DNA of 61,801 nt, counting the filler. It is 7 parts of 7 records of this genome, joined end to end, with 100 filler letters (N's around TTAATTAATTAA, not from the genome) between each part and the next. Parts side by side here need not be neighbours in the genome. Positions count along the whole stretch, not along the records: positions 1 to 13,817 come from SRR31147125_1943; 6 more parts are not named here. One strand, written 5' to 3'. Each line of letters opens with the position of its first letter. Position 1 is the first letter of the stretch. Of this stretch, positions 1-61,801 are shown piece after piece. The notes beneath the pieces were generated by a model. The model saw only the letters and a list, made by a program, of their open reading frames with translations. It searched no databases and was not told the DNA's origin. Both the position numbers and the translations under genes were made by a program.

Positions 1-113
1 CCCTGTGCCCTGTTAGGCTTATGTTTATTGGTAGCATATTTATTAGTTCGCCTCAATTCATTATAGTCATTAAATAATTCATAAACGAAACAATTTAACT
101 TCTTTAATTTCAT

Positions 114-1292
114 CTAATTGCTATTGTAACTTTCTCTTAGTTGATTGCTAATCGCATTAGCCATAGCTTCATCAATATTGAATATTTCTTTCAAATAAAC
201 CCCTTCAACAAAACTCTTATTATTATAATACATATCTGTTATTGATACTGATGGCTCTATTAATCCTTCTAAAGCATTCGCAAATTCATCGGCTGTACCA
301 GTCGCAGCTTGCCTTCCTTCCAATTGGACTTCTTTACTATATGAAGATATAAATACCATTTTACTTGAATTATCTAGCCCAATTACATCTCCTCCATCTG
401 TAGTCATAAGAGCCATTCCATGTATGATAGGGTAAACATATTCAATTTTATATTGCCTCTCATTTACCACTATTTGCGAAAAATCATAAAACACACCATT
501 ATGATTAACTTCAAGACCACCATCAAGAGAACTGCCCACAAATACTGTTATTGTTTGCCCTTTTTCTATATTAGGAAAAGGGAAATATTCTTCAGTATTT
601 ATACTACTCTCATTATTACTATTCACATTATTTTCATTCATATTATTTGAATCAGTTTTAAATGTGCTACTTTCAACATTTGCAGATGACTGTTCAGTGC
701 TATTTTGCATCTTAGAAATATTATTAAGTTTTTCTATAGAATCTACCGCCTTGTATATATACGTTATTCCTATAAATAAAACTATAATAAAAATTATTGC
801 AAAAATGCTAAATAAGATTTTAGGGAAACTTCTCTTTGCCTTATATTTATTTCTAAATCCAACTTTGGATTCTAAGAACTTCGAACAGAGCCTATTAACA
901 ACTGCATCAAAATAAGTTACATCAGCGATCAAACCATTAAACATCCTAATTGGTTCTATTTCATTTGGCATGGTTTTTGGAAATTCGAAGCCTCTCAGCA
1001 TTATAGGAATAATATTTTTATTATACTTCAATGCGTACACAATCTCTAACCTTACCCAGTCATCATCTTCATTACATCGATCTAGACCATTAGGAGGTAG
1101 AACTAAAATAAAGTCTTTACACATTTTAACTTTTTTATATAACTCAGTATTGAATGAACCCGATCTTAAAGTTTCTATGTCATAAAAAACTTTGTATCCC
1201 CTTGTGCTAAGCTCATCATATATTGCCTTAGCAGTCTGATCACCACCATTACGCCTGTAAGATATAAAAATATCATATTTACCATTTTTCAT
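114..1292 (-). CDS. TIR-domain (SARM1-like, TIR_2) membrane protein: TIR - TM helix - Ser/Asn-rich linker - unknown C-terminal domain
   Basis: YDIFISYRRNGG, VFYD, FILVLPPNGLDRC, DWVRLEIVYAL (catalytic Glu present), KNIIPIM; hydrophobic ILFSIFAIIFIIVLFIGITYIY. Start moved to ATG at 1292 (GGAG upstream). Confidence 0.9.
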   Translation of the reverse strand: MKNGKYDIFISYRRNGGDQTAKAIYDELSTRGYKVFYDIETLRSGSFNTELYKKVKMCKDFILVLPPNGLDRCNEDDDWVRLEIVYALKYNKNIIPIMLRGFEFPKTMPNEIEPIRMFNGLIADVTYFDAVVNRLCSKFLESKVGFRNKYKAKRSFPKILFSIFAIIFIIVLFIGITYIYKAVDSIEKLNNISKMQNSTEQSSANVESSTFKTDSNNMNENNVNSNNESSINTEEYFPFPNIEKGQTITVFVGSSLDGGLEVNHNGVFYDFSQIVVNERQYKIEYVYPIIHGMALMTTDGGDVIGLDNSSKMVFISSYSKEVQLEGRQAATGTADEFANALEGLIEPSVSITDMYYNNKSFVEGVYLKEIFNIDEAMANAISNQLRESYNSN

Positions 1293-1433
1293 TAGAAATT
1301 CTCCATTTCGATTTAGCTTAAAGCCCGCAGGGTAATATGTAATTTTGACCAACCAATTAGTCGCAAATTATAATTGCCCTTTCCATTAATTTCGGTACAG
1401 TACTAATCATTCAGCTTTTTAGCTGTTATAACT

Positions 1434-1707
1434 CTATTTAACCTCAAACCCCAAAGCAATTATAGCCTTAATTGTATCCATCGCAACGTTTCTATCATAC
1501 TCTTTCTCAATTTCAGGAAGTTCATGATACGGCACTAAACAAGGGTTATGTTTTTTCATCATCCCTCTCTTCACCATATGTCCAGCCTTCTGAAAAGCGC
1601 TTCTTCGCCCAAGTGTCATGAACATTCTCAGCCAGCTTTTCAACTAGGTTTTTTATGTCTTCTGAAAGCTCGATATGTGATATATCTAATGGTTGTGGGT
1701 TATACAT
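1434..1707 (-). CDS. Stand-alone RyR-domain protein (~90 aa), frameshifted at an A6 run
   Basis: Joining ORF 1546..1707 (MYNPQPLD...LAENVHDTWAKKRFSEGWTYGEERDDE) to ORF ending 1434 (KHNPCLVPYHELPEIEKEYDRNVAMDTIKAIIALGF) gives a complete RyR repeat. Break at T6 1551-1556; AGGAG before ATG 1707. Confidence 0.88.
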
Positions 1708-1756
1708 ATATACTCCTATCATTGTTTGTATTTGCATATTAATACAATAATACCAT

Positions 1757-2275
1757 TTATATACGCTTGGCGCCACAATTTGGACAGAATTTAAAACCAC
1801 CATCGATTTTAGTTCCACACTCTACGCAAAAAGTACTTTGCCCACTGTCAGAGCTTCTTTCACTTGAACTTGTAGTATGTGTGTATTTACTAATATTCTC
1901 TTCAACAACTGCCATAACCTCATCATCAAGGTTAGATTGTTGAACCAACCCCCATATTTGAGTTAGTACTACAGGCCAAGCCACAACCAAAGTAATTGCA
2001 CTCGGTAAAAGCTGTTTTCCAAAGATACCAACCTTTGCTTCAACTTTTGTTCCGTTGTTTACTTTAATGATCTCAACATTTAATGATGTTTGCATGCCAA
2101 GAACCTGTTTGAACATACCGCCCTTTTTGATGCTGACATTGTATCCACCATAAGGGGAAACTTCACTTACCACTTCATACTCCTGTGCAATAAAATGATT
2201 TTCTAAGTCGCTTACCAATCCACTATAATCGTTTAATTCTATATTAAAAAACTTAACCGTTGAAAAAGCGCTCAT
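1757..2275 (-). CDS. Membrane-associated protein with C-terminal double zinc ribbon
   Basis: Hydrophobic LLPSAITLVVAWPVVLTQIWGL; C-terminal FCVECG...FCPNCG; ATG 2275 abuts the upstream stop at 2277. Confidence 0.8.
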   Translation of the reverse strand: MSAFSTVKFFNIELNDYSGLVSDLENHFIAQEYEVVSEVSPYGGYNVSIKKGGMFKQVLGMQTSLNVEIIKVNNGTKVEAKVGIFGKQLLPSAITLVVAWPVVLTQIWGLVQQSNLDDEVMAVVEENISKYTHTTSSSERSSDSGQSTFCVECGTKIDGGFKFCPNCGAKRI

Positions 2276-2276
2276 A

Positions 2277-2549
2277 CTACAATCCCCTTTCAATATCATC
2301 CATTTGATTCTTATGATAAATTGCCTGTAACACACACAATTCAGAAATCAATTCGACAACTAAATCTTTTTCATCACTATCCAATTTTTGCTCTGCTTTT
2401 CGGAAAAGTTGCGCAACAAGCTTACCTTGCTCGTTAACTTCTTCAGCTGTTACCGTTCCGTCTTCAATGATTTTTTTGAAGCTCTTGCTTTCAAGCACAA
2501 GCTCGTCTATTCTCAAAATACCATTTTCATTAAAAAAGTTGTTTCTCAT
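2277..2549 (-). CDS. Small helical hypothetical protein (EDGTVTAEE motif, TerB-like or EF-hand-like)
   Basis: 90-aa ORF in operon context with AAAGGA upstream; family call tentative. Confidence 0.7.
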   Translation of the reverse strand: MRNNFFNENGILRIDELVLESKSFKKIIEDGTVTAEEVNEQGKLVAQLFRKAEQKLDSDEKDLVVELISELCVLQAIYHKNQMDDIERGL

Positions 2550-2651
2550 ATTTTTATTTAATCCTTTCGTTTACCTTAATCACAAAGCACAGATGAAACT
2601 GTACTAGCTCCACTGTTTTTATGCATTATTATTCAAGTTTCAAACTTTTTT

Positions 2652-3533
2652 CTATAATTTCACGCCACAACTGCGGCAAAACTTCCAATCTGCACTTATT
2701 TCACTTCTGCAATTATTGCACTTTGTACCACTATTCAATTTCTCTGTATTGATATTCTTATATTGCTCAGTATTACACCAAGCAAGTATCTCTCTGGCTC
2801 TTACAGCATTAAATGGATGACTGTTTTGTAGCCTTATATATAGCTGTAAAACTTTATCTTTAAAGTTATTAGTCCGCATATCAACATACGACTCTGCTTG
2901 TTTAATATACTCATCTATATCCACGCTTTCGGTAACAGATTTAGGACCACCCGCCAGTCTAATCATGGTTTCAACAACGCTTTTCGGTCCACCCATCACA
3001 ATAGAAGCCGCTCTGTCTGCTGAAAACTCGCTCATTCTGCTCCAAGCAAATATAGCAAGCTGTAGTGGAATAGCCACCGCTGACAGCGCCCCCAAAAATG
3101 ATGTTCCAAACTCCAAAATATATTTTGCCATCGTGTGATACAACACATGTCCGCATGCAATATGACCACATTCATGTGCAATAACAGCTTTTAACTCATC
3201 CTCTTCCATACATTCAATAAGCCCAGACGTAACTGTTATGTATACCCTTGTATCACCAAAAGTATATGCGTTTGGCATAGGATTCATCTCTAAGTAAAAC
3301 TCTGGTTCATCAATACCCAACTTTTCGCAAATCGGTGGCAAAAGGTTATAAATCTCTGGCAATTGCTTTTCCGAAAGCCTAATCTTCTGAGCCATATTCA
3401 GCCCATGAAAAAGCTGTTCATCAAAGAAATTCATAAATGCCTTTAGTGCCTGCGGAAAAAGCGGTATCGCTTTCATTGCATTTAGTGCTTCTCTGTCCTT
3501 CGGATGGACGTAATTTGGTGTTTTTCTTTGCAT
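2652..3533 (-). CDS. M48-family (HtpX/Ste24-like) zinc metallopeptidase with C-terminal zinc ribbon
   Basis: PNAYT, AVIAHECGH (HExxH), RMSEFSADR, SHP; C-terminal CNNC...CRSC. Confidence 0.9.
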   Translation of the reverse strand: MQRKTPNYVHPKDREALNAMKAIPLFPQALKAFMNFFDEQLFHGLNMAQKIRLSEKQLPEIYNLLPPICEKLGIDEPEFYLEMNPMPNAYTFGDTRVYITVTSGLIECMEEDELKAVIAHECGHIACGHVLYHTMAKYILEFGTSFLGALSAVAIPLQLAIFAWSRMSEFSADRAASIVMGGPKSVVETMIRLAGGPKSVTESVDIDEYIKQAESYVDMRTNNFKDKVLQLYIRLQNSHPFNAVRAREILAWCNTEQYKNINTEKLNSGTKCNNCRSEISADWKFCRSCGVKL

Positions 3534-3544
3534 AGAAAAGTCTC

Positions 3545-6500
3545 CTAATAAAAAATGTTCAAGCCACTATTTTGTCTTTCTTGCTCTGTCAAAACTCTTC
3601 CTTCGGTTACAGTATTAACATATTCATTCATTTCCCACATATTAGGGACCTCAAAAACGTTATCACACATTATTAATGTGCAATTTTCTGAGGATACCCA
3701 CCATCCATAATCGCCTAAATCTCGGAACACGCTATCATTTTCGTAAATAGAGAATAATTTTTCACCAGTAAAAAGGTTAAATATTTCGCCACCTGTACTA
3801 ACATCTAATCCGCTATAGGTTGATATGAACAATCTTTGCGTAGCAAAATCGACTTTGATACTTTCTATATTGGCACCTTTTAAATTAATGCTATTAATAT
3901 TTTTCACTTCTAAAGTATCAACATCGATATAAGAAACTTTTCCTTGATTATTAATAACAATTAAAGTTTTAAGATTATTAGATAGCTCAAATTTATCAAA
4001 GCAGACTGTATAAGGAATATCTTTTACCAAATTCCCAGACAATAGGTTGAATACTTTTATGCTATTTGTTGTTGATATGCTGATATGCTCATAATCATCT
4101 GTAACAGCTATATGTTGCAGTCTTCTATCTTCTTTGTTTATTAGCCTATCTATAAAATCTAATTCTTTTACTACTTTTCCAGTTTTTCTATCCCAAAGTT
4201 TATATTTAATTCCTTCATCTTTGCCATCAACTCCAATTAGCTTCTCCCCATCTTCACTGTAAAAATGATAATATCCAAATCCACTATCGTCAATTCTTAA
4301 TTCTATTTCTTCATATCCTTCAGTCTTACTATTCTTAGCTATCGTTTCTAGATACTGCATCCCTGGAATTGAGTTCATTGAGTAACTATAGTTACAGCCT
4401 TTATATTCAGGCAAGTCATACTTCTCTTCATTTCCAAAATTATTAACTATCAATTGATTGTCATCATTGCTATCAATTTCAAAAAAACTAGAAACTAAAC
4501 AAGGCTTAAGACTGTGAATTACTATTTCTCCATCCTTTGCAGCTGTCAGTATATATTTCGAAAGATTACTTACTGCTAGAGCACAAGGAGGGCGATCACT
4601 AATTTGCAAGTTATCAAACTTATATTTATTAAAGCTATTAATGGGGAAAATATCTGCACCTTGCTCATTTCCTCCACCATACAAGAAAATACACAAATCA
4701 GTGTTATCTATAGGAAGCCAGTAACAATCTGCATCATCTTGATACATCCAATCACCTGAAACAGGCTCTAATTTATATTTATCTATGTTAAAGTCACTCT
4801 CGCTTTTTATCTTTGGTAAAATATAATATACTGAATCTGACCATGCTAATATAAAAGTTTCTTCGCATTCATCAATAACCATATTACAATCCATAAAACT
4901 CAACCTAGTACTATTGAAATCAAACTCATAATATGCTAAATGATTATCATTTATATAATCATACACTCCAACACATGTTTTTTGTATATCCTCTGACCAA
5001 AAAGCTATATATAGTACTCCATCGATAGCAATATTATAGTTTAATAAGCCTTCACAAGTTATATAGTCAATACCATCCATGCTTTCATTTTTTCCTGAGT
5101 AAAATATATCTAATTGAACTTTCTTACAATCATATATAACAAATTCATTGTCATCTATTTGATATGTTGCATACCTACCATCTTTACTAGCTTTCATATT
5201 ATCATGCTGCGCATGTAATGGTTTATATCCCTTTTGATTCAGTTTATCTAGCTCGATAACAGCTGAATAATCCTTTGTAACAACATCATAAAAACCTTCT
5301 GCATTGCTTGCAAGGTCCTCATCAAAAGCTTCTCCAGTTATAAAGACATAGTTTCCCTCTTCATTATAAACTAGCTGTTTGATAAGATTTTTATATAAAT
5401 TGTAATCACTAATTAAATCTACGCCATATTTTGATTCATAGCTCATATCACCAATATCTTTTTGCTCCCAAACTAATTTTTCCAGCTCCATATTCCAAAC
5501 ATATACATCACCCAACCTCGTAGCAATTACAACTACTTTATCTGCAAAACAAATTTGTGAAGCTCCCATTGGTATTGAAAACTCTTGCAATACTTGACCA
5601 TTTTCACAACTTGCTATTATAATTTGCCCATCCACACTTCCAGCGGCAAACAAACTGTCTTCATTCGAAAAAGCTACTGCTGTTACTTCCGAACCACAAT
5701 TATATTTCCCTACTGCAGAAAACTTAGCGTAGCCAGTTGATTTTGCTAAAGCACCATCGTAAGATAGTAACAATTCATTAATACTTTCCAAATCCGTTGA
5801 AAGATAGTTGCCAACCTCACTTAATATTGCATTAGCCAGATATTTATCACCAGCATCTGCTAAATCACTTGCATAGCTTATGGTTCTAGCAAGCTGCTGT
5901 TCTTTTGTTTTTTCTATCTGATTATTTAACCTTATATTGCCCGATACAACGACAGCAAAAAAACAAATAAACACTAATATTGATGCAATGCTAGCTAAAA
6001 CAATAGTCCTTATCTTTCGCCTAACATGTCTTTTATAGAGGTCATCATATCCACATTCAAGCATTGGTGCTGCAATTCTTAAAAACTCTGTTCTAAGCTT
6101 TTTTAATGATATATTGATATTACCATCACTTGAAATATCTGCAGCTAATGGCTCTACTTCTTTGACCTGTACAGTTTCACCATCATATTTTTGCTTAATA
6201 TTCTTTACTTCTTCATATCTTAACTGTTTTGGAAAAACTTCTTTTGGATCACCATCAACCAGCAAGGTCAAAATATTATCAATACTTCCATTATGCAGCG
6301 ATTTAAAATAATCTATCTCTTCTAAGCACCATTTTGAATTATTCGTATCCTTTGAGCATATTACTATTAAATATTCTGATTCCCTTAACGCCTTTCTAAT
6401 ATCTTCCCCCAAATCGCCACTTGTTGGCAACTCGCTTTGATCTCTAAATATTCTTTTAATTCTCTTTTTAGCCAATTTATTAGAATTAGGTGGTCTATAC

Positions 6501-6598
6501 TTTTCTAATAAAATCTGTAGTTTTTCAGCAATTGCTTTATCTAGCGGTTTATGCCTATAACTAATAAACGCATCATATTTAAAATTTTTACCTTCCAT
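3545..6598 (-). CDS. TIR - TM - WD40-like beta-propeller protein
   Basis: KYDAFISYRH, IFRDQSELP, YLIVICS, SKWCLEEI (Glu present), EPLAAD; TM TIVLASIASILVFICFFAVVV; WD40-like blades (VTAVAFSNEDSLFAAGSVDGQI, IATRLGDVYVWNME, ILTAAKDGEIVIH). Start moved to ATG 6598 (GGAGG upstream). Confidence 0.88.
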   Translation of the reverse strand: MEGKNFKYDAFISYRHKPLDKAIAEKLQILLEKYRPPNSNKLAKKRIKRIFRDQSELPTSGDLGEDIRKALRESEYLIVICSKDTNNSKWCLEEIDYFKSLHNGSIDNILTLLVDGDPKEVFPKQLRYEEVKNIKQKYDGETVQVKEVEPLAADISSDGNINISLKKLRTEFLRIAAPMLECGYDDLYKRHVRRKIRTIVLASIASILVFICFFAVVVSGNIRLNNQIEKTKEQQLARTISYASDLADAGDKYLANAILSEVGNYLSTDLESINELLLSYDGALAKSTGYAKFSAVGKYNCGSEVTAVAFSNEDSLFAAGSVDGQIIIASCENGQVLQEFSIPMGASQICFADKVVVIATRLGDVYVWNMELEKLVWEQKDIGDMSYESKYGVDLISDYNLYKNLIKQLVYNEEGNYVFITGEAFDEDLASNAEGFYDVVTKDYSAVIELDKLNQKGYKPLHAQHDNMKASKDGRYATYQIDDNEFVIYDCKKVQLDIFYSGKNESMDGIDYITCEGLLNYNIAIDGVLYIAFWSEDIQKTCVGVYDYINDNHLAYYEFDFNSTRLSFMDCNMVIDECEETFILAWSDSVYYILPKIKSESDFNIDKYKLEPVSGDWMYQDDADCYWLPIDNTDLCIFLYGGGNEQGADIFPINSFNKYKFDNLQISDRPPCALAVSNLSKYILTAAKDGEIVIHSLKPCLVSSFFEIDSNDDNQLIVNNFGNEEKYDLPEYKGCNYSYSMNSIPGMQYLETIAKNSKTEGYEEIELRIDDSGFGYYHFYSEDGEKLIGVDGKDEGIKYKLWDRKTGKVVKELDFIDRLINKEDRRLQHIAVTDDYEHISISTTNSIKVFNLLSGNLVKDIPYTVCFDKFELSNNLKTLIVINNQGKVSYIDVDTLEVKNINSINLKGANIESIKVDFATQRLFISTYSGLDVSTGGEIFNLFTGEKLFSIYENDSVFRDLGDYGWWVSSENCTLIMCDNVFEVPNMWEMNEYVNTVTEGRVLTEQERQNSGLNIFY

Positions 6599-6699
6599 TT
6601 TCCTCCAAAAAAAACAGTAACCAAAAAAGCCCATAATTGACTTATAAATCGCCTTTGATTACTATTCTATAATTCCAAAACCATGATGTCTTTCCAATA

Positions 6700-6715
6700 A
6701 TGTAAATTATAACAT
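6700..6715 (-). promoter_or_regulatory. Extended -10 promoter element (TGnTATAAT) within a 16-bp motif repeated at 13147-13162
   Basis: Plus strand ATGTAAATTATAACAT = minus ATGTTATAATTTACAT, ~100 nt upstream of the TIR-WD40 start. Confidence 0.5.
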
Positions 6716-7048
6716 ATTATTGGTTTAATTTGTATAATTAATTGTTGATAATTGTCAAATTTCCAACATGTTATTCTATTAGCTTTTATACTAGTAAAGT
6801 ACTTTCTCCATGTACAAAATAAACAACACTATTACAATCTCCAAACCGTAATAATATTGTTTAATCCACCCAAATCAAGCCACAGCCTCATCCCTTAAAG
6901 CCGCCTAACATTCTATCTAACAAGTGCAACTTTCATAAACGAGAACGCCTTGCCAGGTACGACACTTATTTCGTTTATGGTATGCAATATCTAGCATATC
7001 TTGCACAAAACAACGTAAGTATGTTCTTATTTCAGCGTGGACAACCAC

Positions 7049-7093
7049 CTACAAACCAAAGGGTCGGGGGTTCGTACCCCTCCGGATACGCCA
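7049..7093 (+). pseudogene. Degenerate 3' half of a tRNA (probably Arg-ACG); candidate attR scar
   Basis: CTACAAACCAAAGGGTCGGGGGTTCGTACCCCTCCGGATACGCCA: anticodon-loop-like CTAC(A)AA, GGTC variable loop, T-arm GGGGG-TTCGTAC-CCCTC, acceptor 3' strand, discriminator G, CCA. The matching 5' strand (GTATCCG) and D-arm are absent upstream. Confidence 0.75.
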
Positions 7094-7121
7094 AATAACC
7101 ACAATATATTGTGGTTATTTT
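7093..7121 (+). terminator. Intrinsic terminator-like hairpin directly after the tRNA remnant
   Basis: Perfect 28-bp palindrome AAATAACCACAATA-TATTGTGGTTATTT (7093-7120) followed by T-rich sequence. Confidence 0.65.
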
Positions 7122-7429
7122 ATTATACAAGTCTGTATATAGAATTTAATTCCCCGCAGACTAAAACATCATTGTTCGAATCCCCTATTTCTTATATTGT
7201 ACTTTTCAAAAAAAGCAATGAAACAACACTATTTGCACTAAATCCACTTCTTTATATGTTTTCTAATTAACATCACTCTGTCAAAATTGTAGTAATTTGT
7301 ATTCATAAAGCGTCTTTTAAGAAATATTAAGTTAATTAACTTAATGCAAATTTTATTTTGTCATTGACATGCAGTTTTGCTACGAGTGTGGAACCTGAAT
7401 TTTACTTTAATTTGCTATTTTGTGAGAAA

Positions 7430-9577
7430 CTATTTATCTCTAAATAATCCAAAGTATCTTTTCTTTATTTGTTCACTTATTTCAAAGCCATTATCATAAA
7501 CTAATGTTGCATCTAAATGCCCTTGTATTTTTGCAATTCGTATCCACTTTTTAAACTTTTCTATATCTTTCTTTGTACCTATAGAATATGCATACATCAC
7601 TGCTAAATAAAATTGCGCATCGCAAAATCCGCTCTCTGAGAGTTTGAGTGCAATATCGAAAGCATTTTTGCTGTTTTGCTCATCTTCATTTAAATCTGAT
7701 TTGTTAAGGATGTTTATTAGTTTTTCGAATACATTATCATAATTTTTTTCATGCAGAATCCAGTTAGAATCAGCAGGATGGTGTTCTGAAGAAATACCAT
7801 CGGTATATTCTTTGTCTTCTCTCTTTGTGTCTTTCTCTATTAGTGCACTTATTTTTTTAATATCTTCAGTGTCAGCATAATCTACTTTTGGGCAATCTAA
7901 AATAGCTTTTATGTTGCGGGGTATTCTTGCTTCTTCAATAAATACACTTATAATATCCTTACCCTGATTAAGTGCATATAAAATTTCATTTCGCACATTT
8001 TTTGATTGAATTGAATTTTTGGAAACAAACAACATAAAGCATCTGCTGTGCTCCAATGATTCAGCTATATTGTCCCGCCACTCATCTCCTGGGTCTATTC
8101 CCTGATCATACCATATTCTATATCCGCTTTTATGCAGTTGATCTATTATTGGATAAACAACTTCGCTGTCTAAATGCGCATAACTGATAAATATATAGGG
8201 TAAATTCCCAACATAAGCAACAAAGGGTGTATATTCAATATTCATTTTCTCTTCTTCCCATATTCTTAATAGTTTATTGGCTAATCTATGCCCTCTGTCT
8301 GCTGCTTTTTTTACCCATTCCATTGCTTTTAATTGGTCTTTTTTTACACCTATCCCTAGATTGTACTCAGCCCCCAAATTATACATAGCATCTATATGTC
8401 CATTCTCTGCAGCTGCCTTGCACCATTTATGACCTTCTTTTTCATCTTTAATTACACCATCACCATAATGATATTTAATGCATAGCTCCATCTGAGCATC
8501 TGAATCACCTGCGTTTGCTTTTAGTATTAGCTCTTTAACTTTATCTGTCTTTTCTACATCTAAATATCTTGCGAAGTTTCTACTACCATACAACCTCTCA
8601 TTTGCTTTAGTACTTCCTAGCTGTGATGCTTTATAATATAACTCTGCCGCCATTTTATAATCTTTCTTTGCTACATCGCTGAATTCATTTACATGATAAC
8701 ATTCAGCTAATTTATATATTGCATGCTCATAACCTTGATCTGCAGCTTTTTGAAATAAATCAAATGCCTTTTTAAGATTATCTACTCTTTCATGTCTGTT
8801 TTTGTGTTCTAAATCTACATAATACTGTCCCCATTCAGTTTGAGATTCAGGGTATCCTGACATTGCAGCCCTTTCAATCCACTTATATCCTTCATCTCTA
8901 TCCTTTGGCATTGCTATTCCTGCAAACAATGTCATGCCCAGCATATGCTGAGCCTCCAGATGTCCGCGGTTTGCCAGCTGCAAATACATACTATACGCTT
9001 TTTTACTTGCTTCTTTAGAGTCTTTATACAAATGTGGGTTATATGCTTTTACAAGGTTGTCATATGCTTCTTTTAAAAATGTAAATGTTGGCAATAATGC
9101 ACTATCTGCATTCCCAGCATCAATTTTTTTCTGCTGTCTATCCACACACTCCTTAGGGATCTCATTTTTTATCATATATATATAATCTTGTGTGCTATTA
9201 TTCTGCTTGTGAATCTTTTTGGTATAAGCCATGCCCAAAAGCAATGAGCGAGGTAAATCGTATTCATTAAGGTAGAGTGTCAAAATTGGTTTTTCTATAT
9301 CCAGACAATAGTTAACCTGTCTTCTAACCTGCTTTGATTTTCCTGAATTTTTCGAAACTAAAAAAATAAATATTGTACATTTTTCTATTGCACTTGACGA
9401 ATCCTTATCCATTACAGCAGTATTTTCGATATCTTCATCATACCAGATGCGATATCCTAAGTTATACAAAGAAATTAATTCATCATATATTTCTTCAAAA
9501 TCTTCTTTAGCATAGGAAACATATATGTATGGTTCACTTGCTAGATAAGAATAAAACGGTATTGATTTATTTTTCAT
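7430..9577 (-). CDS. TIR(E->Q) - SEL1 repeats - TIR - SEL1 protein
   Basis: TIR1 PYIYVSYAKED...GYRIWYDE...KQVRRQVNY; SEL1 repeats (AQHMLG...AAMSGYPESQ, AQMELC, AMYNLG...AADRGH); TIR2 PYIFISYAHLD...GYRIWYDQGIDPGDEW...NVRNEILYAL; final SEL1 AQFYLAVMY. ATG 9577 follows the upstream stop at 9579. Confidence 0.88.
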   Translation of the reverse strand: MKNKSIPFYSYLASEPYIYVSYAKEDFEEIYDELISLYNLGYRIWYDEDIENTAVMDKDSSSAIEKCTIFIFLVSKNSGKSKQVRRQVNYCLDIEKPILTLYLNEYDLPRSLLLGMAYTKKIHKQNNSTQDYIYMIKNEIPKECVDRQQKKIDAGNADSALLPTFTFLKEAYDNLVKAYNPHLYKDSKEASKKAYSMYLQLANRGHLEAQHMLGMTLFAGIAMPKDRDEGYKWIERAAMSGYPESQTEWGQYYVDLEHKNRHERVDNLKKAFDLFQKAADQGYEHAIYKLAECYHVNEFSDVAKKDYKMAAELYYKASQLGSTKANERLYGSRNFARYLDVEKTDKVKELILKANAGDSDAQMELCIKYHYGDGVIKDEKEGHKWCKAAAENGHIDAMYNLGAEYNLGIGVKKDQLKAMEWVKKAADRGHRLANKLLRIWEEEKMNIEYTPFVAYVGNLPYIFISYAHLDSEVVYPIIDQLHKSGYRIWYDQGIDPGDEWRDNIAESLEHSRCFMLFVSKNSIQSKNVRNEILYALNQGKDIISVFIEEARIPRNIKAILDCPKVDYADTEDIKKISALIEKDTKREDKEYTDGISSEHHPADSNWILHEKNYDNVFEKLINILNKSDLNEDEQNSKNAFDIALKLSESGFCDAQFYLAVMYAYSIGTKKDIEKFKKWIRIAKIQGHLDATLVYDNGFEISEQIKKRYFGLFRDK

Positions 9578-9578
9578 T

Positions 9579-10667
9579 TTATATCTCACTCTGCACTTGT
9601 TTTAATAGTTTTCGTGCCTCTACATGTCCTTTTTGAGCAGCTTTAGACAGCCAAATTATTGATTTATCTAAATCCTTTTCAACATGTTCACCTTTACTAT
9701 AATAATACCCTAAGCTGTACTCGCAGTGAAATAAGCCTAAATCTACTCCTCTATACAGCCAATCCAAACCTAATTGTTCATTTCTCCTTACGCCTAACCC
9801 TTCAAAATAGCATGATGATAGATTAAAAATAGCATACTCATTATTAGCATCAGCAGCTTTCATAAACCAATAAATTCCTTGACTTTCATCCTTTTGCACT
9901 CCTCTTCCACACATATAACATGCACCTAATGATACCTGCGCACCAGCATATCCACATTCCGCTGATTCTTTATACCACTTGTAGCATTCTTCATAATTAA
10001 TATCCACATATACTCCATTTTGATAGAACCCCGCCAGACGATACTGTGCTGTTGGATGTCCAAGTTCTGCTGATTTTTTACAATACTCAAATGCTAGTTT
10101 GTCACTGTTCTGATTACTATACTGTACAAAAAGATCAAAGTATTTATTCATTTCCATAAATGCAGGTCCTTCCATTATACTGCCAAAATATAATTTACTA
10201 ACCCTTACCTCCTCTTCAGTCATTACATCCTGCAGCGCCGGCGAAATTATAAGTCTAAGCTGATCAATTAGAGATTGCAAACCCAGTTTCTCTAACTTCA
10301 TTGCCTGATAATCAGCGATTGATAAATGTAGTGACTTTGGCAAAGTCAGCTCTTTTTCGTCTAAATGAATTGCTAAAAATGGTTTATCCAAAGCCAAAGC
10401 TAAATCAATTTGATGCCTAACCACAGCATCCTCAACACTTCTTTGAGATAATAAACATATAAAATAGCCGCATTTTTTTATTGCTTTATTTGCATATACA
10501 TGTACTTGCGGATCCTCTCCATAACTTTCATCAAAACTTATTCTGTATCTAAACTGCTGCAGATAATATAGTACACTTACAACTTTTTCAAAATCATATT
10601 GAGCATAACACAAATATATAAACGATTTTTCTTCTTCGTATGGTCCTTTTAATTTTACTTCTTCCAC
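9579..10667 (-). CDS. Degenerate TIR(E->Q) - SEL1 repeat protein
   Basis: FIYLCYAQYD...YRISFDE...FICLLS...VVRHQIDLALALDKP; several SEL1 repeats (AQYRLAGFYQNG, AQVSLGACYMCGRGV, AIFNLSSCYFEGLGV). GTG start. Confidence 0.82.
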   Translation of the reverse strand: MEEVKLKGPYEEEKSFIYLCYAQYDFEKVVSVLYYLQQFRYRISFDESYGEDPQVHVYANKAIKKCGYFICLLSQRSVEDAVVRHQIDLALALDKPFLAIHLDEKELTLPKSLHLSIADYQAMKLEKLGLQSLIDQLRLIISPALQDVMTEEEVRVSKLYFGSIMEGPAFMEMNKYFDLFVQYSNQNSDKLAFEYCKKSAELGHPTAQYRLAGFYQNGVYVDINYEECYKWYKESAECGYAGAQVSLGACYMCGRGVQKDESQGIYWFMKAADANNEYAIFNLSSCYFEGLGVRRNEQLGLDWLYRGVDLGLFHCEYSLGYYYSKGEHVEKDLDKSIIWLSKAAQKGHVEARKLLKQVQSEI

Positions 10668-11250
10668 TTCTAATCTACCTTCTTTCTAAATCTTCTATTA
10701 AAGTAATATTCTAATTCTAGTTTAACTAATAACTGCAATTTTTCATCATAAAGCAGCCTTCTATTTCAGTCTTTGTAACTCCAGCTATATACGCTTCCAA
10801 ATTAGTATTTTTCTAGACAATACCCACTAAACATACTTCCCCTCACTAACTGCTTTCCTAACTAAAGCTCCTATCCCTGTATCGCTTTGGGCACTTTGCC
10901 ATATCATACTGATTTAGATAACATGTACTCATTTGCCAGTCTATAATTTTATTTTTTCACATTTCTCTTATATAAAGCTTCTGATTCTTCATGTACTATA
11001 TCTTTTGGCCAGCTCTTACAAATGCTACACGGTAAAAGTGACTTTGGGTAGACTTAATATTCTCATAGTACGAGCACCTCAGGAACAAGAGGGTAATATC
11101 TTAATGAGTTGCAAGGTCTGATTGCGGATCATTTTAAATGTTCTTCTAATTGTGTTGTTCTTTGTTACTTATCATATCAATTTCATAATTCTCAATATAG
11201 ATACTATCGTGTCTTTTTCCCACAGTATGCGCTAAACATAAATTGTATAT

Positions 11251-12985
11251 CTACTGCAGTCTAACCACCTTCATATTAGCCACCTTAGCAAGCTTAATCA
11301 CATTACGGGCTGTATTTCTGTCCTTTTCTCTTTCGCGCTCAGGCAATTCTTCCCATGGGAGTATGCAGGGGTGTTCTTTATTTTCATTATTTCGTTCAGT
11401 AGCATATTTCCATCCAAAACGAACCCTACCTTCCATCCAGTCATCATGTTCAAGTATTGCATACTGTTCAATTGTACTCTTAGGTAATTCTGTCACAGCT
11501 TTTCCATCAAGTTCTTCAGCTTCCAAAGCATATCCAAGCAATCTCAGCTTTTTATCCATATTCATTGCCTGTCGTAAATTAGAGTATCTTACAGATGACT
11601 CAAGCTTATAATAATCTTCATTTACATGTATTTCATCATCATTCTTTTTTTGCTTAATAATATAATCATCATGTATTTCTTTGGCCAGCAATTCCATGTT
11701 TTCCAAAAGCGGACGCGGTATTTTTTTATTTACTCCAGCTTCAATATATGCAATATCCAAAGTATCGCAATCTATGTTCAACCCTTTCGGGAATACTTCT
11801 TTGATATTAAGCAGCTCATTAAAAAGTTTGATTTTATTATCAATAAACTCTTGCTTAAAATTTCTCTTGCCTGCTAAATATGTTATATTAAAAATTTCTT
11901 TACCGATTATAATATTTGCGCTTTTTGCGTGTGTTCTGTACTTTTCTTTTATTCCATATCCTTCTCTGTTCCACTCTTGCATTTCATCGCACATTATTAG
12001 AAGATATGCTATTGGATATTCTTTTGCTTCTAGCGGTCTGCGAGTGAACTGCTTAAGTATTACGTTTCTATAGTAGTTATGCATTAGTATAGCGCCTGCA
12101 CTATCAACAATGGCATTATAAAAACGCATAGGATTACCTTTCGTAATTTGAATTAGGTAACCATACCACTTAAGCACAATAATCGCACTATAAAACCCGT
12201 GATCAATAAAGCCGTATTTTGCCATATCAGCTGTAAAATTATCAAGCTTATTCTTTATTTCTTCAATTGGTATTCCTATTGATTGATGTATTTTTTGAGC
12301 CAGCAAATCAATTGGCTGTAGCAAGTCAATATATACACTGCTTTCGTTTCTTTCATACTGCTCTTTAATAAATTCTTTTTTAGGCATTACTTCTGCAATT
12401 GAATTTAGACGACGGAAGTTTTCAAATTCTAAATGAGCTTTGATTGAACCTTTACTTTCATCATGGTCAGCATCTGTTGCAAACCGTATAAAGTTTAGCA
12501 TTTGCTTTCCTATTATCTCTACAGGGTAACCAACATCATGGGAAAGCGATGCCAGCCCCCATCGAAAAAAGAATTCTTCATGTTTTGTTTTATAATTCTC
12601 AGGATATTTTTTTATCTATAACAACATCATTAAATATCTGCCTATAATTTTTATTTTGAGCGTAAATGCAAATTCCTAGAATAAAGACATTTACAGAATG
12701 AATATAATGGTCTCTTTGCTTATCAATCAGGGTGGCCGCTTTTTCTTCATATTCACTAAGAACATCCAGTAAATCCATAAAAGGATTATTGGAGCCTTCC
12801 AGCATTATTCGATATGTACCAAAGAAAAGCTTATATACATCAAAAGCAGTATCCTTTGTTTCATCCGATAAAAAAGCAATTAAGGATTGCTCAAGTAACT
12901 CTTTTTTCGATTTGCCTTTATCACTTGTTAGCTTAAGTTCGTTAAAAAACTTTTTGATGTAATTTTGCAGATTACTGATTTGCAT
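11251..12985 (-). CDS. HD-type metal-dependent phosphohydrolase fused to C-terminal RyR repeats, frameshifted at an A7 run
   Basis: N-terminal part RDHYIHSVNVFILG; shifted frame continues YPENYKTKHEEFFFRWGLASLSHDVGYPVE into ORF 11251..12501 (DHGFYSA, AILMHN, LLIMCDEMQEWNR). C-terminal RyR: EHDDWMEGRVRFGWKYATERNNENKEHPCILPWEELPEREREKDR. Break at T7 12607-12613; AGGAGG before ATG 12985. Confidence 0.82.
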
Positions 12986-13146
12986 GTTTCCTCCTATTTT
13001 TATAGAGATTTTCAAATAACTTTTATGACTATTTGCAACGATTACAATTATGTCATTAATAACCAATAATGGATCATCACCTATATAAGGTAGGTTTAGC
13101 TTAAAATCCTCCAACTTATTAACCAACGCAGGAAATGTGTAACAAT

Positions 13147-13162
13147 ATGTAAATTATAACAT
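13147..13162 (-). promoter_or_regulatory. Extended -10 promoter element identical to 6700-6715
   Basis: ATGTAAATTATAACAT, ~160 nt upstream of the HD-RyR start. Confidence 0.5.
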
Positions 13163-13249
13163 TATTTTAAGTATTGTTCAATAATTATAAATAGTACATA
13201 CCAGTATTAATTTTAAAATGGCAACGCATTATTCTTGATGCCTCCTTTG

Positions 13250-13817
13250 TTACCCCATCGGAATATCAATACTACTCATCCTATTAAATACGACCCAGTC
13301 TGCATTTTCAGCCAACGCATCGTATCCAATTTCCACAATAATTTTATCAAGCTTATCATAATCATTTTCAGCATATGCTTTTTCAAACTCGACCTTTGCT
13401 TGAGTAAATATCATAATCATTCTTCTGTATTGATTTAGTTCAACATCAAACTTTCTTTGTTCAAAATAATTATAAAACACTGCACCAACTGATAAGAAAA
13501 AATCAACAGCAAATAAGAATGCAAATTCTTCAATTCCAATAGCTTCCCATTTAGCTTGAATCATCAAAAGCATTGCAGCTAGAACACCAGCTCCAAACAT
13601 TGCATATTTAACAACCGTATTCCACTTTATTCTTTTTTTGTTCTTTTGGCATTTAGTTTTAAAATAATTTATCTGTCCATTAATCCAGCATAATTTCAAT
13701 TCTTGATAGTTTCTATTTTTTTGATTAGAGCATAATTCGTAGTTAATATCCATAGATATGTTTCTGATCGCTGCAAGTACCCACCCCAGTTCCCATTCAT
13801 TCTTTCTAGAATAATTA
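13250..13817 (-). CDS. SLATT-like two-TM effector domain protein, C-terminal fragment (runs off the contig)
   Basis: Frame stays open to the contig edge (NYSRKNEWELGWVLAAIRNISMD...); WINGQINYFKTK helix, two TM helices, QYRRM, EIGYDALAENADW. Confidence 0.65.
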
Positions 13818-13917
13818 NNNNNNNNNNNNNNNNNNNNNNNNNNNNNNNNNNNNNNNNNNNNTTAATTAATTAANNNNNNNNNNNNNNNNNNNNNNNNNNN
13901 NNNNNNNNNNNNNNNNN
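13818..13917. other. Artificial contig linker
   Basis: 44 N + TTAATTAATTAA + 44 N. Confidence 0.99.
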
Positions 13918-14087
13918 GGACTTGGAAAATTCGGCCGCCAATCAAAAAACGATTGAATCATCACATATCCTGTCGGCAGGAAAAGTGTTACAGCAAGAAG
14001 AATTACAGAAGGTACAAGAAGTATAGCTGTTGCGGTTGCCCGTTCAGATCCTATCTCTCGTCTCCTCTTTCGCAATGATTCATTCAT
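13918..14087 (-). CDS. Carbohydrate-type ABC transporter permease, N-terminal fragment
   Basis: LLVPSVILLAVTLFLP...QSFFDW; directly follows the solute-binding protein gene; cut by the linker. Confidence 0.75.
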
Positions 14088-14102
14088 CTTGTTTTACCTT
14101 GT

Positions 14103-15416
14103 TTACTTGAACATCTCGCTCAAAGCTCGTTGATGAGCCTGGTCAGCTTGGAAAAGAATCTCCTCAATAGAAGTCCTTCCGGTTATTAGGTTACTTGCTT
14201 CACGCTGAAATATTGCCAGGGCAGGATCTGTAAAGGCCATAAAGGTTGTCCTGTTGTTCTCTTCAGCAATGATATCAAGATATTCACTATCCAGCCGGAT
14301 GTCAGATTGAATATTGAGACTTATATTATTCGGTACTGCCTGAGTATTATTCCATAGGATCAATTGCGATTCTGGTGAAGCCATGTGCTCAACCAGTTTT
14401 ACAGCAGCCTCTTTCTGCTTCGTCCATGCGGATACCGACCAGCCGGCATTGGGTCCTGCATCGGAAATCTGGTCATAGTTGGATTTATTCGCCTGTGGAA
14501 ATGGTATAAGTGATATGCTTCCCTCTCCATGAACCTTTTCAGCTTCAGTTGGGTAATATATACCGGCAACGATCATTGCTGCAGCACTTCCGGCAACCAT
14601 CTCTTCATAGCAGTCATAATACAATGTTTTTCCAACACTGTCCTCCGAGAAGCAGCCGGCCTGGTTCATCTCTAAGACATATTGTAAAGCATCATGAAAA
14701 GCTTCATCGGTAATCGGAAGTTTTCCTGTAACCCACTGTTCAAACTTCTGGTCATCAAGAAGCTGGGTAAGGAAAACATATACGAAACCTTCCAGAGCGT
14801 AACCATCGGACCAGCCAATTGAAAATGGACGGATACCTGCATCGCTGAGAATTCTTGAGCTTTCAAGCAAATCTTCCCATGTGGCAAAAGCCGTACTCGA
14901 ATCAAGACCGACCTGATCCAGAATGGTGTTGTTTACCATCAGGCAGTACGTATAAGCTCCTGTAGGTAAAAGGTATAAATTACCGTCGGGGCTGTAAGAT
15001 GAACCAACAAATTTCAAGTCCGATATTACCTCTTCCGACACATTATCCTGTAGGGGAACAAGTGAACGCGCATAGGCTCCTGAAGTAGACCCGCCGTACA
15101 TTGAGACAACATCCGGACCAACTCCTGCTATTGTCGCATTTCTCCAGGAATCCCAGAAAGTTGGATACGGCATAGCTGTGTACTCTATGGTAATGTTGGG
15201 ATTGTCTTCCTCAAAATTACTGAATATCTCATCATAACTGGCAGCTCCATTTTCATGATCATTTGATAGCCAGCTCCAAACTTTCAATGTGATTTCATCA
15301 CCACCCTGTACAGCTCCTGAATTCTCATCCTTTCCACTAGCAAAAATACTACCGCATGAAACAATCAGGATGATTGCCAGAATTACCAATACCGCTAAAC
15401 TTTTTTTGTTTTTCAT
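14103..15416 (-). CDS. ABC transporter extracellular solute-binding protein (family 1)
   Basis: Signal peptide ending FASGKDE (spirochaete-style), ITLKVWSW, FEEDNPNITIE, GPDV; ATG 15416 with GGAG upstream. Confidence 0.85.
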   Translation of the reverse strand: MKNKKSLAVLVILAIILIVSCGSIFASGKDENSGAVQGGDEITLKVWSWLSNDHENGAASYDEIFSNFEEDNPNITIEYTAMPYPTFWDSWRNATIAGVGPDVVSMYGGSTSGAYARSLVPLQDNVSEEVISDLKFVGSSYSPDGNLYLLPTGAYTYCLMVNNTILDQVGLDSSTAFATWEDLLESSRILSDAGIRPFSIGWSDGYALEGFVYVFLTQLLDDQKFEQWVTGKLPITDEAFHDALQYVLEMNQAGCFSEDSVGKTLYYDCYEEMVAGSAAAMIVAGIYYPTEAEKVHGEGSISLIPFPQANKSNYDQISDAGPNAGWSVSAWTKQKEAAVKLVEHMASPESQLILWNNTQAVPNNISLNIQSDIRLDSEYLDIIAEENNRTTFMAFTDPALAIFQREASNLITGRTSIEEILFQADQAHQRALSEMFK

Positions 15417-15432
15417 GTGTTTCTCTCCCTTA

Positions 15433-16695
15433 TTATTGATACTTATTATGTTTCCAGGAATTTGCATGTTCAAGCTGCTTTGGGCTTGGCTGATCAAGCT
15501 CTGCTCCCAATGCTTCCAATCTTGCCTTCGCAACAAGATCATCAACTTCCTGTGAAACTGCATGGACATTATTTGACAGAGTTCCTTCATGTTCGGATAA
15601 GAACTGGACTGCTGATAATTGGACCGCTAGAGATAAATCCATAATCTCTATTGGGTTACCTTCCCCTGCGCTGACATTGGAGCAATGTCCGTCTGCCAAA
15701 AGAAAGATCGATTTACCATCACCAATTGGGATCTCCCTCACTCCTTCCCTGGCAAAAGCTCCCCGTTCCAAGGGAACTTCCCCACCAAGGTCAATTTCCG
15801 GAGGACCGGCTCCACCTATAGATACAATTGCACCATCTTTCATACGCCGCATATGGTCCGATATCAGGCTATACCCAATTCCTGTGGCAGTAATAAAAAA
15901 ATCTCCAGAGGGGCACATAGATTCCAGCTTTGCTACTGTATATCCATCATACACAGCTCTCAAAGCCCTGATGGGATCAATTTCGCTGATGACAACTCTT
16001 GCCCCAAGGGCATGTGCATATTTAGCGATCCCGCTACCGACAAATCCATAACCTACAACAACTACTGTTTTGCCCTGCATTTGGGTATTAGTCAGGTCTA
16101 AAAGGGTGGCAACCACCGATTGTCCTGTTCCATAGACATTATCAAATAGCTGCTTTGCTTTGGCATCGTTTACCGCAATGCATGGAACTTGTAAATCTCC
16201 TTCTCTCTCCATAACACGTATCGGTCTCAATCCGCTGGTTGTCTCTTCTGCTACTCCAGATAGGTACTGAAGCATATTCTTGCGCTTTTGGTGTATAAAT
16301 CGTGTTCCTTGAGCACTATCATCGACCAGGAATTCTATTTGTTCATCAAAAAACCGATTGATCAGGATCTCATCCATTTCACTGTCGGCATCAGACCGGG
16401 CAAACACCTTTATTCCAACAGATTCCAGTCCTGCTGCTACAGAATCTGTGGTGTAGTCTGCTGAACAGAAAACGGAAACCTCAGCTCCGGTCTCATTGAG
16501 TGCAATTGCCAGGTTTGCTGTCTTAGGCTCCAAAGTAAGTATAATTCCTACCCGCCGCCCTTCAAGACACCCGGTTTTCATCACTTTCTCTTTTATACAT
16601 TCCAATGCGGGCATAAATCTCTTTGCCCAATTAATCCTGTCCAACCCTTCGGGTGCTAATCCCGCATTAACGATATTGTTAAATTCACTATTCAT
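15433..16695 (-). CDS. Adenosylhomocysteinase-like protein, degenerate paralog
   Basis: EETTSG, NDAKAKQLFDNVYGTGQS and GYGFVG are retained, but LTLEPKTA, GAGPPEID and EGNPIEIMD replace the three His-containing motifs. Confidence 0.85.
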   Translation of the reverse strand: MNSEFNNIVNAGLAPEGLDRINWAKRFMPALECIKEKVMKTGCLEGRRVGIILTLEPKTANLAIALNETGAEVSVFCSADYTTDSVAAGLESVGIKVFARSDADSEMDEILINRFFDEQIEFLVDDSAQGTRFIHQKRKNMLQYLSGVAEETTSGLRPIRVMEREGDLQVPCIAVNDAKAKQLFDNVYGTGQSVVATLLDLTNTQMQGKTVVVVGYGFVGSGIAKYAHALGARVVISEIDPIRALRAVYDGYTVAKLESMCPSGDFFITATGIGYSLISDHMRRMKDGAIVSIGGAGPPEIDLGGEVPLERGAFAREGVREIPIGDGKSIFLLADGHCSNVSAGEGNPIEIMDLSLAVQLSAVQFLSEHEGTLSNNVHAVSQEVDDLVAKARLEALGAELDQPSPKQLEHANSWKHNKYQ

Positions 16696-17976
16696 TATCT
16701 GCCTCCAGCCATGCATCTATGGTATCCTGCTGATCATCGGTTGGCTTATCCAGATATACCCCTTCGGAAATCAACCTGGCATTGGCTATAGCCTGATCGA
16801 GATGCCTGGGTATAATATGAACTCCCGGTGCATAGTCTGATGTAACTAATTCATGACAGGATAAACCCTGTACGGCAAAGGAAAGATCCATTATTTCTAT
16901 TGGATGACCAAGCCCTCCAGCTATATTGACAAGGGCTCCTGAAGATAGCACATTAACCAATTTTTTATCTTCCCAATTAAAGCAGCTGATACCTTTGCGG
17001 ACCTCTTCAACTGTGGAAGACTCAAGACTTAATGCCTCTACATCTATTTCCAGATCATGATGCCCTGCATTGGCTAAAATGACATTCTCTTTTAAATAGG
17101 AAAATGCCTGGAGGCCAAGGCTCTCATGCCACCTGTGGCTGTAATAACGATATCTGCTGACGGTAGTGCCTCTTTTGCCGGGGCAACTTTGTGTCCATCC
17201 ATAAAAGCTTCGAGAGCCTTGATCGGCTCAATCTCTATAATTATTGCACGACCACCCATTGCTCTCACATAGTTGGCAATACCCCGACCTACCCATCCGT
17301 ACCCGATAACGGCAACCTGTTTTCCTGCCATAAGGAAATTTGTCATATTGAGAATTGCCTGAACCGTGGATTGTCCAGTTCCGTATCTGTTATCAAACAT
17401 ATGTTTACATGCAGCATCGTTTGCTGCCATTGATGGGAATGGAAGTTTCCCAGCTTGAAATAGCGCTTTCAACCGGGCAACTCCAGTCGTGGTTTCTTCT
17501 GAGACACCTTTCAACTTTGAGAATAGGGCGGGTCTGTGCTTGGCCATGCGAATAGTTAGCTCTGCACCATCATCAATAATATATTCCGGTTCTGTATCTG
17601 CAACAGCCAGCAAATCCCGTTCCCATTGTTCATAACTACTGTTCTGGGATGAATGTACTTCAATTCCCCGCTCCACTAATGCGGCAGTTATCACATCCTT
17701 GGTTGAATGAGGATTGCTTCCAGCAACTACTACATATGCCCCAGCTTCTGCCAGTATTGTTGCAAGATAAGCTGTTTTAGCTTCCAAATGTATCACCAGG
17801 GCTATTCGTTTGCCTACGAGAGAACCATCTTTGAGCGTTGTTCTCAGCAAACCGTTTAATACTGGTGAATGTCGTTTGGCCCAATCTATAGCCAGATGAC
17901 CCTCAGCCGCACAGGATGGATCGGCAATTCTCGACTTTGCAGCAATCTCTTGTAATCTGTTTATCATTGAATCCAT
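16688..17976 (-). CDS. ahcY: Adenosylhomocysteinase (short AhcY/SIH hydrolase-type), frameshifted near 17100
   Basis: IHLEAKTA, IIDDGAEL, EETTTG, KHMFDNRYGTGQS, GYGWVGRG; shifted frame continues YLKENVILANAGHHDLEID...GLGHPIEIMDLSFA to the stop at 16688. Confidence 0.85.
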
Positions 17977-18010
17977 ATGAACTCCGTTTATTTATTATCT
18001 TTCATGAAAA

Positions 18011-18039
18011 ATAATAAATGGAGTTCGGCCGTTTGTCAA
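18011..18039 (-). promoter_or_regulatory. Sigma70-type promoter of the ahcY-ahcY-ABC operon
   Basis: Minus strand TTGACA-17 nt-TATTAT, ~35 nt upstream of ATG 17976. Confidence 0.65.
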
Positions 18040-18238
18040 GAAAATTCTTAAATTCTGATTCTGATTCTGGCGATAATCCAATGATTTTTACTGCTGAGAC
18101 TACTCTATCTATTACCTGTTTCAATGTAGAGGGATACAATTCTTGATTTTCATCAAGAACAAAAGAACCATGAGTTATATTTGTTACCATTAATTTGCTG
18201 GTAGGGAAATTAGGCACCTTCCCTCTAGCGCCTTAGTC

Positions 18239-18270
18239 AAAAAAACCGGCCATTTAGGACCGGTTTTTTT
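18239..18270 (-). terminator. Intrinsic terminator after the transketolase genes
   Basis: AAAAAAACCGG...CCGGTTTTTTT hairpin immediately after the stop at 18271. Confidence 0.75.
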
Positions 18271-19203
18271 TTATTTTATTCGTGCTATTAATCTCTTAGC
18301 AGCTTCTACAATCCTTGTCTCAGTTAAACCGTATTTTATGAGAAGATCCTCATAAGGTCCTGACTCGGTAAAACAGTCATCAATCCCAACAAAGTCCATC
18401 GGAACTGGATATTCACGTACCAGCAGTTCCGCAACAGCGCTTCCCATACCTCCAAGCACTGAATGTTCCTCTACAGAAAGAAATGCCCCGGTTTTTTTTA
18501 CTGATGAAACAATACTTTCTCTATCCAAAGGCTTAATGCTGCCAATATCAAGAACTTCCGCAGAAATATGTTCTTCCGTAAGATTCTCAACTGCCCGTAA
18601 GACTGCAGCTGTAGGTATACCGCAGGTGCCGATTGTCAAGTCACTTCCTTCTATCAAGCAGGGAGATTTTCCCGGTAAAAGCGGATATTTCCTCTCCAAA
18701 CTCGGATTAGGGTTTCTACTTAATCTCAGATATACCGGACCGCCAATCTTAAGAGCCTCTACAAGCAGCGGATACACATCATCGGCATCCCCTGCCACTA
18801 AAACAGTCATATTTGGCAGTGCCCGCATAATTGCTATATCGGTCAAAGACTGATGACTAGCCCCGTCAAAAGAATCTGACAACCCTGAATAACCTCCTAC
18901 TATGATCACAGGAAGATTATTATAACAGATCGCATTACGTATTTGGTCTGTACTTTTCAGGGCAAGAAAAATAGCAAACGCACTGATAATCGGACGATAA
19001 CCGCAAGCAGCCATACCAGATGCAATACCGGCAAGATTAGCTTCCGCCACTCCTACATTATAAAAACGTTCAGGAAATTTCTGCCCGAATTTAATCGTTT
19101 TTGTACTTGAAGAGACATCTGCATCTAGTACCATGATATCTTTTCTTGATTCACCGAGCTGTACCAGAGCCTTTCCAAACTGTTCCCGCATGCTCTTATC
19201 CAT
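18271..19203 (-). CDS. Transketolase C-terminal subunit (split transketolase)
   Basis: LDADVSSST, FYNVGVAEANL, DGASHQ, GPVYLRL, SIKPLD, VEEHSVLGGMGSAVAE. Confidence 0.92.
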   Translation of the reverse strand: MDKSMREQFGKALVQLGESRKDIMVLDADVSSSTKTIKFGQKFPERFYNVGVAEANLAGIASGMAACGYRPIISAFAIFLALKSTDQIRNAICYNNLPVIIVGGYSGLSDSFDGASHQSLTDIAIMRALPNMTVLVAGDADDVYPLLVEALKIGGPVYLRLSRNPNPSLERKYPLLPGKSPCLIEGSDLTIGTCGIPTAAVLRAVENLTEEHISAEVLDIGSIKPLDRESIVSSVKKTGAFLSVEEHSVLGGMGSAVAELLVREYPVPMDFVGIDDCFTESGPYEDLLIKYGLTETRIVEAAKRLIARIK

Positions 19204-20045
19204 TATTTCTCCTCCCAGTCTGCAAGCTCTTTTTCTAATTGAGGAAGGGCTTTGTCAAAATGTTCATCACCAACAGGAGCTCCATGCCATGTATGTTTAT
19301 TCTCCATAAATGAGACCCCCTTTCCTTTGACAGTTCTGAAGAAGATTACTTTTGGTCCTTCATCTTCCTGATCCAGCCAGGAAAAGGCTTTTCGTATACT
19401 TTGTACACTATGACCGTTATGGATTTCACCATCAGTTATCCAATTGAAGGCTTTGAATTTGTCCGGTAGGGGGTCAAGCGGCATGATATCGTCGCTCTCT
19501 CCATCAAGCTGAACTTTATTGTAATCCACAAGCAAAACTAATTGAGAGGGCTTGAACTTTCCTGCAGCCATTACAGCTTCCCAGGTTTGCCCCTCATTCA
19601 GGCAGCCTTCGCCAACAACGACATATGTCCAATAGTTGGTTTTTGCGTGCTGAGTCATAAGGCTCATTCCCAATCCAACCGATAGACCATGCCCAAGAGC
19701 TCCGGTGGAAAAATCAACTCCCGGGGTTTTTCTCATGCTTGGGTGCCCCTGAAGCATACTATCGATATCCCGAAGGGTGTTGAGGCTTCCGGCAGGAATA
19801 AACCCTCTCTCTTCTAGAATTGCATACAACATGGGGGCCGCATGCCCCTTGCTGAGTATGAATCGATCCCGTTCCGGCCAGTCAAATTCTTCCGGGAGAA
19901 TATTCATTCTGTCAAAATAGAGCGTCGTAAGAATCTCTGCGACTGAAGAGGATCCTCCCCAATGTCCTGAGCCCTTTTCATGTAAGGTTTTCAACACCCT
20001 TATTCGTAATGCATACGCCAAGGCCTGCAGAGCTTCATCTGTCAT
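19203..20045 (-). CDS. Transketolase N-terminal (ThDP-binding) subunit
   Basis: SGHWGG, RDRFILSKGH, LQGHP, STGALGHG, GEGCLNEGQTWEA (GDG->GEG), KGKGVSFME. Confidence 0.92.
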   Translation of the reverse strand: MTDEALQALAYALRIRVLKTLHEKGSGHWGGSSSVAEILTTLYFDRMNILPEEFDWPERDRFILSKGHAAPMLYAILEERGFIPAGSLNTLRDIDSMLQGHPSMRKTPGVDFSTGALGHGLSVGLGMSLMTQHAKTNYWTYVVVGEGCLNEGQTWEAVMAAGKFKPSQLVLLVDYNKVQLDGESDDIMPLDPLPDKFKAFNWITDGEIHNGHSVQSIRKAFSWLDQEDEGPKVIFFRTVKGKGVSFMENKHTWHGAPVGDEHFDKALPQLEKELADWEEK

Positions 20046-20126
20046 CTTCTTTTTTTATTCATTAGACACTTTCCCTCTCTTGTTCTTTTTTACTCAAAGG
20101 GTTTTCATTTTAGAATTGAGCGTGGT

Positions 20127-20933
20127 TTATATAAATTTTCTCAAATATGTAATCGCTTCATATGCAGCTGCATCAGGTTCGGGATAAGGCAGTATTTCCA
20201 GGGCTGCATATCCAGAATATGCTATATCATTCAGTGCCTGTACTATTGATTTGAAATCAAGATGCCCGCGTCCTGGTGCCCACCGATTTGAATCCGCAAA
20301 ATGCACATAGCTGATTTTTGCAGCATGTTGCCTGAGCGCCCCCTCAATAGAGGGATCTTCTATATTCATATGGAAGATATCGGGCATCATCTTCAAGTTC
20401 CTGCAGCTGAATGACTCAATAACCTCGACACATTCATTACATGTATTGATGAAATTTATCTCATAACGATTTACGGGTTCCAGTGCTACAGTAACTCCAA
20501 GTTTTTCCGCACTCTCAAGTATTGTCTCCATAGATTCGCGGAAAAGAGCATACGAATCAGTATCCGGATACTGCCCGCCGCGAACACGCCCGATATTGAT
20601 TTGAGCTTCAAGTTCAGCGGCAATTTCAACAAGACTGATATAGTCAAAAATCGCTTTTTTTCTGCGTTTTTCATCCGGATCGGAAAAACTGACTCCCGTA
20701 TCTGCATGAATCTGCCCAGTTGATACCATAGGCACTTCAAGCCCTGTATCCTTTAGCGCTTTCTTCAGGCTTGTCATCTCAATTTGATCTCTATGCAGAA
20801 GAGCAAGTTCAATTCCGTCATAGCCTAGTCTTGCTGCTTTATCAAGACTTACCTCTATTTTATCGCGATATACGACAAATGATGATGGAAGTGCCTGTTC
20901 CGGTGCTATTGCCAAAGCAAGTTTCATACCCAT
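20127..20933 (-). CDS. Sugar phosphate isomerase/epimerase (xylose-isomerase-like TIM barrel, IolO-like)
   Basis: GYDGIEL, ALEPVNRYE, DIFHMNIED, VHFADSNRWAPGRGHLDF, ALEILP. Confidence 0.85.
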   Translation of the reverse strand: MGMKLALAIAPEQALPSSFVVYRDKIEVSLDKAARLGYDGIELALLHRDQIEMTSLKKALKDTGLEVPMVSTGQIHADTGVSFSDPDEKRRKKAIFDYISLVEIAAELEAQINIGRVRGGQYPDTDSYALFRESMETILESAEKLGVTVALEPVNRYEINFINTCNECVEVIESFSCRNLKMMPDIFHMNIEDPSIEGALRQHAAKISYVHFADSNRWAPGRGHLDFKSIVQALNDIAYSGYAALEILPYPEPDAAAYEAITYLRKFI

Positions 20934-20949
20934 TTTTTCACAACCTTCT

Positions 20950-21966
20950 TCACTTCTTTTTTTGATAAGAGCTCATATCCGCTACCCATTGTGATACCAG
21001 CTCCATTCCGTTCACTTCGCAGGCAAATCGTCCATTCGGTTCACGGCCCCAAAGTCCCATAGTGTCAATTACTGTTTCACCCTGAGTCATTGAACCACAG
21101 CATTCAACATCCATAGCAACATCCAGCGTTTTAAACCAGTCAGGATTAATCAAATATCCCGTTGTTGTAAGGTCGTTTAATCCAATTCCAGCTCCCCGGG
21201 TAGAGACCTGTTCCGATGCCTTAATCTCATTCAGGACATTACCTTCATTGTCCCTGATATACATAACCGCTTTATGTCTTCTGAAATCGAGAATTTTCAT
21301 CAGCCATTCGGTAACAGGTGACTTAACGGATGCTATTGCATCAAGATCCTCTACACGCTGAGTTACTTTATCGCAGACATCAAGGCCTATCTGAACAATT
21401 CTTATTCCCGAGTTATAGACTACCTTAGCAGCTTCAGGATCAATATATACATTGAAACTTGCTCTAGGAGAGGAATTTCCCGATACCCGGTAAGCCCCTC
21501 CCATAAAGATGATCTCTTCGACATGTTCACAAAAAGTTTCGTCCTGAAGAATAGCCAGAGCGATATTGGTCAGTGGTCCAAGAGCCAGAATCGTAATCGG
21601 TTTATCGGATTTTTTTGCAATTTCCACCATTCGGTACGGAGCAAAGCCTTCACTGAGCTGAGTTTCCGGCATTGGAAGGCCTGGAACATCTCCCAGCCCA
21701 TCTTTCCCATGAATCCATTCAGCATTCTCCACCTTTCGTACGAGTGGACGATATGCGCCGCGATAGACGGGAATATCTGATCTTCCAGCTGTTTCAAGCA
21801 CTCTCAGGGCATTTATTACACACTTTTCGACACCAACATTCCCATTGGTTACGGTAAGAGCCTTAATATCCACTTTCCCCGAAGCTATGGTCCAAAGAAT
21901 TGATGCTGAGTCATCATCACCAGGATCGGTATCTATGATAACCGGTTTCAGATATGTATTATTCAT
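20950..21966 (-). CDS. Nucleoside hydrolase (IUNH family)
   Basis: IIDTDPGDDD, TNGN, IHGKDGLG, LGPLTNIA, IFMGG, FNVYIDPEAA, GLDV; ND in place of the usual HD. Confidence 0.88.
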   Translation of the reverse strand: MNNTYLKPVIIDTDPGDDDSASILWTIASGKVDIKALTVTNGNVGVEKCVINALRVLETAGRSDIPVYRGAYRPLVRKVENAEWIHGKDGLGDVPGLPMPETQLSEGFAPYRMVEIAKKSDKPITILALGPLTNIALAILQDETFCEHVEEIIFMGGAYRVSGNSSPRASFNVYIDPEAAKVVYNSGIRIVQIGLDVCDKVTQRVEDLDAIASVKSPVTEWLMKILDFRRHKAVMYIRDNEGNVLNEIKASEQVSTRGAGIGLNDLTTTGYLINPDWFKTLDVAMDVECCGSMTQGETVIDTMGLWGREPNGRFACEVNGMELVSQWVADMSSYQKKK

Positions 21967-21993
21967 AATTTTCTATCCTTATTACATTTCAGG

Positions 21994-22482
21994 TTACTCT
22001 ATGTCATCAATTGCAGGATTCCATACAGAATTACTGAAATTCTCTTTTTCAGCTTCTTTTATAAGTCCCAGGGAGATATTGTGCCGGCCCCCTTCAAACG
22101 GAGTATCCAGCCAGAGGTGCAGATAATCCAATGCTTCAAAAATTCCAGTACATTTACCACCAAGACAAAGGATATTCGAATTGTTATGAGCTGATGTCAT
22201 TTTTGCCTGATATGAACTGTAAACGAGAGCCGCCCGAATTCCTTTGAATTTATTGGCGATAATACTCATGCCGATTCCAGTTGAACAAATAAGCACACCT
22301 CTATCTACTTCTCCCGTCTGAATTGCCCGGGCAACTTGAGAAGCATAGTAGGGATAACGCACAATATCAGGAGAACTGCAACCATAATCTATGATGCTAT
22401 GTTTACCTTCTTGTTCTAAATTCTCTATCAACTTCATTTTCAGGTCATAACCGCCATGATCATTTCCAAAAGCTAATTTCAT
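21994..22482 (-). CDS. rpiB: Ribose-5-phosphate isomerase B family
   Basis: NDHGG, ICSTGIGMSIIANKFKGIRAA, HNNSNILCLG, FEGGRH. Confidence 0.88.
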   Translation of the reverse strand: MKLAFGNDHGGYDLKMKLIENLEQEGKHSIIDYGCSSPDIVRYPYYASQVARAIQTGEVDRGVLICSTGIGMSIIANKFKGIRAALVYSSYQAKMTSAHNNSNILCLGGKCTGIFEALDYLHLWLDTPFEGGRHNISLGLIKEAEKENFSNSVWNPAIDDIE

Positions 22483-22501
22483 ACATTTCTCCTTAAGTCG
22501 C

Positions 22502-23767
22502 TCAGAAAAAGAGACTTGGAAGCCACATACTGATTATTGGAATAAACGTAGTAATCAGTAGAAGAATGAATAACACAGCAAACATAGGAATCACTTGTTT
22601 CACAACCCTCATGACCGGCACTCCCGAAATAGTGGATACAACAAAGAGGGAGATACCCAGCGGCGGAGTAAGCAAGCCGAGAGTCAGGTTGATAATCATA
22701 ATGATGCCGAAATGCACTGGGTCAATTCCAAACTGCATAACGATGGGAAGCAGCAGGGGTGTAGTAATCAGAATGGCAGAGATACCTTCCATGAAACATC
22801 CCAGCAGCAGCAGTACGAGATTAATTAAGATAAGAACTACTATTTTGTTACTGGTAAACGACGTAATAAATGTTGAAATGAGTACCGGTACATTCTCGAG
22901 TGATATGAAATAGGTAAAGCAGGCAGCAATTGCAAAAAGTGTACTGACACTTCCGAGGGATGTTCCTGTTTTAATTAAGATTCTGGGTAAATCTTTCCAG
23001 GTTATCTCTTTATAGACAAACAACCCAAGAATCAATCCATAAAGACAAGCTACTGCAGCTGCTTCGGTCGGGGTAAACATGCCAGTATAAATACCAACTA
23101 GAATTATTATCGGCATCAGCATAGGTCCGATTGCTTTAATAAACTCTTTTATCACAACGGATATCGGATAAGCTTCACTTGTCGGAAATTGCTTTCTATG
23201 TGCTATAAATCCAACAAGAATCATCAATACAACACCCATCAGAATTCCCGGGATAAGCCCTGCTGCAAAGAGAGATCCAATTGAGGTGTTTGAAACAACA
23301 CCATACATAATTACAGGAACACTTGGGGGAATAATAGGTCCGATTGATGCGGAGGCTACCGTCAGTGCGGCAGAAAAATCCTTATCGTACCCCTGAGCAT
23401 CCATCATCTCAATTTCGATAGGTCCAAGAGCCGCAACATCCGCAACAGCGTTCCCGGTAATTCCTGCGAAGAACATACTGGCTAATACATTTACGTGTGC
23501 TATACCGCCACGAAACCGCCCGACAAGCACTTTGGAGAATCTGATGATTCTCTTCAGGGTGCCCCCTTCATCCATCAAGTTTCCCGCTAAAAGAAACAAT
23601 GGTACAGCAAGCATGACAAACGAGTTAAGTCCTACAAACTGACGCTGAAGTATTATCCATGCCGGCAGCTGCTCTGATAAAAAATAGGTAAGACTTGCTA
23701 AACCCAATACGAAGTAGAGAGGCAGTCCGATTACCAATAAAACTACGAAGACAATTACTACTAGCAT
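22502..23767 (-). CDS. dctM: TRAP transporter large permease
   Basis: LAVPLFLLAG, GGIAHVNV, GPIIPPS, FTPTEAA, GIDPVHFG, LTPPLG. Confidence 0.93.
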   Translation of the reverse strand: MLVVIVFVVLLVIGLPLYFVLGLASLTYFLSEQLPAWIILQRQFVGLNSFVMLAVPLFLLAGNLMDEGGTLKRIIRFSKVLVGRFRGGIAHVNVLASMFFAGITGNAVADVAALGPIEIEMMDAQGYDKDFSAALTVASASIGPIIPPSVPVIMYGVVSNTSIGSLFAAGLIPGILMGVVLMILVGFIAHRKQFPTSEAYPISVVIKEFIKAIGPMLMPIIILVGIYTGMFTPTEAAAVACLYGLILGLFVYKEITWKDLPRILIKTGTSLGSVSTLFAIAACFTYFISLENVPVLISTFITSFTSNKIVVLILINLVLLLLGCFMEGISAILITTPLLLPIVMQFGIDPVHFGIIMIINLTLGLLTPPLGISLFVVSTISGVPVMRVVKQVIPMFAVLFILLLITTFIPIISMWLPSLFF

Positions 23768-24289
23768 TTATACAGCCTCACCCTTTTGTTTACCGGCTTC
23801 GATAAAAGTCAAAATCCTTTTAAACATTCCTGTCAAACTGAAGTATGCGGTAAATACATAGCCAATTACCGGTCCAAGATAGGCATAAAACATGAGAACT
23901 CGTAATTCAGGTGAAATCTGACCCGAAGTATAGAGATGTTTCATAAAGATTCTTGATGATATAAGTATGGTGATGAGAAAAAATTGTATCAGTACATCGT
24001 AGAGAAAAGGCAAATACCGCCGGATTTTCTCCGGCAGTATTGTGTTAAGAAGATCAACACTGGGAAACATATCCTTCCGGTAGGCAAGCGCCATCCCAAG
24101 ATAGATAGCCCAGACACAGGAAAAGGTTCCCAACTCCCCCAGCCATACAACCGGAGAGTTAATGTTTCTGGTAAGCACACTAAAAACAACGGTTAAAAAC
24201 AGAACTGCAAGTGTTATAACTATCATAACATTAATAACTTTTTCAGCTATATCTGCTATTTTCTGCATGAAAGCAACAAGTTTTTTCAT
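23768..24289 (-). CDS. dctQ: TRAP transporter small permease
   Basis: Four TM segments, W..EL motif, lies between dctP and dctM. Confidence 0.85.
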   Translation of the reverse strand: MKKLVAFMQKIADIAEKVINVMIVITLAVLFLTVVFSVLTRNINSPVVWLGELGTFSCVWAIYLGMALAYRKDMFPSVDLLNTILPEKIRRYLPFLYDVLIQFFLITILISSRIFMKHLYTSGQISPELRVLMFYAYLGPVIGYVFTAYFSLTGMFKRILTFIEAGKQKGEAV

Positions 24290-24334
24290 ACCTCTTCCTT
24301 GTAAATAATCTTCAAATAATTGCCTTATTTCAGG

Positions 24335-25354
24335 CTATTTCATAGCCTCAATATCATCAACAACTTCCTGAGCCCAGGGTTCAAGCTGCTGCTTGTATTT
24401 ATCGCGAACTGGTTTTACAAGGTCAAGGAACGGTGCCGGATCTGGTGTACTATACTCAAGCCCTTGTTCCTTAAGGAAATCAATAGCAATACCAGTCTGT
24501 TCAATACTCTGTTCGTTCAGATAGGCAACGGCTTTTGCAACACCTTCTTCCAGGATTTCCTGATATTCGGTCGGTAGCTTATCATACAACGGTTTTGATG
24601 AAACGATGAGCATCGGAGACGCAAAAATCGGAATTCTTGAGGCATACTTAAGAATTTCATAGAACTTCATCGATTTTACTGCGGCAGGTACGTGATCTAT
24701 CCCGTCCACAACGCCCAACTGGAGTCCGCTGTAGAGCTCTGCCCATGCTGTAGTAGTTACATTTGCACCAAGTGCTTTATAGGTATCTACAAGAATGGGA
24801 ACTCCCATAACTCGTATTTTTTTGCCCCTCAGATCCGCAGGGGTCTCAACCGGGTTCTTATTAAGGAATGTATCACGAAAAACATACTGACCTGTTCCCA
24901 ATTCCAGAAGACCTACTTCAGCTCCGGCAGCACGCAGGCGAGACTGTATTTCTTCAGTTTCATAGACGGTCTGAAGCTGCTCAACACTGCCGAAAAGTCC
25001 TGGAAGTGAATAGAGCCCATATCCTGGAACAAATTCTGCATACGGACTTGCTGATGCAATAGTCATAGCCAGAGTTCCCAGCTGCATTGATTCCAACACT
25101 TCCCGTTCCCAGCCCAAAGTTCCTGAGTGGTATACTTCAATTATAAATTTACCATCTGTCTGCTCAGCAACATAGTCAGCAAGAACTTCTGCCGTTCCAT
25201 TGATAAAGTTGTCAGGTGATTGCGTATGTGATAATTTCCAGGTTACTTCAGGTAACTCGTCTGTGGCTACAGACTCTTCCTGACCGGCGGCAATGATCAT
25301 GCTGGTTGTCAGCAATAAAATCAAAACCATTGTAAAAATTACAGTTTTTTTCAT
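24335..25354 (-). CDS. dctP: TRAP transporter substrate-binding protein
   Basis: Signal peptide (AAGQEE), YHSGTLG, DLRGKKIRVM, WAELYSGLQLGVVDG. Confidence 0.92.
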   Translation of the reverse strand: MKKTVIFTMVLILLLTTSMIIAAGQEESVATDELPEVTWKLSHTQSPDNFINGTAEVLADYVAEQTDGKFIIEVYHSGTLGWEREVLESMQLGTLAMTIASASPYAEFVPGYGLYSLPGLFGSVEQLQTVYETEEIQSRLRAAGAEVGLLELGTGQYVFRDTFLNKNPVETPADLRGKKIRVMGVPILVDTYKALGANVTTTAWAELYSGLQLGVVDGIDHVPAAVKSMKFYEILKYASRIPIFASPMLIVSSKPLYDKLPTEYQEILEEGVAKAVAYLNEQSIEQTGIAIDFLKEQGLEYSTPDPAPFLDLVKPVRDKYKQQLEPWAQEVVDDIEAMK

Positions 25355-25383
25355 AATGAACTCCTTTATGATTGTATTTTGTA

Positions 25384-25396
25384 TATTGTATACTAT
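25384..25396. promoter_or_regulatory. Candidate GntR operator overlapping the dctP -10
   Basis: TATTGTATACTAT; minus-strand TTGACT-16 nt-TACAAT overlaps it. Confidence 0.5.
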
Positions 25397-25534
25397 TATT
25401 TCGAGAAGTCAAGTTAAGTCTTTGTAAATTTTCCAATTTTATTCCGTAAAATGTCTTTATTACTTATATTACAAGTATTAACAGTGTGATTGCGATATAG
25501 TGAAATATTTCTTGACAGATTCAACTTGATTGTT

Positions 25535-25548
25535 TATTGTATACAATA
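25535..25548. promoter_or_regulatory. Candidate GntR operator (perfect palindrome)
   Basis: TATTGTATACAATA upstream of the divergent nucleoside hydrolase; TTGACA at 25512-25517. Confidence 0.55.
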
Positions 25549-25572
25549 TAGCGAAAAACACATGAGGCTACT

Positions 25573-26500
25573 ATGAAAAAAAGAATCATAATAGATACAG
25601 ATGCCGGAGTAGATGATGCTATGGCTATCATGCTTGCTTTACAATCACCGGAACTGGCGATTGCCGCATTTACCACTACTCACGGAAATTCGGAACTGCA
25701 GTTTTGTACACAAAACGTACTGCGTATATTGGAAATCACGAATAATCATTCTATTCCTGTGGCCGTTGGGTGTTCAGCACCTATGATTCGAAAACCCAGT
25801 TACGGAAAATTTGTTCATGGTGATGACGGTTTCGGCAACACGAATTTACCTCAACCCTCTTTACTCCCCATAGATGAACATGCAGTTGATCTTATTATAA
25901 GGTTAATCCATACACACCCGGGCGAAATATCTCTAGTAGCTCTTGGCCCCCTTACCAATATTGCCCTAGCGATGGTAAAAGATAGATCAATTGTAGATAA
26001 AATTGATCAGGTTGTATTTATGGGAGGAACATTTATGACTCCCGGAAATGCAACCCCGGTCTCTTCAGCAAATCTGTTTCATGACCCCCATGCAGCAAGA
26101 ATTGTATACGATTCCGGAGTCAAAGTCGTCTCTGTCGGTCTTGATGCCTGTACAAAATTTTTCTTTACCGAAGATGAAATCAATGCCCTCCCTGAAACCG
26201 GGATGTACGGAAAGTTTATTCATACAATCAGTAAAGGGATATATCTCTCGTACTACTCCAGCTTCTTAGGCTTTACAGGATTCCAGAGTAACGACACCCT
26301 CTATCGGTTACCTTATAGCTCCCGAATTATTCACTACTATGAAACGTCATGTTGATATAGAACTATCGGGTGAGTTTACGACAGCCCAGACAGTTGTAGA
26401 TTACCGGAAACGTTCCGGAAAACCTATAAACACAGAAATATGTATAGATCTTGATGGCGCCGGGTTAAAAAAAATCTTTAATGAGAGGGTTCTATACTGA
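25573..26500 (+). CDS. Second nucleoside hydrolase (IUNH family), frameshifted near 26298
   Basis: IIDTDAGVDD, THGN, VHGDDGFG, LGPLTNIA, FMGG, HDPHAA; after QSND the shifted frame reads SIGYLIAPELF...VDIELSGEFTTAQTVVD... to TGA at 26500. Confidence 0.85.
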
Positions 26501-26537
26501 TACCTTAAAACAGATTGTAGTATTAAGTATTTGTTTT

Positions 26538-26547
26538 TTGTATACTA
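26538..26547. promoter_or_regulatory. Candidate GntR autoregulatory operator
   Basis: TTGTATACTA, ~20 nt upstream of the gntR ATG. Confidence 0.45.
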
Positions 26548-26568
26548 TATGCAAGGATGTAGCGAATA

Positions 26569-27198
26569 ATGGAAATTCATATAACGCAAAAAAGCCTATC
26601 GGATCAAGTTTACGACCACATTAAAGCCATGATTCTTTCCGGAGAACTGAAAGGCGGTGACCGAATTCCAGAAGTGCATCTAAGTAAATTATTTGGAGTC
26701 AGCAGAACTCCCTTAAGAGATGCGCTCAAAAAACTAAGTGAATACGGTTTAATCTTCTTAAAGCCAAGAAGTTTTGCAGAAGTTGCAATAATTGGAGAAG
26801 AAGAGGCAAAACAGATTGCTGTTGTGAGAATGGACTTAGAAATCCTTGCGGCAAAACTGCTTTCTCAAATTGACTCTAAAGAAGTGTTTGATAAACTGCA
26901 GGAGATATCTGACAATTGTTTATATGCTGCTGACAAAGGGAATAAAGCAGAAACGTTAGAATTGGACAGTAAGTTCCACCTAACAATTGCCGAACAATGT
27001 GGGAACAGCATATTATTTGATATTTACGAGAAGCTTGATGCAAGAGTACAACTGCTTCGACTTAACCAGAGTCTCAGCACTGAAGAGCTGCAAGTGTATA
27101 TAAAGCAGCACAATCGACTTATATCAGCTATGAGAAATGGGGAACAGCGACTACTCTCTTCAATATTATCAGCGCATATCATGCATGACTTTCACTAA
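26569..27198 (+). CDS. GntR-family regulator (FCD domain)
   Basis: SLSDQVYDHIKAMILSGELKGGDRIPE...FGVSRTPLRDAL; LDSKFHLTIAEQCGN. Confidence 0.92.
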   Translation: MEIHITQKSLSDQVYDHIKAMILSGELKGGDRIPEVHLSKLFGVSRTPLRDALKKLSEYGLIFLKPRSFAEVAIIGEEEAKQIAVVRMDLEILAAKLLSQIDSKEVFDKLQEISDNCLYAADKGNKAETLELDSKFHLTIAEQCGNSILFDIYEKLDARVQLLRLNQSLSTEELQVYIKQHNRLISAMRNGEQRLLSSILSAHIMHDFH

Positions 27199-27323
27199 GT
27201 CAATTTATCCGCAACATCCCAAGATTAGTAATTATGATCCCTATCGTTATGTATTCTCCAACGATAGGAGTTAATTCATTTTGAATCAGTTTTTTATTTC
27301 TTCAACAAGAAAACTCTTCACAA

Positions 27324-27694
27324 TCATATATAGTACCCACCATCAACAACCAGAGTTTGTGCGGTAACAAACTCCCCAAGGCAAACAAATGCTTCAACCA
27401 TGTCAACAATATCTTCTACCTCAGCAGGACGTTGTAAGAGAGTTCCCTCTGTTTGAAGTTTAATATGATTTTCACATCCAGCTACCCAATCAGTCATCAC
27501 AACTCCGGGAGCTAATGCATTCACCCGTACTTCAGGGGCCAGCACTCTTGCTAGACAGATAGTTAAATTTATTAAAGCCGCTTTTGAAACAGCATAGGGA
27601 ATCGAACTACCTCTTCCCATCAGACCAGCAATCGAAGCCATATTAACTATACAACCTTTACTTTCACGCAATTGATCAGCACATGCTCTCGAAA
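27324..27694 (-). CDS. SDR oxidoreductase, C-terminal fragment
   Basis: IVNMASIAG, YAVSK (YxxxK), VRVNALAPG, VDGG; frame open to the contig edge. Confidence 0.88.
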
Positions 27695-27794
27695 NNNNNN
27701 NNNNNNNNNNNNNNNNNNNNNNNNNNNNNNNNNNNNNNTTAATTAATTAANNNNNNNNNNNNNNNNNNNNNNNNNNNNNNNNNNNNNNNNNNNN
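27695..27794. other. Artificial contig linker
   Basis: 44 N + TTAATTAATTAA + 44 N. Confidence 0.99.
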
Positions 27795-27800
27795 ATACTA

Positions 27801-29563
27801 TCAAAAGATATAATTAAACCTTAAGCTACCGCTCTGATTATACACCTGCGATATCCCTGTCTGCTCGATCTGTTCAAGCCGATATGAAAATGTCAGGATA
27901 TTCGACAATTGAAACATGATCATTCCTCCCAGGCGTCGTGAACGATAAGATTCGGCACGTGTATCAATATCGGTATATCTAAAATCCTGTCGGAAAGAAA
28001 CCACAGGGCCTATCGCAATATTAAATTTCTTCCTTTTATATCCCGGGGTCAATTCAAATTTGATCGTATATTTGCTGTCTGTCATCTCTTGAATAAAATC
28101 ATCCCAATCCAGCAAACCATTATCTTCCACTCGCAGAAACATATATGCCCTCAAATACAATTCAGGATTAAAGTAATACTGAATGCTTTGTTGGAGTTTC
28201 AACCCCCGAAAAACCATGCTTTGCACATGTACAAAAGCGGAGTCTTCGTGATCGTAAACGAAGTAATTGGCATATATTTCCTGTTTAGCATTCCACTTGA
28301 TCCGCTGTGGTATATTGGTATTTACTTCAGAACGAATGGAGAAAACACGATTCCAATGGTTTTGAGCGGATCTTTGATGGTAAAGATAAACATAGTGGTG
28401 AAGAAAAAGTTCGCACCCAGAGACATGGTCGTGAACCTATCTATCCTATGTTGCCACATGGGTGAAATGGAATATGTCAATTCATCTCTATCATCATAAT
28501 TGTTCGTATCCGGTGTATCATAATATAGCAAGGAACCCAAATAATTTACATATATGCTATCCCTATCGGATATCTGCCAAGATACTCTTGCCAGAATATT
28601 ATTTTTGTTAAAAATATAATCTGAAGGAAGTGTTATACCGGGGTCGGTCGCGGTAGTTCTGCTTTGCTTATAATCATTAATATATCCGACATAGGCTCTT
28701 ACACTACCAAATTTTGCATGCAACCTTACATCATTACTTAAGGTCAAAAATTGCCTGTTGCGGGTTTCTTTTTCGTCGTAATAAGAAAAGCTCAAACCAT
28801 CTGATGAAGAAGTAAATGCAGCTTCGTAATCTATGGCAAGATTTTTACTGATCGGGTAATAAAGATCATTTTCGAGATAGGTGCTGATGTTTAGGCGCTC
28901 CTCAGTATCGGCTTCGCGAGAAACATAATATTCCCGATTATAAGCTTTAAATCCTGCCGAGAAAGTATTTTTGACCTTAGATTCCTGTCTGACCTTAAAA
29001 GTAATACGATTATCAAATGTGAAGTTTTCCCGCTCACCCATCTTGGAATAATCCCAATTCAAGTCAGGATAAAACACCAAACCTGTTTTTGTGCGATCAA
29101 GTTCTAATCCACCATAGATACCCATATCGCGAATTCCCAGTCGGGTTTCTCCGGCATAACCACTCTCAAGAGTAAGTTTATAATTATTGCTTTTATGATC
29201 ACCTTTTAGACCAAATCGTCCCTGATTATAATCGTAAGCGTGATAGGTCTGCCCATCTCTGAATAAAAAATATTTTCCTGTCGCACCTAATCGGGTTTTA
29301 TCGGTCAATGTATAAAGCAGGTCTGCACGAATATCAGTCTGAGTCTTCAATTTTGATGTTTCGCTGTAAATTGAAGAATTATTTGAAATGGAATTGTAAA
29401 AATGAAATTTTCCAAAGTCAGCAGAAAATCGATTCCAACCGCCAAATTGATAATAGTGATTCAATTGAGAAGCATAGACCATAGTCGTGTCCGCAGCATA
29501 CAGGGATGCAGAAAATCCGAAGATCATCAACGCTACTATGTATATCATTTTTTTCATGATCAT
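27801..29563 (-). CDS. Putative outer-membrane beta-barrel protein of unknown function, frameshifted at 28404-28408
   Basis: Signal peptide; aromatic-rich beta-strand pattern; shifted frame LHHYVYLYHQRSAQNHWNR... joins ORF 27801..28226; ends LRFNYIF (terminal Phe). Confidence 0.65.
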
Positions 29564-30333
29564 CCGTCGATCAAGCGGAAAACTTCTTCATCCATATAAC
29601 CGTAAGAGCGGTGGTTTATCCAATCACCCAACACAGCAATAGTTTTCTCGTTAATTTCTTCGCAAAACGGTGAATGTATATGACCGCTTATTGCAATATC
29701 GTAGCCTTCATTAAGCTTTCCCATAAGATATTCACGCATTTTATTTACATACATGCGAGCTATCGGTGGAGCATCGGGAATTTCCTGATTGTAATGACTT
29801 ACACCTTCCCCCAATTTATACGTCCAGTCTATAGGAAGAACTTTCAACAAGGAAATAGCAAAAGGATCACGGATCAATTTGCGCACCCATGGATATTGCT
29901 CATTGGGATACACAGCATTATCCCCGTGTTCGCAATAGAATTTTTTGCCATTCATTTCAAATTGCAATGCATCAGGATAAAATCTTACACCGACTTTTCG
30001 AGTAAGATAACCCTCGATCCAATAATCGTGGTTTCCGCCTACATAATGGATCTCTACACCTGCTTTAATTATATCTTTCAAGCTGTTAATGACCGGTTCT
30101 AATTTTGATGGGACGTGATCATTCTTATCGAACCAGAAATCAAAAAAATCTCCAAGAATGAAAAGCGACCCTTTACTTTTTTTAACTTCTTTAAGTAAAA
30201 CCAACATATCAGTAAGACGTTTATCCTGTTGGGGTCCGCTTTTCGTGGACAAATGATTGTCCGAAAGAAAATAGAATGGTAAAGCTAATCTTTTTGATCG
30301 GATATCGGAAACTGTAAAGGTATGTTTGCTCAT
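29560..30333 (-). CDS. lpxH: UDP-2,3-diacylglucosamine diphosphatase-like metallophosphoesterase
   Basis: FLSDNHL, LGDFFDFW, GNHD, EHGD, GHIH, LGDW. Confidence 0.78.
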   Translation of the reverse strand: MSKHTFTVSDIRSKRLALPFYFLSDNHLSTKSGPQQDKRLTDMLVLLKEVKKSKGSLFILGDFFDFWFDKNDHVPSKLEPVINSLKDIIKAGVEIHYVGGNHDYWIEGYLTRKVGVRFYPDALQFEMNGKKFYCEHGDNAVYPNEQYPWVRKLIRDPFAISLLKVLPIDWTYKLGEGVSHYNQEIPDAPPIARMYVNKMREYLMGKLNEGYDIAISGHIHSPFCEEINEKTIAVLGDWINHRSYGYMDEEVFRLIDG

Positions 30334-30335
30334 AT

Positions 30336-31802
30336 TTACGAACGGCCGCGACCGCTTTCTATGGTTAGTTTTCTTAATTTATCAGTTAGCTCTTCAGAAG
30401 GCTCAAAACTATCCAATTGCCAAATCCAATTATTTACAATGGTACCTGGCAAATTCATACGGGCGTCTTCACCAAGACCGAATAGATCTTGAACCGGAAC
30501 AACTGCCCACATAGCATTTGAATTGAAAGCCATCTCGATCAATGACCATGCTACCGTTTCGGGGTTCGGATCCACATATTGTGACAGCATATATTTTTCA
30601 TGATCCGATGCATTATCAAACCATCCTCTAACCGTATTATTATCATGCGTACCCGTATAAACGACAAAATGATCATTGGGATCAAAATTCTGCGGAAGGA
30701 AATTGTGATCATGGCCGCCGTTAAAAGCAAATTGTAGTATTTTCATGCCAGGATATTTGAATTCCTGACGCAAAGCGGTTACATCAGCTGTGATCACCCC
30801 AAGATCTTCGGCAATAATGCTCAGATCGGGAATACGTTCGTGCAATACTCTGAAAATATCAGCACGTGGACCGTCAACCCATTCGCCTTTTTCGGCCGTG
30901 GGAGCACCAAATTCCACTTCATAAGCTGCGCAGAAGCCACGGAAATGGTCTATGCGAATAATGTCGGCATGTACTTTTCCGATCAGCGTACGCTCCACCC
31001 ACCAGGTGAAATCGTTTTGCTGCATTACATCCCAATCGTAATGAGGTTGCGCCCAAAGTTGACCGGTTTCCGAGAACAGATCCGGAGGTACTCCGGTCCA
31101 TACTAAAGGATAACCTTCTTCATTCAGTTTGAAAAGATCACGATGAGCCCAGACATCCGAAGAATCTCCGGAAATAAAAATTGGAATATCCCCGATCACC
31201 CGAATATCTTTTTCATTGGCGTAATTTTTAAGCGCAGACCATTGGGAGAAAAGTATAAATTGTTCAAATTTAAATTTCAGAATTACATCCGCTTTTTCAA
31301 ATTCCCACTTTTCTATCGCATCTTCATACTTGTCGCGCAATCCTTTGGGGAAATCGTCATACCAAGTACCCGGATACTTATCATGTATGGTAAAGAATAA
31401 AGCCGCATCGTGCAGCCAATATGCATGTTCGCGACAGAAATGATCGAAATCTTCCTTCTCATCCAGGTTCAGCCAGTTCCGGTAAGCAAATTCCAGTGCT
31501 GTTGCTTTGACTTTCTCCGGTTCTTCATTCATTAATTTATCCCAATCAGATTCACTCAAATACTCATCTTCAAATAGCATTTCGGGACTGGCAAAACCAG
31601 AAAAGATGGCATTGGCAGAAAGGGATGTATAAGGTGAGCCGGTGTCATCCGGAAATGTTAAAGGCAAAGTTTGCCAAAGTGATTGTCCGGCTTCTTCCAG
31701 CCAGTCGATAAATTTATAGGCTTCGGGACCAAAATCACCTTTGCCCCATTTGTTGGGCAAAGAACTGACATGCATCAGGATTCCGGATGTTCTATCGGTC
31801 AT
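30336..31802 (-). CDS. malQ: 4-alpha-glucanotransferase (GH77)
   Basis: GILMHVSSLP, GDIPIF, GVPPDLFSETGQLW, RIDHFRGF, IAEDLG, YTGTHDNNT, RMNLPG. Confidence 0.95.
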   Translation of the reverse strand: MTDRTSGILMHVSSLPNKWGKGDFGPEAYKFIDWLEEAGQSLWQTLPLTFPDDTGSPYTSLSANAIFSGFASPEMLFEDEYLSESDWDKLMNEEPEKVKATALEFAYRNWLNLDEKEDFDHFCREHAYWLHDAALFFTIHDKYPGTWYDDFPKGLRDKYEDAIEKWEFEKADVILKFKFEQFILFSQWSALKNYANEKDIRVIGDIPIFISGDSSDVWAHRDLFKLNEEGYPLVWTGVPPDLFSETGQLWAQPHYDWDVMQQNDFTWWVERTLIGKVHADIIRIDHFRGFCAAYEVEFGAPTAEKGEWVDGPRADIFRVLHERIPDLSIIAEDLGVITADVTALRQEFKYPGMKILQFAFNGGHDHNFLPQNFDPNDHFVVYTGTHDNNTVRGWFDNASDHEKYMLSQYVDPNPETVAWSLIEMAFNSNAMWAVVPVQDLFGLGEDARMNLPGTIVNNWIWQLDSFEPSEELTDKLRKLTIESGRGRS

Positions 31803-31812
31803 GCACTTCCTC

Positions 31813-32199
31813 TTAAATAAAATTTTTGATGTCGGTTTTCAATTTGAACATGAGATTGCGCCAATCTGTTAAAGGCATATCATGATCCCAATGTTCTTCA
31901 AGCAGTTCTTGGGGAGTTCCCTTGAAAATACGCTGAACCATAGAAAAGATCAGCACGATGTCATCGATATAGTTGATGATCATCAAAGGAAATCTTTTCA
32001 GGTTCTTAAATTTAAGATTCACCGGCAAGATCAGGTACAGCGCCGATCCACCGATCCACCATTTGATATCCCTTGGTGTACGCTCATCCCGCAACAAACG
32101 ATAGAAAAGCTTCAATAAGGAAGGAATGCCGCGAGCGATCTCTTTAAGTGCTTCCTTGGTCGTGACATCCAAGGGGTAAGATAATTTCTCTTTATCCAT
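31813..32199 (-). CDS. DUF1232/YkvA-like small membrane protein (divergent)
   Basis: LFYRLLRDERTP..K...LYLILP...IDDIVL...LLEEHW. Confidence 0.6.
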   Translation of the reverse strand: MDKEKLSYPLDVTTKEALKEIARGIPSLLKLFYRLLRDERTPRDIKWWIGGSALYLILPVNLKFKNLKRFPLMIINYIDDIVLIFSMVQRIFKGTPQELLEEHWDHDMPLTDWRNLMFKLKTDIKNFI

Positions 32200-32200
32200 A

Positions 32201-33568
32201 TTACACCTCCGGTATTATTTCTGTTCTTTCAAATTTCCGCACATTGCCCGACAGCCAAAAATAACCGATGGTCGCCGATATAAACGAAGCGATGATCTGG
32301 GCCAGAAACACACCATTTATTCCCCAATCGAATACTCTGGTGAACAGCAAGGCCAAAGGTAGAATGATCACAACTATACGCATGGTTGTAAGCAACAGAC
32401 CGGGCATGCCTTTTCCCAATCCCTGGAACACTCGTCCCGATACAAAGCCGATCACAATAAACGGATATGCAAATACAACATACCTTATGTAACTGACTCC
32501 AATATCAATAACGCCGGGATCTGTAGAAAATATTTTCATAAAATACGGTGAAAAGAAATAGAATAAAAGCCCAAAAACCAATGCAAACCCTTCACCCCAT
32601 TTGATTACATACATCCATGTTGCGCGAAGTTTTTCGAACTGCTTTGCACCAAAGAGCATGCCAACCAGGGTGACCATAGACGAAGCAAAAGCCATCAAGG
32701 GCATAAAGAACAATTGATCCAGCCTCATAGCGATACCGACAGCCGCAACGGCATTGGAACCGAACATAACCACGATTCGGTTGTAAACCATCTGCCCAAA
32801 GGACATGATGACGAAAGACAAAGAAGCGGGTAAACCGATCTTGAAGGTCTTTCCAATGATCTCCCATGAAAATTTAAAATCGCTAAACTTGAACTGAACA
32901 AGGCTATCTTTTTTAACAAAGAAAAACAAGGTGTACATTAAAGTTACGGTAAACTGCGCCGTAATAGTTGCCCATGCGGCGCCGGCAATACCCATGTCCA
33001 GAACAAAAATGAAAAGCGGATCCAAGCCGATATTGATCACCGTTCCGATGATCGCAAAACGTACAGGTGTTTTTACATCACCTTCTCCGGACATGATCGA
33101 ACGAAAAAAGACGCCGAGAATATTGAATACAAAACCAAATACAATGATCTCGAAATAACTGATCGCAAGGTCAATAATATGCTCGGGTGCGCCCAGTAAT
33201 CTAAAGATCGGATATCTGAAGATAATGCTTAATCCGGAGATCGCAACGCCAAGCACAACACCCATCAACACCGCATGCTCTGCGGCATTATTGGCGCGAT
33301 GGCTGTCTTTGGCACCCAAAGCCTGCGAAATGATCGCCGTGATCCCGATACCGAGTCCAAAACATATGGATATGGCAAAGAAAACAAAAGGCAGGTTGAA
33401 CTGCATGGCGGCAATGGCATTTTCGCCTAAGCGGCTGACAAAATAAGTATCTGTAAGATTGTAGAGATATTGTACGACCATACCCAAAAGAACCGGCAGG
33501 GTAAGTGCCCATACGGCTTTCTTTGGATTCTCTATATAATTCTGTACGCGAGTTGATTTATCTGACAT
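32201..33568 (-). CDS. MATE family efflux transporter
   Basis: LYNLTDTYFVSRLG, GEGDVKTP, NIGLDPLFI, GIAGAAWAT, FKIGLP; about 12 TM segments. Confidence 0.93.
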   Translation of the reverse strand: MSDKSTRVQNYIENPKKAVWALTLPVLLGMVVQYLYNLTDTYFVSRLGENAIAAMQFNLPFVFFAISICFGLGIGITAIISQALGAKDSHRANNAAEHAVLMGVVLGVAISGLSIIFRYPIFRLLGAPEHIIDLAISYFEIIVFGFVFNILGVFFRSIMSGEGDVKTPVRFAIIGTVINIGLDPLFIFVLDMGIAGAAWATITAQFTVTLMYTLFFFVKKDSLVQFKFSDFKFSWEIIGKTFKIGLPASLSFVIMSFGQMVYNRIVVMFGSNAVAAVGIAMRLDQLFFMPLMAFASSMVTLVGMLFGAKQFEKLRATWMYVIKWGEGFALVFGLLFYFFSPYFMKIFSTDPGVIDIGVSYIRYVVFAYPFIVIGFVSGRVFQGLGKGMPGLLLTTMRIVVIILPLALLFTRVFDWGINGVFLAQIIASFISATIGYFWLSGNVRKFERTEIIPEV

Positions 33569-33668
33569 NNNNNNNNNNNNNNNNNNNNNNNNNNNNNNNN
33601 NNNNNNNNNNNNTTAATTAATTAANNNNNNNNNNNNNNNNNNNNNNNNNNNNNNNNNNNNNNNNNNNN
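33569..33668. other. Artificial contig linker
   Basis: 44 N + TTAATTAATTAA + 44 N. Confidence 0.99.
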
Positions 33669-33695
33669 CGTCACCCTGAACTTGTTTCAGGGTCT
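33669..33695 (+). repeat. CGTC-type REP-like palindrome at the contig end
   Basis: CGTC-ACCCTGAA-CTTGT-TTCAGGGT-CT. Confidence 0.6.
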
Positions 33696-33884
33696 AAAAC
33701 TGAGATATGTCATTGGTAACTTGATGCAATGAAGCGGAAGATTTTTTTCATAATAGCTTATTCAATCGGATACTTCTGTTAAAATATAGAAAAAGCCCGA
33801 ACTTATAGCCCGGGCCTCTCTAAACTAATTAACTAACTAACCAAAACTATTAACCTGAATTATTTTAGAATCGAACTCAGGTTA

Positions 33885-35666
33885 TTAATACCCCGGATTT
33901 TGAGTTAATGCCGGGTTTTTATCTATTGCACTTTGCGGAATAGGCATCAGGTAGTTTTTATCGGTCCAGTGATAAACTTTACGCATATTTGTGTACGGCG
34001 CCTTATGCAGAATATCATCAGGAGCCAATACATCGCCCATTGTACTTGGTGTTAAATACTTAACCGTGCCATCGTCCTGTCTTAAAGGATAACAGCAAGC
34101 CATATAACCACCTTCGAGCGGAGCATCTGCATTAACAGGTACCGTGCCGTTACAAATTTCCTCGCCAATTCCCCAGCGGCGAATATCCCAATAGCGGTGA
34201 CCTTCGAAAGCCAATTCTACTTTACGTTCGTATTTAATTCTTTCGAACATTCCGGCTTTGTTCAATCCCGGGTAATTCACTTCAACATTTGGCATATTCG
34301 AACGGTTACGAATCACGTTAATTGCGTCAAGAACAGATTGGTCGGGGCCATTTGCTTCGTTTTGAGCCTCGGCATAATTCAAATAAACTTCGCCCAAACG
34401 TAATACAATCCAGCTTTGAGTTGAGAAACCAAAATCGCCAACAGTTGCATCCGGATCCATAAATTTCTTTAAGTAATACCCGGTAATTGTTGCCAATCCT
34501 TGTGCATGTGGGGCATCGGTGTTAGCTATAGGCGCCCATTTATTATCGGTTTTTACCCATGCAAAATCGTAAGTTCTGCCAAAGAATGTTGTTCCGTGGT
34601 GAATAACTGTTTGATCAAGTCTTGAATCACGATTGGTATAAGGATCTTGTGGGTCGTAACCATTTTCTACGGTTGCAGGTAAACCATTTGCCATTTCGTA
34701 CGATGCAACAAGATTTTCGGTTGGATTATGCTGACCTCCCCACGAACCACGATTACTTGGCGGACGAGAGAAATTATCAACTGTACCTCCCTTGTTTACT
34801 CCATCAAATAGAATTTCAAAAAGAACTTCTTTTTGGTCTCCGGTTGACAAAAACAACAATCTGTAATCTTCAGCCATTTCGCGGTCAGAAGCTCCACTCT
34901 CAACTGCATCTATCACTTTCTTCGACATGGCAGCAGATTCGGCAAATCTTTCGGCATGTAACAACATACGACCGTGAAATCCCCAAACAGCTTCGCGGCA
35001 AATACGTCCCCATGAAGAACCGGCTTCGCTCATATCTTTTGCCATCGGAAATTTATCGGCAACATCATTCCATTCAGCATCAATAAAATCATACACCTCT
35101 TCTTTATCGGTACGGCCAATGTACAAAGCTTCCTGATCAGAAATATCGGGAACCGCTGTAATTAGTGGCACATCGCCATAACGACGTACCAGGTCGAAAT
35201 AAAAGAATGCACGTAAAAAACGGGCTTCTTCTTTCATTAACTGCATGGCCGAATTATCGGCTAAAGATGATTCCTCTACGCCTTCAATAAGCGTATTACA
35301 ATCGTAAATGGCAGTGTAATTTTCGCTCCAGTTACCAAATTCTCTTGAGTTGGAGGCAGTTTGCCCCGCGTTGACAATATGCCAGGCTTCTACATATCCA
35401 CTTTTATTGGCAACCAAATCGGTAGTACAATCCAAAAAACTTCGTCTTCCGTAACCGCGCGCTTTGTGCCCGGTAGTTTCCCATCCAAAACCGTTTGGCA
35501 TGTAACTATAAATGTCGTACAAAAAGGCTTCGGTGTATCCTTCGCTCTCGAAAACCGCAGCACTCGAAATCTTATTCAGCGGTTCACTATCCAGATAATC
35601 ATCTCCGCAACCTACAAAAGCAAAGGTTGCTATCGCTATTAAAAATAATATATTTAACTTCTTCAT
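33885..35666 (-). CDS. RagB/SusD-family outer-membrane lipoprotein
   Basis: Lipobox FVGC after start MKKLN (35666); EARFLRAFFYFDLVRRYGDVP, LRLGEVYLNYAEA, ERKVELAFEGHRYWDIRRW, QNPGY. Confidence 0.93.
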   Translation of the reverse strand: MKKLNILFLIAIATFAFVGCGDDYLDSEPLNKISSAAVFESEGYTEAFLYDIYSYMPNGFGWETTGHKARGYGRRSFLDCTTDLVANKSGYVEAWHIVNAGQTASNSREFGNWSENYTAIYDCNTLIEGVEESSLADNSAMQLMKEEARFLRAFFYFDLVRRYGDVPLITAVPDISDQEALYIGRTDKEEVYDFIDAEWNDVADKFPMAKDMSEAGSSWGRICREAVWGFHGRMLLHAERFAESAAMSKKVIDAVESGASDREMAEDYRLLFLSTGDQKEVLFEILFDGVNKGGTVDNFSRPPSNRGSWGGQHNPTENLVASYEMANGLPATVENGYDPQDPYTNRDSRLDQTVIHHGTTFFGRTYDFAWVKTDNKWAPIANTDAPHAQGLATITGYYLKKFMDPDATVGDFGFSTQSWIVLRLGEVYLNYAEAQNEANGPDQSVLDAINVIRNRSNMPNVEVNYPGLNKAGMFERIKYERKVELAFEGHRYWDIRRWGIGEEICNGTVPVNADAPLEGGYMACCYPLRQDDGTVKYLTPSTMGDVLAPDDILHKAPYTNMRKVYHWTDKNYLMPIPQSAIDKNPALTQNPGY

Positions 35667-35774
35667 CTCATTATTATTGTTGATTTTCAATGGAATTCGA
35701 TGTAACTCGCTATTAAAAGAAGCGTCACGAATTGAGTGTAATTTTGCTCGTTTCATTTTCTTAATTTTAATCGA

Positions 35775-38700
35775 TTAGAAAGTTACTTGCACCCCAAAAT
35801 TAACTGTGCGCATTTGCATGTAATACCATGGGTGAGTTCCCATATCAGAAGCTTCCGGATCCCAAAAGTCAATATTTGAGAAACCTAATAAGTTACTTCC
35901 CGAAACAGAGAGTCGTAATGATTCGATACCTGCTTTATCCAACAAATTCATTTTAGGGAGAGTGTAGGCAAATTCGGCATTTCTTAACTTTAAGAACCAC
36001 GCATCGGTTAACCAATAATCAGAGTCAGCATCGTTATTACTAGAGTTACCCTGGTAGTTACGTGGCAACCATGTATCCGGTTTTTCTTCTGTCCATGCAT
36101 CGATAAATGCATCGGGGCCATTACTGTTATTTACAAATGGCGACGGTTTGTAACGGTGTGTATAACGGCTACCTCCCTGGAAGTTGGCTGTTAATTCGAA
36201 ACCTTTATATGCGAAATAGGTATTAAAACCAAATACTACTTCAGGCATACCGCCACGGCCGATGTAAGTTCTGTCGTTGCCATCAATTTTTCCATCAGGT
36301 ACGCCATCTGGTCCCGAAATATCTTTGTATTTAATGTCTCCACTCTGGTAATCGCCAAAATAACTTTGGTCCGGAGAATTGGCAACATCGTTAGCATCTG
36401 TAAACAAACCATCGGAAACAAACCCATAACGCGAATTAAACGGACGACCGGTTTGTTTTAATCCATCGGGAACATTAGCTGCCTCCGACATTTCAATAAT
36501 TTCACTTGTTGCATAGGTTAATGTACCTTCAAGTCTCATTGTAAATTCGTTGAAAGTATTTCGGTAACGCAGTGCAGTTTCAATACCTTGGTTATCAACA
36601 ATACCCACATTATAAGGGGCTAAACTTGCACCTACTTCTAATGGAATATCTTCACGAGCAATCAGCAGGTCTTCAGTGCGCTTTTTGAATGCCTCAAGCT
36701 CTCCCGAAAGTTTACCGTCGAAGAAACCATAGTCTAAACCAAGGTTGTAGTTTTTCGCTTTCTCCCAGGTAACATCGGGATTAGGAATTACACCCGGATT
36801 AACGGCTTGCTGGTATCCGTCGCCGGTAATAATACCCGATGGATTTCCACGAGTTGAACTAAAGCCAAATAAAGAAAGATATTGGTAAGCAGTAATACGG
36901 TCGTTACCATAAATACCAAAGGCTGCACGAAGTTTTAAGTTCGAAAGCCAGCTAACATCTTCCATAAAATCTTCTTCTGAAATACGCCATGCTGCCGAGA
37001 AAGCCGGGAACCAACCACCTGCATTATCTTTTGGGAAGTTGAACGATTTATCGTAACGTGTATTGGCTTGTAGCAAGTATTTATCTTTGTAGTTGTAATT
37101 TATTCGCATTGCATAGCCCAAACGCTTATTTTCGTTGGCCGAACCATCGTTGGCCACACGCGATGTAGAACCTGCAAACATTTGGTCTAAAGCATCAGAA
37201 ATAAATCCATCGCGATAACCTTCTAACCACTCATTGTAATAATCAGAATGTTCGAACACGAATAAAGCACCAAGAGAATGGTCGCCAAAATCTTTATTAT
37301 AATTTAAAGTGAACTGACCTGTTTTACGCGTTCTTTCGGTAAAACGCTGGGTTAGTTCTATTTCAGGAATCGATTGTTTTTTATCAGCAACCGGGTCGGA
37401 ACCGGTATAAAATGTATAAGGTGTTTTAAAAGTCTTTGCCTGATAATTTTCCCTATCGAAAGCATAAGTGTATTTTGCCACCATTCCTTTAATAAAAGGA
37501 ACATTGTAATTAAAACTTAACGAGCTTTGGAAAACCGAACTTTTATTACGTTGGTAGCCCGAATTTTGGATGTAACCAACTGGCGAGGCATTTAATCCGT
37601 TCCAGTGTAATTCCTGTTGTCCGTCAATTTCAACATACGGTTCAAAGGTTGGGTAACTTTGGTTTATCATACCAAAATTTTCGTCGGCCGATTGCCTTCT
37701 GTTATCTAAACGTCCGGCAATATTTAACGACATGCTAAGGTTTTTAGTAATGTCACCATCAATATTAGCACGCAAGTTGTACCTTTTATAAGTCGACAAA
37801 TCGTACATACCATCCTGATCCAGATATTCGAACGAGGTAATGTAGCGAACCTTGTCACTTCCGTTGGCAACACTAAGTGTATGGGTTTGAATAGGCGAAC
37901 TGTCTTCAAAAGTTTCGTTCCACCAGTCGGTGTTTGTTCCTGTACCGTCTTTATAGCCGGCAATTTGCTCGTCGGAATATAATGGAACATATTCACCACC
38001 CGACATTTGCGCGGTGTTGTAAATAGCCTCATTTAAATGCGTTGCATACTCATACGAGCTCATGCGGTCGGGCAAATATAATGGCGTTTGAACACCAAAA
38101 TTACCTGTGTAAGTAATTTCGGCCTGCCCCTCTTTTGCACGTTTTGTGGTAATTAAGATTACACCGTTTGCACCTTTAACACCATAAATTGCTGCCGATG
38201 CTGCATCTTTCAAAATAGTAACGCTTTCAATGTCGTTTGGATTTAAACGATTCATTCCGCGTTCAATTCCATCAACTAAAACCAGAGGCGAGTTATTGCC
38301 ATCGCTGAAAGTACTTTTACCACGAATAAAAAAGTCAACATCTTCGGCACCGGGTTTTCCCGTACGCGACATTGCTGTAACACCGGTTACTTTACCGGCC
38401 AAACTGGCTGTTAAATTTGGGGTAGCACCTTTTACCAATTGTTCGCCACCAACCGTTGAAACGGCACCGGTTAAATCGGCTTTTTTCTGTGTGCCATAAC
38501 CAATTGCCACTACTTCTTCCAAACCAATAAAATCGGCTTGAAGCATAGCATCAATTTTTGATTTTCCTGCAACGGCAAATTCTTGTGTCAACATTCCCAC
38601 AAAAGAAATTACCAGTGTTGCATCGTCCGAAACTGAAACAGTATAATTACCATCAATATTGGTAACTGTTCCGTTCGAGGTTCCTTTTTCAACTACTGTT

Positions 38701-38846
38701 GCTCCCGGAAGAGGCAAGCCTTCCGAATCGGTAACAGTACCTGTAACTTGCTTGGCATTTTGTGCCATCAGATTAAGATTCAGTGCCAGGCAAAAAACTG
38801 CCAGGGCCACCATTCTTAATCGCTTAAAAACAGTACTTGTCTTCAT
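35775..38846 (-). CDS. SusC/RagA-family TonB-dependent receptor
   Basis: VTGTVTDSEGLPLPGATV, LEEVVAIGYGTQKK, ILKDAASAAIYG, NGVILITTKR, C-terminal GVQVTF. Confidence 0.95.
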   Translation of the reverse strand: MKTSTVFKRLRMVALAVFCLALNLNLMAQNAKQVTGTVTDSEGLPLPGATVVEKGTSNGTVTNIDGNYTVSVSDDATLVISFVGMLTQEFAVAGKSKIDAMLQADFIGLEEVVAIGYGTQKKADLTGAVSTVGGEQLVKGATPNLTASLAGKVTGVTAMSRTGKPGAEDVDFFIRGKSTFSDGNNSPLVLVDGIERGMNRLNPNDIESVTILKDAASAAIYGVKGANGVILITTKRAKEGQAEITYTGNFGVQTPLYLPDRMSSYEYATHLNEAIYNTAQMSGGEYVPLYSDEQIAGYKDGTGTNTDWWNETFEDSSPIQTHTLSVANGSDKVRYITSFEYLDQDGMYDLSTYKRYNLRANIDGDITKNLSMSLNIAGRLDNRRQSADENFGMINQSYPTFEPYVEIDGQQELHWNGLNASPVGYIQNSGYQRNKSSVFQSSLSFNYNVPFIKGMVAKYTYAFDRENYQAKTFKTPYTFYTGSDPVADKKQSIPEIELTQRFTERTRKTGQFTLNYNKDFGDHSLGALFVFEHSDYYNEWLEGYRDGFISDALDQMFAGSTSRVANDGSANENKRLGYAMRINYNYKDKYLLQANTRYDKSFNFPKDNAGGWFPAFSAAWRISEEDFMEDVSWLSNLKLRAAFGIYGNDRITAYQYLSLFGFSSTRGNPSGIITGDGYQQAVNPGVIPNPDVTWEKAKNYNLGLDYGFFDGKLSGELEAFKKRTEDLLIAREDIPLEVGASLAPYNVGIVDNQGIETALRYRNTFNEFTMRLEGTLTYATSEIIEMSEAANVPDGLKQTGRPFNSRYGFVSDGLFTDANDVANSPDQSYFGDYQSGDIKYKDISGPDGVPDGKIDGNDRTYIGRGGMPEVVFGFNTYFAYKGFELTANFQGGSRYTHRYKPSPFVNNSNGPDAFIDAWTEEKPDTWLPRNYQGNSSNNDADSDYWLTDAWFLKLRNAEFAYTLPKMNLLDKAGIESLRLSVSGSNLLGFSNIDFWDPEASDMGTHPWYYMQMRTVNFGVQVTF

Positions 38847-39016
38847 ACATAGATTGATTTGATTAATACTTAATTTTATCGTTTTATTTATTGTAAGACT
38901 GAGGTTTTACTCCTCGTAATAAGTTTTAATAGTTCGTTTTATTGCTCAGTGTATATTGTATACAGTTTTGTTTTTTGTAATTGTTAATCTACCCTTCTTT
39001 TTAACTTAACATCCTT

Positions 39017-39671
39017 TTATTTCAAGCGCGAAAGCGCTTCCATGTAATAGTAGTCGGCATAATTAAGCGGAACATCAATTTCTGCTCCGTGCGGAATACT
39101 ACCCACACTGTGTTTTAAAATGAAATGATGGTTGGTGCCAATTTCAGCTTTGTAAGCAGCCGACGAGAGGCTTTCGAGGATTGCTTTTGCCGGTTTCATG
39201 TAGTTGTTTGCAGAATATTCATCAAGCTCGATTAAAGCAGAAGCTACAATTGCGGCAGCTGAAACATCGCGTGGTTCGTTTGGTATTTTTGGCGCATTAA
39301 AATCCCAGTAAGCAACCATGTCTTCAGGAAGATTTTTATGCGAAAGATAAAAACCGGCAATATTTTCGGCCAGCTTCAAGTATTTTTCATCTTTTATGTA
39401 GCGATAACAAACAGTGTATCCGTACAAACCCCAGGCTTGCCCGCGTGCCCACGCCGATTCGTGTGCGTAGCCTTGTGCTGTGTGTTTTACATTTACTTCG
39501 CCGGTTTCCGGATTATAATCCACCACGTGATACGAACTGTTATCGTCGCGGAAATGATTTTTCATTGTTGTGTTGGCATGACTTACAGCCACATCGCGGT
39601 ATTTTGTATCGCCTGTTAATTCGGTCAACTCAAAAAGCATTTCCAGGTTCATCATATTATCAATAATAACC
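39017..39671 (-). CDS. Unsaturated glucuronyl hydrolase (GH88), C-terminal fragment
   Basis: VIIDNMMNLE, SSYHVVDY, TAQGY, SAWARGQAWGLYG, RDVSAAAI, YADYYYMEAL. Confidence 0.9.
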
Positions 39672-39771
39672 NNNNNNNNNNNNNNNNNNNNNNNNNNNNN
39701 NNNNNNNNNNNNNNNTTAATTAATTAANNNNNNNNNNNNNNNNNNNNNNNNNNNNNNNNNNNNNNNNNNNN
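39672..39771. other. Artificial contig linker
   Basis: 44 N + TTAATTAATTAA + 44 N. Confidence 0.99.
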
Positions 39772-39809
39772 AATTGGACTACCCTCTTTCAATATAAAAG
39801 TGTATTTTT

Positions 39810-41957
39810 CTATTTTACAATAGTCATTTCATCAATTAAATGATTTGCTCCGGCGAATTTATCAATTGTCCACAGTACAAAGCGAATGTCAACATTGATG
39901 CATTTTTGTAATTCGGGTTCAAATGCGAGATCACCGCTCATTGCTTCCCAGTTGCCATCAAAAGCAACACCGATTAATTCACCCTTCCCATTAATTACAG
40001 GGCTTCCTGAGTTTCCGCCGGTAATGTCATTGTTTGAGATAAAACAAGTGTGGAGTGTTCCATCTTTATCAACATACTGTCCATAGTCCTGATCAAGATA
40101 TAGCTCTTTCAATTTTGAAGGAACATCAAATTCAGGATCACCTGGAATTTCTTTTTCAATATATCCTTTTAGGGTTGTATAGTAATTATAATGAACAGCA
40201 TCACGAGGAATATAGTCGCCAATTTTACCGTATGTTAAGCGCATAGTCGAATTTGCATCTGGGTACATGCTTTTGTCATTATACATTTTCATAAGCCCGG
40301 CAACAAATAATCGCCTGCCGGTTAGGAGTTCATCTGTGGTTTCCTTCATCGTGCTGCCAACAATATCCATTGTGTTGAATACGCCTGTTGCCGTAACAAA
40401 AGCAGGGTCTTTTTTAAGAACCTTTATTTTTGGGTTTGCCAAAAAGTCTTTCATGCTTTGTTTGCTGGCAAAAATTGTCTTTTTAAACATCTCTTCAGTG
40501 AAGGCATCAAAGTCACCCTTGTATTTTGTTTTTACATCTTTAAAAAATGTTGGGTGATAACTTGAAGTGACATTTTTATTGTACAGTTTTAGTAGTGCTG
40601 CTGTAATTTTTTGATCAGTAGATGCATCATAGTCTTTGAAGAAATCGTCGAGTTCTTGCTTCATGTGTTCTATGTTGCTTTCAATTCGATCTTGATTGTC
40701 GCCAGACTCCATTGCTGCCAATAAACTTTTTGCACCATATGCGTAGTAGAAAATTTCTGGACCACGAATCATTGATTCTATTAAGTATTCATAGGCTTTT
40801 TCGTCTTCAATATTTTCATAAGCATAGTGGATGTATTCCAATGCTTTGCCATATTTCTCTTTGCGCTCGTCACTTTTGTTTACCCATTTAGTGAATTCTT
40901 CTTCAATGGCTTTTTTCTTTTCAATTACATTTAAAGCTTTTAGCCCCTTGTTTTGGCCAATGCTGTATTTGTAATAGTTTGAACTACGAGCGTATTTTGA
41001 AGCATACTGTATGCGTGCCTTTTGGCTGCTACCCATGTATTTTTTTAGAATTTCAAGTTTTTTGGAGCGAACATCAACCCTGATCGGATTAGTCACCGTC
41101 ATGGTGTAGTTTATACCTACAGATGATTTATAGCGATTTGTTGAACCTGGATATCCCATTACCATTGAAAAGTCGCCTTCTTCATATCCCTTTAGTGAAA
41201 TTGGCAAGTGGTGTTTGGGCTCGAGTGGAATATTTTCCTCGGAATAATCAGCAGGGGTGCCATCAGGACCGCAATAAATGCGGAACAATGAAAAGTCACC
41301 TGTGTGACGTGGCCACATCCAATTATCAGTATCGCCACCAAATTTGCCAATAGATGCCGGAGGAGCTCCTACTAATCGCACATCGCGGAATGTTTCGTAC
41401 ACAAATAGAAAGTAACGATTTCCTTTAAAAAGAGATTGAACTTTGGCATCATAATGAGAATCTTCAATAGCTTCTTTTTGAATTTCAAATGATGCTTTCT
41501 GTATCTTGGTTTTGCGTTCATCATGACTTAGTTCATCTTCTAATTCTCCAAGTACCTTGTCGGTAACATCTTCAACCCTGACTAAAAATGATACTGTTTT
41601 GCCGGGATTTGGTAATTCTTCTTCTAACGATTTTGCCCAAAATCCGTCTTTTAAATAGTCATGTTCTACAGAGCTGTGTTCTTGAATCTCGCCAAATCCA
41701 CAGTGATGATTGGTTAGCATTAAGCCTTTTGCTGAAATTAACTCTCCAGTGCATGATCCACGGTCTAAAGCAACTATTGCATCCTTTAAACTTGAATTAT
41801 TAATATTGTAGATGTCGTCGGCACTTAACTCACATCCCATCTGTTGCATTTCGCTGATATTCAATTTATGAATCAGAGATGGCAACCACATACCCTCATC
41901 TGCCTTTGCCGACACTATTATTGTCAGGGTATAAATTAGCAATAAAACCTTCTTCAT
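39810..41957 (-). CDS. S46-family dipeptidyl peptidase (DPP7-type)
   Basis: ADEGMWLP, TNHHC, DNWMWPRHTGDF, TGGNSGSPV, FDGNWE (Gly, not the Arg of DPP11); start MKKVLLL at 41957. Confidence 0.92.
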   Translation of the reverse strand: MKKVLLLIYTLTIIVSAKADEGMWLPSLIHKLNISEMQQMGCELSADDIYNINNSSLKDAIVALDRGSCTGELISAKGLMLTNHHCGFGEIQEHSSVEHDYLKDGFWAKSLEEELPNPGKTVSFLVRVEDVTDKVLGELEDELSHDERKTKIQKASFEIQKEAIEDSHYDAKVQSLFKGNRYFLFVYETFRDVRLVGAPPASIGKFGGDTDNWMWPRHTGDFSLFRIYCGPDGTPADYSEENIPLEPKHHLPISLKGYEEGDFSMVMGYPGSTNRYKSSVGINYTMTVTNPIRVDVRSKKLEILKKYMGSSQKARIQYASKYARSSNYYKYSIGQNKGLKALNVIEKKKAIEEEFTKWVNKSDERKEKYGKALEYIHYAYENIEDEKAYEYLIESMIRGPEIFYYAYGAKSLLAAMESGDNQDRIESNIEHMKQELDDFFKDYDASTDQKITAALLKLYNKNVTSSYHPTFFKDVKTKYKGDFDAFTEEMFKKTIFASKQSMKDFLANPKIKVLKKDPAFVTATGVFNTMDIVGSTMKETTDELLTGRRLFVAGLMKMYNDKSMYPDANSTMRLTYGKIGDYIPRDAVHYNYYTTLKGYIEKEIPGDPEFDVPSKLKELYLDQDYGQYVDKDGTLHTCFISNNDITGGNSGSPVINGKGELIGVAFDGNWEAMSGDLAFEPELQKCINVDIRFVLWTIDKFAGANHLIDEMTIVK

Positions 41958-42187
41958 TCGATATTGTATATTTAAGATTAGTAAAGTAAAAGCACAAAGA
42001 TAGATATATCTCGTATTCAACAAATTGTTTTTATAACATCATAATTCAAAATCAATTTCCAAATTGGTTGTCGGAATAGCCGTATCATTACAATTATTCT
42101 ATGAATAATATCAGATTGCTGATTGCTTGATGTGAAGTTCATTCAGAAAATGGTAATTTTTTAACTTTTGGCAGGATTAAATAATCC

Positions 42188-42195
42188 TATCTTTG
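42188..42195 (+). promoter_or_regulatory. Bacteroidota -7 promoter element (TAnnTTTG) of gltX
   Basis: TATCTTTG ~22 nt upstream of the ATG; TTTG at 42167-42170. Confidence 0.6.
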
Positions 42196-42217
42196 CAGGA
42201 AATTTAAGACCAATAAA

Positions 42218-43744
42218 ATGAATTCCGGAAAAGTAAGAGTACGTTTTGCCCCAAGTCCAACAGGTCCTTTGCACATGGGAGGTGTGCGGACTGCATTGTT
42301 CAATTATTTATTTGCAAAGAAACATGGTGGCGATTTTTTACTTCGTATTGAAGATACCGATCAAACACGCTATGTTTCAGGAGCAGAGGATTATATAATT
42401 GAAGCATTGAAGTGGTGTGGTGTCAGTCCGGATGAGGGACAAGGGATTGGCGGTGAATTTGGACCTTACAGACAGAGTGAGCGTAAAGAGATTTATCGGC
42501 AATATGCAGATCAACTTATTGAGAGTGGAAATGCGTACTATGCATTCGATACTCCTGAAGAATTAGGACAGTTGCGAGCTGATGCAGAAGCAAAAAAGGA
42601 AGTTTTTTCTTACGACATGCATACCCGTGGAAATCTTAGTAATTCACTGGCTTTGTCAAAAGAAGATGTCGCTCAGAAAATTGAATCAGGCTTGCCGTTT
42701 ATTATACGGTTTAAAATGCCTGAAAATATTGATGTGATTGAAAAGGATTTAATTCGTGGAGAAGTTAAATTTAATACGGCTCAGCTAGATGATAAAGTGC
42801 TTTTTAAAGCTGACGGAATGCCAACTTATCATTTAGCGAATGTGGTTGATGATCATTTGATGCAAATCTCGCATGTAATTCGTGGCGAAGAATGGTTGCC
42901 ATCAATGCCTTTGCATATATTATTATATGAAGCTTTGGGTTGGGGCGAAAACCGTCCACAATTTGCGCATTTACCACTTATTCTTAAACCAACAGGAAAA
43001 GGAAAACTGAGTAAGCGTGATGGCGATAAGTTGGGATTTCCCGTTTTTCCATTGCAATGGACTGATCCAAAAACAGGGGATGTTTCTCGTGGTTATCGGG
43101 AAGATGGATATTTCCCTCAGGCATTTGTAAATCTATTAGCTCTGCTCGGGTGGAATGCTGGAACTGAACAGGAGTTTTTTAGCATGAATGAACTTGTTGA
43201 TCAATTTAGTTTAGAGCGTGTTGTTAAATCAGGTGCACGTTTCGATCCTGAAAAATCCAAATGGTTCAATCGCCATTATCTGCAAGAAAAAACTGAAGCT
43301 GAATTAACCGTGTTGTTCAAACCTTTTTTAAATGAAAAGGGAATTGAGGTTGAAGATGAAAAGTTGAATAAAATTATCGCAATGGTTAAAGAACGTTGCG
43401 AATTTGTTTCTGAAATATGGGATCAGGCTTATTACTTTTTTGAAGCACCTTCAAGCTATGATGAAAAAACAGCTAAGAAAAAGTGGAAAGAAGACACTCC
43501 CGAAAAATTGAATGCAATTACTAAGGTTTTTGAAAATATTGAAAGCTGGAAAGCCTCTGATATTAAAGACACTTTTTCTGCTTTTATGAACGAAAAAGAA
43601 TGGGGCTTCGGCGTAGTAATGGTGCCAATCCGTTTAGCTCTTGTAGGAAGTAGTCAGGGAGTTGATTTATTCGATATTTGTGAGTTTATTGGAAAAAAGG
43701 AAACCATTAGCCGGATTGAGAAAGCTGTGACCAGACTTTCGTAA
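42218..43744 (+). CDS. gltX: Glutamate--tRNA ligase
   Basis: RVRFAPSPTGPLHMGG, LRIEDTD, PTYHLANVVDD, IRGEEW, KLSKRDG. Confidence 0.97.
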   Translation: MNSGKVRVRFAPSPTGPLHMGGVRTALFNYLFAKKHGGDFLLRIEDTDQTRYVSGAEDYIIEALKWCGVSPDEGQGIGGEFGPYRQSERKEIYRQYADQLIESGNAYYAFDTPEELGQLRADAEAKKEVFSYDMHTRGNLSNSLALSKEDVAQKIESGLPFIIRFKMPENIDVIEKDLIRGEVKFNTAQLDDKVLFKADGMPTYHLANVVDDHLMQISHVIRGEEWLPSMPLHILLYEALGWGENRPQFAHLPLILKPTGKGKLSKRDGDKLGFPVFPLQWTDPKTGDVSRGYREDGYFPQAFVNLLALLGWNAGTEQEFFSMNELVDQFSLERVVKSGARFDPEKSKWFNRHYLQEKTEAELTVLFKPFLNEKGIEVEDEKLNKIIAMVKERCEFVSEIWDQAYYFFEAPSSYDEKTAKKKWKEDTPEKLNAITKVFENIESWKASDIKDTFSAFMNEKEWGFGVVMVPIRLALVGSSQGVDLFDICEFIGKKETISRIEKAVTRLS

Positions 43745-43825
43745 TTTAATGCATGTGGAAATTAAGGGCATAAAAAATGCGGTACTTCTATAAGCCGCAT
43801 TTCCCTGAGGATATTTAAATATTTC

Positions 43826-44416
43826 TTATTCTATACCTACGGTGTAATTGTAGCTTTCGTCTCCAGCAGATAAAACAATTGTGTAATCACCATCTTCTAG
43901 TTTTGAAAGGCTTAATGCTTCATTAACAGAAAAAGTATCTTTTAATACTTTGCTAAAAATGGCTTGACCATTATCATAAACTGATAGCTTGATTTTGTCA
44001 TTCTGATAGTTTAAATAAGCTACCCGAAGAACATCATCATTAAATGAAAAAAATGGTTTGATGATGCTTTTCATTTGCCCAACATTGATTTGGTTGTTGC
44101 TAATGGTAAACTCTCTTTGGGTAAGTTCTCCATTAATGTTTACAACCAATTTGTAATCACCGGTTTCAAGTTTTGAAAAATCATACACTTTGTTGTACTC
44201 AACATCACTTTCGTTTGTTTGATTATAGTACAAGATATTGCCTGAATCCGTTTCAACACTGATCTCAAATTTGCTTTCCAAATTATTCGTAATTGAAATA
44301 ACTGCACGCTCAGAGGTTAAAGGAAGAATGTTCACTTTTAAATTTCCTGTTGCCAGGGCGATGTTTGCGATAACTGTTAAAGCAAGCATCATGCTAATTG
44401 TTTTAATTGTTTTCAT
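43826..44416 (-). CDS. Secreted hypothetical protein with two Ig-like beta-sandwich repeats
   Basis: Signal peptide; repeated YDFSKLETGDYKL / LSLSKLEDGDYTI. Confidence 0.65.
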   Translation of the reverse strand: MKTIKTISMMLALTVIANIALATGNLKVNILPLTSERAVISITNNLESKFEISVETDSGNILYYNQTNESDVEYNKVYDFSKLETGDYKLVVNINGELTQREFTISNNQINVGQMKSIIKPFFSFNDDVLRVAYLNYQNDKIKLSVYDNGQAIFSKVLKDTFSVNEALSLSKLEDGDYTIVLSAGDESYNYTVGIE

Positions 44417-44617
44417 AGTTTTGAATTTTCATGGATTAAAAATTAACTATATTGCAAATATATGTGCTGTACAGCATATCTATTGAAAGTTTAGGTTAAG
44501 CAAGCATTAAATTTGTGCTCTATAACATATAGGCAATATTGATGCATTGCTTGGATATGATGATCAATTTCCATTTTCTTTTAAAAAACAAAGTATTAAG
44601 AAAATGATCTATATAAT

Positions 44618-45307
44618 ATGAAAATAAAGATATTACATCTGCTCGATGGGGCAAGAGAGGCTGAGGGACTTACTGTTATAATTGATGTGTTTCGAGCATT
44701 TTCTGTTGCTTGTTATGCTTTTGATGGTGGTGTTAAAAAGATATTTCCGGTTGGAGATATTGATATGGCTTATCAATTGAAAGAATCTAATCCTGAGTAT
44801 ATTTTGGTTGGTGAGCGCCACGAAAAAAAACCGGAAGGGTTCGATTTTGGGAATTCACCTTCACAGGTGTCTGCAGGATCGATTAATGGCAAAACAATGG
44901 TTCATACAACCAGCTCAGGAACGCAAGGTATTGCAAATGCCACAAAGGCAAATGAATTGATTACTGGTAGTTTTGTAAATGCAGGAGCAATTATCAAATA
45001 CATTAAAAAGAAAAACCCGGAGAAACTCTCATTGGTTTGCATGGGATATGCTTGTCAACATCCAACCGATGAGGATACTTTTTTGGCAGAGTACATTCGG
45101 GCAAAACTGTTAGGGAATGAGTTTGATTATAATCAGATGATTGAGAAGTTAAGAAATGGTGCGGGAGCTCGTTTCTTTTTACCTGAAAAGCAAAGTTGGG
45201 CACCATCTGCTGATTTTGATTTGTGTCTCGATTTAAACCGATTTTCATTTGTTTTAAAAGTTGAAAATGAAGATGGAATGAATTATTTGAGAAAGATTGA
45301 ACTTTAG
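44618..45307 (+). CDS. comB: 2-phosphosulfolactate phosphatase family
   Basis: VIIDVFRAFS, LVGER, GFDFGNSP, HTTSSGTQG, EDT. Confidence 0.85.
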   Translation: MKIKILHLLDGAREAEGLTVIIDVFRAFSVACYAFDGGVKKIFPVGDIDMAYQLKESNPEYILVGERHEKKPEGFDFGNSPSQVSAGSINGKTMVHTTSSGTQGIANATKANELITGSFVNAGAIIKYIKKKNPEKLSLVCMGYACQHPTDEDTFLAEYIRAKLLGNEFDYNQMIEKLRNGAGARFFLPEKQSWAPSADFDLCLDLNRFSFVLKVENEDGMNYLRKIEL

Positions 45308-45325
45308 AGGGGATATTTTCTTTTA

Positions 45326-46507
45326 ATGAAAAAAGCTAAAGCTATGCGATATAATTTTGATGAACTGGTGAACAGGAAAGGAACCGATTGTTTAAAATAT
45401 GATGCAACAGAGAGGGTTTTTGGCAAAGAAGATGTTTTGCCACTCTGGGTTGCCGACATGGATTTTAAAACTCCTGATTTTATCATGGAAGCAATTCGTG
45501 AGCGTACTGAACATGAAATTCTGGGATATACTTTCCGTTCAGATTCATGCACTGATTCGATACTTGCATGGTTGAAAAAACGGCATAATTGGGTTGTTGA
45601 AAAAGAATGGTTGCAATACAGTCCGGGAGTTGTTCCTGCCTTGGCGTTCACTGTTCTAGTATACACCGAACCTGGTGATGAGGTTGTTGTTCAGTCTCCC
45701 GTGTATTATCCATTTTATTCAGCAGTTAAAAACAATAATCGAAATTTAATCGATAATCCCCTAGTTCTTAGGGATGGGCGTTATCATTTCGATCTGGAAG
45801 ATTTAAAACAAAAGATTACGCAAAAAACCAAACTGTTATTTTTATGTAATCCGCAGAACCCTGGGGGGATGAGTTGGACTAAAGAGGAACTTACTGCTTT
45901 GGGGGAAATGTGTATTGAGAATAATGTGGTTGTAGTTTCAGACGAAATTCATTCCGATTTAACTTTTAAAGGGAAAAAGCACATTCCTTTTGCTTCGTTA
46001 AGTGAACGTTTTGCTCAGAATAGCATAACGCTTATGGCGCCAAGTAAGACATTTAATATTGCCGGCTTGTCTACTTCTTATTTAATTATTCCTAACAAAA
46101 AGTTATTTAATAGATATGATGAATTGATGAAGGCTAGTCATATTTATGGCGGAAACCTTTTTGGGAATATTGCGATGGAAGCTGCATATTCAAAAGGGCA
46201 TGAGTGGGTTGATCAGATGATGGGTTATGTGGAGGAGAACTATGATTTTCTGGTTGATTTTCTGAAAGATAAATTACCAATGGTAAAACCGATGAGTCCT
46301 GATGCTACTTATTTGATTTGGCTAGATTTCTCTGAAATTAGAATGAAAGACAAAGATCTTAATGATCGGATTGTAGGTGCAGGTCTTGGATTAAACAGGG
46401 GAGTTATGTTTGGGAAACAGGGGAAAGGTTTTATGCGAATCAATATTGCATGTCCTCGGGCAACTCTTAAGACGGCATTAGAGATTTTGGTTTTGGCTTT
46501 TAACTAA
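45326..46507 (+). CDS. PatB/MalY family PLP-dependent C-S lyase
   Basis: LPLWVADMDF, LCNPQNPGG, SDEIHSD, APSKTFNIAGL, TYLIWLDF; start may be 45344. Confidence 0.92.
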   Translation: MKKAKAMRYNFDELVNRKGTDCLKYDATERVFGKEDVLPLWVADMDFKTPDFIMEAIRERTEHEILGYTFRSDSCTDSILAWLKKRHNWVVEKEWLQYSPGVVPALAFTVLVYTEPGDEVVVQSPVYYPFYSAVKNNNRNLIDNPLVLRDGRYHFDLEDLKQKITQKTKLLFLCNPQNPGGMSWTKEELTALGEMCIENNVVVVSDEIHSDLTFKGKKHIPFASLSERFAQNSITLMAPSKTFNIAGLSTSYLIIPNKKLFNRYDELMKASHIYGGNLFGNIAMEAAYSKGHEWVDQMMGYVEENYDFLVDFLKDKLPMVKPMSPDATYLIWLDFSEIRMKDKDLNDRIVGAGLGLNRGVMFGKQGKGFMRINIACPRATLKTALEILVLAFN

Positions 46508-46508
46508 G

Positions 46509-47492
46509 TTAGAAGTTTGTTTTTATCCAGTTGGCAATTTCTTCGCTATTGTGGTCGAGCATGCAGCGAAAGTGTTTCTTTGGGCATTGGTGTCTCCCGA
46601 TTTTAGTACAGGGTTGACATTTTATCCCATCAACTTTTTGCATTTTAGATACCGGATCAGGGAAGTAGGGGAACATTCCAAGCTCAGGGGTAGTACTTCC
46701 CCAAATGGATATTATTTTCTTTTTGAAAGCTGCAGCAATATGCATAAGCCCTGTGTCATTCGCAATAACAAGTCGGGAGTTTTTAACAATAGAAGCCGAT
46801 TCGTTAATGTTTAACTTTCCGCAAAGGTTAAGAACTTTTGAATTTGAGAGCTGACATATTTCTTCTGCTAATGAGTTTTCACTATCACCACCAATTAAAA
46901 TAAATGGCAACTCAGATTGCTCAATTATCTCCTTGTGTTTTTCTGCTGGAAGTTTTTTGGTGAAGTATGTACCTGCAAGTACAACAGCAACATATCCATC
47001 TTTAAAATCTACGGGTAATTGATGTATCGGGTATTCGTGATCCTTTGGAATGAAATAATCAAGACCAGCATAGTCATTTTTTATACCCAAAGGAGCAACT
47101 GCTTTAATTTTCCGATCAACAATGTGAATGTTTGGCATCAGGTCAAATTTGAAATTGACTAAAAGCCATTTTTTTAAGTTGATTTTATTTAATGTATAGC
47201 TTTTTATTCTTAAGGATCGTTTTAGTATCTGAGTTCTGAGGTTATTGTGAAGGTCTACCAGTAAATCAAATTTTTCTGCTTGTAGTTCAGGGATAATGTC
47301 TTGTAGGGTGCCTTCAAGCAAGTGTATCTTATCAATGTGTGGATTTGCAACAAGTAAATTGCGGTGTTTTACTTTGGTTAGAAAATGAATCTCAACATTA
47401 TCCATCTGTTGTTTTAAACAACGGATAACTGGAGAGGTGAGAACAATGTCACCAATTGAGCTAAAACGTATGATAAGGATTTTGGTTTTCAC
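46509..47492 (-). CDS. Glycosyltransferase family 9 (heptosyltransferase-like)
   Basis: IIRFSSIGDIVLT, NDTGLMHIAAA, IWGST, CQPC...CPKKHFRCM. Confidence 0.9.
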   Translation of the reverse strand: MKTKILIIRFSSIGDIVLTSPVIRCLKQQMDNVEIHFLTKVKHRNLLVANPHIDKIHLLEGTLQDIIPELQAEKFDLLVDLHNNLRTQILKRSLRIKSYTLNKINLKKWLLVNFKFDLMPNIHIVDRKIKAVAPLGIKNDYAGLDYFIPKDHEYPIHQLPVDFKDGYVAVVLAGTYFTKKLPAEKHKEIIEQSELPFILIGGDSENSLAEEICQLSNSKVLNLCGKLNINESASIVKNSRLVIANDTGLMHIAAAFKKKIISIWGSTTPELGMFPYFPDPVSKMQKVDGIKCQPCTKIGRHQCPKKHFRCMLDHNSEEIANWIKTNF

Positions 47493-47551
47493 TTTATATA
47501 AAAACCCCGAAGATACAGAATCTTCAGGGTAATATGTTATTGATAGTTTTT

Positions 47552-47794
47552 TTAAGCAGATTCAGCAAGGACAATAATTTTATTATCCTTCGATTCAATC
47601 ACACCATCTTTAACTTCAAAAAAAGAAACCTGATCATTAAAGTCAACGACTTTTATCCGTCCGTTTGTTAAAGTGGAAATAATTGGTGCGTGATTGTTTA
47701 GAATTTCAAATGCACCTTTGCTCCCTGGAAGTTGAATTAATTTAACCTCTCCGGAAAATACCTTCTTGTCGGGTGTTATAATTTCAAGAAACAT
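47552..47794 (-). CDS. atpC: ATP synthase F1 epsilon subunit
   Basis: LEIITPDKKVFSGEV, LPGSKGAFEILNNHAPIISTL. Confidence 0.93.
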   Translation of the reverse strand: MFLEIITPDKKVFSGEVKLIQLPGSKGAFEILNNHAPIISTLTNGRIKVVDFNDQVSFFEVKDGVIESKDNKIIVLAESA

Positions 47795-47809
47795 GCTTCG
47801 TGCTTTAAA

Positions 47810-48226
<417 letters not shown>

Positions 48227-48326
48227 NNNNNNNNNNNNNNNNNNNNNNNNNNNNNNNNNNNNNNNNNNNNTTAATTAATTAANNNNNNNNNNNNNNNNNN
48301 NNNNNNNNNNNNNNNNNNNNNNNNNN
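48227..48326. other. Artificial contig linker
   Basis: 44 N + TTAATTAATTAA + 44 N. Confidence 0.99.
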
Positions 48327-48430
48327 AGAGTTTTGATTGAAATTGAAAAATAACTCTTAACAATTTCTTTATACTGAGAATATTTTTCAACTTGATTTAA
48401 CTATTTTTAGATAAGAATCAATTTAATTTA

Positions 48431-48970
48431 GTGAAAAATCAACTATTTATTATTTCTGGAGGAGCTGGTTTTGGTAAAACCAGCATCATAAAAATGTTAA
48501 TCGACTTAGGATTTAAAGCTGGAGAAGAATATGCTAGGGAAATCATTTATGAGCAGAGTCGAATTGGCGGTGAAATTTTACCTTGGAAAAATATCAACTT
48601 ATTTCAACAAGAGGTATTCAAAAAGCGAAAGGATTTTTACGAGTCTGTTGGAGATGATGAAATTGCATTTTCCGACCGAGGTATACCTGATCAATTCGCA
48701 TTTGCCAGATATAAAGGATTTTCACCAAAGCGGTTACTTGAAAATGCGAATAAGTACAGGTATGCCAGTACTGTTTTTATAGCTTCTCCCTGGAGTAAAA
48801 TTTTCAAACAAGATCAAGTGAGAAAGGAATCTTTTGAAGAAGCTGTTGAAATGCATAACATTGTTTGTGAAGTGTATAAAGAGCTAGATTACTCCTTGGT
48901 TGAACTTCCGAAGGCAAGTGTTTCAGAAAGAGTAAGTTTTATTCTAAACTATATAAAAACGATTTATTAA
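48431..48970 (+). CDS. Small P-loop NTPase (AAA_28/NadR-like)
   Basis: ISGGAGFGKTS, EEYAREII, FSDRGIPD, RKESFEEA. Confidence 0.82.
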   Translation: MKNQLFIISGGAGFGKTSIIKMLIDLGFKAGEEYAREIIYEQSRIGGEILPWKNINLFQQEVFKKRKDFYESVGDDEIAFSDRGIPDQFAFARYKGFSPKRLLENANKYRYASTVFIASPWSKIFKQDQVRKESFEEAVEMHNIVCEVYKELDYSLVELPKASVSERVSFILNYIKTIY

Positions 48971-48995
48971 AATAATCAATTAACCAAATTACAAA

Positions 48996-49748
48996 ATGAG
49001 TATTTCAAGAAGAAGTTTTATTAAACGATCTGCAGTGAAATCAGTTGGTATTGCAAGTATTCCAATGATTTTGTCATCATGTGTTGATGAAAAAGTTGAA
49101 AGCAAAACTGGTCTAACTGAAAATGATGTTGTGTTGTTTCAGGGTGATTCAATTACGGATGCTGGACGAGAAAAGAAACATCAAATCCCAAATAGCTCTA
49201 GTTCCTTTGGGGGAGGTTATGCATTGTTAGCAGCATCTTCTCTGTTAAATGAGTTTGCAGCAAATAATCTTACAATATATAATCGTGGAATAAGTGGAAA
49301 TAAAGTATATCAGTTAAGTGATAGATGGCAGGAGGATTGTATTGGATTAAAACCAAATGTATTAAGTATTTTAATTGGAGTAAACGATTTCTGGCATATG
49401 AAAAATGGGAATTATGACGGTGATGTAAAAGTATATGAGGAAGATTACCGGAAACTTCTTAAACGAACTAAAAAAGCTTTGCCTGATATTAAATTTGTGA
49501 TATGTGAACCATTTTTGGTGGAAGGTGGTACTGCTGTAAAAGAAGGTTGGATTGAAGAGTTTAAAGCTTATCAGGCTGTTTCAAAAAAAATGTCAGAGGA
49601 GTTTAATACGCTTTTTGTACCGTTTCAGAAAATATTCGATGAAGCAAGTAAAGTTGCACCCGGACCTTATTGGGCAGCAGACGGTGTACATCCGAGTATG
49701 GCAGGCGCTGAATTAATGGCAAAGTCATGGTTGAAAGTAATGAGCTAA
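48996..49748 (+). CDS. SGNH/GDSL hydrolase with twin-arginine signal
   Basis: SRRSFIK, FQGDSITD, NRGISG, LIGVND, DGVHP. Confidence 0.92.
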   Translation: MSISRRSFIKRSAVKSVGIASIPMILSSCVDEKVESKTGLTENDVVLFQGDSITDAGREKKHQIPNSSSSFGGGYALLAASSLLNEFAANNLTIYNRGISGNKVYQLSDRWQEDCIGLKPNVLSILIGVNDFWHMKNGNYDGDVKVYEEDYRKLLKRTKKALPDIKFVICEPFLVEGGTAVKEGWIEEFKAYQAVSKKMSEEFNTLFVPFQKIFDEASKVAPGPYWAADGVHPSMAGAELMAKSWLKVMS

Positions 49749-49772
49749 TAATTTAATTTGGTGTGAATTTTT

Positions 49773-50345
49773 ATGAATGAAGAATATTTTGAAGGTGAAG
49801 AGTATAATGGGATTGATTTTTCGTTGAAAGGTTTTGTGAAAGGGCAGTATGATGATTGTATTTTTTCAAATTGTAACTTTTCAAACGTCGATCTTTCGAT
49901 TGTAAACTTTGGAGAATGTGAGTTTATTGATTGTGATTTAAGTCTGGCAAAGATTGTCGGAAGTTTATTTCGAAGTATTCAATTTAAGAACTGTAAGCTT
50001 TTGGGGTTGCACTTTGAAGATTGCAAGGATTTTTTATTTGAGGTTCAGTTTGAAGGATGTCAGTTAAATTTGACTTCGTTTTATCGGCGTAAGTTAAAGA
50101 AGACTAGATTTGAGAATTGTGTGCTGGAAGAGGTTGATTTTAGCGAAGCTGACTTAACAGAGGCGGTCTTTCTCAATAGCAATCTAGATAGGGCTATATT
50201 TCAAGATTCAATATTATTTAAAGCCGACTTTCGAACTTCGTATAATTACTCAATCGATCCTGAGAGTAACCGAATTCGTAAAGCCAAATTCTCAAGAGAA
50301 GGTCTTTTGGGCTTGTTAGGGAAATATGATATTGATATTGAATAA
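49773..50345 (+). CDS. Pentapeptide-repeat protein
   Basis: CIFSN/CNFSN/VDLSI/CEFID/CDLSL repeats; ADFRTSYNYSIDPESN. Confidence 0.9.
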   Translation: MNEEYFEGEEYNGIDFSLKGFVKGQYDDCIFSNCNFSNVDLSIVNFGECEFIDCDLSLAKIVGSLFRSIQFKNCKLLGLHFEDCKDFLFEVQFEGCQLNLTSFYRRKLKKTRFENCVLEEVDFSEADLTEAVFLNSNLDRAIFQDSILFKADFRTSYNYSIDPESNRIRKAKFSREGLLGLLGKYDIDIE

Positions 50346-50367
50346 AAGAATTACCAGCATATGCAGC

Positions 50368-50405
50368 AAAAAGAAAGGCAACCATTAAGGCTGCCTTTCT
50401 TTTTT
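50368..50405. terminator. Bidirectional intrinsic terminator between convergent genes
   Basis: AAAAAGAAAGGCA...TGCCTTTCTTTTT. Confidence 0.8.
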
Positions 50406-50419
50406 ATGATAAGTATTAG

Positions 50420-52441
50420 TTATGCCGTAACTAATATTTCTTTCACCTGATTGTAGACATTCTCACCGGTATAGCCCAGTTTTTTGTCTAATACACCTGC
50501 AGGGGCAGAGAATCCAAATGATCCAAGACCAAATACTTTACCATCTGCACCAACTAAACCTTCAAGGGTAACAGGCAATCCTGCTGTTAAACCGAATTTT
50601 TTGATACCGGCAGGTAGAACTTCTGCTTGGTATTCTGCACTTTGAGTGCGGAATAAACCTTCTGAAGGAACAGATACGATGCGACACTTAACACCATCTT
50701 TTGCTAATAATTCTGCACCGTCAACTAAAGTACTAACTTCCGAGCCACTTGCAAGCAAGATAATATCAGGAGTACCTTCGCAGTTTTGAAGAACGTAAGC
50801 TCCTTTAGTAGCACCTTGTGCAGTTTCATATGTCGTAACGTCTTTAATACCTTGGCGAGATAAAATTAACGCAGTTGGCGTATCGATATTTTCCATTGCC
50901 ATTTTCCATGCAACAGTAGTTTCGTTACCATCAGCTGGGCGAAGAACTAACATTGAATTTTTGTGGCTGTGGTTTTGTAATTTTTCCAGCAAACGTATTT
51001 GAGCTTCGTGCTCAACAGGTTGGTGGGTTGGACCATCTTCACCTACACGGAATGCATCATGAGTCCATATAAATTTAACCGGGATCTCTTGTAATGCGGC
51101 AATACGTGCAGCAGGCTTCATGTAATCGCTAAATACGAAGAAAGTACCGCAGGCAGGGATAATACCTCCGTGCAATGCCATACCATTCATGATACAAGCC
51201 ATGGTTAACTCACAAACACCTGCCTGTAGAAACTGACCGCTGAAGTCACCTTTTTTGAATGCTGTTGTGTTTTTAAGGAAACCATCTGTTTTGTCAGAGT
51301 TTGAAAGGTCGGCAGAAGAAACCACCATGTTTTCAACTTCGTTAGCATAAACAGAAAGAACAGTAGCAGAAGCACCACGAGTAGCAATACCTGGTTTTTG
51401 TTCAATTTTGCTATAGTCAACAGCAGGAATTTCGTTTGAGAAGAATGCAGCTAGTTTTGTAGCTAATTCTGGGTTTTCAGCAGCCCATTCAACTTGTTGC
51501 GCTTTTTTTGTTGCAGCAGCTTTTACTAGCTCATCTGCGCGGTTTTCAAATAGCTCAGCAACATCAGGAAAGATTGCAAAAGGCTCATCAGCTGATCCGC
51601 CAAGGTTTTCGATTGTTTTAGCAAATGAAGCACCTGCACCAGATAACGGTTGACCGTGAGTAGAGCATTTACGCTCGAAATTACTTCCGTCTTCAGTAAC
51701 AGCACCTTTGCCCATAATTGTTTTACCAATAATCAGGGTTGGTTTTTCAGTTTCTTCATTCGCAGCTTTCAATGCAGAATGGATTTCTGAAACATCGTCA
51801 CCATTTACAGTAACAACTTTCCATCCCCAGGCTTCGTATTTTTTAGCAGTGTCTTCGTTTGTAACCTCATCAGTTTCTGTCGAAAGCTGAATGTCATTTG
51901 AATCATAAAACATGATTAAATTACTCAAGCCCAGAAATCCGGCAATACGACCAGCACCTTGTGAAATTTCTTCCTGAACACCACCATCAGATATGAACGT
52001 GTATGTTTTATGTGCCATCCAGTCTCCAAAACGTTCAACAAGGAAACGTTCTGCAATAGCAGCACCAAGAGCCATAACATGACCTTGCCCTAAAGGACCT
52101 GAAGTGTTTTCTACTCCACGCTCAACATCAACCTCTGGGTGACCTGGGGTTACGCTTCCCCATTGTCTGAAGTTTTTAAGGTCTTCCATGCTGTATTTCC
52201 CAGTAAGAGAAAGTGTCGCATAAAGCATTGGAGACATGTGACCTGGGTCAAGAAAGAACCTGTCGCGGTTAATCCATCCCATGTCAGAAGGGTCGTAGTT
52301 TAGAAATTCAGAATATAAAACGCTGACGAAATCAGCACCGCCCATTGCTCCACCCGGGTGACCGGATTTTGCTTTTTCTACCATTGCAGCCGAAAGAATT
52401 CGAATGTTATCTGCTGCTTTGGTTACCAAGTTGTTGTTCAT
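50420..52441 (-). CDS. tkt: Transketolase
   Basis: SGHPGGAMG, NRDRFFLDPGH, TPGHPE, SGPLGQG, VGEDGPTHQPVE. Confidence 0.95.
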   Translation of the reverse strand: MNNNLVTKAADNIRILSAAMVEKAKSGHPGGAMGGADFVSVLYSEFLNYDPSDMGWINRDRFFLDPGHMSPMLYATLSLTGKYSMEDLKNFRQWGSVTPGHPEVDVERGVENTSGPLGQGHVMALGAAIAERFLVERFGDWMAHKTYTFISDGGVQEEISQGAGRIAGFLGLSNLIMFYDSNDIQLSTETDEVTNEDTAKKYEAWGWKVVTVNGDDVSEIHSALKAANEETEKPTLIIGKTIMGKGAVTEDGSNFERKCSTHGQPLSGAGASFAKTIENLGGSADEPFAIFPDVAELFENRADELVKAAATKKAQQVEWAAENPELATKLAAFFSNEIPAVDYSKIEQKPGIATRGASATVLSVYANEVENMVVSSADLSNSDKTDGFLKNTTAFKKGDFSGQFLQAGVCELTMACIMNGMALHGGIIPACGTFFVFSDYMKPAARIAALQEIPVKFIWTHDAFRVGEDGPTHQPVEHEAQIRLLEKLQNHSHKNSMLVLRPADGNETTVAWKMAMENIDTPTALILSRQGIKDVTTYETAQGATKGAYVLQNCEGTPDIILLASGSEVSTLVDGAELLAKDGVKCRIVSVPSEGLFRTQSAEYQAEVLPAGIKKFGLTAGLPVTLEGLVGADGKVFGLGSFGFSAPAGVLDKKLGYTGENVYNQVKEILVTA

Positions 52442-52611
52442 GATCAAGTATTTTGTTAGTATGAAATTACCTATTCAATTGTTTTACCCATGCAAAAATA
52501 TAACTATTTCCCGAATGGGGTATCCTGCTCTATTCTGCCAACTAAAAAAGCCAGTGAAAGTAAAAAAATCTTAACACTGGCTTCATCAATTATTCTTGTA
52601 TTTTATTCAAC

Positions 52612-53781
52612 TTATTGAATTACTCTTACCATTATTACACCTTCAATAGAGGAAAGTTTATCAACTATTGAAGGGTCGGTTTCTTTTCTGTCAATGTCAA
52701 TGATATTATAAGCAATATCTGCTCTGTTTCGGTTTAACATGTTTGAAATGTTCATTCCTTCAGAAGCCATCATTGACGAAATTTGGCTTACCATGTTTGG
52801 AACATTTTTATTTGCAATAACAATACGTACACCACCGTTACGTTCCATTTCTGCTTGAGGGAAATTCACTGAATTAACAATGTTTCCTTTTTCCAAAAAT
52901 TCACGTACCTGATCTACTGCCATCAATGCACAATTTGTTTCTGATTCTGCAGTTGAAGCTCCAAGGTGAGGAATTGAGATTACATTTTCCATTTTCAAAG
53001 CTTCTTCATCAGGGAAGTCGGTTACATATTTTGCAACTTTTCCAGAAGCAAGAGCTTCTTTTAAATCAGTATTGTTAACTAACCCACCACGAGCAAAATT
53101 AAGAAGGCGTACACCATCTTTCATCATCTTGAATTTGCTTTCGTCAATGTAGCCTTTAGTATCTGCATTTAGCGGGATTTGTAAAGTCACATAATCCGCT
53201 TTTGAAAGTAGCATTTCAATACCTTCAGCTTGTTTTACATTACGACTCAATTTCCAGGCATGTTTAACTGAAATGAAGGGATCGTAACCCAAAACGTTCA
53301 TTCCAAGAGCTTGTGCTGCATTGGCCACTAAAACGCCAATTGCTCCAAGTCCTATAACTGCAAGTGTTTTTCCGCGAATTTCCTGACCTGCAAAATTTTT
53401 CTTGCCTTTTTCTACCAACGATGGAACTTCATCACCTTTGCCAATCAACGTTTTTGCCCATTCAATAGAGCCTGAAATGTCACGCGATGAAAGTAATAAA
53501 CCTGCAATGGTTAACTCTTTTACCCCATGTGCATTTGCTCCAGGTGTATTAAAAACTACAATTCCTTTGTCTGTACACTCATCAATTGGAATATTGTTTA
53601 CACCTGCGCCTGCTCTAGCAATTGCTTTTACACTAGCAGGCAATTCCATATCGTGCATTTTCTGACTACGAACAATAACTGCATCAGGAGCATTAAACTC
53701 ACTGGCAATTTCATATTGATCTAAAGGGAAATTTTTCAATCCTTCCGGATCGATTTTATTTAAGGTTTGAATCTTAAACAT
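52612..53781 (-). CDS. serA: D-3-phosphoglycerate dehydrogenase with C-terminal ACT-like domain
   Basis: ARAGAGVNNI, NTPGANA, GLGAIG, NFARGGLV, PHLGASTAESE, NKNVPNMV. Confidence 0.9.
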   Translation of the reverse strand: MFKIQTLNKIDPEGLKNFPLDQYEIASEFNAPDAVIVRSQKMHDMELPASVKAIARAGAGVNNIPIDECTDKGIVVFNTPGANAHGVKELTIAGLLLSSRDISGSIEWAKTLIGKGDEVPSLVEKGKKNFAGQEIRGKTLAVIGLGAIGVLVANAAQALGMNVLGYDPFISVKHAWKLSRNVKQAEGIEMLLSKADYVTLQIPLNADTKGYIDESKFKMMKDGVRLLNFARGGLVNNTDLKEALASGKVAKYVTDFPDEEALKMENVISIPHLGASTAESETNCALMAVDQVREFLEKGNIVNSVNFPQAEMERNGGVRIVIANKNVPNMVSQISSMMASEGMNISNMLNRNRADIAYNIIDIDRKETDPSIVDKLSSIEGVIMVRVIQ

Positions 53782-53975
53782 ACTATAACTGATTTTTCGA
53801 ATTTTGTTTGATAATGAGAAGCCTTAAAGCATGACAAAGATCACAATTTTATTTTAGAATTGATATTTTTTGACCTAATTTTTAGTCAATCTGTAAAAAC
53901 TTAAGTTTTGTGTTAACATATGAATCTGGTGTCTGCAATTTTGGTTATAAGTACATCGTATATTACTCTTCGATC

Positions 53976-54557
53976 TTACTTTCCTTTTCGCCAACGACTT
54001 CTGTTTGTTGAAAAAGCTGAGAGCCCTTTGTTTATGAACTTTACATCTTCAATGGAATAGAAAGCATTGGGGTTATATGTTGCAATAATATCAATTACTT
54101 TCTGAATTTCGTTTCGTTTTATTATGGAATATATTACAGCAACATTCTCATTTGCTCCTTGTGCTTCATGATAGGTTATTCCGTAGCCGCCAGCCCTTAG
54201 TTTTGCTATCAGGTTTTCAGCATTTTTTCTAGTAATAATTTGTAGCTTAACAATTCCTACAGCAAGCTTTTCTTCAATAATTAATCCAATGTAATTTCCA
54301 GTAGCAAAACCTGCTCCATAGGCAACATAGGCCACCCAGTTATCTATGTTTTGTATAATCTTACTCATTGTTACCAGCCAAATGATAACTTCAAAAAAAC
54401 CGAGCAGCGGAGCTATAAGCTTTTGTCCTTTTGAAACCATGACAATTCGTAGAGTACCAACAGTAACATCACTGATACGAGCAACAAAAATGAGTAATGG
54501 TAAAAGAATATAGGAGAAAAAATCTCCATGGAAAAAGTCGCTATTAAGAAAATCCAT
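53976..54557 (-). CDS. DUF2179 (UPF0316-like) membrane protein
   Basis: IFVARISDVTVGTLR, LGFFEVIIW, YGAGFATGNYIG, NPNAFYSIEDV; start MDFLN at 54557. Confidence 0.85.
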   Translation of the reverse strand: MDFLNSDFFHGDFFSYILLPLLIFVARISDVTVGTLRIVMVSKGQKLIAPLLGFFEVIIWLVTMSKIIQNIDNWVAYVAYGAGFATGNYIGLIIEEKLAVGIVKLQIITRKNAENLIAKLRAGGYGITYHEAQGANENVAVIYSIIKRNEIQKVIDIIATYNPNAFYSIEDVKFINKGLSAFSTNRSRWRKGK

Positions 54558-54669
54558 CGTTTTGGTTTTTGTTTGGATTAAAAATAGGAAATAAAACGTA
54601 GTTGCTTGTATTAATAAACAAAGCAAATTGGTTCGCTTCTTTGAGAGAACGATAATACGACAAAGAAAC

Positions 54670-54696
54670 AGATTCCGAAACGAGTTCGGAATGATG
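54670..54696 (-). repeat. CGTC-type REP-like palindrome
   Basis: Minus strand CATC-ATTCCGAA-CTCGT-TTCGGAAT-CT, same layout as 33669-33695. Confidence 0.55.
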
Positions 54697-54757
54697 AATT
54701 ATTTTTGTACCGTTTTCTTTTATAACAGACTCTTTTAAACTGTATTTTTGTATTGAC

Positions 54758-55143
54758 TTAAAATTCAGAAGTAAAATGAAACTTAATGTCTTTAAATTCA
54801 TCCTGTGCCATTTGCAAGATGAATCCTGAATCTGCCATGAATACGTCTCGACCTCTTTTATCTACTGCCATTCGTTGATGCTTCCTTTTTTGAATTCACT
54901 TAGAATTGCAGGATCATCGCATTCAATCCAACATGCTTTATGCATCGACATATTTTCGAACCGACACTTAGCATTGTATTCATGCTCCAAACGGTATTGA
55001 ATAACTTCGAATTGAAGTTGACCAACTGTTCCTATAATCTTACGACCGTTAAATTGGCTTGTAAATAGCTGTGCTACTCCCTCTTCCATGAGTTGGTCTA
55101 CTCCTTTAGCCAATTGCTTCGATTTCATTGGATCGGCATTTTC
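54758..55143 (-). CDS. prfC: Peptide chain release factor 3, C-terminal fragment, frameshifted at 54886-54891
   Basis: [38 protein letters not shown]; adding one A restores [21 protein letters not shown]...FHFTSEF*. Confidence 0.92.
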
Positions 55144-55243
55144 NNNNNNNNNNNNNNNNNNNNNNNNNNNNNNNNNNNNNNNNNNNNTTAATTAATTAAN
55201 NNNNNNNNNNNNNNNNNNNNNNNNNNNNNNNNNNNNNNNNNNN
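55144..55243. other. Artificial contig linker
   Basis: 44 N + TTAATTAATTAA + 44 N. Confidence 0.99.
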
Positions 55244-55244
55244 T

Positions 55245-58200
55245 TTTAGCACAACCTGGTATTTTAAAGATTCCTATTACGGACTTACCAGCGACCCTAA
55301 CTTGTATGAACAATTAGAAATTGATGAAACATATCCGATTTTACAAGGTTTAGATATATCAAATGGTGAATTATTAATTGAAGATGCCATTGATTTCATT
55401 TATATGAATGATTTGTTGAAATTATCAGGTATATTTAGACAATCAACCTATATGTTAAATGCTGATATTGACATGACACAAGTATCAAAAGATAGTTTTG
55501 TTGCTGCAGAAGCAAGTTTTAATGGGACACTTGGTAGTTATGAAATTAATGGCAATACCCTGTTTAATCATGGTTCAATGGGTGGAGCAAGTAACTATTA
55601 TAGTGTTTTAAACTTAACGATTTCACAACCAACTTTTATTGGTGATTATGCATCATATAGTTTATTTGCTGCATTGTTTGGCACAGTTGAACATATCAAC
55701 TTTATTAATTATCAAATTATACCTGAAGATTTATCACTTGTTGAAGATGTTGATCGCTTATTGATTGCAGGTATATCTGCAAATACTAGTAATGCAAACA
55801 TTCATGATGTTCATCTAGATATTAATATCGATGTCAATGTGACCAATGAATCGCTAGGTAAATTATATGTCTCAGGTCTATATGCCTATGGACAAGCATC
55901 GATTTCACATACAACAACCATTGGTGAAATTGATGAAATTCATATCAATGATGATCCTAGAATGACAGAAAATTACATCGCAGGTATGGTCGCATATGGT
56001 CAACAAGTTGATATTGAATATAGTATCAATGAAATTGATATATTAGGTTTATCATATGTTGGACAACCAACAAATACCATGTATATGGGTGGTATGTTTG
56101 GTTATGCATCATTTAAAGATATATATAAAATTATCAACAAAGGTGATATAGTGTCACATACTCAAGGTTATCTTGATACGGCTTATATAGGGGGTATAGT
56201 GGGTTATCAAAATGATTTAGAAAATGAGGTCAATTTTGTTTATCATGAAGGGGATGTGGTTGTAGATGCATATGATCATCAAACGGTTTATGCTGCGGGT
56301 TATGGTTATGTGACAGATGAAGAAAACTTGATTACACTCACAAGTATTACAAGTAATGGAACAATTTCTTTACTCAGTACATCTACTTTAAGTGATACAG
56401 TGCTACAACAAATGACATATTATGTGTCAGGTGTTCTTATCACTGAACAAACAAATGGGCATATTACTGGCCTCTTTCATAAACATGATCAAACCATCGA
56501 CATCAGTTATGTTGATTATTTTGCACTTAATTTATTGGCTTTAGATCAAGATGATTTAAATGTTGAGCAGAGTTATCAAACAGGTGATATTGATTTTATT
56601 ACTTCACAAGACTTAAACAATGAAAATATACAGATTTCATTGAATCTATATGGTAAAAACATGAATCTAAATCATATACGTCAAGAAGGGGATGCATCAT
56701 TTAATTTCACAAATGACTCATCACAATCTCTTACAAATGCAAACCTCTATATTTACGGTTTATTTGAAGAAGTTAGTGATACTTTTTATGCCTCAAATGG
56801 TTATCAAGGTGGAAATATAACAGTTAGCAAATCTACATCATCAGACATTGCATATAATTTATTTGTATCAGGTATTGCATATGCTAATAGGAATACATCA
56901 ATATATAGCGAGTTAAATATTAACTATCAATCTATTGATATTGATGTCGTTGATGGATCGGTTGACACAATGCTTAACCATGGTGATATTTTAATTGAAA
57001 ATAATTTTAATGGTGATGTGAAAGCATCAGGTATATTACTATACAATGAGGGTATTGTTACAGATGTCATTAATTCAGGTCATGTTGAAATATATAATGA
57101 TATTCAAACAGCTAATGACCAAATAGAAGCATCTGGTATTGTCTATGCTATGTTAGGTGCATATGCTCAAATTAGAAATGCAGCAAACAATGGTGATATT
57201 AAAGTTGCATCAACATCAACGATAAGTGGTTTTGCTCATGCAGCAGGTATCGTTGTAAGAAATGATATTTTAGAAGACGGATCAAATATTAATAATACGA
57301 CAGCACTTAATCAATATGCAAAAATATGGTTTAGTATAAATTATGGTGATATTTATGCATATAGTGGTCTCAATGAATCATCATATAGTATTACTAATGA
57401 AACAACCAGTAAAGCATCTGGTATTTTTGGACAAGGTATTTTATCAATAGTCAATACTATTAATTATGGAAATGTCTATAGCAGATATTTAAGTGCAGGA
57501 TTATTTGGTTTTGTGTATTACAATAAATTTCCAACATTAAATGCAGATATCGTATATATCTCAAACTCAATTAATTATGGAAAAATTAGACAAGTTACTG
57601 CGTATAATGATTCAACACAAACCTATACGTATAATATGAGTTCAACACCATCAACAGGACTTCCATATGCATTTGGGGCCATTGTAGGTAAGATCCATAC
57701 AGCCACTTCATCATGGGATTTTGCAGGAAATGTCGATTATCCAATAGATAGTATATATTTTGGATATTTATTAAACTTTGATGAAAAGATTAATATGTTT
57801 GCAAGTGCGCCAGATTTAACATCTGATTGGGCAGATGCTTGGTCTGGTAATACAAGTGATGCTAATGAGTTTATTCTTGATATGATTCAATATATGGCAA
57901 CGACGAATCCTTCAGATGCATCAGTTGAGCCTTTTACTTACTTTTATACAGGTGGTTTTTGGGGTGGACAATACATTGGTGATTATATTCAATATCTAGA
58001 ATTAAATGAAACCGATGATGGTATGTTTTACAATGGATTTGCATTTCGATCACCGCCACCTGCAATCAGTGGAACAGATCAATATATTGCAGATTATATT
58101 GAATATATACCAAGTGAAAAAGTAAATACTCAATTATTGACACAAATAGAATCAGACACCACATACGATTACCCTGGTATTTATGTACTATCAAGTGATA

Positions 58201-61200
58201 GAGGTATTGAAAATGGTGTGTTTATTCCAGATAATTTTGAACTTGAAGGGCTTCATCCATTTGATCTAGATAATGCAAATTATGATGAATCATGGATTGG
58301 TGACACACAGGATCAAGAAAGTGTTGCATATGCACTTTATCAAGATATGCGACAAATTAAAGTGTCATTTGCAACTACAATTTATGATTTGGAAATTATA
58401 CAAACTGATCAGTATGGGAATGAAATTACAAATGGCCTTTCTTTAACTGATCCAGTTATAGACGATGAACGTGGACTTATCACATATTATTTACCAAGTA
58501 ATGCAGATGTTTTAGGAAACCAAAGTTCACAACAACTCACTGTTTCTAGATTCATAGAAGTAGGTGATAGTTATATCAGTGGGGCAAGACAAGTCGCCAA
58601 TTTACTAGTAGGCGATAACGATTTAAACGGTTATACATATGTCGGCACACATAAAAAGTCAGGATTGAATTTTGTTGAAATCGGACCGTATGCTACATCT
58701 GGTGTTTATAATTTGACGACGTATGATAGTTCACCATATGATTCAAGTTCAAGAAACACACCAGTATATGATTTAACAACTGCAAATAGTGCAAATGGAG
58801 CAACAACACAAATCTTTACACATCTTCCACATAATAGAAGAACATTTTGGTGGTGGGTTTACTGGGAACAAACCGGATATCGTGTATCAAGAACAACTGC
58901 TCAAGCTGGTTATGGTGCCTATGAATCGTTTACGCTTTCAGGATATCCAACATTATATAGTTATGTAGGACCTTCTACTGAAGCAGTAACTTATGTCGAA
59001 TCTAGCAATGAGACTGTTACGGTATATCCACAATCAAGTGTATACTTTAGCGCGAATACTGATGATACTTCTTATACAATTTCATCAACAGCATCACTTG
59101 AGTATAATAATCAAAGTTATACATCTGTGATTTCTATTCCAAGAAGTTATGGTGTTTATGATGCGATGTATCAATCAAATGGTACATATATTGATTCGGT
59201 AGAGGATCATTATGGTACAGTTAGAGTCTATTCTGAATCATATAGTGTGGGTGACACATCAACTTATACTGATTATGATATAAGAATTATTCGTACAGAT
59301 GATCAAGAAGTAGATGATATTAATGAATTATATGTGAACGGTATTGATAGTTTAGCGAATAATCCAAATGTTTCAAATACATCTGCGACAAATGATCTTC
59401 ACTATGAAGTTACTGGTACACAAGGTATTATTTCAGTAGAGTATGAGACATATAATATATCAAATTTATACAATGTATTACCACTTATTGAAGTCTATGA
59501 TGATAATACTGATGTTAAAGTGCATACATCATATTATGAGTTATCAGGTGGTATTGTTTATACAGAAGATGATTTTAATAATACGACTGGTCAATGGGGT
59601 TATGGTCAAGTACAGTTCGACTTTGAACCATCCAATGATTTTAGTAGTGGTGATTATTATTTCTTATTAACACTTGTCACTGGTGATACATATCGGATAA
59701 ATTTCACGAAAATTGAAAGTGGAAATGCTTATATTTTAAGTTTTACATATCAAGAAGAAGAAATTATACCAACAGGCAATAGTTACACATCATATGTTGA
59801 TTATGGTATTTATTATGATGCTTCAAATGCAGATACTGACATCGTGAATTTCACTAACTTATCAAACTTATCAAATGTGTATTTTAGTGATTTGGATACG
59901 ATACTACCTCATTATTTAGAAGCTTTAGAGATATCTACATTTGCGACAATTACATCTGTTGATTATGATGTGAATATATTAAACGGATATATACATCAAT
60001 ATGAAATTACTTATAACATAGAAGCAGAAGATGGCTCAACAAATACATTTACGCATTATATTGAAGAATACGCAATAAGCAGTACAGCAACTGTCATTTA
60101 TAAAAATGGTGGGTCTTTAACTGATCCAAGCGCAACTGTTTTAGTTTACTATGATGAAAGTCCTACTGTTAGAGTAGAATATGATTTTGATCATGTGTAT
60201 TTTGCAACTGATGATATTTTATCAGTTAGTTCAAGTTTTACACCTTTAACAACAGGTGATCAAGCTATTGTCGATGAAGATTATTTTATTGAAGCAATCA
60301 ATGATGTTGGTTTTGAAATTGATCTTAATCAAGATACAGCTAAAGGTGATTATACGTATCAATTGTCATATCAACAAACACAAGTCGTCAATGGAGATCC
60401 ATTGTCGTGGAATTATAATTTTGATATCGTTGATTTAACGAAACTAAAAAATGACAATTCTAATTTAGATAATATTTTATTTGCAAGTGACTCAGTTTTT
60501 GATGAAGTACTAGATGCGTTTGTGACTATTGTCGATATTGATGAGGTAACACCTACTGAATATGTAGGATATTTTGATGAAGAAAATCCAACACCTAGAA
60601 TTATATCAGTATTACCAACAACAGGTATTGATTATGGCACATATGATGAACAAGGTAATTATTGGATTATTGGACAAGTCCAAGAAACCAATTTAACGGG
60701 ATATCTTCCAACTTTCTATATTCCAGATGGCGCTTCGATTTATCGTGTCACTGATGATACGCAAGTGCATTATGATTACCAATCAGAAGTACTTGCAGCA
60801 GATTTTACTGATTTTGGAAATGGTGAATCACTAAACTATATCCAATATCGTATTTATGCAGAAGACTTTGATGAAAATCCAACGCATTACACCGATTACT
60901 ATGTCGCAGTACAAGATACAACAAACAATATTAAATTCGACATTACTGTTGAAAATGATACGCTAGATTTAATTGAACGCGTCTTTATTAATGTAAATGT
61001 TTATCAATACGCGGATGACTATGAAGATGAATTATATTTTGATGATATCTTGACATCCATGCGTATGTTCTCATATTATGATGCAGGTGAAGATGAATAC
61101 GATAATAATCAGTTTGCGACATCCATGTATGGTTATTATGAAATATTTGTTGATGTACCTGAAGGATATAGCGTTGAAATTGAATATCAAGCAGCTATCA

Positions 61201-61760
61201 TTACAGGGGATATCATGTATTTAGAAAGTTCTAGAATTCCTAGACGTTATTATGTAACCATTCATATTGTCGAAGAAACACCTGACTCACCTGATTGGGG
61301 ACATCATGCAGTCATTGCATATACACCACAAATACCCGAAATTGATTATAATAAAACATATGATTTAGGTAGTCAGTTTACTTATAATGGTATTGTTTGG
61401 GAAGTTGTTAGTGGTAACTATCAATATGACCCATATAATCCACCAGGTACAGGTGCATGGCAAGGTTTAAGAGATAATAGCGGTGTTTACAATAGCACAT
61501 CAGCTTATGCAATTGGAGATATCGTTGAATATAACGGAACTTATTATGAAGCGATTGCAAGTAACGCAAGTTATAACAATCCAGTCTCTGGGTTAGGTAG
61601 TAGTTGGAATGAAGTCAGTGAAACATGGTTAAGTTATAATTTATATACAACCAATGATATTGTTTTATACAATGGTGTATATTATATTTCAACACAATCA
61701 TGGAATAAGGGTAGAAATCCAGCAACAACAAGTTGGGCTTGGAGTGTTTATACAAATTAA
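55245..61760 (+). CDS. Giant acidic surface/secreted protein, 5'-truncated; GLUG/beta-helix-like repeats and three C-terminal CBM5/12-like repeats
   Basis: Frame open from the contig edge (FSTTWYFKDSYY...); recurring (I/Y)xGIV / NxGxI motifs; C-terminal YNKTYDLGSQFTYNGIVW, YNSTSAYAIGDIVEYNGTYY, YNLYTTNDIVLYNGVYY...WAW. Confidence 0.75.
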   Translation, partial: FSTTWYFKDSYYGLTSDPNLYEQLEIDETYPILQGLDISNGELLIEDAIDFIYMNDLLKLSGIFRQSTYMLNADIDMTQVSKDSFVAAEASFNGTLGSYEINGNTLFNHGSMGGASNYYSVLNLTISQPTFIGDYASYSLFAALFGTVEHINFINYQIIPEDLSLVEDVDRLLIAGISANTSNANIHDVHLDINIDVNVTNESLGKLYVSGLYAYGQASISHTTTIGEIDEIHINDDPRMTENYIAGMVAYGQQVDIEYSINEIDILGLSYVGQPTNTMYMGGMFGYASFKDIYKIINKGDIVSHTQGYLDTAYIGGIVGYQNDLENEVNFVYHEGDVVVDAYDHQTVYAAGYGYVTDEENLITLTSITSNGTISLLSTSTLSDTVLQQMTYYVSGVLITEQTNGHITGLFHKHDQTIDISYVDYFALNLLALDQDDLNVEQSYQTGDIDFITSQDLNNENIQISLNLYGKNMNLNHIRQEGDASFNFTNDSSQSLTNANLYIYGLFEEVSDTFYASNGYQGGNITVSKSTSSDIAYNLFVSGIAYANRNTSIYSELNINYQSIDIDVVDGSVDTMLNHGDILIENNFNGDVKASGILLYNEGIVTDVINSGHVEIYNDIQTANDQIEASGIVYAMLGAYAQIRNAANNGDIKVASTSTISGFAHAAGIVVRNDILEDGSNINNTTALNQYAKIWFSINYGDIYAYSGLNESSYSITNETTSKASGIFGQGILSIVNTINYGNVYSRYLSAGLFGFVYYNKFPTLNADIVYISNSINYGKIRQVTAYNDSTQTYTYNMSSTPSTGLPYAFGAIVGKIHTATSSWDFAGNVDYPIDSIYFGYLLNFDEKINMFASAPDLTSDWADAWSGNTSDANEFILDMIQYMATTNPSDASVEPFTYFYTGGFWGGQYIGDYIQYLELNETDDGMFYNGFAFRSPPPAISGTDQYIADYIEYIPSEKVNTQLLTQIESDTTYDYPGIYVLSSDRGIENGVFIPDNFELEGLHPFDLDNANYDESWIGDTQDQESVAYALYQDMRQIKVSFATTIYDLEIIQTDQYGNEITNGLSLTDPVIDDERGLITYYLPSNADVLGNQSSQQLTVSRFIEVGDSYISGARQVANLLVGDNDLNGYTYVGTHKKSGLNFVEIGPYATSGVYNLTTYDSSPYDSSSRNTPVYDLTTANSANGATTQIFTHLPHNRRTFWWWVYWEQTGYRVSRTTAQAGYGAYESFTLSGYPTLYSYVGPSTEAVTYVESSNETVTVYPQSSVYFSANTDDTSYTISSTASLEYNNQSYTSVISIPRSYGVYDAMYQSNGTYIDSVEDHYGTVRVYSESYSVGDTSTYTDYDIRIIRTDDQEVDDINELYVNGIDSLANNPNVSNTSATNDLHYEVTGTQGIISVEYETYNISNLYNVLPLIEVYDDNTDVKVHTSYYELSGGIVYTEDDFNNTTGQWGYGQVQFDFEPSNDFSSGDYYFLLTLVTGDTYRINFTKIESGNAYILSFTYQEEEIIPTGNSYTSYVDYGIYYDASNADTDIVNFTNLSNLSNVYFSDLDTILPHYLEALEISTFATITSVDYDVNILNGYIHQYEITYNIEAEDGSTNTFTHYIEEYAISSTATVIYKNGGSLTDPSATVLVYYDESPTVRVEYDFDHVYFATDDILSVSSSFTPLTTGDQAIVDEDYFIEAINDVGFEIDLNQDTAKGDYTYQLSYQQTQVVNGDPLSWNYNFDIVDLTKLKNDNSNLDNILFASDSVFDEVLDAFVTIVDIDEVTPTEYVGYFDEENPTPRIISVLPTTGIDYGTYDEQGNYWIIGQVQETNLTGYLPTFYIPDGASIYRVTDDTQVHYDYQSEVLAADFTDFGNGESLNYIQYRIYAEDFDENPTHYTDYYVAVQDTTNNIKFDITVENDTLDLIERVFINVNVYQYADDYEDELYFDDILTSMRMFSYYDAGEDEYDNNQFATSMYGYYEIFVDVPEGYSVEIEYQAAIITGDIMYLESSRIPRRYYVTIHIVEETPDSPDWGHHAVIAYTPQIPEIDYNKTYDLGSQFTYNGIVWEVVSGNYQYDPYNPPGTGAWQGLRDNSGVYNSTSAYAIGDIVEYNGTYYEAIASNASYNNPVSGLGSSWNEVSETWLSYNLYTTNDIVLYNGVYYISTQSWNKGRNPATTSWAWSVYTN

Positions 61761-61777
61761 TCTATTGCATAAAAAAA

Positions 61778-61801
61778 TCATATCAATTTAAATTGATATG
61801 A
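61778..61801 (+). terminator. Terminator-like palindrome after the giant gene (cut by the window end)
   Basis: Perfect 24-bp palindrome TCATATCAATTTAAATTGATATGA preceded by an A7 run. Confidence 0.6.

Follow-up and report, generated by a model that had tools for sequence, protein, structure and literature searches.

A candidate Thoeris-like TIR island in which RyR-domain proteins may receive or process a TIR-made signal

Thoeris systems of types I-XI combine the TIR protein ThsB with a signal-activated effector, and 29 putative types are given in Figure 1 and Table S1 of the same work (10.64898/2025.12.03.692087). In type VII, the TIR protein is accompanied by the SLATT effector ThsH and the signal is canonical cADPR; the words RyR, 'HD domain' and phosphodiesterase are absent from the main text of that report (10.64898/2025.12.03.692087). 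The RyR-domain proteins of phages act on such signals either by binding (2'cADPR, 3'cADPR and cADPR) or by hydrolysis (2'cADPR and 3'cADPR) (PMC13232231; 10.64898/2026.06.04.730250). One of them, RyDEP, opens 2'cADPR and 3'cADPR as a glycosidase, and most of the phage RyR homologues tested bind without cleaving (PMC13232231). No host RyR system is described in the available portions of these two 2026 preprints (PMC13232231; 10.64898/2026.06.04.730250). A host-side pairing of TIR and RyR genes, repeated in an immune-type gene cluster, appears not to have been described before, and characterises the locus presented here.

The window, which is the whole stretch of DNA that was analysed, comprises 61,801 nt in seven parts, and the locus occupies contig SRR31147125_1943 (positions 1-13817), which is set apart from the rest by an N spacer at 13818-13917. 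Its GC content is low (0.33; 0.32-0.42 in the six other window contigs). ORF calling was crude, and all long ORFs were found on the minus strand, in keeping with the ten co-directional genes of a preliminary description of this DNA; gaps of 583 bp and 795 bp place the genes in at least three possible transcription units. TIR domains number five on the contig, which also encodes HD-RyR, a small RyR protein, a zinc-ribbon M48 protease, two small partner proteins and the tail of a SLATT-type protein, and which is truncated at both ends inside SLOG-SLATT-type genes. As described earlier, it holds no housekeeping gene, nor was any tRNA, Rfam match or phage or plasmid hallmark gene (Pfam, PHROG) found on it, and megablast against phages and plasmids gave no match. 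PADLOC recognised the TIR domains alone and named no system on the contig, which agrees with the earlier view that this is not a named system. Both RyR-domain genes are read as two ORFs because of poly-A runs, near 1550 in the small RyR gene and near 12606 in HD-RyR. In run X1, a second assembly, the sequence is two bases longer at 1550 and at 12606, which restores both frames; homopolymer length is the sole difference in the two split genes.

Pfam TIR_2 recovers all five of the TIR domains reported earlier, in four ORFs; the window's own TIRs also supplied part of the sequences for a locally built TIR HMM. The 412-aa ORF (114..1352, minus strand) possesses TIR_2 at residues 28-140 (50.4 bits), a single putative transmembrane segment (hydrophobic residues 174-192) and a C-terminal domain of unknown family, and its PADLOC matches are to ThsB-like TIRs and nothing else. 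The 1029-aa ORF (3545..6634, minus strand) likewise combines TIR_2 (42.9 bits) with one hydrophobic segment (residues 207-225), followed by a beta-propeller-like region; the WD40 sensor proposed earlier is partly borne out, as ANAPC4_WD40 exceeds its cut-off (24.1 vs 22.9) but the other WD40-type matches fall below theirs. Relatives of this protein flank HD-RyR in locus L016 and lie beside a small RyR gene in L114. SEL1 repeats were confirmed in the 719-aa TIR-SEL1-TIR-SEL1 protein (7430..9589, minus strand; TIR_2 119.7 bits in two stretches, Sel1 122.6 bits) and in the 362-aa TIR-SEL1 protein (9579..10667, minus strand; TIR_2 33.1 bits, Sel1 118.8 bits). At the presumed catalytic WxxxE column, three of the five window TIRs carry Glu, including the 412-aa protein and the second TIR of the 719-aa protein, and two carry Gln, namely the first TIR of the 719-aa protein and the TIR of the 362-aa protein.

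HD-RyR (11251..12985, minus strand; ORFs 12599-13126 and 11251-12501) was characterised through relatives, motifs and a structural model. The RyR domain scores 58.5 bits (Pfam) in its 416-aa ORF, and full-length relatives measure 577-578 aa, with identity up to 83%. The HD assignment rests on the H, HD and D motifs, which are conserved in the family alignment, and on the predicted fold, whereas no Pfam HD or PDEase family matched two full-length relatives even at E<=10; the HD phosphohydrolase proposed earlier is thus retained as a prediction from motifs and fold. In the model of a 74%-identical relative, an HD/PDE-like fold spans residues 3-432 and an R12-like fold residues 420-578. VIA-align of the HD part against PDE1B gave Z 10.6 (rmsd 5.3 A, 250 residues), which is below the tool's safe level for helical proteins, and against SidE-family PDE domains gave Z 7.1-7.7. 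The RyR ligand residues H, W and D, mapped by spacing against an alignment of PDB structures, correspond to H515, W518 and D557, all invariant in the HD-RyR alignment. HD-RyR is host-borne, neither phage- nor plasmid-borne: relatives lie within 2.5-4.2-Mb chromosomes, three weak partial matches were found in 50,697 phage records, and none were found in 72,556 plasmids.

The neighbourhood of HD-RyR was surveyed in 80 loci, each species being represented by a single genome. In 35 of these loci HD-RyR has a TIR or DUF4062 gene as its immediate neighbour, and in 53 such a gene lies no more than three genes away; the frequency of these genes is 21-26% at gene ranks -3 to +1 and 0-6% at all further ranks. 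The 25 loci that possess no TIR or DUF4062 gene in their locus DNA count against the reading favoured below. A whole-genome scan of five genomes placed 9 of 13 TIR_2 matches inside the 21.7-kb HD-RyR loci, and in one 2.9-Mb genome all five TIR_2 matches lie beside its HD-RyR. The two are also fused: L030 encodes HD-RyR followed by TIR_2 in a single 750-aa ORF, and one to three N-terminal TIR domains precede HD-RyR in 6 of the best 150 family representatives. Of the 31 TIR domains that adjoin HD-RyR or are fused to it, 26 have Glu at the WxxxE column, and the TIR partners scanned with Pfam have TIR_2 fused to LRR, TPR, WD40, RCC1, NB-ARC or RHS. In 15 loci HD-RyR is directly followed by a same-strand TIR gene with no other common gene visible, and in two-gene operons with TIR-LRR it is HD-RyR that is the conserved partner. 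Partners also include STAND NTPases, Macro-TIR, SIR2-TIR and SLOG-SLATT.

SLOG is the sensor type of ThsA, and SLOG-SLATT proteins adjoin HD-RyR in L001, L005, L025, L048, L056 and L062. The first 12 codons of a SLOG-type gene, truncated by the contig start, lie at 2..37 (minus strand), where 10 of 12 residues are identical to the N-terminus of the 568-aa SLOG-SLATT protein of L001 (blastx, weak E 0.007), a motif common to SLOG-SLATT proteins adjoining HD-RyR. At the other end, the C-terminal 189 aa of a SLOG-SLATT-type membrane protein (13250..13816, minus strand) are 44% identical to the L005 protein and 34% to that of L001, both SLOG-TM-SLATT proteins, the latter of which matches NCBIfam SLATT_3 at E 2.4e-5. 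The SLATT-like 2TM protein of the preliminary description is supported by these relatives, although SLATT_1 itself scores 19.5 bits, under the 26.3 cut-off, and the frame is open through to base 13816 at the contig end. The statement that no ThsA is visible holds for a SIR2-SLOG ThsA or Macro effector, but a SLOG-type sensor is present in the SLATT gene family here.

The predicted M48 protease (2652..3533, minus strand; Peptidase_M48 83.1 bits) was confirmed and shown to carry a C-terminal zinc ribbon (ZnR); the HExxH residues H120, E121 and H124 and the four zinc-ribbon Cys are invariant in 27 sequences, and HtpX models score far under their cut-offs. It is followed by sm90 (2277..2549, minus strand), a 90-aa helical protein with no match in Pfam, PADLOC, NCBIfam or PHROG and with 24 dereplicated homologues directly after M48-ZnR genes, by the ZnR192 gene (192-aa ORF; 1757..2275, minus strand), whose 172-aa product combines a single hydrophobic segment with a zinc ribbon at its C-terminus (Zn_Ribbon_1, 31 bits), and by the standalone RyR gene of about 90 aa (1434..1706, minus strand; ORFs 1546-1818 and 1434-1643). 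The small RyR protein matches Pfam RyR at profile positions 1-51 (72.9 bits) and 46-89 (44.8 bits) and, by eye, has Asn at the third ligand position with His one residue earlier. Among 74 M48-ZnR metagenome loci, TIR is present in 46, RyR in 45, and sm90 and ZnR192 in 35 each; after clustering at 80% identity, 17 clusters include RyR in 11, TIR in 9, sm90 in 12 and ZnR192 in 10, where it comes after the M48 and 87-aa genes. In 6 of 15 cluster representatives the gene immediately upstream of M48 is RyR, and the order RyR, M48, 87-aa gene, zinc-ribbon gene recurs across clusters. Small RyR genes were found at 17 loci across 399 Clostridia genomes; six of these loci have a TIR gene next to the small RyR gene and eight have one within about 7 kb. 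Against the favoured reading, neither TIR nor RyR genes adjoin the M48 relatives without the zinc ribbon at six Clostridia genome loci. Relatives of the M48 locus also carry ECF-sigma-like genes and PrsW proteases.

Linkage of the RyR, HD-RyR, M48 and SLATT genes to TIR genes is thus recurrent, the point on which the preliminary description had staked its proposal, and a functional link is favoured. The observed domain content, conserved linkage and gene fusions suggest that a RyR-type domain probably receives or processes a TIR-made signal. The reading preferred here, at slightly less than even probability, is a Thoeris-like TIR island whose signal is received by RyR and SLOG domains that gate a PDE-like HD enzyme, a membrane effector and a protease cassette. 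Of two putative recurrent modules, one would unite the SLOG-SLATT membrane protein and the HD(PDE-like)-RyR enzyme with three TIR proteins that carry SEL1 repeats or a transmembrane beta-propeller, and the second would comprise M48 with its zinc ribbon, the ~90-aa protein, the zinc-ribbon membrane protein, the small RyR protein and the transmembrane TIR protein. In this scheme, in which the signal, the way information flows and all of the enzymatic activities are postulated, repeat or external domains would trigger the TIRs to convert NAD+ into cyclic-ADP-ribose-type molecules. These would be received by RyR (Repeat12-like) and SLOG domains, and bound ligand would activate the fused or neighbouring outputs, namely the PDE-like HD, the SLATT membrane effector and the M48 protease cassette. 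RyR may also cleave the signal slowly, giving a self-limiting response.

A C-terminal RyR domain occurs on varied proteins, namely the HD/PDE-like enzyme, TrkA_N proteins (9 loci), an ion channel (L135) and a protein with a C39-like region, anti-sigma-like, whose gene sits after an ECF-sigma-like gene. This variety of fusions suggests that RyR acts like a sensor domain. The preliminary description had the RyR proteins bind, buffer or erase an ADPR-derived signal, for which there is phage precedent (PMC13232231; 10.64898/2026.06.04.730250), but a receiver-effector role fits at least as well as an eraser because RyR outputs are varied and HD-RyR is conserved in two-gene operons. The main alternative, possible if rather doubtful, is that HD-RyR and the small RyR protein process the signal instead of receiving it, with RyR capturing or opening cyclic ADP-ribose and the HD/PDE part cutting its pyrophosphate. 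Such processing could serve erasure or buffering, maturation into the true messenger, or irreversible NAD+ loss against phages that rebuild NAD+ from ADPR, and the effectors would be SLOG-SLATT, M48 or the TIRs themselves. The SidE PDE domain cleaves the pyrophosphate of ADP-ribosylated ubiquitin, so that an HD part resembling phosphodiesterases, SidE included, would equally suit a signal-degrading enzyme. Where a locus combines TIR, SLOG-SLATT and HD-RyR, an effector is already in place and HD-RyR might be a regulatory third component, and the TIR-HD-RyR fusions suit consecutive pathway enzymes as well as a generator and its receiver. The H/D dyad positions of the glycosidase RyDEP are likewise invariant in HD-RyR, whereas binding without cleavage in most tested phage homologues points the other way (PMC13232231). 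An eraser would also leave the minimal HD-RyR and TIR unit without a dedicated effector, unless TIR kills by NAD+ depletion, and the fusion of RyR to partners as different as a channel, TrkA_N and an anti-sigma-like protein is what is typically seen with a sensor.

Defence genes are known to cluster, and the genes could be independent, each TIR being both sensor and NAD+-depleting effector, with RyR, M48 and SLATT as unrelated neighbours in a variable region. The very varied partner architectures, the intergenic gaps and the HD-RyR loci devoid of TIR are consistent with this, but it is unlikely given the TIR-HD-RyR fusions, the sharp TIR peak around HD-RyR, the 2.9-Mb genome with every TIR_2 match beside HD-RyR and the recurrent order of the M48 cassette. 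A non-immune role in transmembrane or cytoplasmic signalling about the cell envelope, neighbours or host cues, or an action of the TIR-SEL1 proteins on a eukaryotic host, is slightly less probable again. Two window TIR proteins share a TIR, one-TM, external-domain layout, the ECF-sigma-like and PrsW genes of M48 locus relatives would suit such a role, and many M48 loci come from records titled gut metagenomes; however, the STAND NTPase, Macro-TIR, SIR2-TIR and SLOG-SLATT partners are all typical of conflict systems, and the contig shows neither a secretion signal nor a secretion system. That the contig belongs to a phage or other mobile element, with RyR proteins serving as anti-Thoeris sponges in the manner of RyDEP and RyR Tad, is highly improbable: its GC is unlike that of most other window contigs, RyR PHROG families exist and the bacterial-world RyR proteins characterised so far in the two preprints are all from phages (PMC13232231; 10.64898/2026.06.04.730250), but hallmark genes and megablast matches are lacking, HD-RyR is chromosomal, almost absent in phage records and missing from those of plasmids, and phage records contain no M48-ZnR.

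The favoured Thoeris-like island resembles Thoeris in its conserved non-TIR gene with one or several variable TIR genes, in its retention of the catalytic Glu, in its neighbourhood of NAD+/ADPR domains and in its SLOG-type sensor. It differs in having no SIR2-SLOG ThsA, Macro effector or PADLOC system match, and in that its conserved partner is an HD/PDE-like enzyme with a RyR domain. As in type VII, TIR is paired with a SLATT-type membrane protein, but the island SLATT belongs to a SLOG-TM-SLATT fusion family, with HD-RyR between it and the TIRs. RyDEP and RyR Tad share the Pfam domain PF02026 with HD-RyR, which keeps the H-x-x-W, H and D ligand positions; theirs is a phage counter-defence, whereas the host RyR proteins are encoded in chromosomes beside the TIR genes themselves, with enzymes and proteases as fusion partners or neighbours. 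Class I cyclic-nucleotide phosphodiesterases, HD-GYP, PPX/GppA HD and SidE PDE domains share the predicted all-helical HD-type fold and H...HD...D pattern, but with 8-14% sequence identity to HD-RyR, which has no Pfam HD or PDEase match. Signal-activated protease pathways include CalpL-CalpT-CalpS of type III CRISPR and the caspase-like effector of type IV Thoeris; the route from second messenger to proteolysis proposed here would be similar, and locus relatives add ECF-sigma/anti-sigma-like pairs. In the island, however, no sigma factor lies in the window, the protease is M48 with a zinc ribbon and the presumed sensor is RyR.

The contig at positions 1-13817 has a GC content of 0.33, and every long open reading frame (ORF) lies on its minus strand. 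Pfam searches and ORF reading bore out the gene content given in the preliminary description, namely a co-directional row encoding five TIR domains, RyR domains, an M48 protease and a SLATT-like protein, together with an absence of housekeeping genes from the contig (Pfam). The five TIR_2 domains are spread across four ORFs of 412 aa (114..1352), 1029 aa (3545..6634), 719 aa (7430..9589) and 362 aa (9579..10667), two of which carry Sel1 repeats, and the 1029-aa ORF gives partial beta-propeller matches (Pfam). The WxxxE column, whose Glu we take to be the catalytic residue after the SARM1 and plant TIR literature, holds Glu in three of the five domains and Gln in two. Gln occurs in the 362-aa protein and in the first of the two TIR domains of the 719-aa protein (7430-10667), and the two Gln-bearing domains may be non-catalytic partners. 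PADLOC detects only the TIR domains on the contig, as ThsB-like; it names no system and gives no ThsA match, in agreement with the earlier remarks that the combination matches no named system and that no ThsA is visible. Gaps of 795 bp (6635-7429) and 583 bp (10668-11250) lie inside the co-directional row and could contain promoters or small, as yet unrecognised genes; blastx of both gaps and of a 123-bp gap against all related-locus proteins returned nothing, none of the tRNA and Rfam families searched was found on the contig, and promoter-like sites occur on it at chance level (71 vs 68.4 expected).

The HD-RyR gene (11251..12985, minus strand) encodes a predicted phosphodiesterase (PDE)-like part followed by a RyR domain, and a separate small RyR gene of about 90 aa lies at 1434..1706 (minus strand). 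The three RyR matches in the window, in a 416-aa ORF and two small overlapping-frame ORFs, reach 58.5, 72.9 and 44.8 bits, the cut-off being 27.4 (Pfam PF02026), and a PDB profile search matches the RyR part to the Bt-hRyR chimera (E 2.8e-36). At E<=0.001, 426 relatives match the 416-aa part; they are mostly 577-578 aa long and up to 83% identical, and their names go no further than 'RyR domain-containing' or 'hypothetical'. In a profile search against 1.84 billion representatives the family falls into 346 clusters (50% identity, E<=1e-30), and PADLOC names no such family. In a 25-sequence alignment, D263, H264, H304, D335 and E336 are invariant and H94, H97, H151 and D152 nearly so, and the window copy retains the conserved H/HD/DH/DE positions. 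An AlphaFold2 model was made of P0002, a relative 74% identical to the window copy (pLDDT 81.7). Its C-terminal portion, residues 420-578, resembles Repeat12 structures (Foldseek E 1.5e-5, VIA-align Z 8.7), and its residues 3-432 match PDE1B (VIA-align Z 10.6, 250 residues, rmsd 5.3 A) as well as the PPX/GppA, HD-GYP, YhaM and SidE-family PDE domains. All of the 23 best VIA-align rows (Z 8.8-10.6) belong to PDE or other HD-type domains, although a Z below about 13 in helical proteins may reflect a common arrangement only. No curated HD/PDEase model matches in Pfam (E<=10, two full-length relatives) or in NCBIfam and Z values of this size are unsafe for helical folds, and HD membership therefore rests on fold and motifs.

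The phage protein RyDEP is a RyR-fold glycosidase that opens 2'cADPR and 3'cADPR and contacts its ligand through H75, W78, H100 and D117 (PMC13232231, bioRxiv, May 2026). In the RyR part of HD-RyR, H515, W518 and D557 are invariant in the 25 sequences; they were mapped to ligand residues by spacing, with RyDEP and RyR Tad, a phage sponge, not being among the PDB matches listed. The small RyR carries Asn at the third ligand position and His one residue earlier, as judged by eye.

Both RyR genes are interrupted at poly-A runs, HD-RyR at ~12606 and the small RyR at ~1550. A search of sequencing runs for the contig DNA listed one DNA run and no RNA runs. Independently assembled contigs from that public DNA run, sequenced to about 3-7x and perhaps the source sample itself, carry two additional bases at both poly-A runs, so that both genes read through, and the resulting HD-RyR junction fits the family spacing D-x-x-K-Y-P. 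Contigs from the same run also differ by single bases at 8244 and 12901, which would break ORFs that are intact in the window, and the lengths of homopolymers therefore cannot be trusted here. The HD-RyR and small RyR genes are probably intact. A joint of 9508 to 11423 in one contig of the run, with 21 letters on its shorter side, is a probable artefact of TIR-SEL1 paralogues and was disregarded.

The last ORF (13250-13817, minus strand, open to base 13816) is a 189-aa C-terminal part that matches SLATT_1 at 19.5 bits, below the cut-off of 26.3 (Pfam). One segment exceeds the hydropathy threshold and a second stretch is discernible by eye; relatives of the ORF match DUF4231 (E 1.2e-6, 7e-4 and 0.0048) and NCBIfam SLATT_3 (E 2.4e-5), and no significant BLASTP match joined the window part to a bona fide SLATT_1 protein. 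In other loci the SLATT-type genes beside HD-RyR encode, by alignment, SLOG-TM-SLATT fusions of about 500-570 aa with weak SLOG matches of YpsA, YAcAr and DprA type. At the opposite end of the contig, 37..2 (minus strand) encodes the first 12 residues of a SLOG-type gene, 10/12 of them identical to the N-terminus in the related locus L001 (weak, E 0.007). These end matches, taken with the SLOG-TM-SLATT relatives, place both contig ends inside SLOG-SLATT-type genes. The ends could belong to one gene, joined across a circle or a repeat and lacking about 1.1 kb, or to two paralogues that broke the assembly.

The seven contigs of the window, separated by N spacers containing TTAATTAATTAA, range in GC from 0.32 to 0.42. 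Within 13818-61801, SusC/SusD-type genes on one contig and a peptidase S46 on another look Bacteroidota-like, and DctM, a solute-binding protein and transketolase are encoded on other contigs; the bin is possibly mixed. A 2152-aa ORF (55302-61760, plus strand) nearly fills a low-GC contig (0.319), and its sole Pfam match is CBM_5_12 near the C-terminus (weak, E 1.3e-5, just below the cut-off).

The neighbourhood of HD-RyR was examined in a species-level scan (one genome per species), which gave 213 relatives and 80 retained loci assigned by record title to Clostridia, Chloroflexota, Bacteroidales, Coriobacteriia and other Actinomycetota, Terriglobales and one Methanobrevibacter MAG. Counted from crude ORF calls (1136 in total) with locally built HMMs for TIR and DUF4062, many of the loci being short, a TIR or DUF4062 gene adjoins HD-RyR in 35/80 loci (on the same strand in 31 of these), lies within three genes in 53/80 and is present anywhere in the locus DNA examined in 55/80. 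By gene rank, the TIR/DUF4062 frequency is 21-26% at positions -3 to +1 and 0-6% beyond. Among 100 neighbours scanned with Pfam, TIR_2 or DUF4062 is fused to LRR, TPR, SEL1, WD40, RCC1, NACHT/NB-ARC or RHS, and the other neighbours include large LRR-only proteins, kinase-LRR proteins and SLOG-SLATT proteins. Across five genomes (~16.8 Mb), 9/13 TIR_2 matches fall within the 21.7-kb HD-RyR loci. HD-RyR is also fused to TIR directly: a single ORF (L030:475-2727) encodes HD-RyR followed by a C-terminal TIR_2, and six of the 150 best family representatives (P0174, P0175, P0181, P0193, P0203 and P0212) carry one to three TIR domains N-terminal to HD-RyR, as detected by the local HMM only. The WxxxE Glu is kept in 26/31 TIR domains adjacent or fused to HD-RyR. 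A 752-aa HD-RyR relative with two RyR stretches (L073:2333-4591) lies on a Methanobrevibacter (archaeal) MAG contig.

The M48 protease of the contig (2652..3533) scores 83.1 bits against Peptidase_M48 (Pfam cut-off 20.3), carries a C-terminal zinc ribbon and has an HExxH motif with invariant H120, E121 and H124. Against the HtpX equivalog models its best score, 65.8 bits, lies well under the NCBIfam cut-off of 341. A zinc ribbon is also present in a 192-aa ORF (1757..2275; Pfam), for which a Protein Atlas look-up returned zinc-ribbon clusters only. A first M48 search of 399 Clostridia genomes gave matches in 14, and six loci examined with ±8-kb flanks (23-47% identity, matches ending before the zinc ribbon) contained no neighbouring TIR, RyR, 192-aa zinc-ribbon gene or homologue of the 90-aa helical protein of the contig (2277..2549). 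The initial reading that M48 is unlinked to TIR and RyR was overturned by metagenome relatives that include the zinc ribbon. A metagenome scan gave 74 loci with M48 relatives 44-59% identical, zinc ribbon included, and M48 was called in 70/74. In these partly redundant loci, and in the 17 clusters formed by M48 at 80% identity, the protease has beside it a TIR gene in 46/74 loci and 9/17 clusters, a RyR gene in 45/74 and 11/17, a 90-aa homologue in 35/74 and 12/17, and a zinc-ribbon protein homologue in 35/74 and 10/17; the RyR gene is directly upstream of M48 in 6/15 cluster representatives. These co-location counts indicate that the M48-zinc ribbon, 90-aa and zinc-ribbon genes form a conserved trio travelling with RyR and TIR genes. 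The preliminary description had called for a test of whether linkage of the RyR, HD-RyR, M48 and 90-aa genes to TIR and SLATT genes is conserved, and linkage to TIR recurs, HD-RyR homologues lying beside or fused to TIR genes and the M48-zinc ribbon and 90-aa genes recurring with both TIR and RyR in the metagenome loci. A complex prediction for the M48 and 90-aa proteins, made without alignments and without controls, scored 0.00.

Among 49 neighbours in the M48 loci, Pfam identifies Macro-TIR, SIR2-TIR, kinase-transglutaminase-TIR, TIR-TPR, nSTAND1 and PrsW proteins and RyR proteins of 308-333 aa. The Macro-TIR and SIR2-TIR fusions of these M48/RyR islands (L146:13508-14599, L154:10183-11550 and L193:15127-16524) add further NAD+/ADPR-handling domains. 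Each 308-333-aa RyR protein, in which an N-terminus judged anti-sigma-like by eye and a weakly C39-like centre (E 7e-4) come before the C-terminal RyR, is preceded by a 183-189-aa ECF-sigma-like gene (NCBIfam E 1.3e-8, below cut-off; only a weak Sigma70_r4_2 in Pfam). Such pairs occur at L146:11992-13483, where stop and start overlap, L193:11085-12597, L206:6418-7963 and L210:9850-11329, suggesting a transcriptional output from a RyR sensor.

RyR domains occur in further architectures. PF02026 is present in 36/399 sampled Clostridia genomes, and among 17 small standalone RyR genes a TIR gene is adjacent in 6, within two genes in 7 and within about 7 kb in 8. One cassette recurs, consisting of a 590-730-aa protein of no known family, RyR and TIR(-LRR), and other neighbours include PrsW, a CPBP-type protease, an FtsH-like protein, ClpP and Card1-like nuclease domains. 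Six loci (L103, L105, L106, L107, L109 and L110) have a small RyR without a directly adjoining TIR (in L110 a TIR lies two genes off), and in these RyR sits beside FtsH-like, PrsW, CPBP/Rce1-like or ClpP proteases or Card1-like nuclease proteins. The pairing of RyR with proteases may be a wider theme. Nine HD-RyR loci contain TrkA_N-RyR, two (L002 and L003) contain 96-aa RyR proteins and two (L004 and L006) contain SLOG proteins. A 537-aa protein (L135:6962-8575, minus strand) combines an Ion_trans_2 potassium-channel-type domain with a C-terminal RyR, so that a prokaryotic channel here bears a ryanodine-receptor repeat. This locus and ~190 related ones together indicate that RyR genes of bacteria and of at least one archaeal MAG occur beside, or fused to, their own TIR genes, with recurrent cassettes of HD-RyR, small RyR with the M48-zinc-ribbon protease, TrkA_N-RyR, channel-RyR and sigma/anti-sigma-like-RyR.

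We read the locus as TIR-based immune signalling whose partners are RyR-domain proteins of the host, accompanied by an M48 cassette, an interpretation that is partly supported. The retained TIR Glu and RyR ligand positions are direct observations, as are the domains, the linkage and the fusions. The preliminary description had proposed that differently sensing TIR proteins make a signal, that SLATT and/or M48 act as effectors and that the RyR and HD-RyR proteins bind, buffer or erase the signal; linkage and fusions support the functional link, and the roles of the parts are divided between two readings. In the proposed mechanism, SEL1, LRR, WD40 or external domains would trigger the TIR proteins to synthesise cyclic-ADPR-type molecules, whose receivers would be the RyR and SLOG domains. 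We tentatively favour RyR as the receiver, gating HD/PDE, protease and other outputs, because RyR is fused to many unrelated outputs, because HD-RyR is the constant member that accompanies variable TIR genes, and because HD-RyR with TIR-LRR is frequent as a minimal unit. The position of HD-RyR among TIR genes is, we assume, like that of ThsA as the conserved partner of variable ThsB. The main rival, which we regard as possible and as the less probable of the two, is that HD-RyR processes the signal, by erasure, by maturation or by rendering the loss of NAD+ irreversible; this suits the PDE-like fold, has a precedent in RyDEP and fits the loci that are already equipped with SLOG-SLATT. A self-limiting effector would unite the receiver and processing readings.

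The remaining explanations fare worse. That these are independent defence genes gathered in one place is improbable given the functional link supported by linkage and fusions, and signalling outside immunity is slightly less probable again. A counter-defence cluster of a mobile element is very improbable: the RyR genes are chromosomal rather than phage- or plasmid-located, HD-RyR had no match among plasmids and three weak partial ones among 50,697 phage records, and a whole-contig megablast against plasmids and phages found no match.

If RyR is the receiver, it would constitute a new sensor class and bring several new effector classes to TIR immunity, would explain the origin of the phage sponges, and would open to testing in prokaryotes the long-debated question of how cADPR acts on ryanodine receptors. 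A much broader proposal, which we consider speculative and possible rather than probable, is that in bacteria RyR (Repeat12) natively serves the host as receptor of the cyclic ADP-ribose signals that TIR proteins make, gating phosphodiesterase, ion channels, proteases and anti-sigma factors, that some TIR generators are transmembrane receptors with external sensors, that RyDEP and RyR Tad were captured from hosts, and that the animal cADPR-ryanodine receptor link descends from a prokaryotic TIR-to-RyR second-messenger pathway.

A literature search for host RyR-TIR systems found no paper. A 2025 survey of Thoeris describes 29 putative types, of which type VII combines TIR with SLATT and uses canonical cADPR, and the terms 'RyR', 'HD domain', 'phosphodiesterase' and 'M48' are absent from its main text, an overlap with one of the 29 types being possible (10.64898/2025.12.03.692087). 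A Thoeris locus would be expected to have, next to TIR, an effector that joins SLOG or Macro to a killing domain; of its SLOG-SLATT-type gene the contig contains no more than 12 codons of the N-terminus and 189 aa of the C-terminal part. Binding or cleavage of TIR-made cyclic ADP-ribose by a RyR domain was shown only in mid-2026, and for phage counter-defence proteins alone: 6/8 tested phage homologues bind 2'cADPR and 3'cADPR and those other than RyDEP do not cleave them (PMC13232231), and the RyR Tad sponge binds 3'cADPR, 2'cADPR and cADPR (10.64898/2026.06.04.730250, June 2026). As far as their accessible text extends, both preprints concern phage proteins only, and that of RyR Tad does not contain 'host-encoded' or 'bacterial genomes'. 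RyDEP and RyR Tad serve phage counter-defence, whereas the host HD-RyR relatives sit in chromosomes of 2.5-4.2 Mb.
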